Source of the DNA: a virus
Direction: 5' to 3' (one strand)
Length of the DNA: 45,005 nucleotides
IMG/VR virus record: IMGVR_UViG_3300010962_000004
Positions 1-45,005 of this stretch are shown here, one piece after another. How positions within the stretch are numbered: position 1 is the stretch's first letter; every line of letters begins with the position of its first letter. Position numbers and translations under genes: made by a program. The notes beneath the pieces are model-generated. The model was not told the origin of the DNA and made no database searches. It worked only from the letters and a program-made list of their open reading frames with translations.

Positions 1-55
1 TTTGAGGAGTGGTGGTTTAAAACTTTCTATAATAACTACGGCATACGCGGCTTTT
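1..55. repeat. Terminal 55-nt exact duplicate of 44951-45005 (circular-closure overlap, or att-type direct repeat)
   Basis: Character-by-character identity: tttgaggagtggtggtttaaaactttctataataactacggcatacgcggctttt occurs at both window ends. Confidence 0.95.
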
Positions 56-135
56 ACTCTAACTTAGATGTAACAAGGGTTTAGAGCTATTTACGAAAGT
101 TTAAAAACCATTTAAAAATATTACCAAAACATCAC

Positions 136-157
136 TTGGTGTTAAATTGGTGTTAAA
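136..157 (+). promoter_or_regulatory. Two tandem TTGGTGTTAAA repeats, candidate integrase arm-type binding sites (P' arm)
   Basis: ttggtgttaaa occurs twice at 136-146 and 147-157. The same 11-mer family occurs three times just downstream of the integrase gene (44806-44838). Confidence 0.5.
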
Positions 158-161
158 ATTC

Positions 162-181
162 ACGATAATTAATGATAAATA
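162..181. repeat. 20-bp exact repeat acgataattaatgataaata (second copy at 44863-44882)
   Basis: Exact match seen in sequence. Both copies sit next to the TGGTGTTAAA clusters that flank the circular junction. Confidence 0.9.
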
Positions 182-188
182 ATAGCAC

Positions 189-216
189 AGACCACTCAAC
201 TGGGTGGTCTTTTTCT
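189..216 (+). terminator. Rho-independent terminator-like hairpin
   Basis: agaccac (189-195) pairs with gtggtct (204-210), followed by ttttctt. Confidence 0.55.
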
Positions 217-690
217 TATCTCCGCACAATACAAACTCTTATACGAGACTCTATTATGGCGTTCTTCTTATCAACAGTTTTATTAACATCTGTGGATGGC
301 AATCGGTCCACATTTAGCTTATGGTCCGATTCTTGGACCGAAAGAATATCAAAAATCGTTAATTGCCCTTGTTGCTCCATATATTCAAAATGAGTCATAT
401 TCTACTCCCCTTTCACCATTCAAGCCAGTTTTCTAAATTACTTGGTGAACTACCCACAGATTGTGGGTACTTGCTACGTTCTTCTAACCAATTATAGAAA
501 GGTACTGGACGCTCTCTATCTGCTGTTTCTTCTATAGATGATGAATTAGTCACCTTCATACTAGAACGCTCTACAGCCTTGTTATACGCCCTTACCAAAG
601 CAACCAATTTTCTAAATTAGGTTTCGATTCTGGTTCGCTAGACTTCCAATCTTTCGGTCTTTCTCTAAGCCAATCATAAAATTCTACTTA

Positions 691-714
691 GTCACTCAAA
701 TGAGTGGCTTTTTT
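691..714 (+). terminator. Rho-independent terminator just upstream of the GerAC-like gene
   Basis: gtcactca (691-698) pairs with tgagtggc (701-708), followed by a T6 run (709-714). Confidence 0.6.
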
Positions 715-775
715 CATGTATAATTAGAATACTTTTAGAAAACCCTTCTTTTTAAAATTATAACTGTCTTTATTT

Positions 776-1993
776 TTGTCTAAACTGAAAATACCAACTT
801 TCAAATTACAAACTTCTAAAAGTAGGGATGACAAATTGAAAAGAAAAATTATCTTAACATTTTGCTTTATCGTGACACTGTTACTCTCTGGATGTTGGGA
901 TGTCTCTGAACCCCAAAGAATGTATTATGTCCACGGAGTCGGTGTAGATTTTAAAGATAATCAGTATGAAGTTTATATACAATTAATTAATTTTGCCGGT
1001 GTTGCAAAATCTGAAATGCCCAGTCCTGAATCAACACCAGCAGAGATTGGACATGCTAAAGGGGATACCATGGAAGAAGCTATTTATAATATATATCGCT
1101 CAGTTGATCAAGAAGTATTTTGGGGACATATGGCCTATACTATATTCACTGAAGAAGTTTTAAAAAGTGAACATGCTATCTCTGTTATAGATAGTTTTTT
1201 ACGTTTTAGAGAAACAAGATATCAGATTTTTGCCCATTGTACAGAGGATTCATTAGAAGAGATTCTTCTGATAACACCATTAGTAAATAAGCCACTTACA
1301 AGTTCAAAACTAAGTAGTCCATTAAATACAAAAGCTTTAGAAACATTTATTGAGCCTGTCGATTTAAGAAGTTTAATTATTGGATTAAATGAACCCAGTC
1401 ATGAAGTGGCTTTGTCATTAGTCTCAATCAACGAAAGTTGGGAGTCGGAAAATGATAAGCCATCAAAGGAAACTTCCATAAATGGTCACTGCATCCTTTC
1501 AAAAGATGGATTTAAAGGAACGATTAAAGGTGATGCTGCAAGAGGAAGCCAATGGATGCTACAGAAAAAGAATCGAGGAGACTTAACCTTTAAATTAGAC
1601 AGTAATGAAAGAAATTACTTAACGGTAGATTTAGAAAAAGTAGGTTTTGATGTTAAACCAATTGTAAAAAACAATCAGGTGACATTTGAAATAGATATTA
1701 AATTTGACGCTACAATCAATGGTTTTAAAACTAAAGTAACTTCAGATGAGATAAGAAAAGGTATTATTAAGCAAGTTAAAGAAGATATAAAGACAACATA
1801 TGAAGAGGGGTTAAAATTAGACGTTGATATTTACCGTTTATCTGAATACCTGTACAGAGACAAAGTAAAAGTATGGAAGAAGCTAGAAAAAAACGGGAAA
1901 ATACCCTTGACTAAAGAGTCAATTAAATTAAATGTTCATGTAAATAAAATAAATCCAGGTAGGAAAACATTTAAAGAAACAATTGTAGAGTAA
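776..1993 (+). CDS. Ger(x)C-family (GerAC/GerKC-like) spore germination receptor lipoprotein, orphan
   Basis: 405-aa ORF. The likely true start is TTG 836, preceded by an AGGGA Shine-Dalgarno site. It has a signal peptide with lipobox LLLSGC followed by WD. The overall length and C-terminal pattern (DIYRLSEYLYRDKVKVWKKLEKNG) are typical of germinant receptor C subunits. No A or B subunit genes are present. Confidence 0.75.
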   Translation: MSKLKIPTFKLQTSKSRDDKLKRKIILTFCFIVTLLLSGCWDVSEPQRMYYVHGVGVDFKDNQYEVYIQLINFAGVAKSEMPSPESTPAEIGHAKGDTMEEAIYNIYRSVDQEVFWGHMAYTIFTEEVLKSEHAISVIDSFLRFRETRYQIFAHCTEDSLEEILLITPLVNKPLTSSKLSSPLNTKALETFIEPVDLRSLIIGLNEPSHEVALSLVSINESWESENDKPSKETSINGHCILSKDGFKGTIKGDAARGSQWMLQKKNRGDLTFKLDSNERNYLTVDLEKVGFDVKPIVKNNQVTFEIDIKFDATINGFKTKVTSDEIRKGIIKQVKEDIKTTYEEGLKLDVDIYRLSEYLYRDKVKVWKKLEKNGKIPLTKESIKLNVHVNKINPGRKTFKETIVE

Positions 1994-2030
1994 AAAAAAG
2001 CCCAGGCTCAAATTAATTGAGTACCTGGGC
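1992..2030 (-). terminator. Strong rho-independent terminator for minus-strand transcripts
   Basis: gcccagg (2000-2006) pairs with cctgggc (2024-2030), plus an inner ctca/tgag pairing. The A8 run at 1992-1999 gives a U8 tail on the minus strand. Confidence 0.7.
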
Positions 2031-2037
2031 ATTCATA

Positions 2038-2227
2038 TTATTTACCACGTCTTTGTTGAATAGTAATATACAACCCCATTAATCGATCAGTGGTCATTGT
2101 ACCATTCTGTAAATCCTTTAAATGCGATTCCTGAATGATTCCGTCTTTAACCGCCTGTGCAATAAAGTTTTCCGTTTCAGTTTTCATAGCTGGTGAACCA
2201 GGGTTCCAATTTGCCACTTTGATTTAT
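2038..2227 (-). pseudogene. Remnant of a lysin-type C-terminal domain (open frame without a usable ribosome binding site)
   Basis: The frame reads IKVANWNPGSPAMKTETENFIAQAVKDGIIQESHLKDLQNGTMTTDRLMGLYITIQQRRGK. Its tail resembles the C-terminus of the endolysin at 3892-4548 (KGILKVDHSEKVNSMTDGEVLGLLISVVKR). There is no Shine-Dalgarno site before the ATG at 2187 or the GTG. Confidence 0.4.
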
Positions 2228-2347
2228 ATAAATAAACCCATTCTTTCGACAAAAACTTAGATAATATTTCCTATAATCCTAAATTATATTATAATAAGTT
2301 ACAGATAATAGAAATTTATTGTCTAAAATTAATTGGGGGTGAAAAAA

Positions 2348-2704
2348 ATGGACAGAACTGGGTTGTCTATGAGTGTAGAGTTAAAACATGTTCATCTTAA
2401 TTGGGGAACTACAAGTACTACAGGTGATAGAAAACGGAATGAGCTAGAGGCATATATTCCAATAAAAATAGATGATGCACGTAGGCTAAACTTAAAAAGA
2501 GGTGTATCATTTTATGTAAAAGGACAGGATTTTAAATTACGTGCTAGTGGAACTCAATCTGATGGATTAGGTAAGAATTTCCAAAGTGAAGGTAATTTAA
2601 AATTATTGGGTTGGTATCTAAAAGAAGAATTAGGTGCCAAATCAGAAGATATAGTAGAAATATATTGGGAAAGCAAAACTGAAGTATCTATAACATTAAT
2701 TTAG
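2348..2704 (+). CDS. Hypothetical small protein (118 aa), convergent partner of the C5 methyltransferase; possibly a DNA-binding barrel (B3/AbrB-like)
   Basis: ATG 2348 follows the Shine-Dalgarno site GGGGGTGA (the ORF track starts at TTG 2333). No nuclease motifs are visible. The pattern LNWG...RNELEAYIPI and the C-terminal GAKSEDIVEIYW suggest a DNA-binding barrel only by recollection, with no search done. Confidence 0.6.
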   Translation: MDRTGLSMSVELKHVHLNWGTTSTTGDRKRNELEAYIPIKIDDARRLNLKRGVSFYVKGQDFKLRASGTQSDGLGKNFQSEGNLKLLGWYLKEELGAKSEDIVEIYWESKTEVSITLI

Positions 2705-2709
2705 AAAAC

Positions 2710-2750
2710 AAGGTCACTTATCTTCTTAAGATACAGTGACCTTGTTTGAT
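2710..2750. terminator. Hairpin between the convergent 118-aa gene and the methyltransferase gene
   Basis: aaggtcact (2710-2718) pairs with agtgacctt (2735-2743), followed by gtttgatt. The right arm overlaps the methyltransferase 3' end. Confidence 0.4.
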
Positions 2751-3802
2751 TGGTATGAAGGTTCAATGGAATCATATTTAATTCCTGCGAATGTTTTTAA
2801 AATAGATTCGAAAATTATCTGTGCTCCTTTAGGTGGAACCGCCATACCTATTTGTTGTCTTACTTCTTCTTTTTTTCCATGAAAAATGTAATTATCAGGG
2901 AACGTTTGAATTCTTGCTCTTTCTCTATTTGTCAAAGCTCGTGACTCTTCCCAGTGATATCCGTGAGTACCACCTCCGCCGCTAGCAGTAAGTGTATACG
3001 AAGGTTTATCAGGGTGTAAACGTCGATATAGGTTACTTAATTTTAACCCTTTAACGTTTAATTGAAATTGTTCAGGTAACTTTTCATACCAAACATTTTC
3101 ACCTGCAGGAATATGATTTAAACGTTCTACCACACCTTGTTTGTGTTTTGTAAATTCATGATTTGATGCATTTAAAGGTATGCCATTTAGTGCTTCTCTA
3201 GCACTCACAAAATTAAAATTATGTGTAGGTGCAGGAACTTTAAAATTTAAGTTTAAGTCTTTTCTTATACCGACAATAATAATTCTATGTCGATATTGTG
3301 GAACTCCATATTCTTCAAATTTATATAAGTGCGGAACTAAATTATACCCTGTTCCAGCTTTTTGTAATTCATCTAAAATATTTTGAAAATCTACTCCGTG
3401 ATTTGAACTTTCGAGACCTGATACATTCTCTGCTAAAAACCATTTAGGTTTAAAATGATTAATAACTTCAATACCATATTTATATAATTTACCAAAATAA
3501 CCATTTGTACCTTTTTGTTTCCCTACACCACTAAAATCATTACAAGGGAAACCAAAAGTAAATGCATCAATGTATGGCAGACTATTGATATTTAAGTCCT
3601 CTACACTACAATTGATAACTGAATCAGAATTATTTGGACAAATATTATTTCGAAATGTATTACATGAACTTTCATCCCTATCATTCGCCCAAACATGCTG
3701 AATCTCATATATTTCATCACTTTTTTGTATAGAAGCATTTTTAGCACCTAATGCTATTCCGCCTGGTCCACAAAATAACTCTCCTTTTAGAAAAGTAGTC
3801 AT
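2726..3802 (-). CDS. DNA (cytosine-5)-methyltransferase
   Basis: The canonical C5-methyltransferase motifs appear in order: FCGPGG (I), GFPCNDFS (IV), LAENV (VI), QYRHR (VIII), RALTNRERARIQTFPDNY (IX), GMAVPP (X). Confidence 0.92.
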   Translation of the reverse strand: MTTFLKGELFCGPGGIALGAKNASIQKSDEIYEIQHVWANDRDESSCNTFRNNICPNNSDSVINCSVEDLNINSLPYIDAFTFGFPCNDFSGVGKQKGTNGYFGKLYKYGIEVINHFKPKWFLAENVSGLESSNHGVDFQNILDELQKAGTGYNLVPHLYKFEEYGVPQYRHRIIIVGIRKDLNLNFKVPAPTHNFNFVSAREALNGIPLNASNHEFTKHKQGVVERLNHIPAGENVWYEKLPEQFQLNVKGLKLSNLYRRLHPDKPSYTLTASGGGGTHGYHWEESRALTNRERARIQTFPDNYIFHGKKEEVRQQIGMAVPPKGAQIIFESILKTFAGIKYDSIEPSYQSNKVTVS

Positions 3803-3891
3803 AGTTATCCCTCCTAAATACAGGATAACATATTTAATGGGTATTTGCAGCTATTTTGTGAACTTTTATCTACATTTAACCTTCCAATTTA

Positions 3892-4548
3892 TCACAAAGT
3901 TCGTTTTACAACTGAAATTAGTAATCCTAGCACTTCCCCGTCTGTCATCGAATTAACTTTTTCACTGTGATCTACTTTTAAAATTCCTTTTTGATATGTC
4001 TTTTTTAATAAAGTTTTTAAATCCTCTTTTGCTGTTAATGTTAGCGTATTTGTCATTTTGATTTCCTCCTTATTAACATCTTTATCTTCTACAATCAATT
4101 GAACTTGTCCCTTACTATTAGTAGGCACGTTCAATTTACCCTCTAGCTTATAACCTGCAGGTAACTTCCAGTTTGCTTTCACCTCAAAATGCGGCCTGTC
4201 AATATTGCCTACCCAATCGCCACCCCATGTAATACCTAGCTTCCTAGCAAGAGCCCCTACTCGATTAAGTGTATTTACATCATATAATGACTGTGGTGGA
4301 CCTACAGCAATATCCCATGCTAAACGTGACTTATGGTTACTGTCTAATGTCCAAGTAACAATTTGCCCAGGTCTAGTACGACCTTGAGCATATAGGTATT
4401 TTTGGCGTTCCTGTGAGCGATAAGTTTCTGTAATGAAGATGTTCTTTATACCAGCTTTATAACACTCCTGGAATAGCAAACGGCAAGCTGTTTGTGCTGC
4501 AGGTAATAGTTCAGCAAGATCTCGGCATGTTTTTGTTACGCTGGTCAT
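3892..4548 (-). CDS. Endolysin, peptidase M15 (VanY / L-Ala-D-Glu endopeptidase type) with a C-terminal binding region
   Basis: Zn-ligand pattern SNHKSRLAWD ... DRPHFE. It sits directly downstream of the holin with an ATGA start/stop overlap. Confidence 0.85.
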   Translation of the reverse strand: MTSVTKTCRDLAELLPAAQTACRLLFQECYKAGIKNIFITETYRSQERQKYLYAQGRTRPGQIVTWTLDSNHKSRLAWDIAVGPPQSLYDVNTLNRVGALARKLGITWGGDWVGNIDRPHFEVKANWKLPAGYKLEGKLNVPTNSKGQVQLIVEDKDVNKEEIKMTNTLTLTAKEDLKTLLKKTYQKGILKVDHSEKVNSMTDGEVLGLLISVVKRTL

Positions 4549-4931
4549 TTTCGTTCACTCTCCTTGTTCAGCTTCTCTAATGTTTCATCAACGATGCCAG
4601 GCATATCTACTCCAATGGTTTGAAGATTTTCTGCAATACTGCCTCCCTCTTTATATAAGAACAGAGCCAATGTAAAACCTGTTAAATAAAAATTCAGACC
4701 AAACATTAAATCTAAAATAATTACAAAAACAATTCCTACTAACTCGCCAATCCATCTGATGATACCGTCACGCATAACTGCTGATCTATACCCAACAACC
4801 TTCTTCCAAGTTTTTAAAAGACCTGTCGTAAAATCTAGAACCTTGAACACTAAATAAGCTAAAAACATATAAAGTATTGGTTTTGGTACTAATGATAAAA
4901 GTGGATGTTGAATTAATTGTGTAATGTCCAT
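4545..4931 (-). CDS. Holin (toxin-secretion/phage-lysis holin family)
   Basis: Hydrophobic helices and the C-terminal signature EGGSIAENLQTIGVDMP. The start is chosen at MDITQL, after the Shine-Dalgarno site AAAGGAAGG (the ORF track start is 4967). Confidence 0.8.
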   Translation of the reverse strand: MDITQLIQHPLLSLVPKPILYMFLAYLVFKVLDFTTGLLKTWKKVVGYRSAVMRDGIIRWIGELVGIVFVIILDLMFGLNFYLTGFTLALFLYKEGGSIAENLQTIGVDMPGIVDETLEKLNKESERK

Positions 4932-5017
4932 AAGATACCTTCCTTTTTCCAAAATAAAAAAGGACACGTCTTATTGACGCATCCTTCTTCAAAATCCCAA
5001 ACGCTTGGGAATATCGA

Positions 5018-5146
5018 TTATTCAGCTAAGAAACCTACTCCTGATTCTTCTAAGATTTCTTTGACACCCTCTTTTAAAGATGAAGGTACTTCGCTGAATT
5101 TTGTTTTCTCTAAGATTACTCGTTGTGCGAAAAACATAGCCATCAT
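5018..5146 (-). CDS. Small conserved phage protein (42 aa, XkdX-position protein between tail fibre genes and holin)
   Basis: Not in the ORF track because it is under 60 aa. The strong Shine-Dalgarno site GGGAGGTGA is followed by ATGATG. Translation: MMAMFFAQRVILEKTKFSEVPSSLKEGVKEILEESGVGFLAE. Confidence 0.6.
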   Translation of the reverse strand: MMAMFFAQRVILEKTKFSEVPSSLKEGVKEILEESGVGFLAE

Positions 5147-5193
5147 TGTCTCACCTCCCTTCAAATACAACAAAATCCATTGTAAAAAGCGCA

Positions 5194-5397
5194 TCATTCG
5201 TACACCTTTGTTGCAATTTCTGCAATAAGGTCCTCCATGAAATCCATGCGCTCTGCATTGGCTTGATTTTGTAGCCTTAATATTTTATTTTCTTGCTCTA
5301 AACGTGCAGCTTTTTCCTCTGCTGTTTCATCGGTACCGGCCTTTTTTGGTGCACCCAAATCGCCGTTTGGGTCACGTTGCTTATACTCTAACGCCAT
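5194..5397 (-). CDS. Hypothetical coiled-coil protein (67 aa)
   Basis: The ORF is packed between the tail fibre gene and the lysis genes. It contains the heptad-like stretch EEKAARLEQENKILRLQNQ. Confidence 0.55.
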   Translation of the reverse strand: MALEYKQRDPNGDLGAPKKAGTDETAEEKAARLEQENKILRLQNQANAERMDFMEDLIAEIATKVYE

Positions 5398-7046
5398 TAC
5401 TCAACAACCCCCGATATTAAGTGGATTTTGTGATTGATGTCTACATTCTCACGAGACGTTTCAAGCTTCAGGATAATATTGCTCTTTGGCTCGGTTGCCT
5501 CATAATAGAACGTATCCTCTACGACATTATTTTGATTTGGCATAGGTGCTGTATTTTCAGGAGTAAGAACAATATATTGCTCCTGTTCACCAATTAACGT
5601 CATTGATAATGAGACTTCGAGCTCCATGTCTTCGTCACGTTCCAGGAATAATAAAACGCCCTTTGCAGATCCCTTTGGTGGCTCGATTTTGTAACGAGCA
5701 ACGGATTGCAAAATAGGCGTGTTAACTTCATTTTTGTTTAATTTGATGGTTTTAGAAACCTTAAAATCGTAACTATCCACTAGTTCTACCACAATTGTAT
5801 TTTGCCCCACTACTAACTGTGCCAAAGTAATATCAAAAGCCCATTTACCCTCAATGATTTCTAATGCTACGCTATTGCCTCCGTTTAATCGATAAGCAGC
5901 TGTAACAGGATTTTTGTCTGGGTCGCTCGCTGTACCGCTAATAGTAAATTTATCAGTATTAATAATGCCACTTGGCTGTACAGTATCAACGGTTAAAATA
6001 GGTGGTCTGTTTGGCACAACATAAAATGTACGCTCTGCTATTGTAGCTTGCCCACCATCACTATCCTGTGCCCATATTTTTAGCGTATGGGGTACGCCAT
6101 CGGTAAGATTGCTTGTAATAGCTGTTTCACCATCAAATAACTTTCCGGCTTTAAATTTAAGCTGTTTGCTAAATGGAATAGCAGCATTACTTAGCCCTAT
6201 TCCTAAAACAATCCTTTGCTCCAAATTCACTTGGGCGTATATTGTCACTGATTGATTGGCATTAACATCAGCTGCAGAGCCAGCAATGTTAAAAATATCA
6301 TTTTCGTAGAGTGTTACATTTGATGTTGGTGAGGTTACAGATACTGTAGGCGCTGTATTAGTTACATTTAATGCAAAACCTTGTGAAGTAATAAAATCGC
6401 CATCATTTGCTTCTACTGTAATCCATACACTACCAATCTCTTTACCAGTAAGAGTTAAGGTGTTACCTGAGACTTTTGATGTCGCTACGCTTGGATTGCT
6501 CGATGAAGCTGCATAAGTCAACGGATCTCCCTCTGGATCACTAAAATAATTGGCTAAATTAATTGTGATAGGTAGATCCTTTTTAGTTGATTGTGTCGGT
6601 ATCTGAGTATAAGTAGGTGGTGTATTTGCTTTTTCACCTCTTACATACCAATATCCATCGGCATTCCTAGCATTATTTATATATGCATTTTCTTCAGCAG
6701 TAATAGTTGTTAAATATTCACCAGGTGAATAGGTGGTCGAACTTACTGTCTGACGATAAATTGCAAAATGACTACCTCCAGATGCTACGTATTTATGAAC
6801 AAAATCTGATACAGGTTTATTAAAAACAAATACAAACTCACCGTTATTATGGCCGTCTGCTCCCAGCATTTTTTCATGTAAAACAGGATTTTGTTCGTAT
6901 TTCGGGTTAATAAAAGGTGGACGTGTATCATCTACATTATTTGTTGCATATCCATAAACAGATCCAACATTCATATATTCTTGAAATGTTTCAATAAAAG
7001 TATATTTAGCTTTAACTTTGTATCTATACCAAAAATACTTCGCCAT
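5397..7046 (-). CDS. Tail fibre / receptor-binding protein with repeated Ig-like (cadherin-like) domains
   Basis: 549 aa at the distal end of the tail module. Repeated domain starts NTPPTYTQIP, NTAPTVSVTSP and NRPPILTVDTV, plus DPEGDPLTY. Confidence 0.7.
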   Translation of the reverse strand: MAKYFWYRYKVKAKYTFIETFQEYMNVGSVYGYATNNVDDTRPPFINPKYEQNPVLHEKMLGADGHNNGEFVFVFNKPVSDFVHKYVASGGSHFAIYRQTVSSTTYSPGEYLTTITAEENAYINNARNADGYWYVRGEKANTPPTYTQIPTQSTKKDLPITINLANYFSDPEGDPLTYAASSSNPSVATSKVSGNTLTLTGKEIGSVWITVEANDGDFITSQGFALNVTNTAPTVSVTSPTSNVTLYENDIFNIAGSAADVNANQSVTIYAQVNLEQRIVLGIGLSNAAIPFSKQLKFKAGKLFDGETAITSNLTDGVPHTLKIWAQDSDGGQATIAERTFYVVPNRPPILTVDTVQPSGIINTDKFTISGTASDPDKNPVTAAYRLNGGNSVALEIIEGKWAFDITLAQLVVGQNTIVVELVDSYDFKVSKTIKLNKNEVNTPILQSVARYKIEPPKGSAKGVLLFLERDEDMELEVSLSMTLIGEQEQYIVLTPENTAPMPNQNNVVEDTFYYEATEPKSNIILKLETSRENVDINHKIHLISGVVE

Positions 7047-7691
7047 TTACACCACCTCCACTAACTCTACGTTGTATGTCTGCCAATCCCCAATACCCAT
7101 TTCAGCATTGAGCGTATCGATGGCTACATTACTACGAGCCACTTTTGCACCTTTTTTATAATTATGCTGTAGAGCCTGTACAGTAATTGTATTTGTTCCT
7201 ACAGATGTGATAATGACGTTTTCGATATGCAGATCATCAAAAATAGTTACTTGTGAAAAAGGTGTAAATCCTTCTACACTTGCAACTTTTAAAATTGTAG
7301 TACCAATGGGCACAGATTCAACAATATCGGTCAATGTTTTATCTAACGTAATTTTATTTGTGCTGCCATCCAAAGTATCTGAAAACGTTCCGCTGTTGCC
7401 TGGGACACGTCCATCAAGTTCGAGCTGTATTTGCATTCGTCTTACTAAAGATGCTAATTCTACTAAGTATTCATGCGCCATGAAGATACCTAAATCCATG
7501 TGATTTAAACGTTTTGCTGCTACACGAGTGCCTTCCTCAATTGTTTCATAAAATGGTAGTCCGGTTAATGGATTTAGCATAACCTCGCCAAATTCATCTT
7601 TTTTAGGAATTAATTTTCCATCAGGACCAATCTTCCATATACGGTCTTTCCAATGTAGTAAGACATAATCGTTTTTAAAGGAAAATCTCAA
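7047..7691 (-). CDS. Hypothetical tail/baseplate-distal protein (214 aa)
   Basis: Assigned by position in the tail module and tight packing with its neighbours. Confidence 0.55.
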   Translation of the reverse strand: MRFSFKNDYVLLHWKDRIWKIGPDGKLIPKKDEFGEVMLNPLTGLPFYETIEEGTRVAAKRLNHMDLGIFMAHEYLVELASLVRRMQIQLELDGRVPGNSGTFSDTLDGSTNKITLDKTLTDIVESVPIGTTILKVASVEGFTPFSQVTIFDDLHIENVIITSVGTNTITVQALQHNYKKGAKVARSNVAIDTLNAEMGIGDWQTYNVELVEVV

Positions 7692-7990
7692 TTTTGTATC
7701 ACTCCTTTCAGTACAACAGATAAGGTAAATACAATCATTAAACCATCCTCGCTCTGTTCAATATGTGTCGTATATTTATCTAATTCAATGCCATGCTCAT
7801 CTACCAATTTGGCTTCTGTCACTAGACCATGTTGATCATCTAAATACACATATGTCTTCACCGTGTCACTTTCAATTAATTGAGAATGGAACTCTATTTC
7901 TTTTTGTTGATCATCGATAGTAACAATTGCTTTCTTAGCCATTTTTTTTAAAAAATCTAGTGTACGGTCAATGACTATACGAGTCACCAT
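7688..7990 (-). CDS. Hypothetical tail module protein (100 aa)
   Basis: Its start and stop both overlap the flanking tail genes. Confidence 0.5.
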   Translation of the reverse strand: MVTRIVIDRTLDFLKKMAKKAIVTIDDQQKEIEFHSQLIESDTVKTYVYLDDQHGLVTEAKLVDEHGIELDKYTTHIEQSEDGLMIVFTLSVVLKGVIQN

Positions 7991-8685
7991 TCGTCCATCA
8001 CCTCATTCGGATATATCTCGCCACAAATCGGTAAATGTACTGGATATGTGTAATTTACCTTTTGTAACTCCAATGTTTTTTCTTGTATTTTCCCTGGCAT
8101 CCCTTCGCAATGGAAGGTTCCACAGATTGGTAAATAAATAGGGTATTGATATTGGTCTGACTCCAATTCGATATAGTGTGTTTGGGGCAATCGAATAGCC
8201 ACAAAATCTAACCAAGAACGTGTATTTTTATATTCTTTAATTAGGTTTCTTAATAAAAAAATGGTATCCTTCGAAAGTTCTGAAACGGTTACTTCTACTT
8301 TAAAGTGATAAGGCTCTCCCTCATATTGAAACCATTCAATTACTTCTCCAGGAAGGTTTAATGCTTCTAAAACTTTTTCGATAGCATAGGGCGTACCTTT
8401 CCTTCGATGAATGGCAATAGCTGACTGAATCAAATTAATTTTTTGCTGGCGTGTAATTGCAAGTGATAATCCTTCAGCCCAACCAATGTGCTTTTCCCAC
8501 AATAAATGATCTAAGATAGCCTCATCTACTTCATCTAAATTGAGCGTGTAGTTGATTTTAAAAGCCCAATTTAGCATCTGATCTAATGGCTGCTGTAATG
8601 CCTTTGCTAAGTTCTTCACTTTCTCGTCAACCAATAAATTATCTGGAATTTCCCTTAGAAGAGTGTTTTGTTTTAAATCAATCAT
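7984..8685 (-). CDS. Baseplate/tail protein, P2 gpI / XkdU-like
   Basis: Follows the J-like baseplate gene. N-terminal pattern LLREIPDNLLVDEKVKNLAKAL. Confidence 0.6.
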   Translation of the reverse strand: MIDLKQNTLLREIPDNLLVDEKVKNLAKALQQPLDQMLNWAFKINYTLNLDEVDEAILDHLLWEKHIGWAEGLSLAITRQQKINLIQSAIAIHRRKGTPYAIEKVLEALNLPGEVIEWFQYEGEPYHFKVEVTVSELSKDTIFLLRNLIKEYKNTRSWLDFVAIRLPQTHYIELESDQYQYPIYLPICGTFHCEGMPGKIQEKTLELQKVNYTYPVHLPICGEIYPNEVMDEW

Positions 8686-9796
8686 CTTCTACACCGCCGA
8701 ATACTACATTTTTTTGATTAAGGATGGCTACTTGTCCTTTGTTAATGACCGTAAATATAGGTGACCTGACATCTACACGTTTAGCACCAGCTCTTATGCA
8801 GTCACTAATCAATTTGGATGGATTAATGTCACGCCCAATTTTAGAGGATTGCCACTTTTCATATGCTTCAATAGCTTGTTCTACTCGTTGATGTATGAGC
8901 GTTTTATCTACTGCATTCGTTTCAATATAGTAAGTTACATCTAGATCATACATATTTGTTTCAGGTGCACCCACTGTCACAAAGTCAGTCAATGGTCGTA
9001 CTGCTCGATCATTCACTTTTTCATACACAGTATCGATAATTTCTTGTGTTGGTAATGCTCCATTTTGTAGTAAAACACTAATATTTACATAACCAGGTTC
9101 AGGAGAATCAACAAATATATCACTAATAAGAGCTGATGCAGATTTTGAAAAATATTCATATGCACCTGTAGAACCTGCGTTAGTTAATTTTTCAGGAGCT
9201 AAATAAATTCGCTGTCGGTAAGATTCCTCATCTTCTTCAAGTGATCCACCGGCTGAAACTGTAATATTTTCAACTCGATCTATATAGGGTAAGGGCTTTA
9301 CCAGGTTATTGATTTCACCGATAGCAAAACCATTTCCCTCCGGACCCTCAATTGTACATTTTAGTTCAATATCAACATATAAATCTGTGGTTTCTATAAC
9401 AGCATCATGTGTTGAAGCAAAAAAAATAGCCCCTTCGTTTGAAGTAGCTAATAATTCTCCCTTTTTAATGATTCTGGAGGACGAAAGGGATGTTGATAAA
9501 TGCATTCTTAAAGTTGTTTTAGATGCAGTGGCAACCAATATTGGCGTATCCCATTCGGCACCTTTATGCTTTAAAACATTACCTTTCGCATAATAAAGCA
9601 AGTTTTGTTTAGCTGCTTCATTAATCGCCACATTTTGTTTTGTAATCACAGATGCTAATGATAAAAAAATAAGCCTTAATGGATCGGCTTGCGCGAGTTT
9701 TCTTTCTTCTACTTGTTCATAGGTTGTAATAATATCATTAGCTAAATCATCTGGATTCGTTGATAAAAAGTTGATTTCAGGTAAAACAACTGTCAT
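8678..9796 (-). CDS. Baseplate J-like protein
   Basis: 372 aa between the gp25/W-like and gpI-like genes, which is the canonical W-J-I order. Confidence 0.75.
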   Translation of the reverse strand: MTVVLPEINFLSTNPDDLANDIITTYEQVEERKLAQADPLRLIFLSLASVITKQNVAINEAAKQNLLYYAKGNVLKHKGAEWDTPILVATASKTTLRMHLSTSLSSSRIIKKGELLATSNEGAIFFASTHDAVIETTDLYVDIELKCTIEGPEGNGFAIGEINNLVKPLPYIDRVENITVSAGGSLEEDEESYRQRIYLAPEKLTNAGSTGAYEYFSKSASALISDIFVDSPEPGYVNISVLLQNGALPTQEIIDTVYEKVNDRAVRPLTDFVTVGAPETNMYDLDVTYYIETNAVDKTLIHQRVEQAIEAYEKWQSSKIGRDINPSKLISDCIRAGAKRVDVRSPIFTVINKGQVAILNQKNVVFGGVEDD

Positions 9797-10119
9797 AACG
9801 TCACCCCATTTTTTAAACTAAAAATTAACGTTGGGTACGCTTGGCCATCTAGGTTTGCATTGAGTTTGATTTCCTCGACTAAAACACGAGGCTCGTACTT
9901 TTCCACTGTCTCTACCATTTCAGCCACTAATCGAGGGTGAATGGTATTCATGGGCTTATCAACAAAAGTGGCAAAAAGACCAAATTCACGAAAAAGAGGC
10001 ACAGAAAATTTAGTAGTACCAATTATCGTATTGATATTTTGGAAGATTTCCTCCAATACAGTAGATGGTCTGAAATTAATTTTTGAAGGATTGTAAGTAA
10101 GTGTATACTGTTCATTCAT
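9793..10119 (-). CDS. Baseplate wedge protein, gpW/gp25-like
   Basis: 108 aa. Contains IFQNINTIIGTTKFSVPLFREFG. Sits directly upstream of the J-like gene. Confidence 0.7.
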   Translation of the reverse strand: MNEQYTLTYNPSKINFRPSTVLEEIFQNINTIIGTTKFSVPLFREFGLFATFVDKPMNTIHPRLVAEMVETVEKYEPRVLVEEIKLNANLDGQAYPTLIFSLKNGVTL

Positions 10120-10505
10120 ACATATTCCTCCATTGTTACATTAATATCAGATGTTAATAAATTCCCTTGGTTATCAAAGTAATTCCACGTATCATCTACA
10201 TTTGGAATATACCATTTGTTCACACCGACTCGTTTATTACCAATGATTAGTGTATGAGCTACACCAGTCCTTAAATATTTAAAAAATTTATTTCCTTCTT
10301 CTCTTGGATTGACCCCATGGAATGCTGAAAAATGCATTGTAAAAGTGAGACTTCCTGGATTGATCCCTATAAATTCGGCTTTGGATTTCTGACAGTGTAT
10401 GTCATGTTTCGACCATCTAGCCGATTCACTCCGTTTAAAAGCATCAAATGTTTTAATGAAATCCACTGAGACTGTAAAAACGACATCCCCCCATGTACCA
10501 ATCAT
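10116..10505 (-). CDS. Hypothetical tail protein (possibly P2 gpU-like)
   Basis: 129 aa within the baseplate block. The family assignment is tentative. Confidence 0.45.
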   Translation of the reverse strand: MIGTWGDVVFTVSVDFIKTFDAFKRSESARWSKHDIHCQKSKAEFIGINPGSLTFTMHFSAFHGVNPREEGNKFFKYLRTGVAHTLIIGNKRVGVNKWYIPNVDDTWNYFDNQGNLLTSDINVTMEEYV

Positions 10506-10515
10506 TTAATCACTC

Positions 10516-10806
10516 CTAACCATTTACAATTACATCTGGACTGTGAGTATTGCCCATTTTTGAACCGCACGCTGTTAAATCATCCACACGACATAGAGAA
10601 CGACCATTTACAATAACATCTGGTGAACCAGTTGCTGCTACAGAATCATGACATGAAGATCCACAGCAATGCGTTTCCCAATGATCACCCAATCGATGAG
10701 CCCCTAAACCATTTATGATGACATCATTAGAGCCTTCATCATTTGGCCGGGGAACATGACAATCATGTCCTTTGCAAATATCTGTATGTCGAATTGCTTC
10801 TGGCAT
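10516..10806 (-). CDS. PAAR-domain spike-tip protein
   Basis: 96 aa, rich in Cys, His and Gly, with repeated xxVIxNG strands (DVIINGLGAHRLGD, DVIVNGRS, DVIVNG). Adjacent to the spike/gpV-like gene. Confidence 0.75.
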   Translation of the reverse strand: MPEAIRHTDICKGHDCHVPRPNDEGSNDVIINGLGAHRLGDHWETHCCGSSCHDSVAATGSPDVIVNGRSLCRVDDLTACGSKMGNTHSPDVIVNG

Positions 10807-10816
10807 TTAATCACCT

Positions 10817-11260
10817 CTAATTTAAGTAAATTTTCTTATCAGATTTTATGGTAATATCCTCTGTAGCTCTAATTTCAATGGAGCCTTGAATATCAATAAT
10901 ATACTTATGGTTAATAGAGTCATATTTAATAAAAGAACCATCAGGAAATTTAACGCCGTCCACATCTTCAGACGTTAAAAATTCATCATCTACTGTATCA
11001 ACTTCTGAATAAACACCTGCTAAAATATAACCTGTTTCATCACCATTTGAGGGAAACAGACAAATGACTGTTTGATTGACTTCAGGCATCCAGTAATGTT
11101 TGGTCTTTAACGTGTTAAAATTTAGTACTTTTAATTCGTTTGAAACCACATCGGAACGATCTTCAAAATAAACTCTGGCAGTTGCATTTTCCCGGTTGAT
11201 GGATGAAACGATTCCTACTTTGATGCTGTCAAAAGGCGTATCATGCATACTTTTTGCCAT
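10817..11260 (-). CDS. Baseplate assembly protein V / spike OB-fold protein (XkdR-like)
   Basis: 147 aa. Pattern WMPEVNQTVICLFPSNGDETGYILAGVYS. Sits after the gpD-like gene. Confidence 0.65.
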   Translation of the reverse strand: MAKSMHDTPFDSIKVGIVSSINRENATARVYFEDRSDVVSNELKVLNFNTLKTKHYWMPEVNQTVICLFPSNGDETGYILAGVYSEVDTVDDEFLTSEDVDGVKFPDGSFIKYDSINHKYIIDIQGSIEIRATEDITIKSDKKIYLN

Positions 11261-12270
11261 TAGTAACCTAACACCTCCCTCAAACTAATATTGGTTGTGT
11301 ATCCCCCTGTAACTTGATGATCACTTGATTCGATATAATACTTACCGCTAAATGCACCGAAATTTTCAAGCTTCACAGTAAGGCCTTGTATCAGACGTTC
11401 ATCCCCAAGCATTGTTAATTTACCTGTTTTGGACTTCTTATTTTTATTTCGCGCCTCTGCTCTTGCCCACCGTTTTGCTTCATCAATACTTTTTGCTCGT
11501 TTGTTGACTTTCAACGTTGGTCCTTTTTTGACACCTGGTACCTCATAGACATACTTAACAACCTTTTTCTTGGAATCATCGAAATAGGAGATTTCAACTT
11601 TTTGATACTGTTCTTCGGCAGCCGTTTCATTAAAATCATAGCCTTTTACATCCGATTCCCCTCGAGTAATTGTGCGAACTGTTGATTGGCTTTCATATTT
11701 TAAATCATCGTAAATGACAAGCTGTTCTGCAGTCACTTTAATTGATAAACCTTCTTTTTTGGTCACACGTTTTGCGAATGCTAAATCCGTTTCGCGTTTT
11801 TGTTCTACGCGATCATACGTAAAATTAGGTGCATCATATAATAATTTTAGACCAGCCGATGTCGCCACATCTCCCAAGATGGTTACGAGATCTGTATTTT
11901 CCCAAGCGCGAGTTTGTTCGGTGTCTTTCCCACCTTCATTAAATGGTACAGATAATGCTTTAATCGAAACTGTATCTGGTGGACCTTTAAAACCAACATC
12001 GTCAATATAAAAAGTGCCGCATTTTAATTGCGACACCTCTCCCTCTTTACGCCAATTTTCTAAACGAATAGCAGCTGTTATCCTATCTCCTTTACTTGGT
12101 AGCCATGGATTTTGCCATTTTCGATCACGGTCCTGCAAATCCAGTTGAATTTCATCACTTTTCCCCTCATTATCATTGAATTGAAATGATAATAAGTCAG
12201 GTGCTAAATCAGCTGTTATATCTTTACCTTTGTAGGAAATAACCGCAATGGCTCGTCTTGTATTTGTCAT
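11260..12270 (-). CDS. Late control D / baseplate hub protein (gpD, XkdQ-like)
   Basis: 336 aa, following the tape measure and gpX-like genes in the P2/PBSX order. Confidence 0.7.
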   Translation of the reverse strand: MTNTRRAIAVISYKGKDITADLAPDLLSFQFNDNEGKSDEIQLDLQDRDRKWQNPWLPSKGDRITAAIRLENWRKEGEVSQLKCGTFYIDDVGFKGPPDTVSIKALSVPFNEGGKDTEQTRAWENTDLVTILGDVATSAGLKLLYDAPNFTYDRVEQKRETDLAFAKRVTKKEGLSIKVTAEQLVIYDDLKYESQSTVRTITRGESDVKGYDFNETAAEEQYQKVEISYFDDSKKKVVKYVYEVPGVKKGPTLKVNKRAKSIDEAKRWARAEARNKNKKSKTGKLTMLGDERLIQGLTVKLENFGAFSGKYYIESSDHQVTGGYTTNISLREVLGY

Positions 12271-12274
12271 GTTC

Positions 12275-12481
12275 TCACCTCATCCATGGTGGTTTATCAT
12301 TACTTTCTTTGATAATTTCTAACTCCGGCATAACAAGCTCCACACCTGCAGGGAAAACAACGATATGCATATATTGAGGATTGGCATTCATGACTTGATG
12401 CATAACCATTTCAGTGCCATAGTGTTTGAAACAAATATAATCCCATTCATCACCTGAAATTGTTTTATATGTCTTAGCCAA
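12275..12481 (-). CDS. Tail protein X (gpX, LysM-like)
   Basis: AKTYKTISGDEWDYICFKHYGTE ... FPAGVELVMPEL. A TTG start at 12481 follows the Shine-Dalgarno site AGAGGAGG. Confidence 0.7.
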   Translation of the reverse strand: MAKTYKTISGDEWDYICFKHYGTEMVMHQVMNANPQYMHIVVFPAGVELVMPELEIIKESNDKPPWMR

Positions 12482-14093
12482 ATGACAACCTCCTCTCATT
12501 ACGTTGTATCTTCTCCAAGCGTGTTGCTAAATCATCTTTATCTCTATCAGCGTGTTGCTTCACTTTTTCAAGATCCTCAGGTCTTTGTACGTTGTATTGT
12601 GGAGAATACTGAATAATTAAATCTCCACCACTGTTATTATTTGATAATGCCTGTTCTGGTTGAATAACAGCATCTGGGGCGCTCGATTGCAATGTAACCT
12701 GTTGTTGAAGTTCATTTACTAAGCCATCTTTATTCAACATGCCAAGGGCTTGCCCAGTTTGTAGCCATAAATCTTTTGAACGCTGTGAGTTATTCCAAGG
12801 GATGACAGATTCAGTATCGCCACCTTCACCAATCCAAGCTAACTCAGGAGATGTAACAATACCACCGTCTGCGTATCCTCCAAGACCTAATGCATCCATA
12901 ACTCCACTTGCTGCAGATCGAATCGGTGCTGGTACCATGTCTGCAATAGCTCCTAAGACTGCGCTACCCATCGATTTAATACCCTCAATTAAACCATTAA
13001 TGATAGATATTCCAATATCATATAAGTTAATGCCCTGAAAGAAACCAATGATATTATCCATAATTGTTGTAGCTGTTTCTTTTATGATTTCCCATGCTCC
13101 AGACCAGTCACCCTGCAAAAGTGCCATCGCGGTTTGAATAATGCCAGTAATTAATGTAAGTGCATTTTCGATGACAAATTGAACAATAGGAAAAACTGCC
13201 TCTACAATTGAAAGTAACGATTTTATAGCTGGAATGATACCGTTTGTGAAAATTTCTGCAAGTGAGGAAATGAGCGATTTAATAATCGGTGCCGCTGTCT
13301 CAACAATCATTACAAGTGTTGGAAAAACTTTTTCCGCTGCAGAAATCAAAAGAGGTAGAACCATAGCTCCTAAATTTTTAATCGGTGTTGCCAAAGATTT
13401 AAAAGCTTCAATGACTTTTGGTAAGATTTCCGAAACAGTCGAACCAATCTGTGATACACCTGAAACGAATATATTTTTTAAAACATCTAACAAAGGTCCA
13501 ATTGCATTTCTAAACGTTTCTGACTTTTGATAAGCAAGGTATAATCCTGCGCCTAGCGCAACAAGTCCTGCCGCAACCAAAACAACTGGATTGGCCAACA
13601 TGGCTAGATTTAGGGTACGCATTCCTGCAGCCATTGCTTTTAGGATACCTTTTACTCCTCCGCCGTAAATTGAAAATGCTACCATAGCCGCACGATGGGC
13701 TCTATACAGCGTGATACTTGCTTTTTGGATGGCATTAAAGGAAGTTTGATAAGCTTTAACTGCCACCATTGCTCCTTTGTATGCACCAAAAGCTCCAACC
13801 ATACCTAAGACGGCAGGTCCAACAGACATTATTACACTTTTCGCTTTTCCGATTGCTCCTGGTAAGTTGTTAGATAGATAATTCGCAAAGGTGTTTAAAT
13901 AAGGCAGCACTGCATCACCAATTGGATAGACTAAATCCATAAATAAAATGCGCCCAATCCCACGAATTGCCGCATTAAATGAACTAAATTGTATTTTATT
14001 AACTGTTTCCATGGTTCCCTCAAAGCCCTGCATGGCTTCTGTTGATCCAAGCATGGCATACATGGCGGTGGCTTCTAAATCTTCCCACTTTGT
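12474..14093 (-). CDS. Tail tape measure protein, exon 2 (C-terminal part)
   Basis: Long Ala/Gly/Ile-rich helical protein typical of tape measures. The frame joins exon 1 to give GVGLFG|TKWEDLEA once the 250-nt element is removed. Confidence 0.8.
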   Translation of the reverse strand, partial: TKWEDLEATAMYAMLGSTEAMQGFEGTMETVNKIQFSSFNAAIRGIGRILFMDLVYPIGDAVLPYLNTFANYLSNNLPGAIGKAKSVIMSVGPAVLGMVGAFGAYKGAMVAVKAYQTSFNAIQKASITLYRAHRAAMVAFSIYGGGVKGILKAMAAGMRTLNLAMLANPVVLVAAGLVALGAGLYLAYQKSETFRNAIGPLLDVLKNIFVSGVSQIGSTVSEILPKVIEAFKSLATPIKNLGAMVLPLLISAAEKVFPTLVMIVETAAPIIKSLISSLAEIFTNGIIPAIKSLLSIVEAVFPIVQFVIENALTLITGIIQTAMALLQGDWSGAWEIIKETATTIMDNIIGFFQGINLYDIGISIINGLIEGIKSMGSAVLGAIADMVPAPIRSAASGVMDALGLGGYADGGIVTSPELAWIGEGGDTESVIPWNNSQRSKDLWLQTGQALGMLNKDGLVNELQQQVTLQSSAPDAVIQPEQALSNNNSGGDLIIQYSPQYNVQRPEDLEKVKQHADRDKDDLATRLEKIQRNERRLSFG

Positions 14094-14343
14094 CAATTTT
14101 GTTATCGTAAAGGCTTTTTATCCTCTACCTCTCACCGTTTCCAGTGAGTTCGGCATACATTTTCACTAATAATAGTGTCGTTCACTCGTGGAGGTATTTT
14201 ATTCTCGAATGATGAGTTTCAACCTCTATGCTCTACGGTGAGCCATGATTTTTAAGTCATGCTTTACCTCGGTATTAGCATATTTCATTAAACTTAGCCT
14301 TCACCGATTTTGAACGATTTTAATTCGGCACAATTTATCATCT
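14094..14343 (-). ncRNA. Candidate ORF-less group I self-splicing intron interrupting the tape measure gene
   Basis: The 5' exon end AUUCGGU (14350-14344) pairs with the intron's GCCGAAU (14329-14323), with a U-G wobble at the splice site (P1). The adjacent UUGU (14333-14330) pairs with the exon 2 start ACAA (P10). The element ends in G at 14094. In-frame stops (aga tga taa) follow the break. A 7-bp hairpin with a GAAA tetraloop lies at 14131-14148. Confidence 0.7.
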
Positions 14344-15192
14344 ACCGAATAACCCTACACCAATTTGATTAGCAGCTACCTGGTCATCCATACTTTGTAA
14401 CTCGGCCACTACGGTACTTGCTACATCGGCAACTGTACCTTTACCTTTTAAGTAATCTTTCCAAACTTTTTGAGTCTCTTTTGAAAGATCACCCATAGCA
14501 TCACTTGTGGCTTTAGAACCGTCCTTAGACCTAATCTGGAACTCTTTCATGACGTCATTCACATAATCAAGATTGTAAACACCAGCTTTTGCACCACGTT
14601 CTAAAATGCCAAAATACTCCTCAGCACTATAGCCCATTTCTCCAAACAACGGTGCATACTCGGCCACATTATCAAGCATTTCATCAGAAAAATTAAGACC
14701 TCTTTGCGCGCCTGCTGCAAAAAGGTCCATTGCTGTTGTTGAGCTAATACCAAAGCTACTCATCATATTATTAGCTGCTCGTGTTACCTCGTTTATATCC
14801 TCATCAAATGTTTTAGCAAAGGATAGCGCTTGTCCTGTAAATTGCTCTAAATCGGCATCACTCAGCTCATGCATGTTTTGTTTAACTTTAGCTAATGCCT
14901 CTGTAACTTCTCCAAAATCCTCACCATAATTATTACGAAATAAATTTTCTGCTGTGCTTTTTAAGTCTTCAAAATCATCACCAATTAAACCTGTTTGAGC
15001 TGATAAAGTCGATAGTTCTTGACTCATGTCTGCAACTTGCGATATAGCACTCCCTAACGCTGCAGCACCTCCTAGAGCAGCTGCGGCACCACCTAACATT
15101 TTCATCATGCCACTAGCACTATTAAAAGTACTTGTGAAGCTACTCGTTAGCTCAGCACCCAATTTAAAAGCAATATCAAATACTTTAGACAC
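14344..15192 (-). CDS. Tail tape measure protein, exon 1 (N-terminal TP901-type core)
   Basis: GTG start after the Shine-Dalgarno site GGTGAGGTGA. Contains GISSTTAMDLFAAGAQRGLNFSDEM and similar tape measure core patterns. As an unspliced ORF it would end at 14338. Confidence 0.8.
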
Positions 15193-15203
15193 TAACTTTC
15201 ACC

Positions 15204-15751
15204 TCACCCATTAGGATTTTTATTTGCTTTGGCGGCTGCTTTTGCAAATTCAATGGTTTTTTTCCAGGCAAATAATCTTCGAATTGTTAACCTCATATAA
15301 AAATCGACTGATGTTTCACTATTATTCGCACAGTATAAACAAATCAGTCGAATGGTATGAGCTGGTTCACGATTTATTTGCCACTTAGTAAAAAAAGTGA
15401 GGTGCGTGTTGTGATTTTTGCATAATCTGGAGCTGATAAAGATCGGATTAAATCAACATGTACCTTTGCTGCTTTCGCTGCTACGATTGCTAAAAACGGC
15501 TTAGACATTTCTTTGACCATCACTATGGAGTTTTGCAGATTTTCCGCATTAAATTGCGCTTCGGCTTTTTCAATATCTGTACCCGTCATTTCTTCAAAGT
15601 CTAATACAATTTCATTAAAGGTTTCACCCTCAAAAACTACTGGACGTTTTAGTGAAATCACATTTTCATTTTTCAATGCATCTTCACTAACCACTTTTTC
15701 TAATGCGTTTTCGTTAATAACTTCTACTTGTTTTATATCCTTTTTAGCCAT
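15204..15751 (-). CDS. Tail assembly chaperone, -1 frameshift extended product (gpE+E'-like)
   Basis: From the slippery site, the -1 frame stays open for 61 codons (TKWQINREPAHTIRL...AKANKNPNG). It stops at 15204-15206, just before the tape measure start. Confidence 0.65.
15374..15751 (-). CDS. Tail assembly chaperone (gpE / gp41-like), frame-0 product
   Basis: 125 aa between the tube and tape measure genes. It ends shortly after a U UUU UUA slippery site. Confidence 0.75.
   Translation of the reverse strand: MAKKDIKQVEVINENALEKVVSEDALKNENVISLKRPVVFEGETFNEIVLDFEEMTGTDIEKAEAQFNAENLQNSIVMVKEMSKPFLAIVAAKAAKVHVDLIRSLSAPDYAKITTRTSLFLLSGK
15389..15396 (-). promoter_or_regulatory. Programmed -1 ribosomal frameshift slippery sequence (T7A, read as U UUU UUA)
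   Basis: A run of seven T on the sense strand within codons ctt ttt tta. This is the conserved position for the tail chaperone frameshift. Confidence 0.65.
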
Positions 15752-15762
15752 TTCAAAGCCTC

Positions 15763-16281
15763 CTATAATCCAACATTTTTACGTACTTGTTCAAGTTCAT
15801 CTTTACCATTTACGATGGATACACAGTTAAACTTGTCAAATTCACGGATTGTTTTTCCATCTATCATAATTTTGATATAGTGCACTTCAAATTCATTAGC
15901 TGTTTCTGTAGATGCACCTACAGCTAACTTACCAGGACTAAAATTAATCGGTACACAGCGCGTTTTAATGACAACAGGTTGCTGCACATACTCCCCTTTG
16001 CCAGTATCAAACAATTGCTGATTCGCTCGAAAATCAATGGTATGTGCTTTTGATTCAGAAAGAACTATCGCATCTTTTGTAATCGTTCTCCAACTGATTT
16101 TTAATGTTTGAGAACCGTAGTGACCCACTACAGGTGCAGTTGCCTCTCCTGCAATCCCTGCACCTTTTATTGTTTCTGTAAGAGCTTCAAAGGATGGTAG
16201 TTCCACTTCACCAGTACCTAAATACTCTGTGGCATCTTTCCAAACCGTATATTGCGTTAAAAATTGATCTTGTTGGTTCAT
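15763..16281 (-). CDS. Tail tube protein (P2 FII-like)
   Basis: 172 aa, immediately downstream of the sheath gene. Confidence 0.75.
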   Translation of the reverse strand: MNQQDQFLTQYTVWKDATEYLGTGEVELPSFEALTETIKGAGIAGEATAPVVGHYGSQTLKISWRTITKDAIVLSESKAHTIDFRANQQLFDTGKGEYVQQPVVIKTRCVPINFSPGKLAVGASTETANEFEVHYIKIMIDGKTIREFDKFNCVSIVNGKDELEQVRKNVGL

Positions 16282-16295
16282 TTAGTACTCCTCCC

Positions 16296-17723
16296 TTAAC
16301 CAAACAGCACGCTGAAATAACTAGGATCAAACTCAAAAAGACCCTTAATTTCGCGTGCTGGTGTTGGTGGTGTGATAAATAGATGGAAAGTATACGTTCC
16401 GTCCATTAATGCTGTCACAGCATTTTCTTGCTCTAAAAATTCGATACGCCCGCCCAAAATAAATTGGCGTGCTGCTTTGCTGTTTAAGTCGATATTTTTA
16501 CTATCTACAATATTTTCAATCAACTTTCGATTACCTGGTTTATCGACCTTTTGCCAGAATGATAAGATGAATTGATTTTGCTCATAAATAAAGACACGTC
16601 TAACAGAAATAAACGCATCCTTTGGATCTGTATTAGCAGGATAGGCAGATGTTCGATGCCCCCATGCACGCCATCCACCAATCCAGTTAAGGGCTGTGAC
16701 AATACCTTGACCATTTAGATAGTTGGCTTGTTCTAAGCTTAGTAAAATTTCTGTACTATCTGCCAGTACTGCAGCATCCATTTGTAAATTTTTATTTGAA
16801 AATTCTTCATATGGATACCCTTCATTACTTGCATCCACCAAATTGGCTAAACTAGCTGCTTGCGTAGACATATGATACTGTTTGCCGCCTAGTGATACTT
16901 TTGGCCAAAATGTAAATAGATTTGGATTATCTAAATTATTTTGGTTTTTAACCATGGGTACCTGTGTATAATCTCGAACTTCTTCTGTTGATATATCTGC
17001 AAATGCAATAGCTTGGAATAAACCATTGATATTTAGTGCCTTTGCTTTCATGACTGCAGCAACAGCTGAATTGGTTGAATATTTCGGTGCAATAATAATC
17101 CCTGGTACCTCTCGGAATCGCGGGAACACTTCATTGACTAATTCAAGACCTTTATATGAACCGTCTAGTGATACCCCACCGATAATATCTGCAGGCGTTA
17201 CCAGGGAAGGATTTATTTTTTTAAATTCGACTGTAACTTCAGTAGCTACAGATGTGTAGATATGCAAATATCCATCATCGTCAAACTCTAGTTCATAATC
17301 TTTCACATCATGTGTAGTAGCACCGTCTACGCTTTTTATAATAACTGACGATTTAAGGACACCAGCCACTTTAAGGATACCTTCATTTTTAGTAATGGTT
17401 ACTTTCTCTGATCCTGTTTCACTATGTTTATCAGGATCTAAAACATTAATCATAACTAATGGTGCAACAGCAAATAAGGCAAAGTGTGAGCTAATAGCTT
17501 CACAGATTGTATAGCTATCAAAATCATCAAGATAACCCATTTTCTTTACACATTCTGAGTACGTATAACCTAGCATCGGTTTATTGACTAATGCCGCTGG
17601 ATCATCTGTTAAATGAATTGGTGCGGTACCTACAATAACAGTTAAGCCAGCTGTCGATTTGACAGGAGGTACAATCGATGTTGGTACCTCATACGTATAA
17701 ACACCATGTTGATACCCTGCCAT
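16296..17723 (-). CDS. Contractile tail sheath protein
   Basis: 475 aa. Assigned by size and by position ahead of the tube, chaperone and tape measure genes. Confidence 0.8.
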   Translation of the reverse strand: MAGYQHGVYTYEVPTSIVPPVKSTAGLTVIVGTAPIHLTDDPAALVNKPMLGYTYSECVKKMGYLDDFDSYTICEAISSHFALFAVAPLVMINVLDPDKHSETGSEKVTITKNEGILKVAGVLKSSVIIKSVDGATTHDVKDYELEFDDDGYLHIYTSVATEVTVEFKKINPSLVTPADIIGGVSLDGSYKGLELVNEVFPRFREVPGIIIAPKYSTNSAVAAVMKAKALNINGLFQAIAFADISTEEVRDYTQVPMVKNQNNLDNPNLFTFWPKVSLGGKQYHMSTQAASLANLVDASNEGYPYEEFSNKNLQMDAAVLADSTEILLSLEQANYLNGQGIVTALNWIGGWRAWGHRTSAYPANTDPKDAFISVRRVFIYEQNQFILSFWQKVDKPGNRKLIENIVDSKNIDLNSKAARQFILGGRIEFLEQENAVTALMDGTYTFHLFITPPTPAREIKGLFEFDPSYFSVLFG

Positions 17724-18130
17724 TAGTTAGCCACCTCTCTTTCTGCAACAATAAATTCATTGATTGCATTAAAATAGCGATTTTCTAAGGTACCTTTTAC
17801 CTTAGTTCTACTTTCTACTACTGACATTTCTGCAATTGGTACAAATAATTTTTCTATATCAGGACATTTCTCTATAAAACTTTCGATATGAGGTGTAAAA
17901 TCTGTTTCAATCACTGTATACGTTGGCAATCCTAATATATTTGGTCCAACATAGATTTTTTGAGTAATATCCTTTGCTGGAATGACCTTTTCTTGATCTT
18001 CAATAATTGCTGATTTTTGCTGCTCTACTTCGCCACCGCCTGTATACGTTGACATAGCATTTTCTACGGATGCTGCAACTACTTCAGGTGCAACAGGCTC
18101 CACTTGCTTTTTAATGCGTTCATTGGCCAT
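17723..18130 (-). CDS. Hypothetical structural protein (135 aa)
   Basis: Translationally coupled ORF upstream of the sheath gene. Confidence 0.5.
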   Translation of the reverse strand: MANERIKKQVEPVAPEVVAASVENAMSTYTGGGEVEQQKSAIIEDQEKVIPAKDITQKIYVGPNILGLPTYTVIETDFTPHIESFIEKCPDIEKLFVPIAEMSVVESRTKVKGTLENRYFNAINEFIVAEREVAN

Positions 18131-18620
18131 TTACATACCCTCCTTGTGTCATTGACCTACTTTCAAAGGTCAATTGTATGCCCCCATAATAAAATGGGTG
18201 GCGTTCTTCCTCACTACCATCTAGCGCCCAACTCAATGGGTATTTGAATAGATACTTCTTTTCTAAAATTGGATTGTGATTAAAATCATTCCAAATGGCT
18301 TGAATACAAGCCATTACATCATCATATCCTTCACCCTCAAAGCTCTCATTTTTTACACCGATTAAAATATTTAGCACATTTTCTTCTAATTTTTCATTAC
18401 TCTCTTTTTGTCCTTGGTCAATTTTCACCAAACAAAAAGGATACACTTCTTCATGTGTATCCTCATCTGAGTAATCAAATTGATCGCTGATCCGTTCAGG
18501 AATCTTATGACGAAAAATCTTAAAAGGTGTTGGATCGTTAAAAGATGTTTTCAAGGGAAAATCTTTTAAAATTTCTGTAAGACGATTTACTAATGCATTT
18601 TGTATGTTAGCAACTGTCAT
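18120..18620 (-). CDS. Hypothetical neck/tail completion protein (166 aa)
   Basis: Assigned by position between the head-tail connector genes and the sheath gene. Confidence 0.5.
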   Translation of the reverse strand: MTVANIQNALVNRLTEILKDFPLKTSFNDPTPFKIFRHKIPERISDQFDYSDEDTHEEVYPFCLVKIDQGQKESNEKLEENVLNILIGVKNESFEGEGYDDVMACIQAIWNDFNHNPILEKKYLFKYPLSWALDGSEEERHPFYYGGIQLTFESRSMTQGGYVNGQ

Positions 18621-19187
18621 TTAACTCGCTCCTAATTGGCCTAATATTCTATTGATTTCATGATTCAAACGAGTTTCATACGTAATCCAGGATTGCTCAT
18701 TAATTTTCTGGACAGTTTTCTCATTCCCAATCACTTGAGGTATTGAAGGTCCAAAAAGACGTGCGATTGGCAACCTTTTAGTCGTTTCACGTTTAAATAG
18801 TTTAATTCCATGTAAATTAGCAACGAATGCACCTACAACTTGTTTCATACCATCTTTTTTTACAGCAATTTTTAATTGGCTTTTCCGTTTAGGATTTTCC
18901 GTTTTAGGCGTTGCCTTAAACCGATCTAATGGTATGGCCTTACCACTGGATCTTACTTCTGCAGCTAAAACTGATTTACTTGCTTTGGTAATTTTTAAAG
19001 TAGCTTTTATATCTGCAGGTTTAAGATGATATTTGGCCCTAGTTTCCTTGGTTATATTACTGGCAGTATTCGTAGTTGCTCGATTAAGGGCATTTGCTAC
19101 GGCATTCGGTGCTCGATTAGCAAATTGACCAAGTCGTTGTTCAACATCCCTTAAAGCAGCCGCATCGACTTGAATCAACACGCTCAT
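18621..19187 (-). CDS. HK97 gp10-like neck/tail-component protein
   Basis: N-terminal pattern DAAALRDVEQRLGQFANRAPNAVANALNRA, typical of the gp10 family. Also supported by position. Confidence 0.55.
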   Translation of the reverse strand: MSVLIQVDAAALRDVEQRLGQFANRAPNAVANALNRATTNTASNITKETRAKYHLKPADIKATLKITKASKSVLAAEVRSSGKAIPLDRFKATPKTENPKRKSQLKIAVKKDGMKQVVGAFVANLHGIKLFKRETTKRLPIARLFGPSIPQVIGNEKTVQKINEQSWITYETRLNHEINRILGQLGAS

Positions 19188-19507
19188 TCTGTGAACCTCA
19201 TTAGTCCAATCGTGAGCATTCCTAAGTTATTACGGACAACTTTAATTCGGTATTCCTTCCCTTCAAACTCCATTAACCGTTCAGGCTGTGGAATGCCTCT
19301 AAAATAAGATGACTTCACATGAAAAACTACATCACATGAAGCCAACTTCTTATCTGTATTAAACTGGGCCATTTCATTACTATCACGTACAATACTCATT
19401 TCTTTTTTGTTAATGATGACCGTTTCAGCAAATTCATTTTGATTAATGAAAACATTATCAATATCTTGCATCAATAAATCTTTAAATGTTTTACTCATGG
19501 TCATCAT
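19184..19507 (-). CDS. Head-tail connector/head closure-like protein (107 aa)
   Basis: Assigned by position in the connector block, with overlapping start and stop codons. Confidence 0.45.
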   Translation of the reverse strand: MMTMSKTFKDLLMQDIDNVFINQNEFAETVIINKKEMSIVRDSNEMAQFNTDKKLASCDVVFHVKSSYFRGIPQPERLMEFEGKEYRIKVVRNNLGMLTIGLMRFTE

Positions 19508-19691
19508 CCGCTTTTTTTATCCGGCGACTTTTCGGTTGTTCTTCCTTACTTTCAACAGCATTTGCTACTTTTGCTGAACCACCTTCAATAAGTTTTGTTG
19601 CAAAAGCATCATCCGCTGAAAAAACCTCACCAGGAGGAATCATTCGCCCTGCAAACCAAACATGAGTGATTGACTCTAAAATAACAGCCAT
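19491..19691 (-). CDS. Hypothetical head-associated protein (66 aa)
   Basis: Packed ORF between the decoration-like gene and the connector genes. Confidence 0.45.
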   Translation of the reverse strand: MAVILESITHVWFAGRMIPPGEVFSADDAFATKLIEGGSAKVANAVESKEEQPKSRRIKKADDDHE

Positions 19692-19704
19692 ATAAATCCC
19701 CCCA

Positions 19705-20031
19705 TTAGTCGATTTTTACTCGAGCAATTGTGCCAGTTTGTGCTTTTGGTTCAACAGTCCAACCTGCAAGTGTAGCATCAGTTTCAGTAGCTTGTACCTT
19801 GCCATCTTTAAAATAAACAGGCTGGCCAATCGTTAATGCTTCTGTAGAAAGGGCAGGAAAATCATACACACCCATTACGTTTATAGCTCCTTTGGTTCCC
19901 ACAGGAATTGCTGTAGCTGCAATACCAATACGACTTGATAAATCAACAACCTCACCAGCTACAATATCAGCACTTGTATTATTAATAAAATCAATTGTTT
20001 CTCCACGTTGTACATATTTTGCTTGTGCCAT
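19705..20031 (-). CDS. DUF2190-type head decoration-like protein
   Basis: 108 aa directly after the major capsid gene. Pattern VQRGETIDF...AGEVV...IGIAATAIPVGTKGAINVMGVY. Confidence 0.6.
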   Translation of the reverse strand: MAQAKYVQRGETIDFINNTSADIVAGEVVDLSSRIGIAATAIPVGTKGAINVMGVYDFPALSTEALTIGQPVYFKDGKVQATETDATLAGWTVEPKAQTGTIARVKID

Positions 20032-20049
20032 TAATTTTTAGCTCCTTTC

Positions 20050-21501
20050 TTATTTCCCCTTGTTTTTAACTACTGTTTGATAATCTACAACTGTCACACC
20101 ATAATCCATATAAATATCCCAAAGGAAACCAAGTTGACCTGCAGGTGCTTGTTTCATCACAATAGTTGGCATATCTTTACCATTTAAAAAGTCAACTTGA
20201 ATTGGTGAACGTAATTTATCTGATGTTACATACCACTCTAATTCACCATTTACACTAGCATCATCTAGCTCAGCGTCTGAAACGATTGTAAATTGATTGT
20301 AGAATGGGTTCGGAATATTAGGGTTAGTTTGAGATGGATCAACAGTTGATCCAATTAATTGACCTGCCTTTGTTTCAAGTGAAGTCGGTACCAACATGAA
20401 ACGTGCAGGGATATTTAATTTCACATCGCCACCTGCAGCCGTTTGTTTTCTTAATAACTGGCGTGCTTGTGACAATGTATCAACGGATGGTGCTCCACTT
20501 GTAGCCATAACATTTTTATGATCCGCATGGAAAAGTGTTTTACCATCCCAAATAGCTGGATTGTTAGCCAAAGTTTGATACACCAAACGGTTAATACCAA
20601 GTCGTGCTGATTGAGCATACAGTGCTGGAATAGTTTCAATAAAACTAACATCATCATTGATAAATGCCTGGCGTGACATAGAGAATTGACGACCATACGT
20701 TAATAATTGACGTGTTGGTCCTTCAACGCCATTAGGATCATCATGTTTTAATTCACCATTCTCTGAAACTAGTAATAATTCACCTGCAGTACCAACTTGA
20801 TATGTTTTAGTTGGGCGGAAATCAGTTAATGTACCTCGGCGTGTCCAATGCTGATATGTTGTAGCAGCGTCTGTATATGCCTGTTGGAATACATTACGAG
20901 CCGTTTGATCGATGATATTTGTAAATAGTGATGATGGTGTTAAATGTTGACGTAAAAGCACGTCATCACTTAATCGATAAGCGTTATTTACCCCTTCAAT
21001 AATTAAGGATTCTTTTGCTAATTCACGTAATGATAAATTTCGTAACTCACCAGCACCTTCATTTGGCTTTTCTACGTTCATTCCCACACGTAAAGCCAAT
21101 CCATCGGCAGCTGCATCACGGAATTTATCGCGTTCGTCTTTCCCCATTTGAATGCCAGAAGGTTGTGGGGCACGCTCTTTAATTTGTTTTTCAAGGATTA
21201 GTTTACGAACTTGATCAACTGAATGACCTTCTTTAATATACTCATCCGATTCTAGGCCAAACTCTCTGCAAAGCGTTGTAATTTCGAGCGTGCGTTGACG
21301 CTCTGCTTCAAGTGTTCGTTGGGAATTGTCCACAGATGTTGGCTCAGGTGTTGGTTCACCTTGTTCGCGTAGAGCTTCAAGCTCTGTTTGTAATTGATCG
21401 AATTCACGTTGTTCCTCAGCTGTTAATGCACGATTTCCATCGTTTTTAGCTCCATCTAAAATTGCTTTTTGACGTGCTAAGATTTTTTGCATTTTCTTCA
21501 T
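20050..21501 (-). CDS. Major capsid protein, HK97 family, with N-terminal coiled-coil delta domain
   Basis: 483 aa following the prohead protease gene. The N-terminal scaffold-like helix contains LTAEEQREFDQLQTELEALRE. Confidence 0.8.
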   Translation of the reverse strand: MKKMQKILARQKAILDGAKNDGNRALTAEEQREFDQLQTELEALREQGEPTPEPTSVDNSQRTLEAERQRTLEITTLCREFGLESDEYIKEGHSVDQVRKLILEKQIKERAPQPSGIQMGKDERDKFRDAAADGLALRVGMNVEKPNEGAGELRNLSLRELAKESLIIEGVNNAYRLSDDVLLRQHLTPSSLFTNIIDQTARNVFQQAYTDAATTYQHWTRRGTLTDFRPTKTYQVGTAGELLLVSENGELKHDDPNGVEGPTRQLLTYGRQFSMSRQAFINDDVSFIETIPALYAQSARLGINRLVYQTLANNPAIWDGKTLFHADHKNVMATSGAPSVDTLSQARQLLRKQTAAGGDVKLNIPARFMLVPTSLETKAGQLIGSTVDPSQTNPNIPNPFYNQFTIVSDAELDDASVNGELEWYVTSDKLRSPIQVDFLNGKDMPTIVMKQAPAGQLGFLWDIYMDYGVTVVDYQTVVKNKGK

Positions 21502-21504
21502 AGG

Positions 21505-22146
21505 TTACTTTACCCCCAATAAATTTTTTGTTAATTGTATCTGATGCTCATAATATGAGTAATCAGCTTTTTCTAACGTTTCTAGCTCATCCTCCATTTC
21601 ACGCCCAACACCAACTGTTGCATCAGCTGGTACAGAAACAATGGAAATTTCATAAGGCTGCCATTTTAAAGCAACACTACATGGTCCAACATGACGACCG
21701 TTTACAGATGTTTTACCAGCTGCAACTTCTTCCCAAGATTCAACTTGATAGCCTACTGAAACAGCTTTAAGAGTTTGCGATTTTACTTTTTGATAAATTA
21801 CATCTGACTCATCATCTTCATCAAAGGTAACTTGTGCATACGCTCGATTATCCTTTGTCCATGCCTTATCGATACGACCAATTACTTTGTCACGATTATG
21901 GTTGTATAAAAGTACACCAATTTCATTTAATCGGCTTAAATCAATAGCACCTGGTTCATGTGATAAAATTTCTGGACCAAACCAACGCTGATATGGTTCC
22001 TCGCTTGAAAAAGAAAGCTCAAAAGTGCGTTTTTCATCATCCAATGACCTAATATCAAAAGATAAATCACGATTCATCTTCTGGTTTTTCGTCATCTGTT
22101 TCTTTGATGAGCTGGTCGATTTCTTCGGATTCGGTACTTGACTCAC
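21505..22146 (-). CDS. Prohead maturation protease (HK97 / U35-S78 family)
   Basis: FELSFSSEEPYQRWFG ... LLYNHNRDKVIGRI. The GTG start at 22146 follows the Shine-Dalgarno site AAGGGGGTGA and overlaps the portal 3' end by 80 nt. Confidence 0.75.
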   Translation of the reverse strand: MSQVPNPKKSTSSSKKQMTKNQKMNRDLSFDIRSLDDEKRTFELSFSSEEPYQRWFGPEILSHEPGAIDLSRLNEIGVLLYNHNRDKVIGRIDKAWTKDNRAYAQVTFDEDDESDVIYQKVKSQTLKAVSVGYQVESWEEVAAGKTSVNGRHVGPCSVALKWQPYEISIVSVPADATVGVGREMEDELETLEKADYSYYEHQIQLTKNLLGVK

Positions 22147-23569
22147 TACTTATCACCCCCTTTTCCTTCATATATTCGATTTCAAGAGCACGTTGATCAA
22201 TGATTTCACGCCAATCATTTCCGGTGTTACCTGCAATTTCAGCAAGCGTTGTTTGGTTGGTTTCAAGAGCTATTTTATTTGCATTAGCTTCTTTTAACGG
22301 ATCAATCCATTTCATACCTGGTGCAACCCATTCATGCTTTAGATAACTTTCCTTTTTGGTATGGAAGTCTTTAATACTAACCTTTCCAGCCAAAACAGCT
22401 GACTCTATGAATGCCTCGTATACTGGAATAAAGAAGTGATCAATTAAATATTGTTGCTGCATCAAATATGTTTTTTGATCCTCTATTAGCCCTTGTCGAG
22501 CTGATGAATAATTGACCTGTGACATATCACGCGCTGCCACTTCATAAGAAATACCTTGTGATGCACCAGATAGACGCTGTTGTAAACGAATAAACTCAGA
22601 TGAATTAGCAGCTTGTGCCGGTGGTTGAACCACACTTACGTCATCCCCTGGATTAAGCTCCATAATCATACCTGGACTCAACATTTTACCCGCATATCCA
22701 CTACGTCTTTCAGGACCTCCACTTGAACGTCCAACATTTCCACTACCATTTGGAATCATTCTTTTAATTAACACTGCAAGTAATGCAGCTACACGTTCTT
22801 TTACACTTACAGCCTCCATAAATTGGTTCATATCTCGAACCCTTGGAAGCGTTGAGGACAATTCACTCATTTCTCTCAACTGACTTGGTCGTTTTTTCTT
22901 GAATAAAAAAAGCACATCTTTAGCTTCAATTCGCTCATATGTACCGATATAATTTCCATATGCATCGTACTTTTTTAAATAATAGGCAATTGGCCGATTA
23001 TAGGCATTGTACTCAATACCATTTACAATTTTTTTAGTGCTTGTTGTAGGTATCATGGTGTCCAAATCATCTACCTCATACAACTGTAACGATAATGGCA
23101 CAACGCCATCATCAATATATCTTAAAACTACAATAATTCCACCATCCACCTTCTGGCGGCGCACTAGCATTTGACAGATTTCAGAAAAACTTTGTTGCTG
23201 GGTTACATCACAATTCTTAGGACGGCACCACAATTTAAATAATGTTTCAATTGTTGTATTTAAATCTTCATTTTCCGTTTTCGCCTGTAACTTAAAACCA
23301 CCACCAACAACATTTCGCTCAAATGCTAAGACAACACTCTCTAAAATGTCACTATTACGTTCTAAATCACGGCTTCTCGCTCGAATTGTGTCTCGATACA
23401 TGCCGTCAGTTGATTCAGCCTTTGCATTTATTGCTCGCCATCCTGCATTCAAATGATCATCACCAGCTGCATCATAAGAACGCATTTGATTAACTGCTTG
23501 ACGATAACCCATACGTTTATACGCTGATTCAGGAGAAAACCATGCGATGGTTCTGTCTAAAAAGTTCAA
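22067..23569 (-). CDS. Portal protein (lambda-family type)
   Basis: 500 aa between the gpW-like and protease genes, with an acidic C-terminus. Confidence 0.8.
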   Translation of the reverse strand: MNFLDRTIAWFSPESAYKRMGYRQAVNQMRSYDAAGDDHLNAGWRAINAKAESTDGMYRDTIRARSRDLERNSDILESVVLAFERNVVGGGFKLQAKTENEDLNTTIETLFKLWCRPKNCDVTQQQSFSEICQMLVRRQKVDGGIIVVLRYIDDGVVPLSLQLYEVDDLDTMIPTTSTKKIVNGIEYNAYNRPIAYYLKKYDAYGNYIGTYERIEAKDVLFLFKKKRPSQLREMSELSSTLPRVRDMNQFMEAVSVKERVAALLAVLIKRMIPNGSGNVGRSSGGPERRSGYAGKMLSPGMIMELNPGDDVSVVQPPAQAANSSEFIRLQQRLSGASQGISYEVAARDMSQVNYSSARQGLIEDQKTYLMQQQYLIDHFFIPVYEAFIESAVLAGKVSIKDFHTKKESYLKHEWVAPGMKWIDPLKEANANKIALETNQTTLAEIAGNTGNDWREIIDQRALEIEYMKEKGVISSESSTESEEIDQLIKETDDEKPEDES

Positions 23570-23577
23570 TTTTCCAC

Positions 23578-23793
23578 CTACCTTCTGTCAAATATGGCGA
23601 CAGATGTGTTGGCCAAGCCAATGCTATCTGACTTTTCAACCTCTAACTCCCCTTGAAGCTCTTTCTGACGCCGATAAAGTAATGATAAATCAGCTCGTTT
23701 TAAACGCCTGGAACCGATTTGATACTCTTGTCCACCAATTTCAATAGCTGCAATCGCATTATTTACTTGCTGTAACTGCTCCTCTATGCTCAT
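23578..23793 (-). CDS. Head-tail joining protein, lambda gpW-like
   Basis: 71 aa from the ATG after the Shine-Dalgarno site AAGGGGTG. Contains QQVNNAIAAIEIGGQEYQIGSRRLKRADLSLLYRRQKEL. Located between the terminase and portal genes. Confidence 0.65.
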   Translation of the reverse strand: MSIEEQLQQVNNAIAAIEIGGQEYQIGSRRLKRADLSLLYRRQKELQGELEVEKSDSIGLANTSVAIFDRR

Positions 23794-23805
23794 TTTCAAC
23801 ACCCC

Positions 23806-24057
23806 TTACTCTTTAGCTTCTTTTGTTAATTGTTTTATATTATCTTGAAGATATTCAGATAGTTTAATATAACCTTCCGTATTTGACTTTTCATCAAAAC
23901 CCCTAAACTTCACACGTGCAGGATAGACATTAATAATTTCATTTGTATTATTATCGATTTCAACTACAATTGCCCATCCAAATAAATGTAGTGTTTGATT
24001 TATAAACCACAACAGACCTGAATTTTTAAATTCGTCCCACTTTTGAGGTGAAATCAC
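23806..24057 (-). CDS. Hypothetical protein (83 aa)
   Basis: Packed ORF between the large terminase and gpW-like genes. Confidence 0.5.
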   Translation of the reverse strand: MISPQKWDEFKNSGLLWFINQTLHLFGWAIVVEIDNNTNEIINVYPARVKFRGFDEKSNTEGYIKLSEYLQDNIKQLTKEAKE

Positions 24058-24072
24058 TTTAAAATCTCCCTT

Positions 24073-25893
24073 CTACCACTGTTTTTTATTGATACCTAGC
24101 CAGTCATTATTAAATTCTTCAGCATCCGCGTTTACGTTTTCTTCAACTGGTGGTTCCTCTTGTAATAGGTGCAACGTTCTAACACCTAATACATCAGCCA
24201 TTGCAAAATCATATACTTCACAGTCCAAGTAATGATTATCTGCATGGGAAGATTTCTTTACCCAAACAGAAACGGTCCGCCCACTACGTTTTTCATTTAT
24301 TTTATGTTCAGCTGTCACTTGTTCCGCATAATCGTCATCAATTCCTTTATAAACCATCCATGATCCGGTGCCGTTTTTCTTTTTCATTCGAGATGCGATC
24401 ATGTCTTTATATTTACCACCATCAATAAGTATCAATTGCATACCATAAGCTGATGATGATGTACGGTTTACCTTACTAATACGGAAGTGATGAAGCCCAT
24501 CACCAACACCTTTGATTGGAATAGCCCATTCACTATTTCGTGCACAAAAATCATAAACCTCATCTGTTTGGTCACCTGAGTCAATTCCAGCTGCATTAAC
24601 TATCATTATTTCGCCATTTACTTTATAAAATTCAGCATTCATAATGTTTTCAATATCAGTGAAACTTGATACTTGACCCTTCGCAACTAATTGAGAAGTC
24701 ATATATTTTCCCCAAGCTCGAATTGTATAGTATAAACTTGTTTCCTGGACATCGACACCTGCAGTTAATAGCTCTGCCCATTCTGGAACCGTAAATTCAG
24801 GAATATCCGTTTGTCGTTCCTTAACCATATCCGCATTGGTTTTTAGTTTGGTATCTTCCCAAACTTCAGCTAGCCAAGAATTGACAAAGTTTTGAAATGC
24901 TTCAGGATCATCCTTTGATGTTAAAAATTCTTTTGCAATGGCTCCAAATGTAACGAATGGTGAATACAAAGTATTCATCCAATATGCAACTTTACGAGGA
25001 AATTTAGTTCGTTGTTCTACAGCTTCCCATTTCCCCAACCTCAACATTTGAATTTTATGTTGATCTGTAATGATACAGCCACATTCTTGGCATACATAAT
25101 GAGCAAACTCAGCACGATCAACTTCACTCATGCCTTCCTCTTTTGGCCATTTTATTTGCTTAAATTTGAGCTCTATCATTTCGCCACAATGACAGCAGGG
25201 TAAAAAGAAATGCTTTACTACATCAGCTGTATCTTTTGCTTTTGCAATATGGCCAGTTCTAATTGTTGGTGTGGACGTGATAAAAACTTTACTATTTGAA
25301 AATGTTTTAGTACGCTCACGTGCCAATTTAATTGGATCGGCTTCTTTTTTGGATGCACCAGGATACTTATCTACTTCATCCAGTAATAAATACCGCATTG
25401 CTTTTGAAGATAATGACGCTGGTGAATTTGCCCCTGTCAATGATAGATACATACCATCAAACTGAAGTTCCAAACGACTTGATTCATTCTTTTTAAATTT
25501 ACTTTTAAGTTCACCAGATAGTTGGAACATTGGTTGAATACGGTTTTCTGATACAGATTCGGCTAAATCATCTGTTGGATAAACAACCATTGCAGGATTA
25601 GGATCCTGCATCACTACATAGCCTAAAACATTTAATAAAACTTCTGTTCCACCAACTTGTGTTGGTTTAATAAAGACAATTTCCTCTGTCTCTGCATTAT
25701 TAAATTCATCCATAATCTCAACTAAATAAGGTGTCATTTCATTTCGCCATGGACCAGGAATTGCACTTGTTTTTGGATCTAATTTTCTATATTTTTCAGC
25801 CCATTGGCTAACAGTCAAATTTTCAGGTGGCTTTAAATGGCGTAGTGCATTTTTTAAGTAGGTTGGTAATTTATTTTTACTTTTTCTTGGCAT
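24073..25893 (-). CDS. terL: Terminase large subunit (lambda GpA family)
   Basis: About 606 aa. Contains a Walker-like PTQVGGTE, a DEVD motif and a Cys4 cluster (CCHCGEMI...CQECGC). The start is uncertain (25893 preferred, ORF track 25911). Confidence 0.88.
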   Translation of the reverse strand: MPRKSKNKLPTYLKNALRHLKPPENLTVSQWAEKYRKLDPKTSAIPGPWRNEMTPYLVEIMDEFNNAETEEIVFIKPTQVGGTEVLLNVLGYVVMQDPNPAMVVYPTDDLAESVSENRIQPMFQLSGELKSKFKKNESSRLELQFDGMYLSLTGANSPASLSSKAMRYLLLDEVDKYPGASKKEADPIKLARERTKTFSNSKVFITSTPTIRTGHIAKAKDTADVVKHFFLPCCHCGEMIELKFKQIKWPKEEGMSEVDRAEFAHYVCQECGCIITDQHKIQMLRLGKWEAVEQRTKFPRKVAYWMNTLYSPFVTFGAIAKEFLTSKDDPEAFQNFVNSWLAEVWEDTKLKTNADMVKERQTDIPEFTVPEWAELLTAGVDVQETSLYYTIRAWGKYMTSQLVAKGQVSSFTDIENIMNAEFYKVNGEIMIVNAAGIDSGDQTDEVYDFCARNSEWAIPIKGVGDGLHHFRISKVNRTSSSAYGMQLILIDGGKYKDMIASRMKKKNGTGSWMVYKGIDDDYAEQVTAEHKINEKRSGRTVSVWVKKSSHADNHYLDCEVYDFAMADVLGVRTLHLLQEEPPVEENVNADAEEFNNDWLGINKKQW

Positions 25894-26389
25894 TATAAAC
25901 ACCATCCACACTCATTTGACTCAATGCATCATTTATAAGCTCCGAAATTTGCTTTTCAACTTTTCGCAATTCCATAGGATCTAAATAGCCAGTGATAAAA
26001 CCTATTAATTTTCGAGGCAACATCATGGCTGATTTTTTAAATACCAAGAAAAAGCGAGTAAGTTCAGCTTCAACAATTTCCTTCTCGATGTATTTTCCCT
26101 CAGCTATATCCATTTTGATTCGTGCAAGCTCTGTTTGTGATTCTTTGAATGCAACCTCTGCTTCTAGCTTTTTTTGTTGCAGATTTACAGACTTACTCGT
26201 TTCGGAATCACCGTTATAAATTTCGCCTCGCCATTTTAGAACATGCTGCAGATCCCACCAGCCACGACTATGCTGTGTTAGCCCTTGCCTTTTCCAATCC
26301 GTTAGCGTTCTGTCACTGATTTCAATCAATTCACAAAGCTTATTTGTACGAATAAGCACTCGTCCTTTTTCCTCTTTAAAACCGTCCAA
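25877..26389 (-). CDS. terS: Terminase small subunit (HTH type)
   Basis: Immediately upstream of terL and overlapping it. HTH-like LCELIEISDRTLTDWKRQGL. A TTG start at 26389 follows the Shine-Dalgarno site GAGGTGA. The ORF-track extension to 26512 runs through a GC-rich non-coding-looking element. Confidence 0.65.
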   Translation of the reverse strand: MDGFKEEKGRVLIRTNKLCELIEISDRTLTDWKRQGLTQHSRGWWDLQHVLKWRGEIYNGDSETSKSVNLQQKKLEAEVAFKESQTELARIKMDIAEGKYIEKEIVEAELTRFFLVFKKSAMMLPRKLIGFITGYLDPMELRKVEKQISELINDALSQMSVDGVYNAKKK

Positions 26390-26403
26390 TTTGTTCACCT
26401 CAA

Positions 26404-26419
26404 TTCCGAAGTTCCGAAG
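26404..26419. repeat. Tandem 8-mer ttccgaag x2 upstream of terS
   Basis: Exact tandem copies at 26404-26411 and 26412-26419. Confidence 0.8.
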
Positions 26420-26439
26420 TAAAATTTTTAAATTAAAAA

Positions 26440-26505
26440 TAGGCAAGCCGCGGGAGTCGCAAGCCCCGCATAACCCCTCCCTCCCAGGAAGGACCCAAAG
26501 CCTTG
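26440..26505. other. GC-rich island, candidate cos / packaging-recognition region
   Basis: ggcaagccgcgggagtcgcaagccccgcataacccctccctcccaggaagg stands out in an AT-rich genome. It lies directly upstream of terS, where lambda-like GpA terminases cut cos. Confidence 0.35.
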
Positions 26506-26534
26506 GTATCACTGGGTTTATGATGGTTCACGTG

Positions 26535-26753
26535 TTACTCTTTGTGACTATCATTACCCTTCATGAACTCTCTAGCCTTCTTAATAGGAATGTCCATAAG
26601 AATGTGTAGCCGATTAGATATAACAGTGAGCTCATTAACTGCTTTCTTTTTCTCACTGATAGAAACAACTGCATGAACAATACCAGTAATCAATAACATC
26701 ACACATAGCGCACGTATGATTAAGTCCAACGCTAGTGTCATGTATACAATCAT
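26535..26753 (-). CDS. Hypothetical membrane protein (72 aa, one N-terminal TM helix)
   Basis: Hydrophobic N-terminus LALDLIIRALCVMLLITGIVHAVV. Confidence 0.5.
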   Translation of the reverse strand: MIVYMTLALDLIIRALCVMLLITGIVHAVVSISEKKKAVNELTVISNRLHILMDIPIKKAREFMKGNDSHKE

Positions 26754-26837
26754 GGGTCATGGTCATGATCTTCTCACCACCTTTTTAGGCGTAATAAAAA
26801 GCCACATCGTGATTGATGTGACTTGATTGATAATCCG

Positions 26838-27116
26838 TTATCTTTGATAGCCTATTGAATCATTCTTTACAAATAATATTAAATTACCTTTATTATCAGT
26901 CGCTCGTTCTTGTATATCATAAACATTAACAAGACCTTCACGTCCGTAATCGTTACTACTATGTTCAATATACTTATTTACGACTAATAATTCTTTTCTT
27001 TCCATTTCTTCTAATGCGATTTCTTTAATCCAACCTGGGTTATCAATATCAATTAAAATAACACTTGAACCAAATCTTTTTAAATCTTCCCAGTACATTC
27101 TTTTGTAATCAACCAT
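26838..27116 (-). CDS. Hypothetical protein (92 aa), first gene after the large non-coding gap
   Basis: ATG 27116 lies 8 nt after the Shine-Dalgarno site GGGAGGTG (the ORF track starts at 27134). Confidence 0.55.
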   Translation of the reverse strand: MVDYKRMYWEDLKRFGSSVILIDIDNPGWIKEIALEEMERKELLVVNKYIEHSSNDYGREGLVNVYDIQERATDNKGNLILFVKNDSIGYQR

Positions 27117-27386
27117 CCTTACAACACCTCCCATCTACCTATATCATAGGATAAATGGAATGGATTGTCATTATGAAAAAAGACTACCAATTTTATTGCC
27201 ACAAACTTATGAAAAACTCTTTTTTAATACAATTGTTCGCTATTAAGTATAGTAAGAGTTATTTTTTCTTTTTAATAAGCGAGAATGTAACACTGCTATT
27301 CATTTTGTAACACTTGGGCTGACAACGTATTTATTTTAGAGATTTCTATCAACCCCTTTTATGTGAATAAAAGGAGGGTGAAATTT

Positions 27387-27458
27387 ATGTTACGCATATT
27401 ATTGGTAATTTTCCGTATTGTTTTGCTTCTAATTCAGTTTGTCATCGAGTTTTTCTAA
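27387..27458 (+). CDS. 23-aa hydrophobic mini-protein (MLRILLVIFRIVLLLIQFVIEFF), type I toxin-like
   Basis: Not in the ORF track. The consensus Shine-Dalgarno site AAGGAGGG (27371-27378) lies 8 nt before the ATG. The product is one predicted TM helix. A hairpin follows at 27466-27490. The ORF is on the opposite strand to all neighbouring genes. Confidence 0.5.
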   Translation: MLRILLVIFRIVLLLIQFVIEFF

Positions 27459-27465
27459 TCAAGTC

Positions 27466-27490
27466 GGGCTGTATCTTAATGGTACAGCCC
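27466..27490 (+). terminator. Hairpin downstream of the mini-ORF
   Basis: gggctgta (27466-27473) pairs with tacagccc (27483-27490). The U-tract is poor. Confidence 0.4.
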
Positions 27491-27535
27491 TAGTACCAAT
27501 GTTTTAAATGTCCTTTAATTAGATAGTGATTCTTC

Positions 27536-27570
27536 CTAGCAAAATGTATTTGCTAGTTAGTTTTCTTTAT
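27536..27570 (+). terminator. Second hairpin plus T-rich tract
   Basis: ctagcaaa (27536-27543) pairs with tttgctag (27549-27556), followed by ttagttttctttat. Confidence 0.4.
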
Positions 27571-27594
27571 TGTTTTCTTTATTGTTTTCTTTAG
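27560..27594. repeat. 12-bp tandem repeat gttttctttatt, about 2.8 copies
   Basis: Copies at 27560-27571 and 27572-27583, with a partial copy at 27584-27593. Confidence 0.85.
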
Positions 27595-27625
27595 AGATTT
27601 TGCATATATAGAAGAAACTCGTTTA

Positions 27626-27724
27626 GGTGTACTCTAATTAGAGTACAGTGGTGTACCCTAATTAGAGTACAGTAGTGTGCCCTAATTAGAGTACAGTAAA
27701 GGTGTACTCTAATTAGAGTACAGT
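27626..27724. repeat. Array of four 24-bp repeats, each containing the 20-bp palindrome TGTACTCTAATTAGAGTACA
   Basis: Palindromes at 27628-27647 (perfect), 27652-27671 (1 mismatch), 27676-27695 (2 mismatches) and 27703-27722 (perfect). The period is 24, 24 and 27 bp. Confidence 0.95.
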
Positions 27725-27860
27725 CAAGACCCATGACAATGAAAAAGGAATCAACTAAGGTGTCCCTTAATCAATTCCCGATGATATTAATTTAACATGT
27801 ATAAAACCAAATGCTTTAAAAGGCTTTTTAAATATTTTAAAATTCTTTTTCAATTTTTTT

Positions 27861-28301
27861 CTATATTGTACGTGCAATGTTTAAGTCTAAAGCTAATTTG
27901 TAAAAGGCTTTCCAACGAATTTTATCGTAAGTAGGCGGCGAAATTGGTGGTTGAAATTTAAAACAATAGACTTTCATATCTGTTAAGTATTCGGCATCAT
28001 CAGCCATGTATCTTGTTTCAATTAAGAATCTTTCCATTGGTGGTAGCCTTTTTACAGCACGTTCTATACGCTCACAATATTTACGTCTTGCACTCTTTTC
28101 ATCAACGTTGTAAATGGCCACTGAGCCTGTTTGGTCACTTGTTAAATTGCCTTTACCTCCACCAATGTCATTAATATGTGATGTTGTAGCTGCTTCTTTT
28201 TCTTCAAAAGTTAAATGTTTAAAAATGCGGTATTTTTCTAATTCTCTCTCGACAGCTGCTTGCGTTGCTTTTCTATCTAATTCAGGCAATTCAAAATCCA
28301 A
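27861..28301 (-). CDS. ArpU-family late transcription regulator (sigma-like)
   Basis: LPPMERFLIETRYMADDAEYLTDMKVYCFKFQPPISPPTYDKIRWKAFYKLALDL matches the ArpU family pattern. A TTG start at 28301 follows the Shine-Dalgarno site AAGGGGGAA. It is the last gene before the late region. Confidence 0.7.
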   Translation of the reverse strand: MDFELPELDRKATQAAVERELEKYRIFKHLTFEEKEAATTSHINDIGGGKGNLTSDQTGSVAIYNVDEKSARRKYCERIERAVKRLPPMERFLIETRYMADDAEYLTDMKVYCFKFQPPISPPTYDKIRWKAFYKLALDLNIARTI

Positions 28302-28358
28302 AACAGATTTCCCCCTTCTACAAGAAAGATACCCTGGCATCTACCAGGGCAATTAGTA

Positions 28359-28802
28359 TCAATCTAGTAAATCATCATCATTTTTTGTCTCATTGACATC
28401 TTCAATGGTCATCTGATCAGGCGCTACTGATACGCTACCATCTCCATCAACCTGATATTCAATACCCTCATGCTGTTCCTCAAATTCTTCAATGCTCATT
28501 TGGCTTTGTTCAAGTGAAAGCTTCACATTAAAGCCTGCTTTTGGATATAGTTTGATAGTCTTTTCCTCACTATCACCTTTGGCTTCAAATTTTAGCACGA
28601 CTTTCTTGCTATCGCGCTGAATTGATTTCATCTCTGCAGATAATTTAACATCACCAAGTTCAAGTATTACAATGCTACCTGCCATACCAATTAATTCAGA
28701 TTTATATTGAACATCATCACCCAAGATATGAAACTCTAAAACTTCTTTTTTATCATCCTTTTGTATCTTTTTAAAAAGGACATTTAATTCAACTTTAGCC
28801 AT
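28359..28802 (-). CDS. Hypothetical acidic protein (147 aa)
   Basis: Packed ORF overlapping the resolvase gene end. Confidence 0.5.
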   Translation of the reverse strand: MAKVELNVLFKKIQKDDKKEVLEFHILGDDVQYKSELIGMAGSIVILELGDVKLSAEMKSIQRDSKKVVLKFEAKGDSEEKTIKLYPKAGFNVKLSLEQSQMSIEEFEEQHEGIEYQVDGDGSVSVAPDQMTIEDVNETKNDDDLLD

Positions 28803-29373
28803 TTTTCACACTCTCCATTTCAATTGTTTTATTTCCTAATATCGATTTAACTACCTCTGCTTGATAGACAGGACAACCAATAAAATCAGGTCTATTAAAC
28901 TGGTACATGATTCTTGCAATTTGAGCTAAAATATATGCATCGACAACATTGTCGCTTTTATGTGAGAAGCCAAAATGATCTTTTACAGCTTTCATAACGA
29001 CTTTTTTCTTTTCTGGACCAGTAAGGCGCTTTTTATTCCCTACTCCGCCTGTGAAGCCTGTTACACCTACAAATTTTTTAACAGCATTAGGTGCCACTTC
29101 ATAGTATTTAAATCCTCGTCTAGTTAGAGACATTCGCATTCCCCAACCAATGCCGCCAAGCTGGATGCCCTGCTGTGTTGCAAAACCAAATCCTTCTACA
29201 GTTATGATGTCACCTTTTTGCATATGGGCCATAACTTCGTCAATAAGTGTGATCATTCGGAAAGGATCTTTATCACCTACGCCTGTTAATTCTTTTGCTC
29301 TAAGCACTTGGCCACTTTCATCTAGTGCAACAAATCCTGTTTTAGTTGATGGATCTAAGCCTATGAATCTCAT
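28795..29373 (-). CDS. RuvC-like Holliday junction resolvase
   Basis: N-terminal MRFIGLDPSTKTGFVAL, then VEGFGF and DNVVDAYILA, an acidic catalytic-residue pattern. Confidence 0.65.
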   Translation of the reverse strand: MRFIGLDPSTKTGFVALDESGQVLRAKELTGVGDKDPFRMITLIDEVMAHMQKGDIITVEGFGFATQQGIQLGGIGWGMRMSLTRRGFKYYEVAPNAVKKFVGVTGFTGGVGNKKRLTGPEKKKVVMKAVKDHFGFSHKSDNVVDAYILAQIARIMYQFNRPDFIGCPVYQAEVVKSILGNKTIEMESVKNG

Positions 29374-29401
29374 AATGATTCTCCAAATCTTTTATTTTGT
29401 A

Positions 29402-29998
29402 TCATTCACCCTCTACTTCACGAGCGATGAAAAAATTATTAAAATTATCTTGTACAGGAAGGCCATCTTCTCGGAATTCAGGCGTTGCAGGTTCTACAAT
29501 AAGTTTCGAATTGCATTCATGACAGTGTGCATACACAGTATCTCTAGATACCCAGCGTTTCCCTGTGTGTCCACAATCACACCAATATTTACATTGGTAC
29601 TTGATTTGACCATCTTCAAACTCTTTAGTACCAAAGTGAAGTGGCTCCCTGTCAGAAGCACAATTAATTTTGGCCACTTCACTAATTGGAGCAGTAAGAG
29701 TACGTTCAGCATTTATCTTTGGTAGCACCTTCGATTTTTGCTGATTTCTTTCTTTTTCAATTTTTGGAGGAACTACAACTGCAGAAGTTTTAACATTTTG
29801 AAACGGAACATAATCAGGTGGAGCTTCACCAAGATTTATTAAGGGTTTATTTTTTGGCTTAGAAACGCTGACATTATTTTCGTTCTGTTTTGCGACTCCT
29901 AGCACTCCAAAGAATCCTTCAATAATACTCGTTACATGGTTTTCTTGAATTTCCTCTGCTTTTAAATGTGCATCTTGAACATTAATTTCAATTTTCAT
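29402..29998 (-). CDS. Hypothetical protein with C-terminal Cys/His zinc-binding cluster
   Basis: YQCKYWCDCGHTGKRW...YAHCHECNSKL. Confidence 0.5.
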   Translation of the reverse strand: MKIEINVQDAHLKAEEIQENHVTSIIEGFFGVLGVAKQNENNVSVSKPKNKPLINLGEAPPDYVPFQNVKTSAVVVPPKIEKERNQQKSKVLPKINAERTLTAPISEVAKINCASDREPLHFGTKEFEDGQIKYQCKYWCDCGHTGKRWVSRDTVYAHCHECNSKLIVEPATPEFREDGLPVQDNFNNFFIAREVEGE

Positions 29999-30037
29999 AT
30001 TTACTCCTCCATTTCAATCTAAACAAATCATTTCCTA

Positions 30038-31333
30038 CTATTTATCCAGTTCAATAAACTTCTGTTTCCACCCCATGAAAAGCAATTTAAACTCATTTAT
30101 GCCTATGTCTCGCCCTTTGGCAAAAAACTGTTGAATGACTTTCCCTTGCGGCATTTTGTCAGCTGGATCGTGCCATAAAAATTCCACAACATCAGCGTCC
30201 TGCTCGATGGAAGATGATTCTTTTAGATGTGATAGCTGCGGCTTTTTAACATTGTCACTTTCCCTAGTCATTTGCGATAACATCATGAAGCAACAATTCA
30301 TATCACGCGCTATTTGCTTGGCAGTAGTGGTTACATTTCCAATAGCCTGCGCTCTGGTCTCATTTTTACGTTGAGGAATCTTCATAATCTGCAGATAATC
30401 CACCGCAATCATTGCAATTTGTCCATATCGCTTTTTAAAACGCCTTGCTGTAGCCCTTACTTCCTCGATTGTTACACCTGATGAATCCTGGACAAAGATT
30501 GGTAACTTTTCTAACTCTTTATAAGCAAACTCAATGACGCCTAATTCATCAGGCTTTAAGTCCTTATTTTTTATGCGGCCATATTGAATGCCTGTTGAAT
30601 TTGAAATCATCCGATCAAACAATTGGTACTTGTCCATTTCTTGTGACCAAATTAATACTGGACCACTCTTGGCCACACCCATAATTCTTTGGAGAAGCAT
30701 TGCTGTTTTACCAACACTAGGACGTCCAGCACTAACGAACAACCAACCTCTCCATAGACCATGCGCCCACTTATCGTAGTGTTTAAATCCAGTAGGTATA
30801 AATTCAGCTCGTTTTAAAAGATGTGCAAAATATCCATGACGTGACTCTTTTAAACTTTGCATCTTGCCATCATCTTCGGGCCTTACTTCTGAGGCTAGTC
30901 TTTCAATTTCAGCAAAATAATCATCGTCAGTCTCAAAATCTTCATGTACTAGATTCATAATTTTTTGCCCTATATCTGTTCCACGTCGCCTGATTGCCCT
31001 CGAACGAACAATATTGGCATATGACACGACATTTGCAGCAGTAGGACAGGAAACGGCTAATTCCGCTAAATAAGAAATGCTTACCTCGTCCATTTTGTTA
31101 TGCTGCATGTACAGCTCAGTAACAGTAGTAATATCGATAGGCTGATTTTTATTATCTAGCCATTTCATTACTCTATAAATCTGTTGGTGACGCGCGCTAA
31201 TGAAGTCCCTTGATTCAAGAAAAACAATGTCATCAATCACACTTGGTTCAAGAAAGATTGCGCCTAGCACCGATTTTTCCGCATCAAGTTCGTAATCAGT
31301 TGCTCCAATCAAAGTCATTTGGATCATTCCCAT
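30038..31333 (-). CDS. dnaB: Replicative DNA helicase, DnaB family
   Basis: N-terminal DAEKSVLGAIFLEP, Walker A GRPSVGKTA, then VDYLQIM and SQMTRE patterns. Confidence 0.88.
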   Translation of the reverse strand: MGMIQMTLIGATDYELDAEKSVLGAIFLEPSVIDDIVFLESRDFISARHQQIYRVMKWLDNKNQPIDITTVTELYMQHNKMDEVSISYLAELAVSCPTAANVVSYANIVRSRAIRRRGTDIGQKIMNLVHEDFETDDDYFAEIERLASEVRPEDDGKMQSLKESRHGYFAHLLKRAEFIPTGFKHYDKWAHGLWRGWLFVSAGRPSVGKTAMLLQRIMGVAKSGPVLIWSQEMDKYQLFDRMISNSTGIQYGRIKNKDLKPDELGVIEFAYKELEKLPIFVQDSSGVTIEEVRATARRFKKRYGQIAMIAVDYLQIMKIPQRKNETRAQAIGNVTTTAKQIARDMNCCFMMLSQMTRESDNVKKPQLSHLKESSSIEQDADVVEFLWHDPADKMPQGKVIQQFFAKGRDIGINEFKLLFMGWKQKFIELDK

Positions 31334-32072
31334 CTTGTAACCAACGTTGGAACTCTATTTCTTTATCTCTCGGATCATATTGAGGCTTTTGTTTTGGTTG
31401 AGAAGGTTTTTTATCAGCATTCATTTTTATTGCTAGTTCTACAAACTTATCTCTAAGTTTTTTTGCTGATAAAACGTTGGTGCGCCAAAAGGAATCCTGC
31501 GTAACCCAATCCATGACCTGCTTGGCCAAGTGCTTATCAACTTGATCTATTTCAATTAGCTTTCGCATATCATCAGCCCAAGATTGCATATTGGACTTTT
31601 TGATTAAATGAGATATGCCAGCCTCATTTGCAACTACAGAAACTTTTTCATGAAAGTAGACGGCCATTTTGTAATAAGTATTTTCTTCATCATATTTATT
31701 TTTTTTAACTGGTTTAGTTTGATCAGGGATTTCAGGTTCTACCTCATTAGGTGGAAGCTGTTCATCCCACTCTTTATAATCTTTATTAAATCCCATGATT
31801 CTCGCTCCTTTTGAACCAATTCCAAAAACTGATATTATGTTTCTATCAATCAATGTTGCTAGTTCTCTATTCGTTTGAGTTCTACTGGCATTGATCACCT
31901 TTGCTAAAAAATTTATGGACATTTCATTTGTTTTACGTTGAAAGCCATACGTATATCTCCAAATGGCCAACACTAAACGGAATTGTGTGCCATTGAGATT
32001 AAGCCTCATGATTTCTCCAAGGATTTCATTGGCAATCCGTGTGTGCCCATTTTTGAGTTGTGGATTTGCCAT
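31296..32072 (-). CDS. Phage replisome organizer / replication initiation protein
   Basis: N-terminal NGHTRIANEILGEIMRLNLNGTQFRLVLAIWRYTYGF, typical of the replisome-organizer N domain. Lies upstream of the DnaB gene. Confidence 0.75.
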   Translation of the reverse strand: MANPQLKNGHTRIANEILGEIMRLNLNGTQFRLVLAIWRYTYGFQRKTNEMSINFLAKVINASRTQTNRELATLIDRNIISVFGIGSKGARIMGFNKDYKEWDEQLPPNEVEPEIPDQTKPVKKNKYDEENTYYKMAVYFHEKVSVVANEAGISHLIKKSNMQSWADDMRKLIEIDQVDKHLAKQVMDWVTQDSFWRTNVLSAKKLRDKFVELAIKMNADKKPSQPKQKPQYDPRDKEIEFQRWLQDGNDPNDFDWSN

Positions 32073-32087
32073 GATTACTCACCCTAT

Positions 32088-32312
32088 TCATGCTTTCAAT
32101 TGGCTGCTCATGTATTCAATGAGTTCCTCTGAAAATTCCTCAATATCTTTGCGACTACTACCTGTGTATGGTCTGTTTAACCAATCATCAATGCGATCCG
32201 CAACTGATCCAGTAATACTTTTAGATTGAATGGACTCTAATTGCCTTTTTAGCTCTATGTTTTCAATTTGTAATCTCAACATAGCAGTTAAAATTAATTC
32301 ATATGGATGCAT
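32088..32312 (-). CDS. Hypothetical protein (74 aa)
   Basis: Packed ORF in the replication block. Confidence 0.45.
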   Translation of the reverse strand: MHPYELILTAMLRLQIENIELKRQLESIQSKSITGSVADRIDDWLNRPYTGSSRKDIEEFSEELIEYMSSQLKA

Positions 32313-33055
32313 TAAACAACCTCCAATTCGTAATGATTGCCTGCTTGGTACCCCTTTTTTAATAACTCCCTTTTAACAGTCATTTCCGCAAGCGTAGGGA
32401 GGTTGTTCTTGCTACTTAAATGTGTAAGATAGATTCGTTCGCCTTTGCCTACTACAAGCTCTCTGAGGGCCTTTGCCGTTTGTTCATTTGATAAGTGGCC
32501 AACGTGACTCAAAATCCTTGCCTTAACGCTGTTAGGGTAATCAGAAGCTTCAACCATTCGTGGCTCATGGTTGGCTTCGATAATGTAAATGTCACTATGC
32601 CTCATGGCGTTCAACATGCTTTTATCAACAAGGCCAGTGTCTAAACAAATAGATACTTTAAAATTATCTAGAGTCCATACAACGTACCCTCTTGGATCGA
32701 TTGCATCGTGATGAACATTAAAATGGCTTACTATAAACTGGCCACAACCGAAAACACCACCAACACCAATTGGCCTAATTAATTCATCTTCAACGGTAGT
32801 GATGTTTTTCCATTCACGTTCGCCAGCATACACAGGAATTTTGTATTTATTGGCCAATGGCAGCCCTTTAATATGATCGCTATGTGCATGTGTAACAAAA
32901 ATTGCTTCAACTCTATTTGGCGTTATACCGACTTCCAGTAGCCGTTTCTCTATTTTCGTTTTAGGAATGCCTGCATCGATTAGAATGGTAGTTTCATTGG
33001 TTGTTAAAGCAATACAGTTGCCACTTGAACCACTTGCTAAGATGTCAACTTTCAT
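32312..33055 (-). CDS. MBL-fold metallo-hydrolase
   Basis: VTHAHSDHIKG motif. The start is chosen at MKVDILASGSSGN (the ORF track starts at 33103). Confidence 0.8.
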   Translation of the reverse strand: MKVDILASGSSGNCIALTTNETTILIDAGIPKTKIEKRLLEVGITPNRVEAIFVTHAHSDHIKGLPLANKYKIPVYAGEREWKNITTVEDELIRPIGVGGVFGCGQFIVSHFNVHHDAIDPRGYVVWTLDNFKVSICLDTGLVDKSMLNAMRHSDIYIIEANHEPRMVEASDYPNSVKARILSHVGHLSNEQTAKALRELVVGKGERIYLTHLSSKNNLPTLAEMTVKRELLKKGYQAGNHYELEVV

Positions 33056-33278
33056 GCGAGTCACCAACATATAGAGGTGGAGCTTTTCGCATAATGTTTG
33101 CAAAAAAACCTATACCTTCACCTAATGCATAAACTTTAATGCAATCTCTATCCATTCCGTAACGTAAAGCTATAAGAGTATCGTCAGCATTTCTGTAAGT
33201 TTCAAGGCGTTCGTTCTTTTCAAAAGCTTCTTTGGCTTCCTCCATAAAATCAAGATGCTCCCTATAAATTTGAGTCAT
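33045..33278 (-). CDS. Hypothetical protein (77 aa)
   Basis: Packed ORF whose start overlaps the stop of the upstream mini-ORF (ATGA). Confidence 0.45.
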   Translation of the reverse strand: MTQIYREHLDFMEEAKEAFEKNERLETYRNADDTLIALRYGMDRDCIKVYALGEGIGFFANIMRKAPPLYVGDSHES

Positions 33279-33418
33279 TTCTTCCCCTCCAACTCCTTAT
33301 GGCACCGTGAGCATATTTCACGCCCACGGTACAAGTTGTATTCATTTTCATTCATTTCTCGCCCACACAGCTTACAATCCTTATTTCTCTCACAAACTAT
33401 TATTTGTGGTAGTTTCAT
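33275..33418 (-). CDS. Small zinc-ribbon protein (47 aa)
   Basis: Not in the ORF track. Translation: MKLPQIIVCERNKDCKLCGREMNENEYNLYRGREICSRCHKELEGKK. It fills the gap between recT and the next ORF and shows stop/start coupling. Confidence 0.5.
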   Translation of the reverse strand: MKLPQIIVCERNKDCKLCGREMNENEYNLYRGREICSRCHKELEGKK

Positions 33419-33423
33419 AGTTT

Positions 33424-34302
33424 TTACTCGAGTAAATCGGCATCATTTGACTGTGAAGCTAACATTTCGATATTCATATTTAGTAGCTCAATTAAGCCAA
33501 CTAGTTCAGATTCCGTAGCTGTTGTAGGATCAATGCCTGGTGCATTTTTATCCAGGTATTCTTGCATAGCCTTTTTCGTTGTAATACCAAGTTGTTTAAA
33601 CTTTGCTTTTACTTCCTTGAGTAATTCGTCTGAGCGAGTTAATACAGGCTGTCCAATAGGTGCCTCTATTTGCTCCTGGGTAGGTGTAATATCCCTGCGT
33701 GTTTGCGTAGCAGGTTGAGGTACATCATTTTGGGAAATCGTTACATCCTCGAATGACAAACCGTATTGCTTTTTCAATGCACGTTGCTGAACATGCTTGC
33801 CAAACATGTCACTTGTCCACTTGTTCCAGTTGTCTTTATTTTGGCCTGTGAACATATGAGCGACTTCGTCAATGTCCATAATGACCGTTACAGGTGGATA
33901 GCCCTCACGATAGGCAACTGAATAGGCACCAATAATCTTTCCACGTGGGAAGCCAATCTCGTGTTGAATCACTTCCATTTGCTTTGTTTCTTTATTCATA
34001 GCGATTTTAAATTCATCGTTTTCATGCACCATTTGTGTATCAGGTGGGATAAAGCCCTCTTGTTCACGTGCTTTTGAAAGGTAGGCCTCGGCAGCAAATT
34101 GAATACGTGCTTGATTGCCATACTTGATGAAGAAAATTTCATTTTTGAATGGATCTAAGCCATATGAAGCAGCCTTATGAGCAAATAATAGAAATTCTTG
34201 ATCATTAGCTGTAGGTGCAATCGAATTGCGAATGACCTCTAACACTGCAGGTTGAAAAGCTTCTGCAATTTCAGGTGTTAATGTTGGTAAGTTTCTGTTC
34301 AT
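33424..34302 (-). CDS. recT: RecT-family single-strand annealing recombinase
   Basis: FLLFAHKAASYGLDPFKNEIFFIKYG and following patterns, typical of RecT. Confidence 0.85.
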   Translation of the reverse strand: MNRNLPTLTPEIAEAFQPAVLEVIRNSIAPTANDQEFLLFAHKAASYGLDPFKNEIFFIKYGNQARIQFAAEAYLSKAREQEGFIPPDTQMVHENDEFKIAMNKETKQMEVIQHEIGFPRGKIIGAYSVAYREGYPPVTVIMDIDEVAHMFTGQNKDNWNKWTSDMFGKHVQQRALKKQYGLSFEDVTISQNDVPQPATQTRRDITPTQEQIEAPIGQPVLTRSDELLKEVKAKFKQLGITTKKAMQEYLDKNAPGIDPTTATESELVGLIELLNMNIEMLASQSNDADLLE

Positions 34303-34499
34303 TAATAGCGTACCTCCGTAAATTTATTAAGGCCGTTTTTGACCTGTTTTTTCATACTTTCATAAGCTTTGTCGTAAAGTGCGTCAACATCTTGCCCTGG
34401 CTCTACTGAAATGGTTACTGCAGCATCTACTTTCACATTTTCAAAGTTTCCTAGATTTTTGGTATATGTGTAACCAACTGTGATTTCTTTAGCGTTCAT
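34302..34499 (-). CDS. Hypothetical protein (65 aa)
   Basis: Packed ORF in the recombination block. Confidence 0.45.
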   Translation of the reverse strand: MNAKEITVGYTYTKNLGNFENVKVDAAVTISVEPGQDVDALYDKAYESMKKQVKNGLNKFTEVRY

Positions 34500-34519
34500 T
34501 CAAATGGCCTCCCCTTTTA

Positions 34520-34855
34520 TCAATCTTCACTCACTCGCAATTGATTACTTGTTATACTACTGCCGCCAAAACATAAATTTCCGTCATCACAAATTAATAG
34601 CAATTCATCTGTAGTAAGATTAGGACCATTTTTAATGATGTTGTACTTCGAGTGTGCATAACCTGGCTCTCTACCAATGACAACGTCATAGTTTTCCAAA
34701 TCAACATCTGGAGTAAATCTTAAATTATGTCTAAAAATCTTGTATTTTTCCTTTAGTTCATCATGAATTTCACGGTTTATTCTTCCCTTTTCTCTTTCAT
34801 TTTCTGTAAATGCCCATCCGTTATAAATTCGCTTCTCCACTTGTTTTTCGCTCAC
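34520..34855 (-). CDS. Hypothetical protein (111 aa)
   Basis: Abuts the ATPase gene stop codon. Confidence 0.45.
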   Translation of the reverse strand: MSEKQVEKRIYNGWAFTENEREKGRINREIHDELKEKYKIFRHNLRFTPDVDLENYDVVIGREPGYAHSKYNIIKNGPNLTTDELLLICDDGNLCFGGSSITSNQLRVSED

Positions 34856-36376
34856 TTATTTTTCCTCGCTTTCGAAAGTTAAGTCTTGTCCAGCAACAAC
34901 ACGGCTGATTATGAGTTGTCCATTCGGTTCCTTAAACTTAGTAATGGTTTCTGCATTATCTACAAAGCAAGGTACGATAAGATCACTTTGCCCTGATAAG
35001 ACATCTCGAACTTCAAGGCCAGCTCTAGTTTGTTCACTAAATGAAAGTTTCATATAGTCTTTGCCATCCATTTGGACAATGAAGGTTGGTTTATTGTCAC
35101 CTGTTGTTTTCACTTCTTCGAACAGTTTTATTGATAAATTTTCGAATAAGTCTTGAACCTTTTTGACTTGTAATTCTGCCTCTTTTGCCTTGAAATCCTT
35201 AATGGTATCCAGGATAAAAATGGACTCATTAAGTGATTCAAGCGTTTCTTTTTCATTAGCTTCTGCAGCATTAACTTGTTCCTCTAAGAACTTATACTCC
35301 CTATGTTTAGAGATCTCATATTCTATTGGACTTATCTTCTCTTGAAGCGAACGCGCTTTTTCCATTTGCTCAGATACGTCCACGTATTCAAGTGTTTTAA
35401 GTTCTTCTTCTAATGCTTTCCGTTCATCTACAACTTTTTGGAATTTCGATTTTACTTGTTGAATACGTTGCTCTTTTTCTGCCTCTACAGCATCAATAGC
35501 TTCATCTTGTAACGTTTGGTGACAAACACGGCAAGTATCTTGTATAGGTTCGTTTTTTAGCTGATTAAAGGTTTCTTTGATACGATCACGTTCTGTTGTC
35601 AAAATTTGAATTTCGGTATGAAGCCTGTTTATTCGGCCATTTGTTTCCTGTGCTTTATCAGTCACAGCCTCTATAGCATTTCGTTCTTTAACAAGCTGGT
35701 TTAATTCCACATTTAGCGAGTCTAAAGGAACTGTGGGAGCATTTTTTTCTAACTGCTCTCGTAACGTCTTGGTACGACTCTGAGCACCTATATATTGTTT
35801 GTCCAACTTAGTTTTATTGGATCGATGAATCTTATCTAAATCCTCTAAAGAATGCTTTTTGACTAATGTGGCCAACTTGTCCGATTGTGGTTTAGAAAGC
35901 TCTTTTAATACTTCTTTATTTGCAGGTGCAGTCGTATATTTTAAAATCATTTGACGCTGTTTTTCCCAATGCAATGTGAAGAAATAACTTGGATTAAACA
36001 GCGATAAAAATAAATCTTTATCAAATAGCTTTTCCACTACCTCGTTAAATTCAGTTGCTTTGGAAGGTACCTCATTTACATAGAACTTATTACGACCTTT
36101 CACAATTTCACGGCCAAGTAGTAGCTCTCCATCTTCAACACTTAATAACAATGTCACAAGCGTATTCTCTGCTTGATACGTTACTGGTGAAGGATCAAGT
36201 TTGCTCCCCACCAGGTCAGTACCGTATAATAAGAATGTAATTGCTTCACCAATGGAGCTTTTACCTTTTGCATTATCTGCGAGGATCTTAGTCATGTCGC
36301 CAAACTTAACTACTAGATCCTTGTGGCTTTTGAAATTCTGCAAGGTTAATTGATTGAATTTTATTTCCATTTTCAT
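34856..36376 (-). CDS. AAA/SMC-Rad50-SbcC-like ATPase with a long coiled coil
   Basis: N-terminal LTLQNFKSHKDLVVKF...DNAKGKSSIGEAITFLLYG (Walker A), a central coiled coil with a CxxC hook-like motif (CRVCHQ), and a strong Shine-Dalgarno site GGGAGG. Confidence 0.75.
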   Translation of the reverse strand: MKMEIKFNQLTLQNFKSHKDLVVKFGDMTKILADNAKGKSSIGEAITFLLYGTDLVGSKLDPSPVTYQAENTLVTLLLSVEDGELLLGREIVKGRNKFYVNEVPSKATEFNEVVEKLFDKDLFLSLFNPSYFFTLHWEKQRQMILKYTTAPANKEVLKELSKPQSDKLATLVKKHSLEDLDKIHRSNKTKLDKQYIGAQSRTKTLREQLEKNAPTVPLDSLNVELNQLVKERNAIEAVTDKAQETNGRINRLHTEIQILTTERDRIKETFNQLKNEPIQDTCRVCHQTLQDEAIDAVEAEKEQRIQQVKSKFQKVVDERKALEEELKTLEYVDVSEQMEKARSLQEKISPIEYEISKHREYKFLEEQVNAAEANEKETLESLNESIFILDTIKDFKAKEAELQVKKVQDLFENLSIKLFEEVKTTGDNKPTFIVQMDGKDYMKLSFSEQTRAGLEVRDVLSGQSDLIVPCFVDNAETITKFKEPNGQLIISRVVAGQDLTFESEEK

Positions 36377-36602
36377 AATCCTCCCGTACCCTATTAAACT
36401 TTTTCCACTCTTCTGGAAACGTATATTGTTGATCTATCATTTGAACAACAATAAAATCATCTCCATCTACTACACGTACCTCACGAAACAACTTACTTTG
36501 CAACTGCGTATAACGGAACACTTCCTCTGCATCGTTTAACATGACAGCAGGCGTATGCCATTCTCCATCACCAGGTACAGGAAAACAATATCCTTTAAAC
36601 AT
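36306..36602 (-). CDS. Hypothetical protein (98 aa), 3' end overlaps the ATPase start
   Basis: ATG after the Shine-Dalgarno site GAGGTGA. The roughly 70-nt overlap makes the 3' end uncertain. Confidence 0.45.
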   Translation of the reverse strand: MFKGYCFPVPGDGEWHTPAVMLNDAEEVFRYTQLQSKLFREVRVVDGDDFIVVQMIDQQYTFPEEWKKFNRVREDYENGNKIQSINLAEFQKPQGSSS

Positions 36603-36606
36603 TCGT

Positions 36607-36735
36607 TCACCTCTTTTCCATCACAATGTGACCAAGTTGCCAGGCCTCTACAAATTCATGAAACTCCCAACCTTTATTGACAAGGTCGTGTTTTACAAAA
36701 TAATCCCCCAGGACTTCTAAAAGACAATCATTCAT
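36607..36735 (-). CDS. Small hypothetical protein (42 aa)
   Basis: Not in the ORF track. The Shine-Dalgarno site AGGTGA lies 5 nt before the ATG. Translation: MNDCLLEVLGDYFVKHDLVNKGWEFHEFVEAWQLGHIVMEKR. Confidence 0.45.
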   Translation of the reverse strand: MNDCLLEVLGDYFVKHDLVNKGWEFHEFVEAWQLGHIVMEKR

Positions 36736-36744
36736 TTATATCAC

Positions 36745-37017
36745 CTACTTCAACTCAATTTCAGTGATTAATTTTTTAGCTTCTTCGGGGCTTAAAATGA
36801 GCTTGCCGCCTAGTAAAACGAAATTGTCATCTGAGACTTCACCAGTAACCGCACACGCCATATCAGGCTTGTATTTTTTTAGAATTACTCCACCGTCACG
36901 GTCTGTAAAAATTTCTAATGGATCTCCTTCTGCAATTTCCAAAGTTCTACGAATTTCCTTTGGGATAACCACACGTCCTAAATCATCGATTCTACGAACA
37001 ATTCCTGTTGCTTTCAT
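36745..37017 (-). CDS. AbrB/SpoVT-family DNA-binding protein (AbrB-like transition-state regulator homologue)
   Basis: MKATGIVRRIDDLGRVVIPKEIRRTLEIAEGDPLEIFTDRDGGVILKKYKP closely follows the AbrB N-terminal swapped-hairpin domain pattern. Confidence 0.85.
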   Translation of the reverse strand: MKATGIVRRIDDLGRVVIPKEIRRTLEIAEGDPLEIFTDRDGGVILKKYKPDMACAVTGEVSDDNFVLLGGKLILSPEEAKKLITEIELK

Positions 37018-37634
37018 TTTGTTTTCTCCTTTCGATTAAGAGCGCCCATTTTTGTATAGATATTTGCAATTACAACACCTGTCTTAGTAAGCTCAGGATC
37101 TAGATGAAATAATTTATTTTGATTCATCCTTGCTAGCTGCGCTCGAGTAATTAACTGTAAATTTTCTAGTGAAATATTAAGTTTGTTTTGATCAAGAAAA
37201 ATTAGAACATGACCTTTTGGTATTGGACCATTTGCCTTTTCCCATACCACCTTGTGTTTATGTCTCCATCTTTCATGCCAAGTACCTGAGTCAGAAACTT
37301 TAATTAATACGTAACCGTCACGGTCAATTCGCTCAGTACCTACAGGTTTATAATTCTTTGGCGTATCCCCTTTTTTGAAAGAAGTGCGATTGCCTCCCAC
37401 GTTGTAAAGCCCTTTTGTACCTTTATTAACAGGTGTACTACCTTTTTCAAATTGTCCTGTACGACCACTAGTAATATTGTGATTTGTCAAACAAGCTTTT
37501 AATTGATTCATGTTGATATTTAATTGAAATTCTTGATTGAGCAAAATTAGCAGATCTATTTGACTATTTGATGGATAATGCTTACGTAAAAATTCTTTTT
37601 GCTCATGTGTCCAGGTATGACGCAATAACCTCAC
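37014..37634 (-). CDS. HNH endonuclease (HNH_3 type, free-standing)
   Basis: RIDRDGYVLIKV...HKHKVVWEKANGPIPKGHVLIFLDQNKLNISLENLQLITRAQ. Confidence 0.8.
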   Translation of the reverse strand: MRLLRHTWTHEQKEFLRKHYPSNSQIDLLILLNQEFQLNINMNQLKACLTNHNITSGRTGQFEKGSTPVNKGTKGLYNVGGNRTSFKKGDTPKNYKPVGTERIDRDGYVLIKVSDSGTWHERWRHKHKVVWEKANGPIPKGHVLIFLDQNKLNISLENLQLITRAQLARMNQNKLFHLDPELTKTGVVIANIYTKMGALNRKEKTK

Positions 37635-37867
37635 CCTTTCAGCAATTTTGGCTTTTCAGCATCGAGATTTAATCTATCTGGATTGTCATAAAATTTTTGA
37701 GCTTGTAACACTAAGGAACCGTTAGAGATAATTTGATTTGCTACGCTTGTAACAGCCTTAGCTCTTTCAATTTCCTCCGTTAATTTATTACCAACCAAAT
37801 CTTCATCACTCAATCGCTCGAGCTGTGCAAATAAATGATTGTTTAAATCACCTAGTGTGTTTTTCAT
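37631..37867 (-). CDS. Hypothetical protein (78 aa)
   Basis: Packed ORF with overlapping stop and start codons. Confidence 0.45.
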   Translation of the reverse strand: MKNTLGDLNNHLFAQLERLSDEDLVGNKLTEEIERAKAVTSVANQIISNGSLVLQAQKFYDNPDRLNLDAEKPKLLKG

Positions 37868-38208
37868 TCATCCTCTCTTCCTTTCACTGGCAGATCAAAC
37901 CACTTGGCAACAGCTAACATGCCACCTAAAAAGTCTTTTTCGAACATAATGTCAGATTGTGAATACTTGTCGTAGAAGTAATTAAATTTTTCTACTGGTG
38001 TTTCATTTACTTCATAACCGATATATAAAGCGCGTGTGAGCATATCTAAACTGATACTGTTTAATGCTCGATTATGGTCTAACAACCATCCTTCTGGTTT
38101 TGTAACATGAGCATAAATAATCGCTTCATTACTAAAAGTTCTAGTAACATGATCAAGAGCATCTGCAACCTCGCGACTAACCTTCACCTTGTCCATTAAA
38201 GGCACCAT
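37864..38208 (-). CDS. Hypothetical protein (about 110 aa)
   Basis: Packed ORF. The start may be ATG 38196, after AGGATGGTG. Confidence 0.45.
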   Translation of the reverse strand: MVPLMDKVKVSREVADALDHVTRTFSNEAIIYAHVTKPEGWLLDHNRALNSISLDMLTRALYIGYEVNETPVEKFNYFYDKYSQSDIMFEKDFLGGMLAVAKWFDLPVKGREDE

Positions 38209-38212
38209 CCTT

Positions 38213-38437
38213 TCAACTAGTTATTTTCATGAACAGCTCACGATCATTATTAGCAAGAGCCATATCGATCAAATGTTGGCGGTTCATTTCTTCGATTTCA
38301 TTTACAAGATTGATAGTATTTGGATTTAAGAGAATGCCATCTTCCTTAATCAAATGTCCTTCATTTACAGCCATTTCAATAGCTTTAGCAGCTGCTGCTC
38401 TGAATAAGTCCTCAAATAACTGAATCACCCCTACCAT
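38213..38437 (-). CDS. Hypothetical protein (74 aa)
   Basis: Packed ORF in the early block. Confidence 0.4.
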   Translation of the reverse strand: MVGVIQLFEDLFRAAAAKAIEMAVNEGHLIKEDGILLNPNTINLVNEIEEMNRQHLIDMALANNDRELFMKITS

Positions 38438-38691
38438 TTAATAGTTAGACCTAAACCTGATAAATGTTTGCTAGTTGTATAGCCATTCTCTTTTAATGTC
38501 TGTTGGAATATAGCAACGATTTGCTTATTAGTATTGTGGTAATACGTATACTCACAAAGACCTTTCTCAGCTTGATTTTCAATGCCTTTTATAAGGTTTT
38601 TGAAATCATCACTTTGCAATGCATCAGCCTTTAATTTGTCAAAGTTGCTGACACTTACTTTTTTCATCTCAGCTGCAGGTTGTAGTTTCAT
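38431..38691 (-). CDS. Hypothetical protein (86 aa)
   Basis: ORF divergent from the plus-strand gene at 38750. Confidence 0.45.
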   Translation of the reverse strand: MKLQPAAEMKKVSVSNFDKLKADALQSDDFKNLIKGIENQAEKGLCEYTYYHNTNKQIVAIFQQTLKENGYTTSKHLSGLGLTIKW

Positions 38692-38717
38692 TTTTATTCC
38701 TCCTTATATTTCCTTTC

Positions 38718-38726
38718 TGTTAAACT
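38718..38726 (+). promoter_or_regulatory. Extended -10 promoter (TGtTAAACT) for the 38750 gene, inside the duplicated 18-mer cctttctgttaaactatt
   Basis: The same 18-mer occurs at 38712-38729 and 40764-40781, each 20-25 nt upstream of a plus-strand start codon. Confidence 0.5.
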
Positions 38727-38749
38727 ATTGGTAGAAAGGTGGTGTTAAC

Positions 38750-39097
38750 ATGGCTATAGAAACACATGAAAATAAATACTTAAAAAATTGTTTGAGATGC
38801 AATCATGAAATTACTGATTTAACTGAAGATCACATTTATTGCACTCAATGTGGTTCACCTATTCGTAATGAATGTACTGGAACATTATCTTTCATTGAAG
38901 ATATCAATGAACTACCAGAACATGATTTTGAAGGTGAAGATGAGTTCGTTCTAGAACCAGATGCTGCATATTGTCCAAAATGCGCTTCACCATCTCTTTT
39001 CAATCAAGAACAATTAATTGAAGTACGGTATGCAACAGTTGAAATGGTTAAACAAACTGGATTTAAGATTAGTGAAGAGGATGAAATTCCGTTTTAG
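38750..39097 (+). CDS. Double zinc-ribbon protein (115 aa), plus-strand gene embedded in the minus-strand early block
   Basis: CLRCNHE...CTQCGSP and CPKCASP motifs. Shine-Dalgarno site GAAAGGTGG. Confidence 0.6.
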   Translation: MAIETHENKYLKNCLRCNHEITDLTEDHIYCTQCGSPIRNECTGTLSFIEDINELPEHDFEGEDEFVLEPDAAYCPKCASPSLFNQEQLIEVRYATVEMVKQTGFKISEEDEIPF

Positions 39098-39224
39098 TAA
39101 CCGTATTTAGTTCCAGTTTTGTCCCACAGCGTGTGCAGTATTTAGCTTCTGGTATGTGAAATTCTTTACTGCACACGTTGCATTTACATTGCATTGTTTC
39201 AGTAGGCATAATTTTTGTTCCCAC
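39069..39224 (-). CDS. Small zinc-ribbon protein (51 aa), convergent with and overlapping the 38750 gene
   Basis: Not in the ORF track. GTG start 8 nt after GGAGG. Contains QCKCNVCSKEFHIPEAKYCTRCGTKL. Confidence 0.5.
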   Translation of the reverse strand: MGTKIMPTETMQCKCNVCSKEFHIPEAKYCTRCGTKLELNTVTKTEFHPLH

Positions 39225-39242
39225 TCAATCAACCTCCAAATA

Positions 39243-39277
39243 GTTTGATAGATTTACTTTGTTTGATAGATTTACTT
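39243..39277. repeat. Tandem 17-bp repeat gtttgatagatttactt x2 (period 18)
   Basis: Exact copies at 39243-39259 and 39261-39277, in an intergenic gap. Confidence 0.9.
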
Positions 39278-39335
39278 TTGACGTGCTGATACTGCTTTCT
39301 TTAATGCTTCACCGACTAATACGACTGGAACTGGT

Positions 39336-39551
39336 TTAATTTTCATTTGGTTTCACCTCGCACCAATCTTTGTCCACAGGATCTAAAAAATAGTTTTTAT
39401 CATTAACCACATAAAAAGGTATTTCTCCAAATCTCGAACCTGCGACTGGAAATATCACTTCCATACCATCCAATACATCTACGTGGTTTCCTAATGCCTT
39501 TTTGACACTTAGAGGCGCATGTTGCTTAAAGAGTTTTTTGCTAAACCGCAT
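39336..39551 (-). CDS. Hypothetical protein (71 aa)
   Basis: ORF in the early block. Confidence 0.45.
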   Translation of the reverse strand: MRFSKKLFKQHAPLSVKKALGNHVDVLDGMEVIFPVAGSRFGEIPFYVVNDKNYFLDPVDKDWCEVKPNEN

Positions 39552-39624
39552 TTCTTCGCCAACTTTCTCAACATCAATTGCTTGTCCTCATCCGACATTG
39601 CTAGCCATTTTAGGTTGGTTGTGT

Positions 39625-39810
39625 TCATTTGGTTTCACCGCCTTCTGTATTAGTGATTAACCAATGCTCAATTGTAGGTCTGTGAAACAAAATTCTTCCT
39701 CTCACTTTTGTATGAGGAATTTCTTTTTCGCGCGCCATAGTATAAATAGTTGTTTTACTAACGCCCAATTCACTTGCAACTTCATCTACCGACATAGTGA
39801 GTTTTTCCAC
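39625..39810 (-). CDS. Excisionase-type/MerR-like HTH DNA-binding protein
   Basis: MSVDEVASELGVSKTTIYTMAREKEIPHTKVRGRILFHRPTIEHWL. The likely GTG start at 39810 follows GTGAGGTGA. Confidence 0.65.
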   Translation of the reverse strand: MEKLTMSVDEVASELGVSKTTIYTMAREKEIPHTKVRGRILFHRPTIEHWLITNTEGGETK

Positions 39811-39820
39811 ATGCTTCACC

Positions 39821-40012
39821 TCACTTAATCCCAAAAACTTGTATGATTTTAAGTACCAACTCATTAGCGCGCGGACCTGTTTTCTTACCTGTTAAAACTT
39901 CCTGTACGTACACAGGTGTTTTGTTGACCATTAACCCTAGTTGTTCATAGGTCATGTTTTTGCTTTCCTTGTACTCTAGAATTCTTCTGCGTGCTTCCAT
40001 TGTTTCTGGCAT
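39821..40012 (-). CDS. Small XRE-like HTH protein (63 aa)
   Basis: MTYEQLGLMVNKTPVYVQEVLTGKK. ATG after the Shine-Dalgarno site AAAGGAAG (the ORF track starts at 40123). Confidence 0.55.
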   Translation of the reverse strand: MPETMEARRRILEYKESKNMTYEQLGLMVNKTPVYVQEVLTGKKTGPRANELVLKIIQVFGIK

Positions 40013-40028
40013 ACTTACACTTCCTTTC

Positions 40029-40742
40029 TCACTCAAAAGCCATTTGGCTATTGCAACTGTCAATTTCAATTTGCAATGATGTGGAAGGCCTCCATAACTG
40101 AATAAATCGCAACGCCTCACCATACTTTACTTTTGGTATATCTCCGTACCTTGGAACTTTAAAATATTGCTTGAACTCATTCCAAAATGCAGAGAACACT
40201 TTTTTGCTAATTTCTTGGTAAGCTATTGAATCTTTACCGCCTAAAGCTTGTACAATAGATTGTTTAGCAGCTTGTTGGATTTCTTGTTGTTGTAGACCAT
40301 CTATCCGCATATTGCCTTTTAGGTAGTCCACATCAGTTTTGATTTCTTTGATAGCCTGCTCATGTTGTAATGCTGCCTGTAATGCAACCTCTAAGCTACT
40401 GTATTGAGGTGGTTGTTCAATCACCTTGTAATACTCGTCCACCAGCAATTCGTATGCTTCCCATGCCTTGTCAGTATTTAATGACTTGGCATGCAACCAA
40501 GCACCTTTTTCTGTCCAGAGGTAGAGTTTATTTAGGTTTTGCGGAAGGTCAATTTGTCCTTTTGCCCTAAAATCTCGAAGTTCTTCACCTTCTAATAAAA
40601 AGAAATGCTTGTTTTCTACATAGCGTTCTTTATTACGGTTGAAGTTCCTTACGATACGTTCTGGTTCTGCTTCATAATTTTCAGCAAGCTGCGCTGTTGT
40701 TAAAACTCGTCTACCACGTAACTCAATAACTATTAATTCCAA
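40029..40742 (-). CDS. ORF6N/KilAC-type antirepressor-like DNA-binding protein
   Basis: IELRGRRVLTTAQLAENYEAEPERIVRNFNRNKERYVENKHFFLLEGEEL is a typical ORF6N domain. TTG start after GGAAGGAGG. Confidence 0.7.
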   Translation of the reverse strand: MELIVIELRGRRVLTTAQLAENYEAEPERIVRNFNRNKERYVENKHFFLLEGEELRDFRAKGQIDLPQNLNKLYLWTEKGAWLHAKSLNTDKAWEAYELLVDEYYKVIEQPPQYSSLEVALQAALQHEQAIKEIKTDVDYLKGNMRIDGLQQQEIQQAAKQSIVQALGGKDSIAYQEISKKVFSAFWNEFKQYFKVPRYGDIPKVKYGEALRFIQLWRPSTSLQIEIDSCNSQMAFE

Positions 40743-40769
40743 AATATTTCCTCCTTCCAATTACCTTTC

Positions 40770-40778
40770 TGTTAAACT
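40770..40778 (+). promoter_or_regulatory. Extended -10 promoter (TGtTAAACT) for the 40803 gene, second copy of the 18-mer
   Basis: See 38718-38726. The 18-mer spans 40764-40781. Confidence 0.5.
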
Positions 40779-40802
40779 ATTTCTGAAAGGTAGGTGATAC
40801 AT

Positions 40803-41066
40803 ATGAATTTTTATTTTCAAGACTTTGCGAGTGACCTTGTAGAATTCGAGATAATTAGAAACCTAGAAGTCGTCGGAACAACTAGGGGACTTTTTAATCG
40901 CGAGAGTGGTTCAGACGTTTGGCAGCTTTACCCGGACGCCAAAATACAAACTGGAGATATACTTCGCGATACAAAAAGAAGCAAGTCTTATCAAATCAAT
41001 AATTTTGAATTAGATAGCTTTGCAGGGTCTGATTTCTACCAAGTCTTTTTCACGGTCATTTCTTAA
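40803..41066 (+). CDS. Hypothetical protein (87 aa), plus-strand embedded gene
   Basis: ATG 40803 follows the Shine-Dalgarno site AAAGGTAGGTGA. The 3' end overlaps the convergent gene 41056-41274. Confidence 0.5.
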   Translation: MNFYFQDFASDLVEFEIIRNLEVVGTTRGLFNRESGSDVWQLYPDAKIQTGDILRDTKRSKSYQINNFELDSFAGSDFYQVFFTVIS

Positions 41067-41274
41067 TTATTTTTCTGCCCATAAACAGGTAGAAATTGTG
41101 ACTGTTCTTTGCGAAATGATTTAAAAGTTCATGAAAGTCTTCCTCTGAATAGTTTTCGATTTCAGCGGAGAACAAAAACTTCACTTTAGTTCCGTGTTCA
41201 AGCGTTTCTGTGTATTCCTTAGATTCAGCAGTAGTCACCGTTGCAGCGGTGTCTACTTTTTTGTCTTTCTCCAT
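41056..41274 (-). CDS. Hypothetical protein (72 aa)
   Basis: ATG after the Shine-Dalgarno site GGAGAGGGGGAG. Confidence 0.5.
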   Translation of the reverse strand: MEKDKKVDTAATVTTAESKEYTETLEHGTKVKFLFSAEIENYSEEDFHELLNHFAKNSHNFYLFMGRKIIKK

Positions 41275-41365
41275 CCTTACTCCCCCTCTCCTGCTCTTTT
41301 ATTTAATGCTGCTACCGTCTCATCAGCTATAAGTCCATATAAATTCCACACATTTCCTTTTCATT

Positions 41366-41374
41366 TGGTATAAT
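41366..41374 (+). promoter_or_regulatory. Extended -10 promoter TGgTATAAT for the 41401 gene, inside the duplicated 17-mer tttggtataattcacct
   Basis: The 17-mer occurs at 41364-41380 and 41896-41912, each about 20 nt before a plus-strand start codon. Confidence 0.6.
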
Positions 41375-41400
41375 TCACCTATAGAAAGGAAGGTGATTGC

Positions 41401-41619
41401 ATGTATATTTATAGAAGTCCGATTGGTATTTTTTCTATTCGTTTATTTAATGGTCGATACGCTCTATGTTTTGCTAACGTTGTGTTGGGTTACTATCATT
41501 CTGCTGTTGCAGCAGCAGATGATGTATATACACATACAACAGGTCACTATGATTGGGATGCCCTAGATTGCCAAATAGATAATGTACCTACAGATGTTCA
41601 TGAATGGGAACGTATTTAA
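41401..41619 (+). CDS. Hypothetical protein (72 aa), plus-strand embedded gene
   Basis: Shine-Dalgarno site GGAAGGTGA followed by ATG. Contains GYYHSAVAAADDVYTHTTGHYDWDAL. Confidence 0.55.
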   Translation: MYIYRSPIGIFSIRLFNGRYALCFANVVLGYYHSAVAAADDVYTHTTGHYDWDALDCQIDNVPTDVHEWERI

Positions 41620-41627
41620 CGTTCTCT

Positions 41628-41795
41628 TCAATCCATATGTTTATTAACTTTCTTGCAAACACTGATTGCACGTACAAGCTCAGCAAGTGCAAAAATTTCT
41701 TCTGAGCTTGTCATCTCATTAAGGGATTCTGCCTTGCGAATAATTGCATTTTCTACTGAATTAACCATATATTCAGTAATACTCTTTTCTTCCAT
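41628..41795 (-). CDS. Hypothetical protein (about 55 aa)
   Basis: ATG after GGAAGGTGAGG (the ORF-track TTG start is at 41813). Confidence 0.45.
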   Translation of the reverse strand: MEEKSITEYMVNSVENAIIRKAESLNEMTSSEEIFALAELVRAISVCKKVNKHMD

Positions 41796-41897
41796 TTCCT
41801 CACCTTCCTTCAAATAAAATTAGCGTTGCTACCGTCATATAAGCTATAAGTTCGAATTTGCTAGTTCATTGGCTACCAGCTCAGCGCTTAAAATGTT

Positions 41898-41906
41898 TGG
41901 TATAAT
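41898..41906 (+). promoter_or_regulatory. Extended -10 promoter TGgTATAAT for the 41931 gene, second copy of the 17-mer
   Basis: See 41366-41374. Confidence 0.6.
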
Positions 41907-41930
41907 TCACCTAGAAAGCGAGGTGATATC

Positions 41931-42152
41931 ATGACTACATTTACTGAAATAACAAAAACAATTGAAGTAACTGATTTCCATGAAGTAAATGAATTACTTA
42001 ATAAAAACTGGGTTTTGTTATCCGTTCACAATGGCACAAAAGATGACAAACCTACATTTTTCTATTCTTTAGGCTATCCTCAATCTGCTGTCGAAGCTGA
42101 CTACATCAACAGCGAAATTGAAAATCAACAGAAGGTATATTCATTTGAATAA
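41931..42152 (+). CDS. Hypothetical protein (73 aa), plus-strand embedded gene
   Basis: Shine-Dalgarno site GAGGTGA followed by ATG. Confidence 0.55.
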   Translation: MTTFTEITKTIEVTDFHEVNELLNKNWVLLSVHNGTKDDKPTFFYSLGYPQSAVEADYINSEIENQQKVYSFE

Positions 42153-42305
42153 CAAGTAAGCGAAAATCGCACCTTTATACGGATATGGTTTTACGTCCAA
42201 TAATCGCCACCCAGCTTTTAAACAAGCGTTTACGATATCCGTGTGAGTTTCTACTCTTAACTCCTTAACCTCTGCTAATGCAGGGGTTTCTTTTTTCTTA
42301 CTCAA
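42141..42305 (-). CDS. Small protein (54 aa), first gene of the leftward early operon
   Basis: Not in the ORF track. TTG start after the Shine-Dalgarno site GAGGTGAGAAGGA. Translation: MSKKKETPALAEVKELRVETHTDIVNACLKAGWRLLDVKPYPYKGAIFAYLLFK. It overlaps the 41931 gene by 12 nt. Confidence 0.5.
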   Translation of the reverse strand: MSKKKETPALAEVKELRVETHTDIVNACLKAGWRLLDVKPYPYKGAIFAYLLFK

Positions 42306-42329
42306 TCCTTCTCACCTCACTTTATTAAA

Positions 42330-42658
42330 AATTCATACCGTCGTCGGCTCGGTATCACAGCGCTTTGATTATTATATAAGCTAAATTATTAGCTAAATTG
42401 ACTATAGACATTGACCTAAAATAACTTATATGCTATTATTTGTGCATAGCTAAATAAGACTTTAAAAAGCCTGTTAAATCAACATTTTGAACCGTTCCCC
42501 AACGATAAAATGATTTTATATAGGTTGTCTTTTCTATTGTCTTAAAGCGAATAACTTAGCTTATGAACACAGTATAATAGCACAAAAGTTATTTGTCAAA
42601 CTAAAATGACTTAAAAGTTATTATATTTTCTTCATAAGCTCATGAAAGGCTGATACTA
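42330..42658. promoter_or_regulatory. Immunity switch region with divergent promoters and repeated operator-like motifs
   Basis: AATAACTT at 42419-42426 and 42549-42556. Its complement AAGTTATT at 42585-42592 and 42614-42621, flanking a TATAAT box at 42572-42577. TAGCTAAAT-like motif three times in 42385-42457. Confidence 0.55.
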
Positions 42659-43081
42659 ATGGGTTTAGTTGAAAGAATAAAACTTTTATGTGACGAGAAA
42701 AAAACTAATTTTGCTGAGGTTGAAAGAAATATTGGCATTTCTAATGGTCAAATCAGAAGATGGAATACATCTACCCCTGGTACAGATAAGTTAGAAATGG
42801 TGGCAGATTATTTTGATGTATCTGTTGACTACTTACTTGGTCGCACAGATAAAAAACGTTACTACGATTTAACAGAAAAAGATGAACGTGATATCGAAAG
42901 AGATCTGGAGCGAATCCTTAACAGTGCGGAAAGTGAACTCGGTCTTGCATCATTCGATGGTCGAGTATTAGATGAAATGGATCAAGAGGACAGGGAACTA
43001 TACATTACCTCATTGAGAAATGCTTTGAGATTGCATAAGAGACTTGCCAAGAAAAAATTCACTCCTAAAAAGTATCGATAA
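42659..43081 (+). CDS. XRE-family HTH immunity repressor (ImmR/CI-like)
   Basis: FAEVERNIGISNGQIRRWNTSTPGTDKLEMVADYFDVSVDYLLGRTD. Followed by an ImmA-like protease gene. Confidence 0.85.
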   Translation: MGLVERIKLLCDEKKTNFAEVERNIGISNGQIRRWNTSTPGTDKLEMVADYFDVSVDYLLGRTDKKRYYDLTEKDERDIERDLERILNSAESELGLASFDGRVLDEMDQEDRELYITSLRNALRLHKRLAKKKFTPKKYR

Positions 43082-43100
43082 GTAGATAAGGCGTGATGTT

Positions 43101-43511
43101 ATGGATACAAATAAATTGATTAAACAATTAATAAAAAAGTACGGCACATCTAATCCTTTTAAAATTGCCAAGGCTATGGATATAACGATTGTATATGAAG
43201 ATTTAGGGAGTTCGTGGGGTTATTTCAGTAATTTATACAGAACCTTTATTATCCATATAAATAAGAATTTATCCTATGAAAAACAAATGCTAACTTGTGC
43301 TCATGAACTCGGTCACGTTATCCAACATCCTGAGCACAACATGGCTTTTTTAAAAGCAAACACGTTTTTTTCAACAGATAAATACGAAATGGAAGCCAAT
43401 CTATTTGCGGTTGAATTACTATTTTCTGATAACGACAATCCTATTACTTATGAAGAAGCAGTGAATACATACGGAGTACCAGAGCAATTTCTAAAAAATT
43501 TTTTACCCTAA
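43101..43511 (+). CDS. ImmA/IrrE-family zinc metalloprotease (anti-repressor protease)
   Basis: HELGH motif within CAHELGHVIQHPEH. Canonical position between the repressor and integrase genes. Confidence 0.85.
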   Translation: MDTNKLIKQLIKKYGTSNPFKIAKAMDITIVYEDLGSSWGYFSNLYRTFIIHINKNLSYEKQMLTCAHELGHVIQHPEHNMAFLKANTFFSTDKYEMEANLFAVELLFSDNDNPITYEEAVNTYGVPEQFLKNFLP

Positions 43512-43587
43512 ACAGAACATGCATTCTATTAAAGGTGGTGATTAGTTAGAGCATATCTGAAAGTTAAATCGAAAGGAGAAATTTTAA

Positions 43588-44778
43588 ATGGCAAGTATCG
43601 TAAAACGTGGAGAAAATTCATATCGTTTCACTGTTTATTTACCTAAAGATGCAAAAGGTAGGTATCCACGTGAGACAAAAACTATTACTATAGAAGAAAA
43701 AATGACTCCAAAGCAGTTAAAGGAATTTTTAGATCGAGAGTATCTAAAATTCAAAAATGAAGTTTTGTCAGGAAATTATGTAAAGGTAGAAAAAATCCTC
43801 TTTAAAGATTTTGCAGAACAATGGGAAAAGGATTTTGCCTCAACTCTTGCTTTAACCACTTATGGGAATCATCAGCGGAAATTAGAACTTCATATAAATC
43901 CTATTATTGGCCATATGCCAATGGATCAAATCAACGCATTCCATCTTATGTCAGTTGTGAGAGATATGAAAAGATATGATGGTAAAGATGAGCCAGTAAC
44001 CTATCATAGTAAACAAGATGTGTATAGAACATTAAAAAGCATATTTAAGTATGCTGTGAAGTGGAATGTTTTATCTAACAACCCTATGGATGGAGTTGAA
44101 AAGCCTCGTCCAAGCGATACTGATGATGTTGATAAAGAAATGCAAATTTATGAAGAAGATGAGATTGAAACATTAATGTATATGTTACAAAGTGAACCTG
44201 AACTATGGAAAATGATGTTCACTTTAGCACTAGCTGCCGGATTACGAAAAGGAGAATTGTTAGGTTTAGAGTGGAAAGACGTAGATTTTGAGAATCAACA
44301 GATATACATTCACCAATCTATTGTTTTGACTAAACAAGGTCCACATATCAAAGCTACTAAAACCAAAAAATCTAAACGTTATGTGACATTACCTGAGTCA
44401 GTTATGGAAGAATTAAAAGCATATCGTATACATTGGGCAAAAGAAAAATTGAAAAAAGGTGATAAATGGATAGAACAAGATAGAGAATGGCTATTCCATT
44501 CATTTGATGGTACTCATTTATATCCAACAAGCCCTTCTAAACATTGGAAAAATTTTATCGATGGGCATAACTTTAAGTACATTAGGTTACATGATTTGAG
44601 ACATACTTCAGCATCATTATTAATCGCACAAGGTGTGCACGCTAAAATTATTAGTGAACGTTTGGGGCACGCTGATATTTCAGTGACAATGAACACGTAT
44701 GGACATGCTTTTAAATCTGCCGATCGTGCAGCTGCTGACAAATTAGATAACTTCTTTAAAGTAAAAAAACAATCTTAA
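43588..44778 (+). CDS. int: Tyrosine site-specific integrase
   Basis: LAAGLRKGELLGLEW (Arg box), LHDLRHTSASLL (HxxR), GHADISVTMNTYGH (catalytic Tyr). Confidence 0.92.
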   Translation: MASIVKRGENSYRFTVYLPKDAKGRYPRETKTITIEEKMTPKQLKEFLDREYLKFKNEVLSGNYVKVEKILFKDFAEQWEKDFASTLALTTYGNHQRKLELHINPIIGHMPMDQINAFHLMSVVRDMKRYDGKDEPVTYHSKQDVYRTLKSIFKYAVKWNVLSNNPMDGVEKPRPSDTDDVDKEMQIYEEDEIETLMYMLQSEPELWKMMFTLALAAGLRKGELLGLEWKDVDFENQQIYIHQSIVLTKQGPHIKATKTKKSKRYVTLPESVMEELKAYRIHWAKEKLKKGDKWIEQDREWLFHSFDGTHLYPTSPSKHWKNFIDGHNFKYIRLHDLRHTSASLLIAQGVHAKIISERLGHADISVTMNTYGHAFKSADRAAADKLDNFFKVKKQS

Positions 44779-44805
44779 TACCAGTTAAAATAACTGGTGC
44801 TATAT

Positions 44806-44838
44806 TGGTGTTAAACTGGTGTTAAACTGGTGTTAAAA
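44806..44838 (+). promoter_or_regulatory. Three tandem (T/C)TGGTGTTAAA repeats, candidate integrase arm-type sites (P arm)
   Basis: 11-mers at 44806-44816, 44817-44827 and 44828-44838, about 30 nt after the int stop codon. Confidence 0.5.
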
Positions 44839-44862
44839 TTGTTTATAAATAATTGTAATCAA

Positions 44863-44882
44863 CGATAATTAATGATAAATAC
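44863..44882. repeat. Second copy of the 20-bp repeat acgataattaatgataaata
   Basis: Exact match to 162-181. Confidence 0.9.
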
Positions 44883-44950
44883 TTTTTAAAAAGCTTTTAT
44901 TAACGGCATTTATTGCTATTATTTATAAATAATTTTCGTGTAACAACTCA

Positions 44951-45005
44951 TTTGAGGAGTGGTGGTTTAAAACTTTCTATAATAACTACGGCATACGCGG
45001 CTTTT
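44951..45005. repeat. Terminal 55-nt exact duplicate of 1-55
   Basis: Exact identity seen in sequence. Confidence 0.95.

Follow-up and report, generated by a model that had tools for sequence, protein, structure and literature searches.

The classical phage introns of subgroup IA are those of the td, nrdB and sunY genes of T4, of the DNA polymerase gene of SPO1, and of Staphylococcus phage Twort. A hairpin between P7 and P3', termed P7.1, is a hallmark of this subgroup. To our knowledge, none of these classical examples resides in a tape measure gene. Group I introns named TMP-IVS3a and TMP-IVS3b have been described in tape measure genes of prophages from the Bacillus cereus group (Tourasse & Kolsto 2008, PMC2504315). 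Types a and b occupy the same site, IVS3; they have different cores and virtually identical P1, guide sequence and P10. An H-N-H gene is present in some IVS3 copies and absent in most, and the TMP-IVS3 introns were assigned by the authors to subgroup IA1 (PMC2504315). The published example of IVS3b is on plasmid pBWB404 (NC_010183) of B. mycoides KBAB4; the 2008 survey does not report splicing assays of the introns in tape measure genes (PMC2504315). Small group I introns were also described in capsid and minor tail genes of Cluster J mycobacteriophages, where they were experimentally found to be spliced during late expression (Pope et al. 2013, PMC3706429).

A candidate intron of the TMP-IVS3 family was found in the tape measure gene of a Lysinibacillus prophage with a P2-like contractile tail. 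The whole stretch of DNA analysed (45,005 nt, IMG/VR record IMGVR_UViG_3300010962_000004) is called the window below. The host genus was deduced from the tyrosine integrase (Table 1). The stretch 14343..14094 is assigned to the group I introns of this family with high confidence. The core claims of a preliminary description of this DNA, that an ORF-less group I intron splits one tape measure gene, are supported. Besides the genes listed in Table 1, the window contains terminase gpA, lambda-type portal and capsid genes, sheath, tube, chaperone and tape measure genes, and a P2-like baseplate. No other group I introns, tRNAs or second copies of the 3' motif discussed below were found in the whole window.

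Table 1. Coordinates of the candidate intron, its structural elements, the exons and the flanking genes in the window. L128 is the intron-less sister prophage described in the text.
Feature	Coordinates	Strand	Details
Predicted group I intron, 250 nt, no ORF	14094..14343	minus	RF00028 match; L128 gap; stops in all frames; folding z-score -3.9
Exon 1 of tape measure gene	14344..15192	minus	283 codons, GTG start at 15192
Exon 2 of tape measure gene	12474..14093	minus	539 codons and stop; PHROG tape measure matches
Internal guide sequence UUGU-GCCGAAU	14323..14333	minus	read from sequence; common to other introns at the tape measure site
P1	14350-14344 with 14329-14323	minus	AUUCGGU (end of exon 1) with GCCGAAU; U14344.G14329 at the splice site
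P10	14333-14330 with 14093-14090	minus	UUGU with ACAA; kept in all copies at this site
Predicted omega-G, last intron nucleotide	14094..14094	minus	L128 gap boundary
P3	14317-14312 with 14183-14178	minus	UCGUUC with GAACGA; 6/6 pairs in all 10 relatives, 5/6 with double changes
P4	14307-14302 with 14274-14269	minus	covariation U-A/A-U; G.U/A-U/G-C
P5	14299-14297 with 14279-14277	minus	covariation; L5 is the position of the HNH gene in relatives
P6	14268-14266 with 14239-14237	minus	covariation GGU with ACC, GAU with AUC, GCU with AGU
P6a	14262-14257 with 14248-14242	minus	part of the P4-P6 domain 14237..14307
P7	14233-14227 (A14232 bulged) with 14157-14152	minus	G[A]GCAUA with UAUGCC; 6/6 pairs in all 10 relatives
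P7.1	14226-14222 with 14195-14191 (hairpin 14191..14226)	minus	GAGGU with ACCUC; 5/5 double changes, 100% of cells paired
P8	14177-14173 with 14168-14164	minus	CACUA with UAGUG; 4/5 pairs with double changes
J8/7 AAAAUG	14163-14158	minus	nearly invariant in relatives; the 3' strand of P7 is next
P9	14148-14142 with 14137-14131	minus	7 bp, GAAA tetraloop; compensatory changes, e.g. CUUAUAG with CUAUAAG
P9.1	14128-14122 with 14113-14107	minus	GUAGAGG with CCUUUAC, loop AUAAAAAG; outer two pairs covary G-C, C-G, A-U, U-A
3' tail GAUAACAAAAUU after P9.1	within 14095..14128	minus	
GerAC host spore-germination gene	776-1993		
Tyrosine integrase	43588-44778		identical to a Lysinibacillus capsici protein

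The window intron agrees with TMP-IVS3 in several respects. Firstly, it resides in the same gene and at the same site, ...UUCGGU/...G/ACAA..., corresponding to FG/T(K/M)(W/Y/F)ED in the protein (here and below slashes within sequences mark splice sites or the exon junction). Secondly, P1, the guide sequence and P10 hardly differ, and the same holds for P9.1 and the 3' tail. Finally, ORF-less copies occur alongside HNH-bearing ones. In the alignment, the pBWB404 intron matches the window intron and has the 5' end UUUCGGU/AGAUGAUAAAUUGUGCCGAAG and the 3' end GAUAACAAAAAG/ACAAUG..., and the introns of pBWB404, B. paramycoides and B. albus align with the shared 5' end UUCGGU/AGAUGAUAAAUUGUGCCGAA and the shared 3' end GAUAACAAA..G/ACAA. 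A genome scan with the pattern of P1 and the guide sequence yielded three species of the B. cereus group. The copy in B. albus (L127) is an ORF-less intron with the core type of the window, that in B. dicomae (L126) has the same core type and an HNH gene in L5, and that in B. paramycoides has the 'b' core. The region P3-P8 of the window aligns throughout with the B. albus and B. dicomae copies, whereas P4-P6 is unlike the 'b' type of pBWB404, in agreement with the published distinction of a from b. The core type of the window corresponds to the published IVS3a.

The differences are as follows. The host is Lysinibacillus and the prophage has a P2-like contractile tail, whereas the published copies come from lambda01-like phages of the B. 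cereus group. P9 of the window intron is a simple 7-bp GAAA hairpin, the total length being 250 nt, and the first pair of P1 is A-U, which fits the Lysinibacillus exon. The overall nucleotide identity between the window intron and the Bacillus copies is only about 70-80%. Thus what is new here is the host genus and the length variant, the intron family and the site having been published already. The preliminary description spoke of a minimal ORF-less intron in an essential tail gene; this is not unusual, since such introns were described in 2008 (PMC2504315). No new question is opened, because group I introns of phage tail genes, including tape measure genes, have been known since then, and so have derivatives without an ORF. 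A literature search for Lysinibacillus together with group I introns retrieved only IStron and unrelated papers.

The classical phage introns of subgroup IA share with the window intron the expected group I splicing chemistry, the P7.1 extension between P7 and P3', the insertion in highly conserved stretches of essential genes, and HNH or GIY-YIG genes that are often present or lost. In contrast to them, the window intron has no P2, and a single P7.1 with an internal loop takes the place of P7.1 and P7.2. Its placement in subgroup IA follows the published IA1 assignment and the reading of P7.1 rather than a classifier. The Cluster J introns are likewise small group I introns splitting late structural genes of temperate phages. 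However, their hosts are Actinobacteria, which are unrelated to the host here, the genes interrupted are those of capsid and minor tail proteins and not the tape measure gene, and the sequences showed no relationship to the window intron.

The insertion can be delimited exactly, as the window and an intron-less syntenic prophage (L128) form a filled-site/empty-site pair. L128 is the contig encoding the protein P0001, and its gene order and gene sizes match those of the window: sheath (475 aa), tube (172 aa), chaperone (125 aa), tape measure, tail X/gpD/gpU, baseplate J. The tape measure regions are approximately 91% identical at the nucleotide level (90.8% in exon 1 and about 91% in exon 2), and their global DNA alignment is interrupted by just one large gap; it spans exactly 250 nt, 14343..14094, the same coordinates as had been read from the window by itself. 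The flanks of the gap, ATTGGTGTAGGGTTATTCGGT and ACAAAGTGGGAAGATTTAGA, are identical to L128 over at least 19 nt on each side and rejoin without duplicated bases; there is neither a target duplication nor terminal inverted repeats. The DNA alignment alone leaves an ambiguity of 1 nt, because the first base of the intron and the first base of exon 2 are both A. The boundaries 14343..14094 were chosen by the rules of the U.G pair at the 5' splice site and of omega-G at the 3' end. The insert opens with AGA TGA TAA (14343-14335), that is, with the stop codons noted previously, and closes with ...AAAUUG on the minus strand. The final G at 14094, the proposed omega-G, is indeed the base with which the insert ends when compared with the empty site, and a G directly precedes the 3' exon in every relative inspected. 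All three sense frames of 14094-14343 are full of stop codons, and no internal ORF is present, as had been stated.

The pairings at the splice sites are present as initially described. P1 ends in a U.G pair exactly at the break, and P10 is formed by the same contiguous guide sequence and is conserved in all copies at this site. In introns at the tape measure site, P1 has an outermost pair that tracks the exon base (A-U, U-A, U.G, C-G). The A-U pair is found in the window and in two IMG/VR contigs with the exon ATTCGGT, and elsewhere the pair is U-A, U.G or C-G; this covariation refers to the tape measure site, as in introns at other sites (e.g. TPWB06 L003 and L061) P1 and the 5' splice site are not assignable by eye.

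The structural model, built by hand from the alignments, comprises a conserved P3-P9 core with the P3/P7 pseudoknot, and P2 is absent from it. The P7.1 hairpin, which has a second, inner stem and whose internal loop is conserved, is situated between P7 and P3'. In P7, two positions are compensatory (A-U and G-C) among ten relatives. The bases G14233[A14232]G14231 opposite C14153 and C14152 have the layout expected of the G-site and are conserved in the relatives; by analogy, G14231-C14153 is the predicted guanosine-binding pair. The 7-bp hairpin with a GAAA cap that had been noticed at 14131-14148 is P9. The minimum-free-energy fold of the single sequence has a significant z-score of -3.9, yet it is non-canonical and was left out of the model.

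The model was compared with ten diverged ORF-less relatives from different genes, using a MAFFT alignment that was partly guided by hand, and covariation was counted directly. Standard pairs occupy 95.0% of the pair cells, versus 33.6-45.3% when the 3' partners are slid by 1-3 columns, and double-sided changes are seen in 34 of the 54 pairs, with P6a and P8 partly misaligned by MAFFT. None of 500 shuffles attains the observed value in any of the five measures. P3, P7 and P7.1 are paired in 100% of the cells. The relatives were recruited via the conserved 3' motif, and the invariance of this motif is therefore by construction. The foldable core, on which the earlier reading had been made to depend, is strongly supported by covariation across the ten relatives. 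Two long-range helices suggested at the same time, GAGGUA with UACCUC and CUCACCGU with ACGGUGAG, were rejected: 57% of their cells pair, which equals the shuffle mean, with one double change and no covariation. Their segments fall in P4'/P6, P7.1 and P9 and have local partners there instead.

The search with the Rfam group I intron model RF00028, which had been proposed as a check, produced a match of 37.6 bits at 14380-14131 on the minus strand. It is significant, the E-value being 5.5e-8 in the local search and 3.8e-6 for the complete window, although it falls below the gathering score of 50. With E-value reporting, RF00028 is the sole significant Rfam family match in the window, whereas a scan of the window at gathering thresholds reports no families. 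The IVS3 introns of pBWB404, B. albus and B. paramycoides have no RF00028 match at E<0.1; the IA2 introns located in these same genes, which are unrelated to them, reach 92-97 bits. As the published pBWB404 homologue has no match, the model covers this subfamily poorly. Since other relatives are missed as well, the sub-threshold score is a property of the subfamily and not a sign of decay.

This bears on the possibility that the insert is an inactive relic, being a group I intron by descent that has lost its activity and resides in a tape measure pseudogene of a cryptic, non-inducible prophage. The absence of a homing endonuclease from this copy and the sub-threshold score agree with such a history, but the low score is general to the family and extends to the published pBWB404 intron, which has no match whatever. 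Moreover, every core helix (P1, P3-P9, P10) is intact, the differences from the relatives being compensatory rather than disruptive, and the U.G pair, omega-G, P7 with its bulged A, and J8/7 are all conserved. Both exon frames are open and about 91% identical to the intron-less sister, and the remaining prophage genes appear to form a complete set (integrase, terminase, portal, capsid, sheath, tube, baseplate). A relic is thus improbable. The intron is likely to be splicing-competent at present, because its helices are intact and compensated and its exons are intact.

The two ORFs at this locus had been taken for parts of one tape measure protein, and profile matches and uninterrupted homologues agree with this. 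On the minus strand, exon 1 terminates in ...GGT GTA GGG TTA TTC GGT, its last base being 14344, and exon 2 opens with ACA AAG TGG from 14093. The upstream ORF (14338-15192, minus) overruns exon 1 by two intron codons. The TTG that an ORF finder assigns as the start of the downstream ORF is the final three bases of the intron (UUG, 14096-14094), so that, as had been argued, it is not needed as a start. No Shine-Dalgarno sequence is seen near this TTG, and exon 2 has neither a start codon nor a ribosome-binding site of its own. The Pfam profile PF10145 (PhageMin_Tail) covers residues 89-283 of the first ORF, up to the last position of the profile. The PHROG tape measure profiles are continuous across both ORFs, with phrog_1272 covered at 212-489 in the first and at 489-861 in the second.

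Removal of 14343..14094 joins the two parts in frame, as stated in the preliminary description, and the resulting GLFG/TKWEDLEA matches the motif of the uninterrupted homologues. The joined product has 822 aa and many full-length uninterrupted tape measure homologues. The best of them, P0001, has 821 aa and is 91% identical at 100% coverage. In the alignment of 35 uninterrupted homologues the junction lies inside the near-invariant GVGLFG/TKWEDLE with zero indels. The predicted sequence of the ligated exons across the junction is ...TTATTCGGT/ACAAAGTGG..., and the predicted peptide stretch spanning it is GVGLFGTKWEDLEATAMYAMLGSTEAMQGF, also ...GVGLFGTKWEDLEA....

If instead two separate genes encoded a tape measure protein in two pieces, with the 250 nt being an ordinary spacer or a regulatory RNA, one would understand why ORF callers give two ORFs, why the halves are separate CDSs in GenBank records of related phages, and why the break coincides with the end of the PhageMin_Tail profile. 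However, exon 2 would then be a gene without a real start codon or Shine-Dalgarno sequence, and the proteins would be divided within an invariant motif that runs unbroken through each of the 30+ homologues examined. Besides, exactly these 250 nt are absent from the sister prophage, and the presumed spacer has a conserved ribozyme fold backed by covariation. We consider a two-piece protein very unlikely.

Relatives of the intron are widespread. Related DNA was found by blastn in 78 phage records and 45 plasmid or prophage records. The phages are those of Staphylococcus, Clostridium, Streptococcus, Bacillus, Arcanobacterium and Caldibacillus, and the related DNA sits between the parts of split tape measure, terminase, capsid and other genes. 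Some of these records (Staphylococcus phage 6ec, Bacillus phage BMBtp13) have an HNH endonuclease gene within the related DNA. At least 120 viral contigs of IMG/VR contain the 3' motif GGATAAAAAGCCTTTNNGATAACAAA, ahead of many different exon sequences, and the window contains it once, versus 0 occurrences expected by chance. An intron at the same tape measure site is present in 26 fetched loci besides the window. The lengths at this site are 226-233 nt for the 'b' core, 247-273 nt for the 'a' core with extended P9, and about 1146 nt for copies with the HNH gene, and in the 250-nt form of the window the 'a' core is accompanied by a simple P9 with a GAAA cap. It is hardly conceivable that some other small mobile element (a MITE, an IS remnant, a group II or other intron) only mimics group I features here, for although the insertion is short and ORF-less and its context is rich in mobile elements, the L128-aligned flanks show neither terminal inverted repeats nor a target duplication, the sole Rfam family match is group I, the relatives reside in many different phage genes and each ends in G before the exon, and relatives have been published as group I introns (PMC2504315).

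The relatives also allow for a wider, tentative suggestion. The 3' module formed by P9.1 and the GAUAACAAA tail is almost invariant over at least 120 viral contigs and many genes, the P4-P6 cores are interchangeable at one homing site, and a published member, pBWB404, has no RF00028 match. The window intron might then belong to a phage-borne subfamily of group I introns that is large and modular, is mostly missed by RF00028 and has a 3' module with a function of its own, a proposal which we regard as possible but doubtful.

The most likely mechanism for the group I intron is canonical group I splicing. The guide sequence (14333-14323) would pair with the last 7 nt of exon 1, forming P1 with its U.G pair, and with the first 4 nt of exon 2, forming P10. 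The core would fold into P3-P8 with the P3/P7 pseudoknot, being stabilised by P7.1, P9 and P9.1. An external guanosine bound in P7 would attack after U14344. Omega-G14094 would then replace this guanosine in P7, and exon 1 would attack after G14094 with its free 3' end. The exons would be ligated as GGU/ACA, giving the 822-aa tape measure protein with LFG/TKWEDLE. In an unspliced transcript, translation would halt two codons into the intron. The data show the exact insertion, the restored reading frame, the homology and a fold backed by covariation; from these, catalysis and in vivo splicing are inferred.

An intron-encoded homing endonuclease is absent from all sense frames of the window copy, whereas relatives have the HNH gene in L5. 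Without an endonuclease, the window copy would depend for its spread on passive transfer or on an endonuclease acting in trans. As some relatives have the HNH gene in the P5 loop, this copy can be considered an ORF-less derivative. It probably originated either when an HNH-bearing relative homed to this site in the past and the ORF was subsequently lost, or by recombination between prophages.

In the annotation of the prophage, the two tape measure ORFs should be replaced by one protein of 822 aa, and the 250 nt should be recorded as an intron. It is missed by default Rfam scanning, and such introns are missed in the GenBank records of related phages. The Cluster J introns are a precedent for functional introns in phage structural genes. 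The TMP-IVS3 family is extended by this locus from prophages of the Bacillus cereus group to a P2-like prophage of Lysinibacillus, with a guide sequence co-adapted to the new exon, and this extension fits the carriage of these introns between genera by phages. If the modular subfamily is real, many 'split' structural genes in the annotations of Firmicute phages and prophages would be unrecognised intron-containing genes, and the conserved 3' module might dock a homing endonuclease acting in trans or time the splicing.

The Rfam group I intron model RF00028, applied at E<0.1, produced no match to the published TMP-IVS3b intron of plasmid pBWB404 (2501-2747 of the fetched locus), nor to its relatives in Bacillus albus and B. 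paramycoides (the latter at 7680-7935 of L125). Standard Rfam annotation is effectively blind to the TMP-IVS3 intron subfamily. In GenBank records the exon halves are entered as separate CDSs, named "hypothetical" or "tape measure".

Bacillus tape measure genes with an intron at the IVS3 site contain another group I intron, unrelated to the first and located a few hundred nt further upstream, as in Bacillus phage BMBtp13 and B. paramycoides. The Lysinibacillus tape measure gene has one intron only. These upstream introns of Bacillus probably belong to the IA2 type published as TMP-IVS1/IVS2.

Introns with a closely related core also interrupt the tape measure gene in 6ec-like staphylococcal phages and in an Arcanobacterium phage. 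The exon following these introns, G|AAYAAYATGGC..., differs from that in the window; they apparently occupy another tape measure site. The P1 helix of both introns was sought by eye, and no assignment was reached.

Features of the window and introns of related tape measure genes
Feature	Source	Coordinates	Strand	Remarks
C-5 cytosine DNA methyltransferase	window	2726-3802	-	PF00145, E=7e-73
73-aa ATG ORF	window	13948-14169	+	antisense to the intron's 3' portion and the beginning of exon 2
-1 frame extension	window	15193-15400	-	open ~60 codons from the slippery run
125-aa ORF upstream of tape measure gene	window	15374-15751	-	ends ...SLFLLSGK*
Second group I intron	L002 (Bacillus phage BMBtp13)	1546-1764		RF00028, 97 bits
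Second group I intron	L125 (B. paramycoides)	7188-7405		RF00028, 91.6 bits
Intron-core relative	L003 (Arcanobacterium phage TPWB06)	3001-3218		tape measure gene
Intron-core relative	L004 (Staphylococcus phage 6ec)	about 2196-3161		tape measure gene; HNH gene inside

Upstream of the tape measure gene in the window, the 125-aa ORF contains a TTTTTTT slippery run at about 15396, from which the -1 frame stays open to a point just short of the tape measure start. This looks like a programmed -1 frameshift of the usual tail-assembly-chaperone kind. The short plus-strand ORF opposite the intron is most likely a chance ORF. The methyltransferase gene sits at the prophage's tail-fibre end, next to the host gene GerAC (776-1993). 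Its product may be either an orphan methylase or one component of a restriction-modification or anti-restriction module. Upstream of the terminase genes, a region of about 1.3 kb (26512-27861) contains no ORF of at least 100 aa. Its sole RNA match, to mir-5014 (27622-27729), is weak and almost certainly spurious (31 bits against the gathering score of 101).

Two intron types occur at the same tape measure site, exemplified in our alignment by loci L119, L041, L085 and L088 versus the window and L084. P1, P7-P9.1 and the 3' tail are near base-for-base common to both types, and the P4-P6 domains are unalignable. This combination at one site suggests that the P4-P6 domain has been exchanged as a module, as has been remarked on for IVS3a and IVS3b (Tourasse & Kolsto 2008, PMC2504315).

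What the first reader, a model, noticed from the sequence alone, without database searches (positions are those of the whole stretch)
27626..27724. Four phased 20-bp perfect or near-perfect palindromes in the large non-coding gap before the late genes
TGTACTCTAATTAGAGTACA occurs four times (27628, 27652, 27676, 27703; 0 to 2 mismatches) with a 24/24/27-bp period. The copies sit inside 24-bp direct repeats, in the 726-bp gap between the ArpU-like late regulator gene and the first late gene. Palindromes this long and this regularly phased suggest cooperative binding of a dimeric protein. Candidates are a late-gene activator or repressor, a partition (parS-like) or origin element, or a packaging recognition site. 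On the late transcript the array would instead form four consecutive 8-9-bp hairpins. No annotated gene explains it. A 12-bp tandem repeat (27560-27594) and an 8-bp inverted repeat (27536-27556) lie next to it.
Basis: seen in the sequence. Interest (0 to 1): 0.65.

Follow-up and report, generated by a model that had tools for sequence, protein, structure and literature searches.

The report
Relocated lambda-type phage replication origin
The four phased palindromes are most likely the binding sites of the prophage's own lambda-O-like replication initiator, so they mark the phage replication origin, a familiar kind of element that here lies about 3.6 kb downstream of the initiator gene instead of inside it.

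Summary
TGTACTCTAATTAGAGTACA occurs four times (0/1/2/0 mismatches, spacing 24/24/27 bp) and nowhere else in the window.

The array is one part of a conserved module: four boxes, a ~30-bp spacer, three A/T-rich 12-mers and an 8-bp hairpin. I found this module in more than 25 Bacillaceae phages and prophages.

Box arms differ between phages. They track neither ArpU (100% identical protein with different boxes) nor the terminase.

They track the winged-helix DNA-binding region of the lambda-O-like replication protein RepO (31296-32072, - strand). Over 8,199 comparable positions, the only fixed differences between type-A and type-B phages are 23 in the array and 7 in RepO codons 53-67.

In a Sporosarcina prophage (RepO 62% identical) and in remote homologues, the same kind of boxes and the same A-rich TAAAGAAA tract lie inside the O-like gene. 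That is the position of ori in lambda.

Best explanation (about 0.8): a lambda-type iteron origin that has moved out of the initiator gene to the boundary between early and late genes. The ArpU-operator, cos/pac, parS and RNA-hairpin readings are disfavoured.

The parts
27625..27724 (.). Array of four iterons (20-bp palindromes at 27628-27647, 27652-27671, 27676-27695 and 27703-27722; core CTAATTAG, arms TGTACT/AGTACA). These are the proposed binding sites for RepO dimers.
   Evidence: Searches confirm the copies; 23 of the 30 fixed type-A versus type-B differences fall here; homologous boxes lie inside the repO gene in L140, L102 and L103.
27595..27624 (.). Conserved spacer between the iterons and the 12-mers (GAGATTTTGCATATATAGAAGAAACTCGTTTA). 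It contains a TATA-rich element. Its function is unassigned.
   Evidence: Conserved in all module copies.
27560..27594 (.). Three tandem A/T-rich 12-mers (GTTTTCTTTATT on the + strand; TAAAGAAAACAA on the phage sense strand). This is the proposed DNA-unwinding element.
   Evidence: 2.8 copies, 100% match. (GC 20%, AT skew -0.69). The TAAAGAAA tract follows the in-gene iterons of homologues. Lambda has an A-rich tract in the same place and with the same polarity.
27536..27556 (.). 8-bp-stem palindrome CTAGCAAA-ATGTA-TTTGCTAG at the far end of the module. It is comparable in position to the palindrome after the A-rich tract of ori lambda.
   Evidence: Conserved in most module copies but absent in YPHTV-1 and L004.
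31296..32072 (-). repO: a lambda-O-like replication initiator (Phage_rep_O winged-helix N-domain, DnaD-like C-domain). It is the proposed reader of the iterons.
   Evidence: PF04492, E 8e-20. (28% identity to lambda O, E 1e-20). (AF2 winged helix). No repeats or box copies inside the gene.
31872..31916 (-). RepO codons 53-67: the first helix of the helix-turn-helix plus the N-terminal part of the recognition helix. This is the only other place in 8.2 kb that differs consistently between box types.
   Evidence: I53T, A57T, V59A, S63N, T67V. Searches place these residues in the helix-turn-helix.
30038..31333 (-). DnaB-type replicative helicase gene, overlapping the end of repO. It is the presumed client loaded at the origin.
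   Evidence: DnaB and DnaB_C domains.
27746..27779 (-). Intrinsic terminator after arpU (15-bp stem that needs G.U pairs only on the - strand, followed by TTTTT). It borders the origin module but is not part of it.
   Evidence: In Mimir87 and 1020A, inserted DNA separates it from the boxes.

Best explanation
The array is the iteron part of the prophage's replication origin.

Proposed mechanism:
1. Dimers of the lambda-O-like initiator RepO (31296-32072, - strand) bind the four dyad-symmetric boxes through their N-terminal winged-helix domain.
2. The boxes are phased about two helical turns apart, so the bound dimers form an O-some-like nucleoprotein complex.
3. This complex destabilises the adjacent A/T-rich 12-mer repeats (27560-27594).
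4. RepO's DnaD-like C-domain recruits the phage DnaB-type helicase (30038-31333) to the opened DNA.

What is shown here:
- the anatomy of the module;
- its conservation across phages;
- sequence-level homology to in-gene origins of related O-like genes;
- exclusive co-variation of the box arms with the RepO helix-turn-helix.

What is inferred: binding itself, unwinding, helicase loading and actual initiation at this site.

Unlike lambda, the origin is not inside the initiator gene. It lies about 3.6 kb downstream, between the arpU terminator and the late genes.
For: 1. Anatomy matches ori lambda.
- Lambda has four 18-bp dyad-symmetric iterons starting 20/24/23 bp apart, then an A-rich tract, then a palindrome, all in the sense direction of O (PMC7466680).
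- The window has four 20-bp palindromes 27/24/24 bp apart, then the A-rich TAAAGAAAACAA x3, then a palindrome, in the sense direction of repO.

2. RepO is a lambda O homologue over its whole length: 28% identity, E 1e-20; PF04492.

3. Co-variation with RepO is exclusive.
- I projected 5-9 type-A/A' loci and 6 type-B loci onto the window.
- Over 8,199 comparable positions (27528-39642), only 30 are fixed between the types: 23 in the array and 7 in RepO codons 53-67.
- The RepO changes are I53T, A57T, V59A, S63N and T67V plus one synonymous change.
- Loci L036 and L046 carry type-B boxes and the type-B RepO helix. Their DnaB, RuvC, orf147, ArpU and RepO C-domain are 95-100% identical to the window's.

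4. The changed residues sit in the DNA-reading part of the protein.
- The AF2 model (41-sequence alignment, N-domain pLDDT about 88-91) gives a winged helix with helices at 53-59 and 64-76 and a beta-hairpin wing at 80-95.
- Sequence and fold matches are to MarR-type winged-helix proteins.

5. The pattern extends to other lineages.
- Asn63 goes with arms that start CG: type B, Spoks, L028, L137, L145, L146, Heyndrickxia L138 and YPHTV-1.
- Ser63 goes with AG or GG arms. Gly63 goes with AGACC.
- More divergent RepO proteins have different cores but keep the 24-bp phasing: 1020A, L062, and L142 with CCACGTGG.

6. There is direct homology to in-gene origins.
- Sporosarcina prophage L140 (RepO 279 aa, 62% identical) has GGTGTACTCTAATCAGGGTACAG-type boxes at 24-bp spacing inside the repO linker, followed by AAGAAAGAAAGAACTAAAGAAAGAATTAAAGA.
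- L102 and L103 (28% identical) have the same arrangement.
- Seventeen metagenome homologues carry arrays of 18-30-bp period (21-24 bp in most) directly after, or within, the N-domain coding part.

7. The window's repO contains no repeats and no box copy. The array is therefore the only candidate RepO target in the window.
Against: - There is no experimental evidence of binding or initiation.
- The location outside the initiator gene is atypical for the lambda O family.
- Within each phage the arm on the window's + strand right side is better conserved than the left arm.
- In lineages D and F the boxes are hardly palindromic, with 4-7 of 10 pairs. A symmetric dimer model does not fully explain this.
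- The left half of the arpU-proximal box, with its AAGGTG flank, is conserved across phages whose other arms differ. This is unexplained and could reflect a second function.
- The co-variation rests on related, recombining genomes. The number of truly independent events is modest: A versus B, plus roughly 6-8 further lineages.
- The array lies just upstream of the late genes, so an added or alternative transcriptional role of RepO binding is not excluded.
Confidence: 0.8

Rival explanations
1. The boxes are RepO-binding sites, but their main job is regulatory rather than replication initiation. Examples would be coupling late transcription to replication, blocking read-through into the late genes, or acting as a secondary site like SPP1 oriR. 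The true origin would then be elsewhere or would need no iterons.
For: The array lies between the arpU terminator and the late genes. A TATA-rich conserved element follows the boxes at class-II-activator-like spacing on the - strand. In SPP1 the initiator binds a second site outside its gene (PMC5737612). The conserved AAGGTG-TGTACT half of the arpU-proximal box hints at a second reader.
Against: The array always travels with the A/T-rich 12-mers. The same two-part unit is the in-gene origin in homologues. No other repeat array or box copy exists in repO or anywhere else in the window.
Confidence: 0.08
2. The boxes are operator sites for the ArpU-family late activator and form an activator-dependent late promoter.
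For: ArpU-family (Ltr) proteins activate late operons by binding direct repeats downstream of their own gene (PMC3753634). The array lies downstream of arpU and upstream of the late genes. A -10-like TATATA or TATAAT sits 17 nt past the last box on the - strand.
Against: ArpU is 100% (L021) and 99% (L019) identical to the window's protein, yet those loci carry type-B arms. There is no fixed A/B difference in arpU. [quoted passage not shown] In the window that position is occupied by other A/T-rich repeats at 27815-27859. In Mimir87 and 1020A, inserted DNA of 0.4-0.6 kb separates arpU and its terminator from the boxes.
Confidence: 0.05
3. The array acts as RNA: four consecutive hairpins on the late transcript, or on an antisense transcript, serving as a terminator, antiterminator, processing site or small RNA.
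For: The perfect palindromes would fold. The arms change between phages in a compensatory-looking way, for example ACTCT/AGAGT versus ACGCT/AGCGT versus GTCTCT/AGAGAC. The terminator scan flagged one box.
Against: No Rfam family matches beyond chance palindrome hits to miRNA models. Mismatches give G.U on one strand in some copies and on the other strand in others. Lineages B, D, F and Spoks keep the phasing and the direct repeats with only 4-7 of 10 complementary pairs. The arms co-vary with a protein's recognition helix. In-gene homologues are translated as a protein linker.
Confidence: 0.03
4. The array is a packaging (cos/pac, TerS-binding) or partition (parS) site.
For: It lies upstream of the terminase genes. 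The large terminase subunit is gpA/lambda-type. In lambda, cosB has repeated sites for the small terminase subunit (from my own knowledge of lambda, not tested here).
Against: In Spoks and Mimir87 the mapped cohesive ends are 1.3-1.7 kb from the homologous array. Identical type-A boxes occur with a TerL only 31% identical and with no detectable TerS homologue (L017/L033). The prophage encodes an integrase, and I found no ParAB genes.
Confidence: 0.02

Closest known systems
ori lambda of phage lambda and lambdoid phages (O protein, O-some)
   Same: The initiator is homologous over its whole length (PF04492). Both have four dyad-symmetric iterons of 18-20 bp phased about 20-27 bp apart. Both have an A-rich, strand-biased tract on the downstream side, followed by a palindrome, with the same polarity relative to the initiator gene.
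   Different: Lambda's origin lies in the middle of gene O and is translated as the O linker. Here it is intergenic, about 3.6 kb and five genes downstream of repO, after arpU. The iteron sequence is unrelated to lambda's. There is no lambda-P-type loader; instead the phage carries its own DnaB-type helicase, and the RepO C-domain is DnaD-like. The A/T-rich part is organised as three exact 12-mers.
In-gene origins of related Firmicute O-like initiators (Sporosarcina prophage L140; metagenome loci L102, L103, L107, L119, L089)
   Same: The box family is the same (GTACTCTAATnnGnGTAC) at 24-bp spacing, followed by a tract rich in TAAAGAAA.
   Different: Those arrays are inside the initiator gene, and their RepO is about 20 aa longer. 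The window's clade has a short linker and an external module that also carries a terminal hairpin.
Bacillus phage SPP1 oriL and oriR (G38P replisome organiser)
   Same: It is a Firmicute phage. Its initiator binds repeated boxes next to an A/T-rich unwinding element. One of its two binding regions, oriR, lies outside the initiator gene (PMC5737612).
   Different: G38P belongs to a different family (pfam09524). The functional oriL is embedded in gene 38. The boxes are not 20-bp palindromes. I did not test homology to SPP1 here.
Binding repeats of late activators of the Ltr family (RinA, ArpU)
   Same: They are repeats located between the late-regulator gene and the late operon (PMC3753634).
   Different: Those are 7-nt direct repeats directly after the ltr gene and before its terminator, and they are specific for the activator. 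Here the array is beyond the terminator and does not track ArpU.

Membership tests
Lambda-O-type iteron replication origin | Three or more phased repeats of about 18-20 bp, each with internal dyad symmetry | tested here: met
   Four copies with 8-10 of 10 complementary pairs and spacing 24/24/27. Lambda's iterons start 20/24/23 bp apart.
Lambda-O-type iteron replication origin | A cognate initiator of the Phage_rep_O family is encoded in the same genome | tested here: met
   PF04492, E 8e-20. 28% identity to lambda O, E 1e-20, over the whole length.
Lambda-O-type iteron replication origin | The initiator binds the iterons specifically | tested here: inconclusive
   There is no binding assay. 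Indirect support is strong: the only fixed A/B differences in 8,199 positions are in the array and in RepO codons 53-67, which map to the helix-turn-helix. Further lineages are consistent.
Lambda-O-type iteron replication origin | An adjacent A/T-rich unwinding region on the downstream side | tested here: met
   Three 12-mers with GC 20%, A-rich on the sense strand. The same TAAAGAAA tract follows the in-gene iterons of homologues.
Lambda-O-type iteron replication origin | The origin lies inside the initiator gene, in the linker between the N- and C-domains | tested here: not met
   repO contains no repeats and no box copy. The array is 3.6 kb downstream. The in-gene arrangement is present in L140, L102, L103 and 17 metagenome homologues.
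Lambda-O-type iteron replication origin | The element supports initiator-dependent replication initiation | not testable with these tools
   This needs an ori-plasmid assay, marker-frequency analysis or 2D gels.
Ltr/ArpU late-activator operator | [quoted passage not shown] | tested here: not met
   The array lies beyond the arpU terminator at 27779-27746. Other repeats at 27815-27859 occupy the published position.
Ltr/ArpU late-activator operator | Repeat sequence is specific for the cognate activator | tested here: not met
   Identical ArpU occurs with type-A and with type-B arms. There are no fixed differences in arpU.
cos / terminase recognition site | Coincides with, or adjoins, the virion DNA ends and tracks the terminase | tested here: not met
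   The Spoks and Mimir87 cos overhangs are annotated 1.3-1.7 kb from the array. The same boxes occur with unrelated terminases.
Structured RNA (tandem hairpins or terminators) | Base pairing is conserved across relatives, with strand-consistent G.U pairs | tested here: not met
   Only 4-7 of 10 pairs in types B, D, F and Spoks. Wobble pairs fall on inconsistent strands. No Rfam family matches.

The most novel reading that the evidence does not exclude
Placing the origin at the early/late boundary may be functional rather than accidental. In this clade of Bacillaceae temperate phages the lambda-type origin was moved out of the initiator gene to sit directly between the arpU terminator and the late promoter region. 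O-some assembly and late transcription could then control each other. For example, ArpU-driven transcription could activate the origin, as PR transcription does for ori lambda. Alternatively, RepO occupancy could gate late-gene expression until replication has fired. The box half that is conserved across all phages, with its AAGGTG flank, would be the site of a second factor.
Probability: 0.15. Interest if true: 0.6.

Novelty: new variant of a known kind. Interest (0 to 1): 0.42.

Why it matters
- It assigns a function to a conspicuous unannotated element in a family of Lysinibacillus, Psychrobacillus, Virgibacillus, Heyndrickxia and Peribacillus phages. In the GenBank records of Spoks, Mimir87, SDFMU_Pfc and YPHTV-1 the stretch carries no annotated feature; in 1020A it is overlaid with small hypothetical ORFs.
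- It gives a clean natural experiment on initiator-iteron specificity. Five amino-acid changes in a winged helix go with a defined change of the iteron arms.
- It documents, with an in-gene 'missing link', that a lambda-type origin can move out of its initiator gene.
- In practice it defines a candidate minimal replicon (27536-27724 plus repO and the helicase gene) for hosts that have few genetic tools.
- It warns against reading repeats downstream of ArpU/RinA genes as activator sites by default.

Tried and rejected
- **ArpU operator.** Rejected: ArpU is identical across box types.
- **cos/pac site.** Rejected: the mapped cos ends of Spoks and Mimir87 are elsewhere, and the terminases are unrelated.
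- **Immunity operator.** I looked for box or half-site copies in the cI/cro/antirepressor region and found none.
- **Search for any other co-varying protein.** I compared every window ORF against 28 loci. Nothing but the RepO N-domain tracked the box type.
- **Rfam scan of the gap.** Only sub-threshold miRNA-model hits caused by the palindromes.
- **DnaA boxes.** Not enriched; none in the module.
- **Host-regulator motifs recalled from memory** (Spo0A, parS, cre, LexA, TnrA, GntR-type). No convincing match, so not pursued.
- **Single-sequence AF2 model of RepO.** Useless, with pLDDT 45. The run with a 41-sequence alignment worked.
- **Type-C loci (L011, L014, L024).** They could not be assigned a RepO because the held DNA stops before repO.
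- **L059 and L060.** No module was found within the DNA held.

Full report
**1. The observation**

- TGTACTCTAATTAGAGTACA lies at 27628, 27652, 27676 and 27703 with 0/1/2/0 mismatches and 24/24/27-bp spacing.
- A search allowing 3 mismatches finds only these four copies, against 0.00 expected by chance.
- The 8-bp core CTAATTAG occurs nowhere else in the 45-kb window.
- Tandem Repeats Finder reports a 24-bp period with 4.0 copies. It also reports the neighbouring 12-mer GTTTTCTTTATT, 2.8 copies at 100% match, at 27560-27593.
- The inverted repeat at 27536-27556 is real.

**2. Genome context**

The prophage genes run on the - strand.
- The integrase and an ImmR-like repressor/protease pair lie at 42.6-44.8 kb.
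- Next comes an early operon that includes a Phage_rep_O initiator (repO, 31296-32072), an overlapping DnaB-type helicase (30038-31333), a RuvC-like resolvase and an ArpU-family regulator (27861-28340).
- The 726-bp gap follows.
- After the gap come two small ORFs, the small terminase subunit and a gpA-type large terminase subunit.
- A strong - strand intrinsic terminator (27779-27746) follows arpU and ends about 25 bp before the first box in the phage direction.

**3. The array is part of a conserved module**

Similarity searches found the region in four phage records:
- Lysinibacillus phage SDFMU_Pfc (about 99% identical);
- Psychrobacillus phage Spoks;
- Virgibacillus phage Mimir87;
- phage vB_Bacillus_1020A.

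I then scanned public collections for the 12-mer triplet and fetched contigs that encode RepO homologues. This gave more than 25 copies from viral contigs, metagenomes and genomes of Lysinibacillus, Psychrobacillus, Peribacillus, Heyndrickxia, Virgibacillus, Bacillus infantis and Metabacillus.

Read on the window's + strand, every copy has the same order:
1. a hairpin, CTAGCAAA-n-TTTGCTAG (missing in two copies);
2. three or four A/T-rich 12-mers;
3. a conserved spacer of about 30-45 bp;
4. four (rarely five) boxes at 23-24-bp spacing, with a slightly longer last interval.

The 12-mers, spacer and hairpin are nearly constant between phages. The box arms are uniform within a phage but differ between phages. 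Examples:
- TGTACT|CTAATTAG|AGTACA (type A, the window);
- GACG|CTAATTAG|CGACA (type B);
- GGTCT|CTAnnTAG|AGACC (type E);
- TGTACTCCAnnTGGGTACA (Peribacillus).

In Mimir87 and 1020A, 0.4-0.6 kb of inserted DNA separates arpU and its terminator from the boxes. The unit of boxes, 12-mers and hairpin stays intact.

**4. Which protein reads the boxes?**

*Not ArpU.* Loci L021 and L019 encode ArpU proteins 100% and 99% identical to the window's, yet they carry type-B arms.

*Not the terminase.* Locus L017/L033 has boxes identical to the window's, next to a TerL only 31% identical and with no TerS homologue. The annotated cohesive ends of Spoks and Mimir87 are 1.3-1.7 kb from their arrays.

*Not an immunity protein.* No box or half-site lies in the immunity region.

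*RepO fits.* A comparison of every window ORF with 28 loci showed no whole protein that tracks box type. The RepO alignment, however, showed a short segment that does.

I tested this formally. I projected 5-9 type-A/A' loci and 6 type-B loci onto window coordinates and asked where the two groups differ consistently.
- Among 8,199 comparable positions (27528-39642), only 30 are fixed differences.
- 23 of them are in the array (27625-27719) and 7 are in repO (31873-31915).
- The repO changes are I53T, A57T, V59A, S63N and T67V, plus one synonymous change.

L036 and L046 illustrate the point. They have type-B boxes and the type-B RepO segment. Their DnaB, RuvC, orf147, ArpU and RepO C-domain are 95-100% identical to the window's. 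Two segments about 4.2 kb apart have therefore been co-inherited through recombination that shuffled everything between them.

**5. The co-varying residues are in the DNA-reading surface**

An AlphaFold2 model built with a 41-sequence alignment has pLDDT of about 88-91 for the N-domain. It gives a winged helix: helices at 10-23, 28-41, 53-59 and 64-76, and a beta-hairpin wing at 80-95.
- Residues 53, 57 and 59 lie in the first helix of the helix-turn-helix.
- Residue 63 caps the recognition helix, and residue 67 lies within it.

A profile search of solved structures aligns RepO 47-96 with the helix-turn-helix and wing of a MarR-family regulator (E 0.009). The fold search returns MarR-type winged helices and a DnaD model.

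The correspondence extends beyond types A and B.
- Asn63 goes with arms that start CG. This holds in type B, Spoks, L028, L137, L145, L146, the Heyndrickxia prophage L138 and YPHTV-1.
- Ser63 goes with AG or GG arms.
- Gly63 goes with AGACC.
- RepO proteins only about 57-65% identical have different cores but keep the 24-bp phasing.

**6. It is the origin, by homology**

RepO is homologous to lambda O over its whole length: 28% identity, E 1e-20.

In lambda the origin lies inside gene O. It consists of four 18-bp imperfect inverted repeats starting 20/24/23 bp apart, each bound by an O dimer. An A-rich tract and then a palindrome follow (PMC7466680).

The window's module has the same parts, in the same order and with the same polarity relative to repO. 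Its A/T-rich 12-mers have GC 20% and are A-rich on the sense strand.

Relatives of RepO still keep the module inside the gene.
- In 17 metagenome loci, arrays of 18-30-bp period (21-24 bp in most, several clearly dyad-symmetric, 3-6 copies) begin right after, or within, the N-domain coding part. In the five loci I read (L107, L119, L089, L077, L104) an A-rich tract follows, with TAAAGAAA motifs in three of them.
- A Sporosarcina prophage (L140) has a RepO 62% identical and 21 residues longer than the window's. Its repO linker carries boxes of the window's own family at 24-bp spacing, for example GGTGTACTCTAATCAGGGTACAG. They are followed by AAGAAAGAAAGAACTAAAGAAAGAATTAAAGA.
- Two loci with only 28% identical initiators show the same arrangement.

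The window's repO has a short linker, no internal repeats and no box copy.

The simplest reading is that the whole origin (iterons plus unwinding element) was moved out of repO in this clade. It now lies at the junction between early and late genes.

**7. Mechanism, and what is shown versus inferred**

Shown here:
- the anatomy of the module;
- its conservation;
- exclusive co-variation with the RepO helix-turn-helix;
- homology to in-gene origins.

Inferred from the lambda and SPP1 paradigms (PMC7466680; PMC5737612):
1. RepO dimers fill the four iterons cooperatively and wrap or bend the DNA.
2. The adjacent 12-mers melt.
3. The DnaD-like C-domain brings in the phage DnaB-type helicase.

Open points:
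- The + strand right arm is better conserved than the left arm in every phage.
- In some lineages the boxes are barely palindromic.
- The arpU-proximal box keeps a TGTACT half and an AAGGTG flank even in phages whose other arms differ.
- The roles of the conserved spacer and of the terminal hairpin are unknown.
- No DnaA boxes accompany the module.

**8. Rival explanations**

- *ArpU operator.* This is the natural guess, because Ltr/ArpU proteins bind repeats downstream of their own genes (PMC3753634). Those sites are 7-nt direct repeats immediately after the gene and before its terminator. In the window that slot holds different A/T-rich repeats at 27815-27859. The boxes do not track ArpU.
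- *RNA hairpins.* This reading fails on the weakly pairing lineages and on the lack of strand-consistent wobble pairs. No Rfam family matches.
- *Packaging or partition site.* Both are contradicted as set out in section 4.
- *Regulatory role of RepO binding.* A purely regulatory role, or a dual role, cannot be excluded. It is the basis of the more novel reading I give.

**9. Novelty and verdict**

The element belongs to a well-known kind: the iteron origin of a lambda-O-type initiator. The unusual feature is its position outside the initiator gene, several genes downstream.

I found no description of this arrangement for these phages in the searchable literature. In the deposited phage records the stretch carries no annotated feature, except in 1020A, where it is overlaid with small hypothetical ORFs.

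I rate it a new variant of a known kind, of moderate interest. It is an ordinary function, with a neat specificity co-variation and an evolutionary relocation supported by an in-gene intermediate.

Noticed in passing
window 27388-27459 (+), with hairpin 27462-27493: A 23-codon, very hydrophobic ORF (MLRILLVIFRIVLLLIQFVIEFF) with a strong ribosome-binding site (AAAGGAGGGTGAAATTT-ATG) and a downstream hairpin, antisense to the phage late genes. It looks like a type I toxin. Phage 1020A has a similar small ORF (MTSIEVILLLVLLTKCIKITVIVKK) beside its origin module (L054, within 3250-4460, opposite strand).
   Followed up: no
window 27135-27535, and L003 3073-3741: The stretch between the origin module and the first late gene varies between otherwise near-identical phages. 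SDFMU_Pfc has a 222-aa ORF there instead of the window's sequence. This looks like a hot spot for insertion of accessory ('moron') genes.
   Followed up: partly
window 27815-27859: A/T-rich direct repeats (21-bp unit, 2.1 copies) lie immediately after the arpU stop codon and before its terminator. This is the position where ArpU/Ltr binding repeats were mapped in other phages (PMC3753634). Two or three alleles of this stretch exist among relatives, so it is a candidate for the true ArpU site.
   Followed up: partly
window 27780-27814 (- strand), with terminator 27779-27746: A conserved block GCATTTGGTTTTATACATGTTAAATTAATATCATCG precedes the arpU terminator in most relatives (a recognisable but diverged form in Spoks, Mimir87 and 1020A). 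It may be a promoter followed at once by a terminator. Its function is unknown.
   Followed up: no
window 27699-27712; L001 around 1518-1535; L002 around 1875-1892: The arpU-proximal box keeps the half-site TGTACTCTAATTAG (window, Spoks, Mimir87, L028), and a G-rich AAGGTG-like flank precedes that box in nearly all lineages, even where the other boxes have different arms. This is unexplained and may mark a second binding factor.
   Followed up: partly
window 136-157 and 44792-44837: 11-bp tandem repeats lie at both ends of the window, next to the integrase gene: TTGGTGTTAAA x2 and AACTGGTGTTA x4. They may be integrase arm-type sites or att-flanking repeats.
   Followed up: no
L137-L146, gene two upstream of repO; window 32312-33103 (-): The MBL-fold gene upstream of repO in relatives hits PF23023 (Anti-Pycsar_Apyc1). 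The window ORF 32312-33103 is 85-98% identical to the corresponding gene in the closely related Lysinibacillus-type viral-contig loci. It may be an anti-defence nuclease that degrades cyclic nucleotides.
   Followed up: no
L093 10331-10401 and 16181-16246: One metagenome relative has a 24-bp-period array inside its O-like gene and a second, different palindromic 24-bp array about 6 kb downstream. This could be a two-origin arrangement like SPP1 oriL and oriR.
   Followed up: no
window 31296-32072 (RepO): The window's RepO is 100% identical to a protein annotated 'gp45' of Lysinibacillus capsici on a 3.6-Mb contig (P0004). The window therefore probably comes from a L. capsici prophage.
   Followed up: partly
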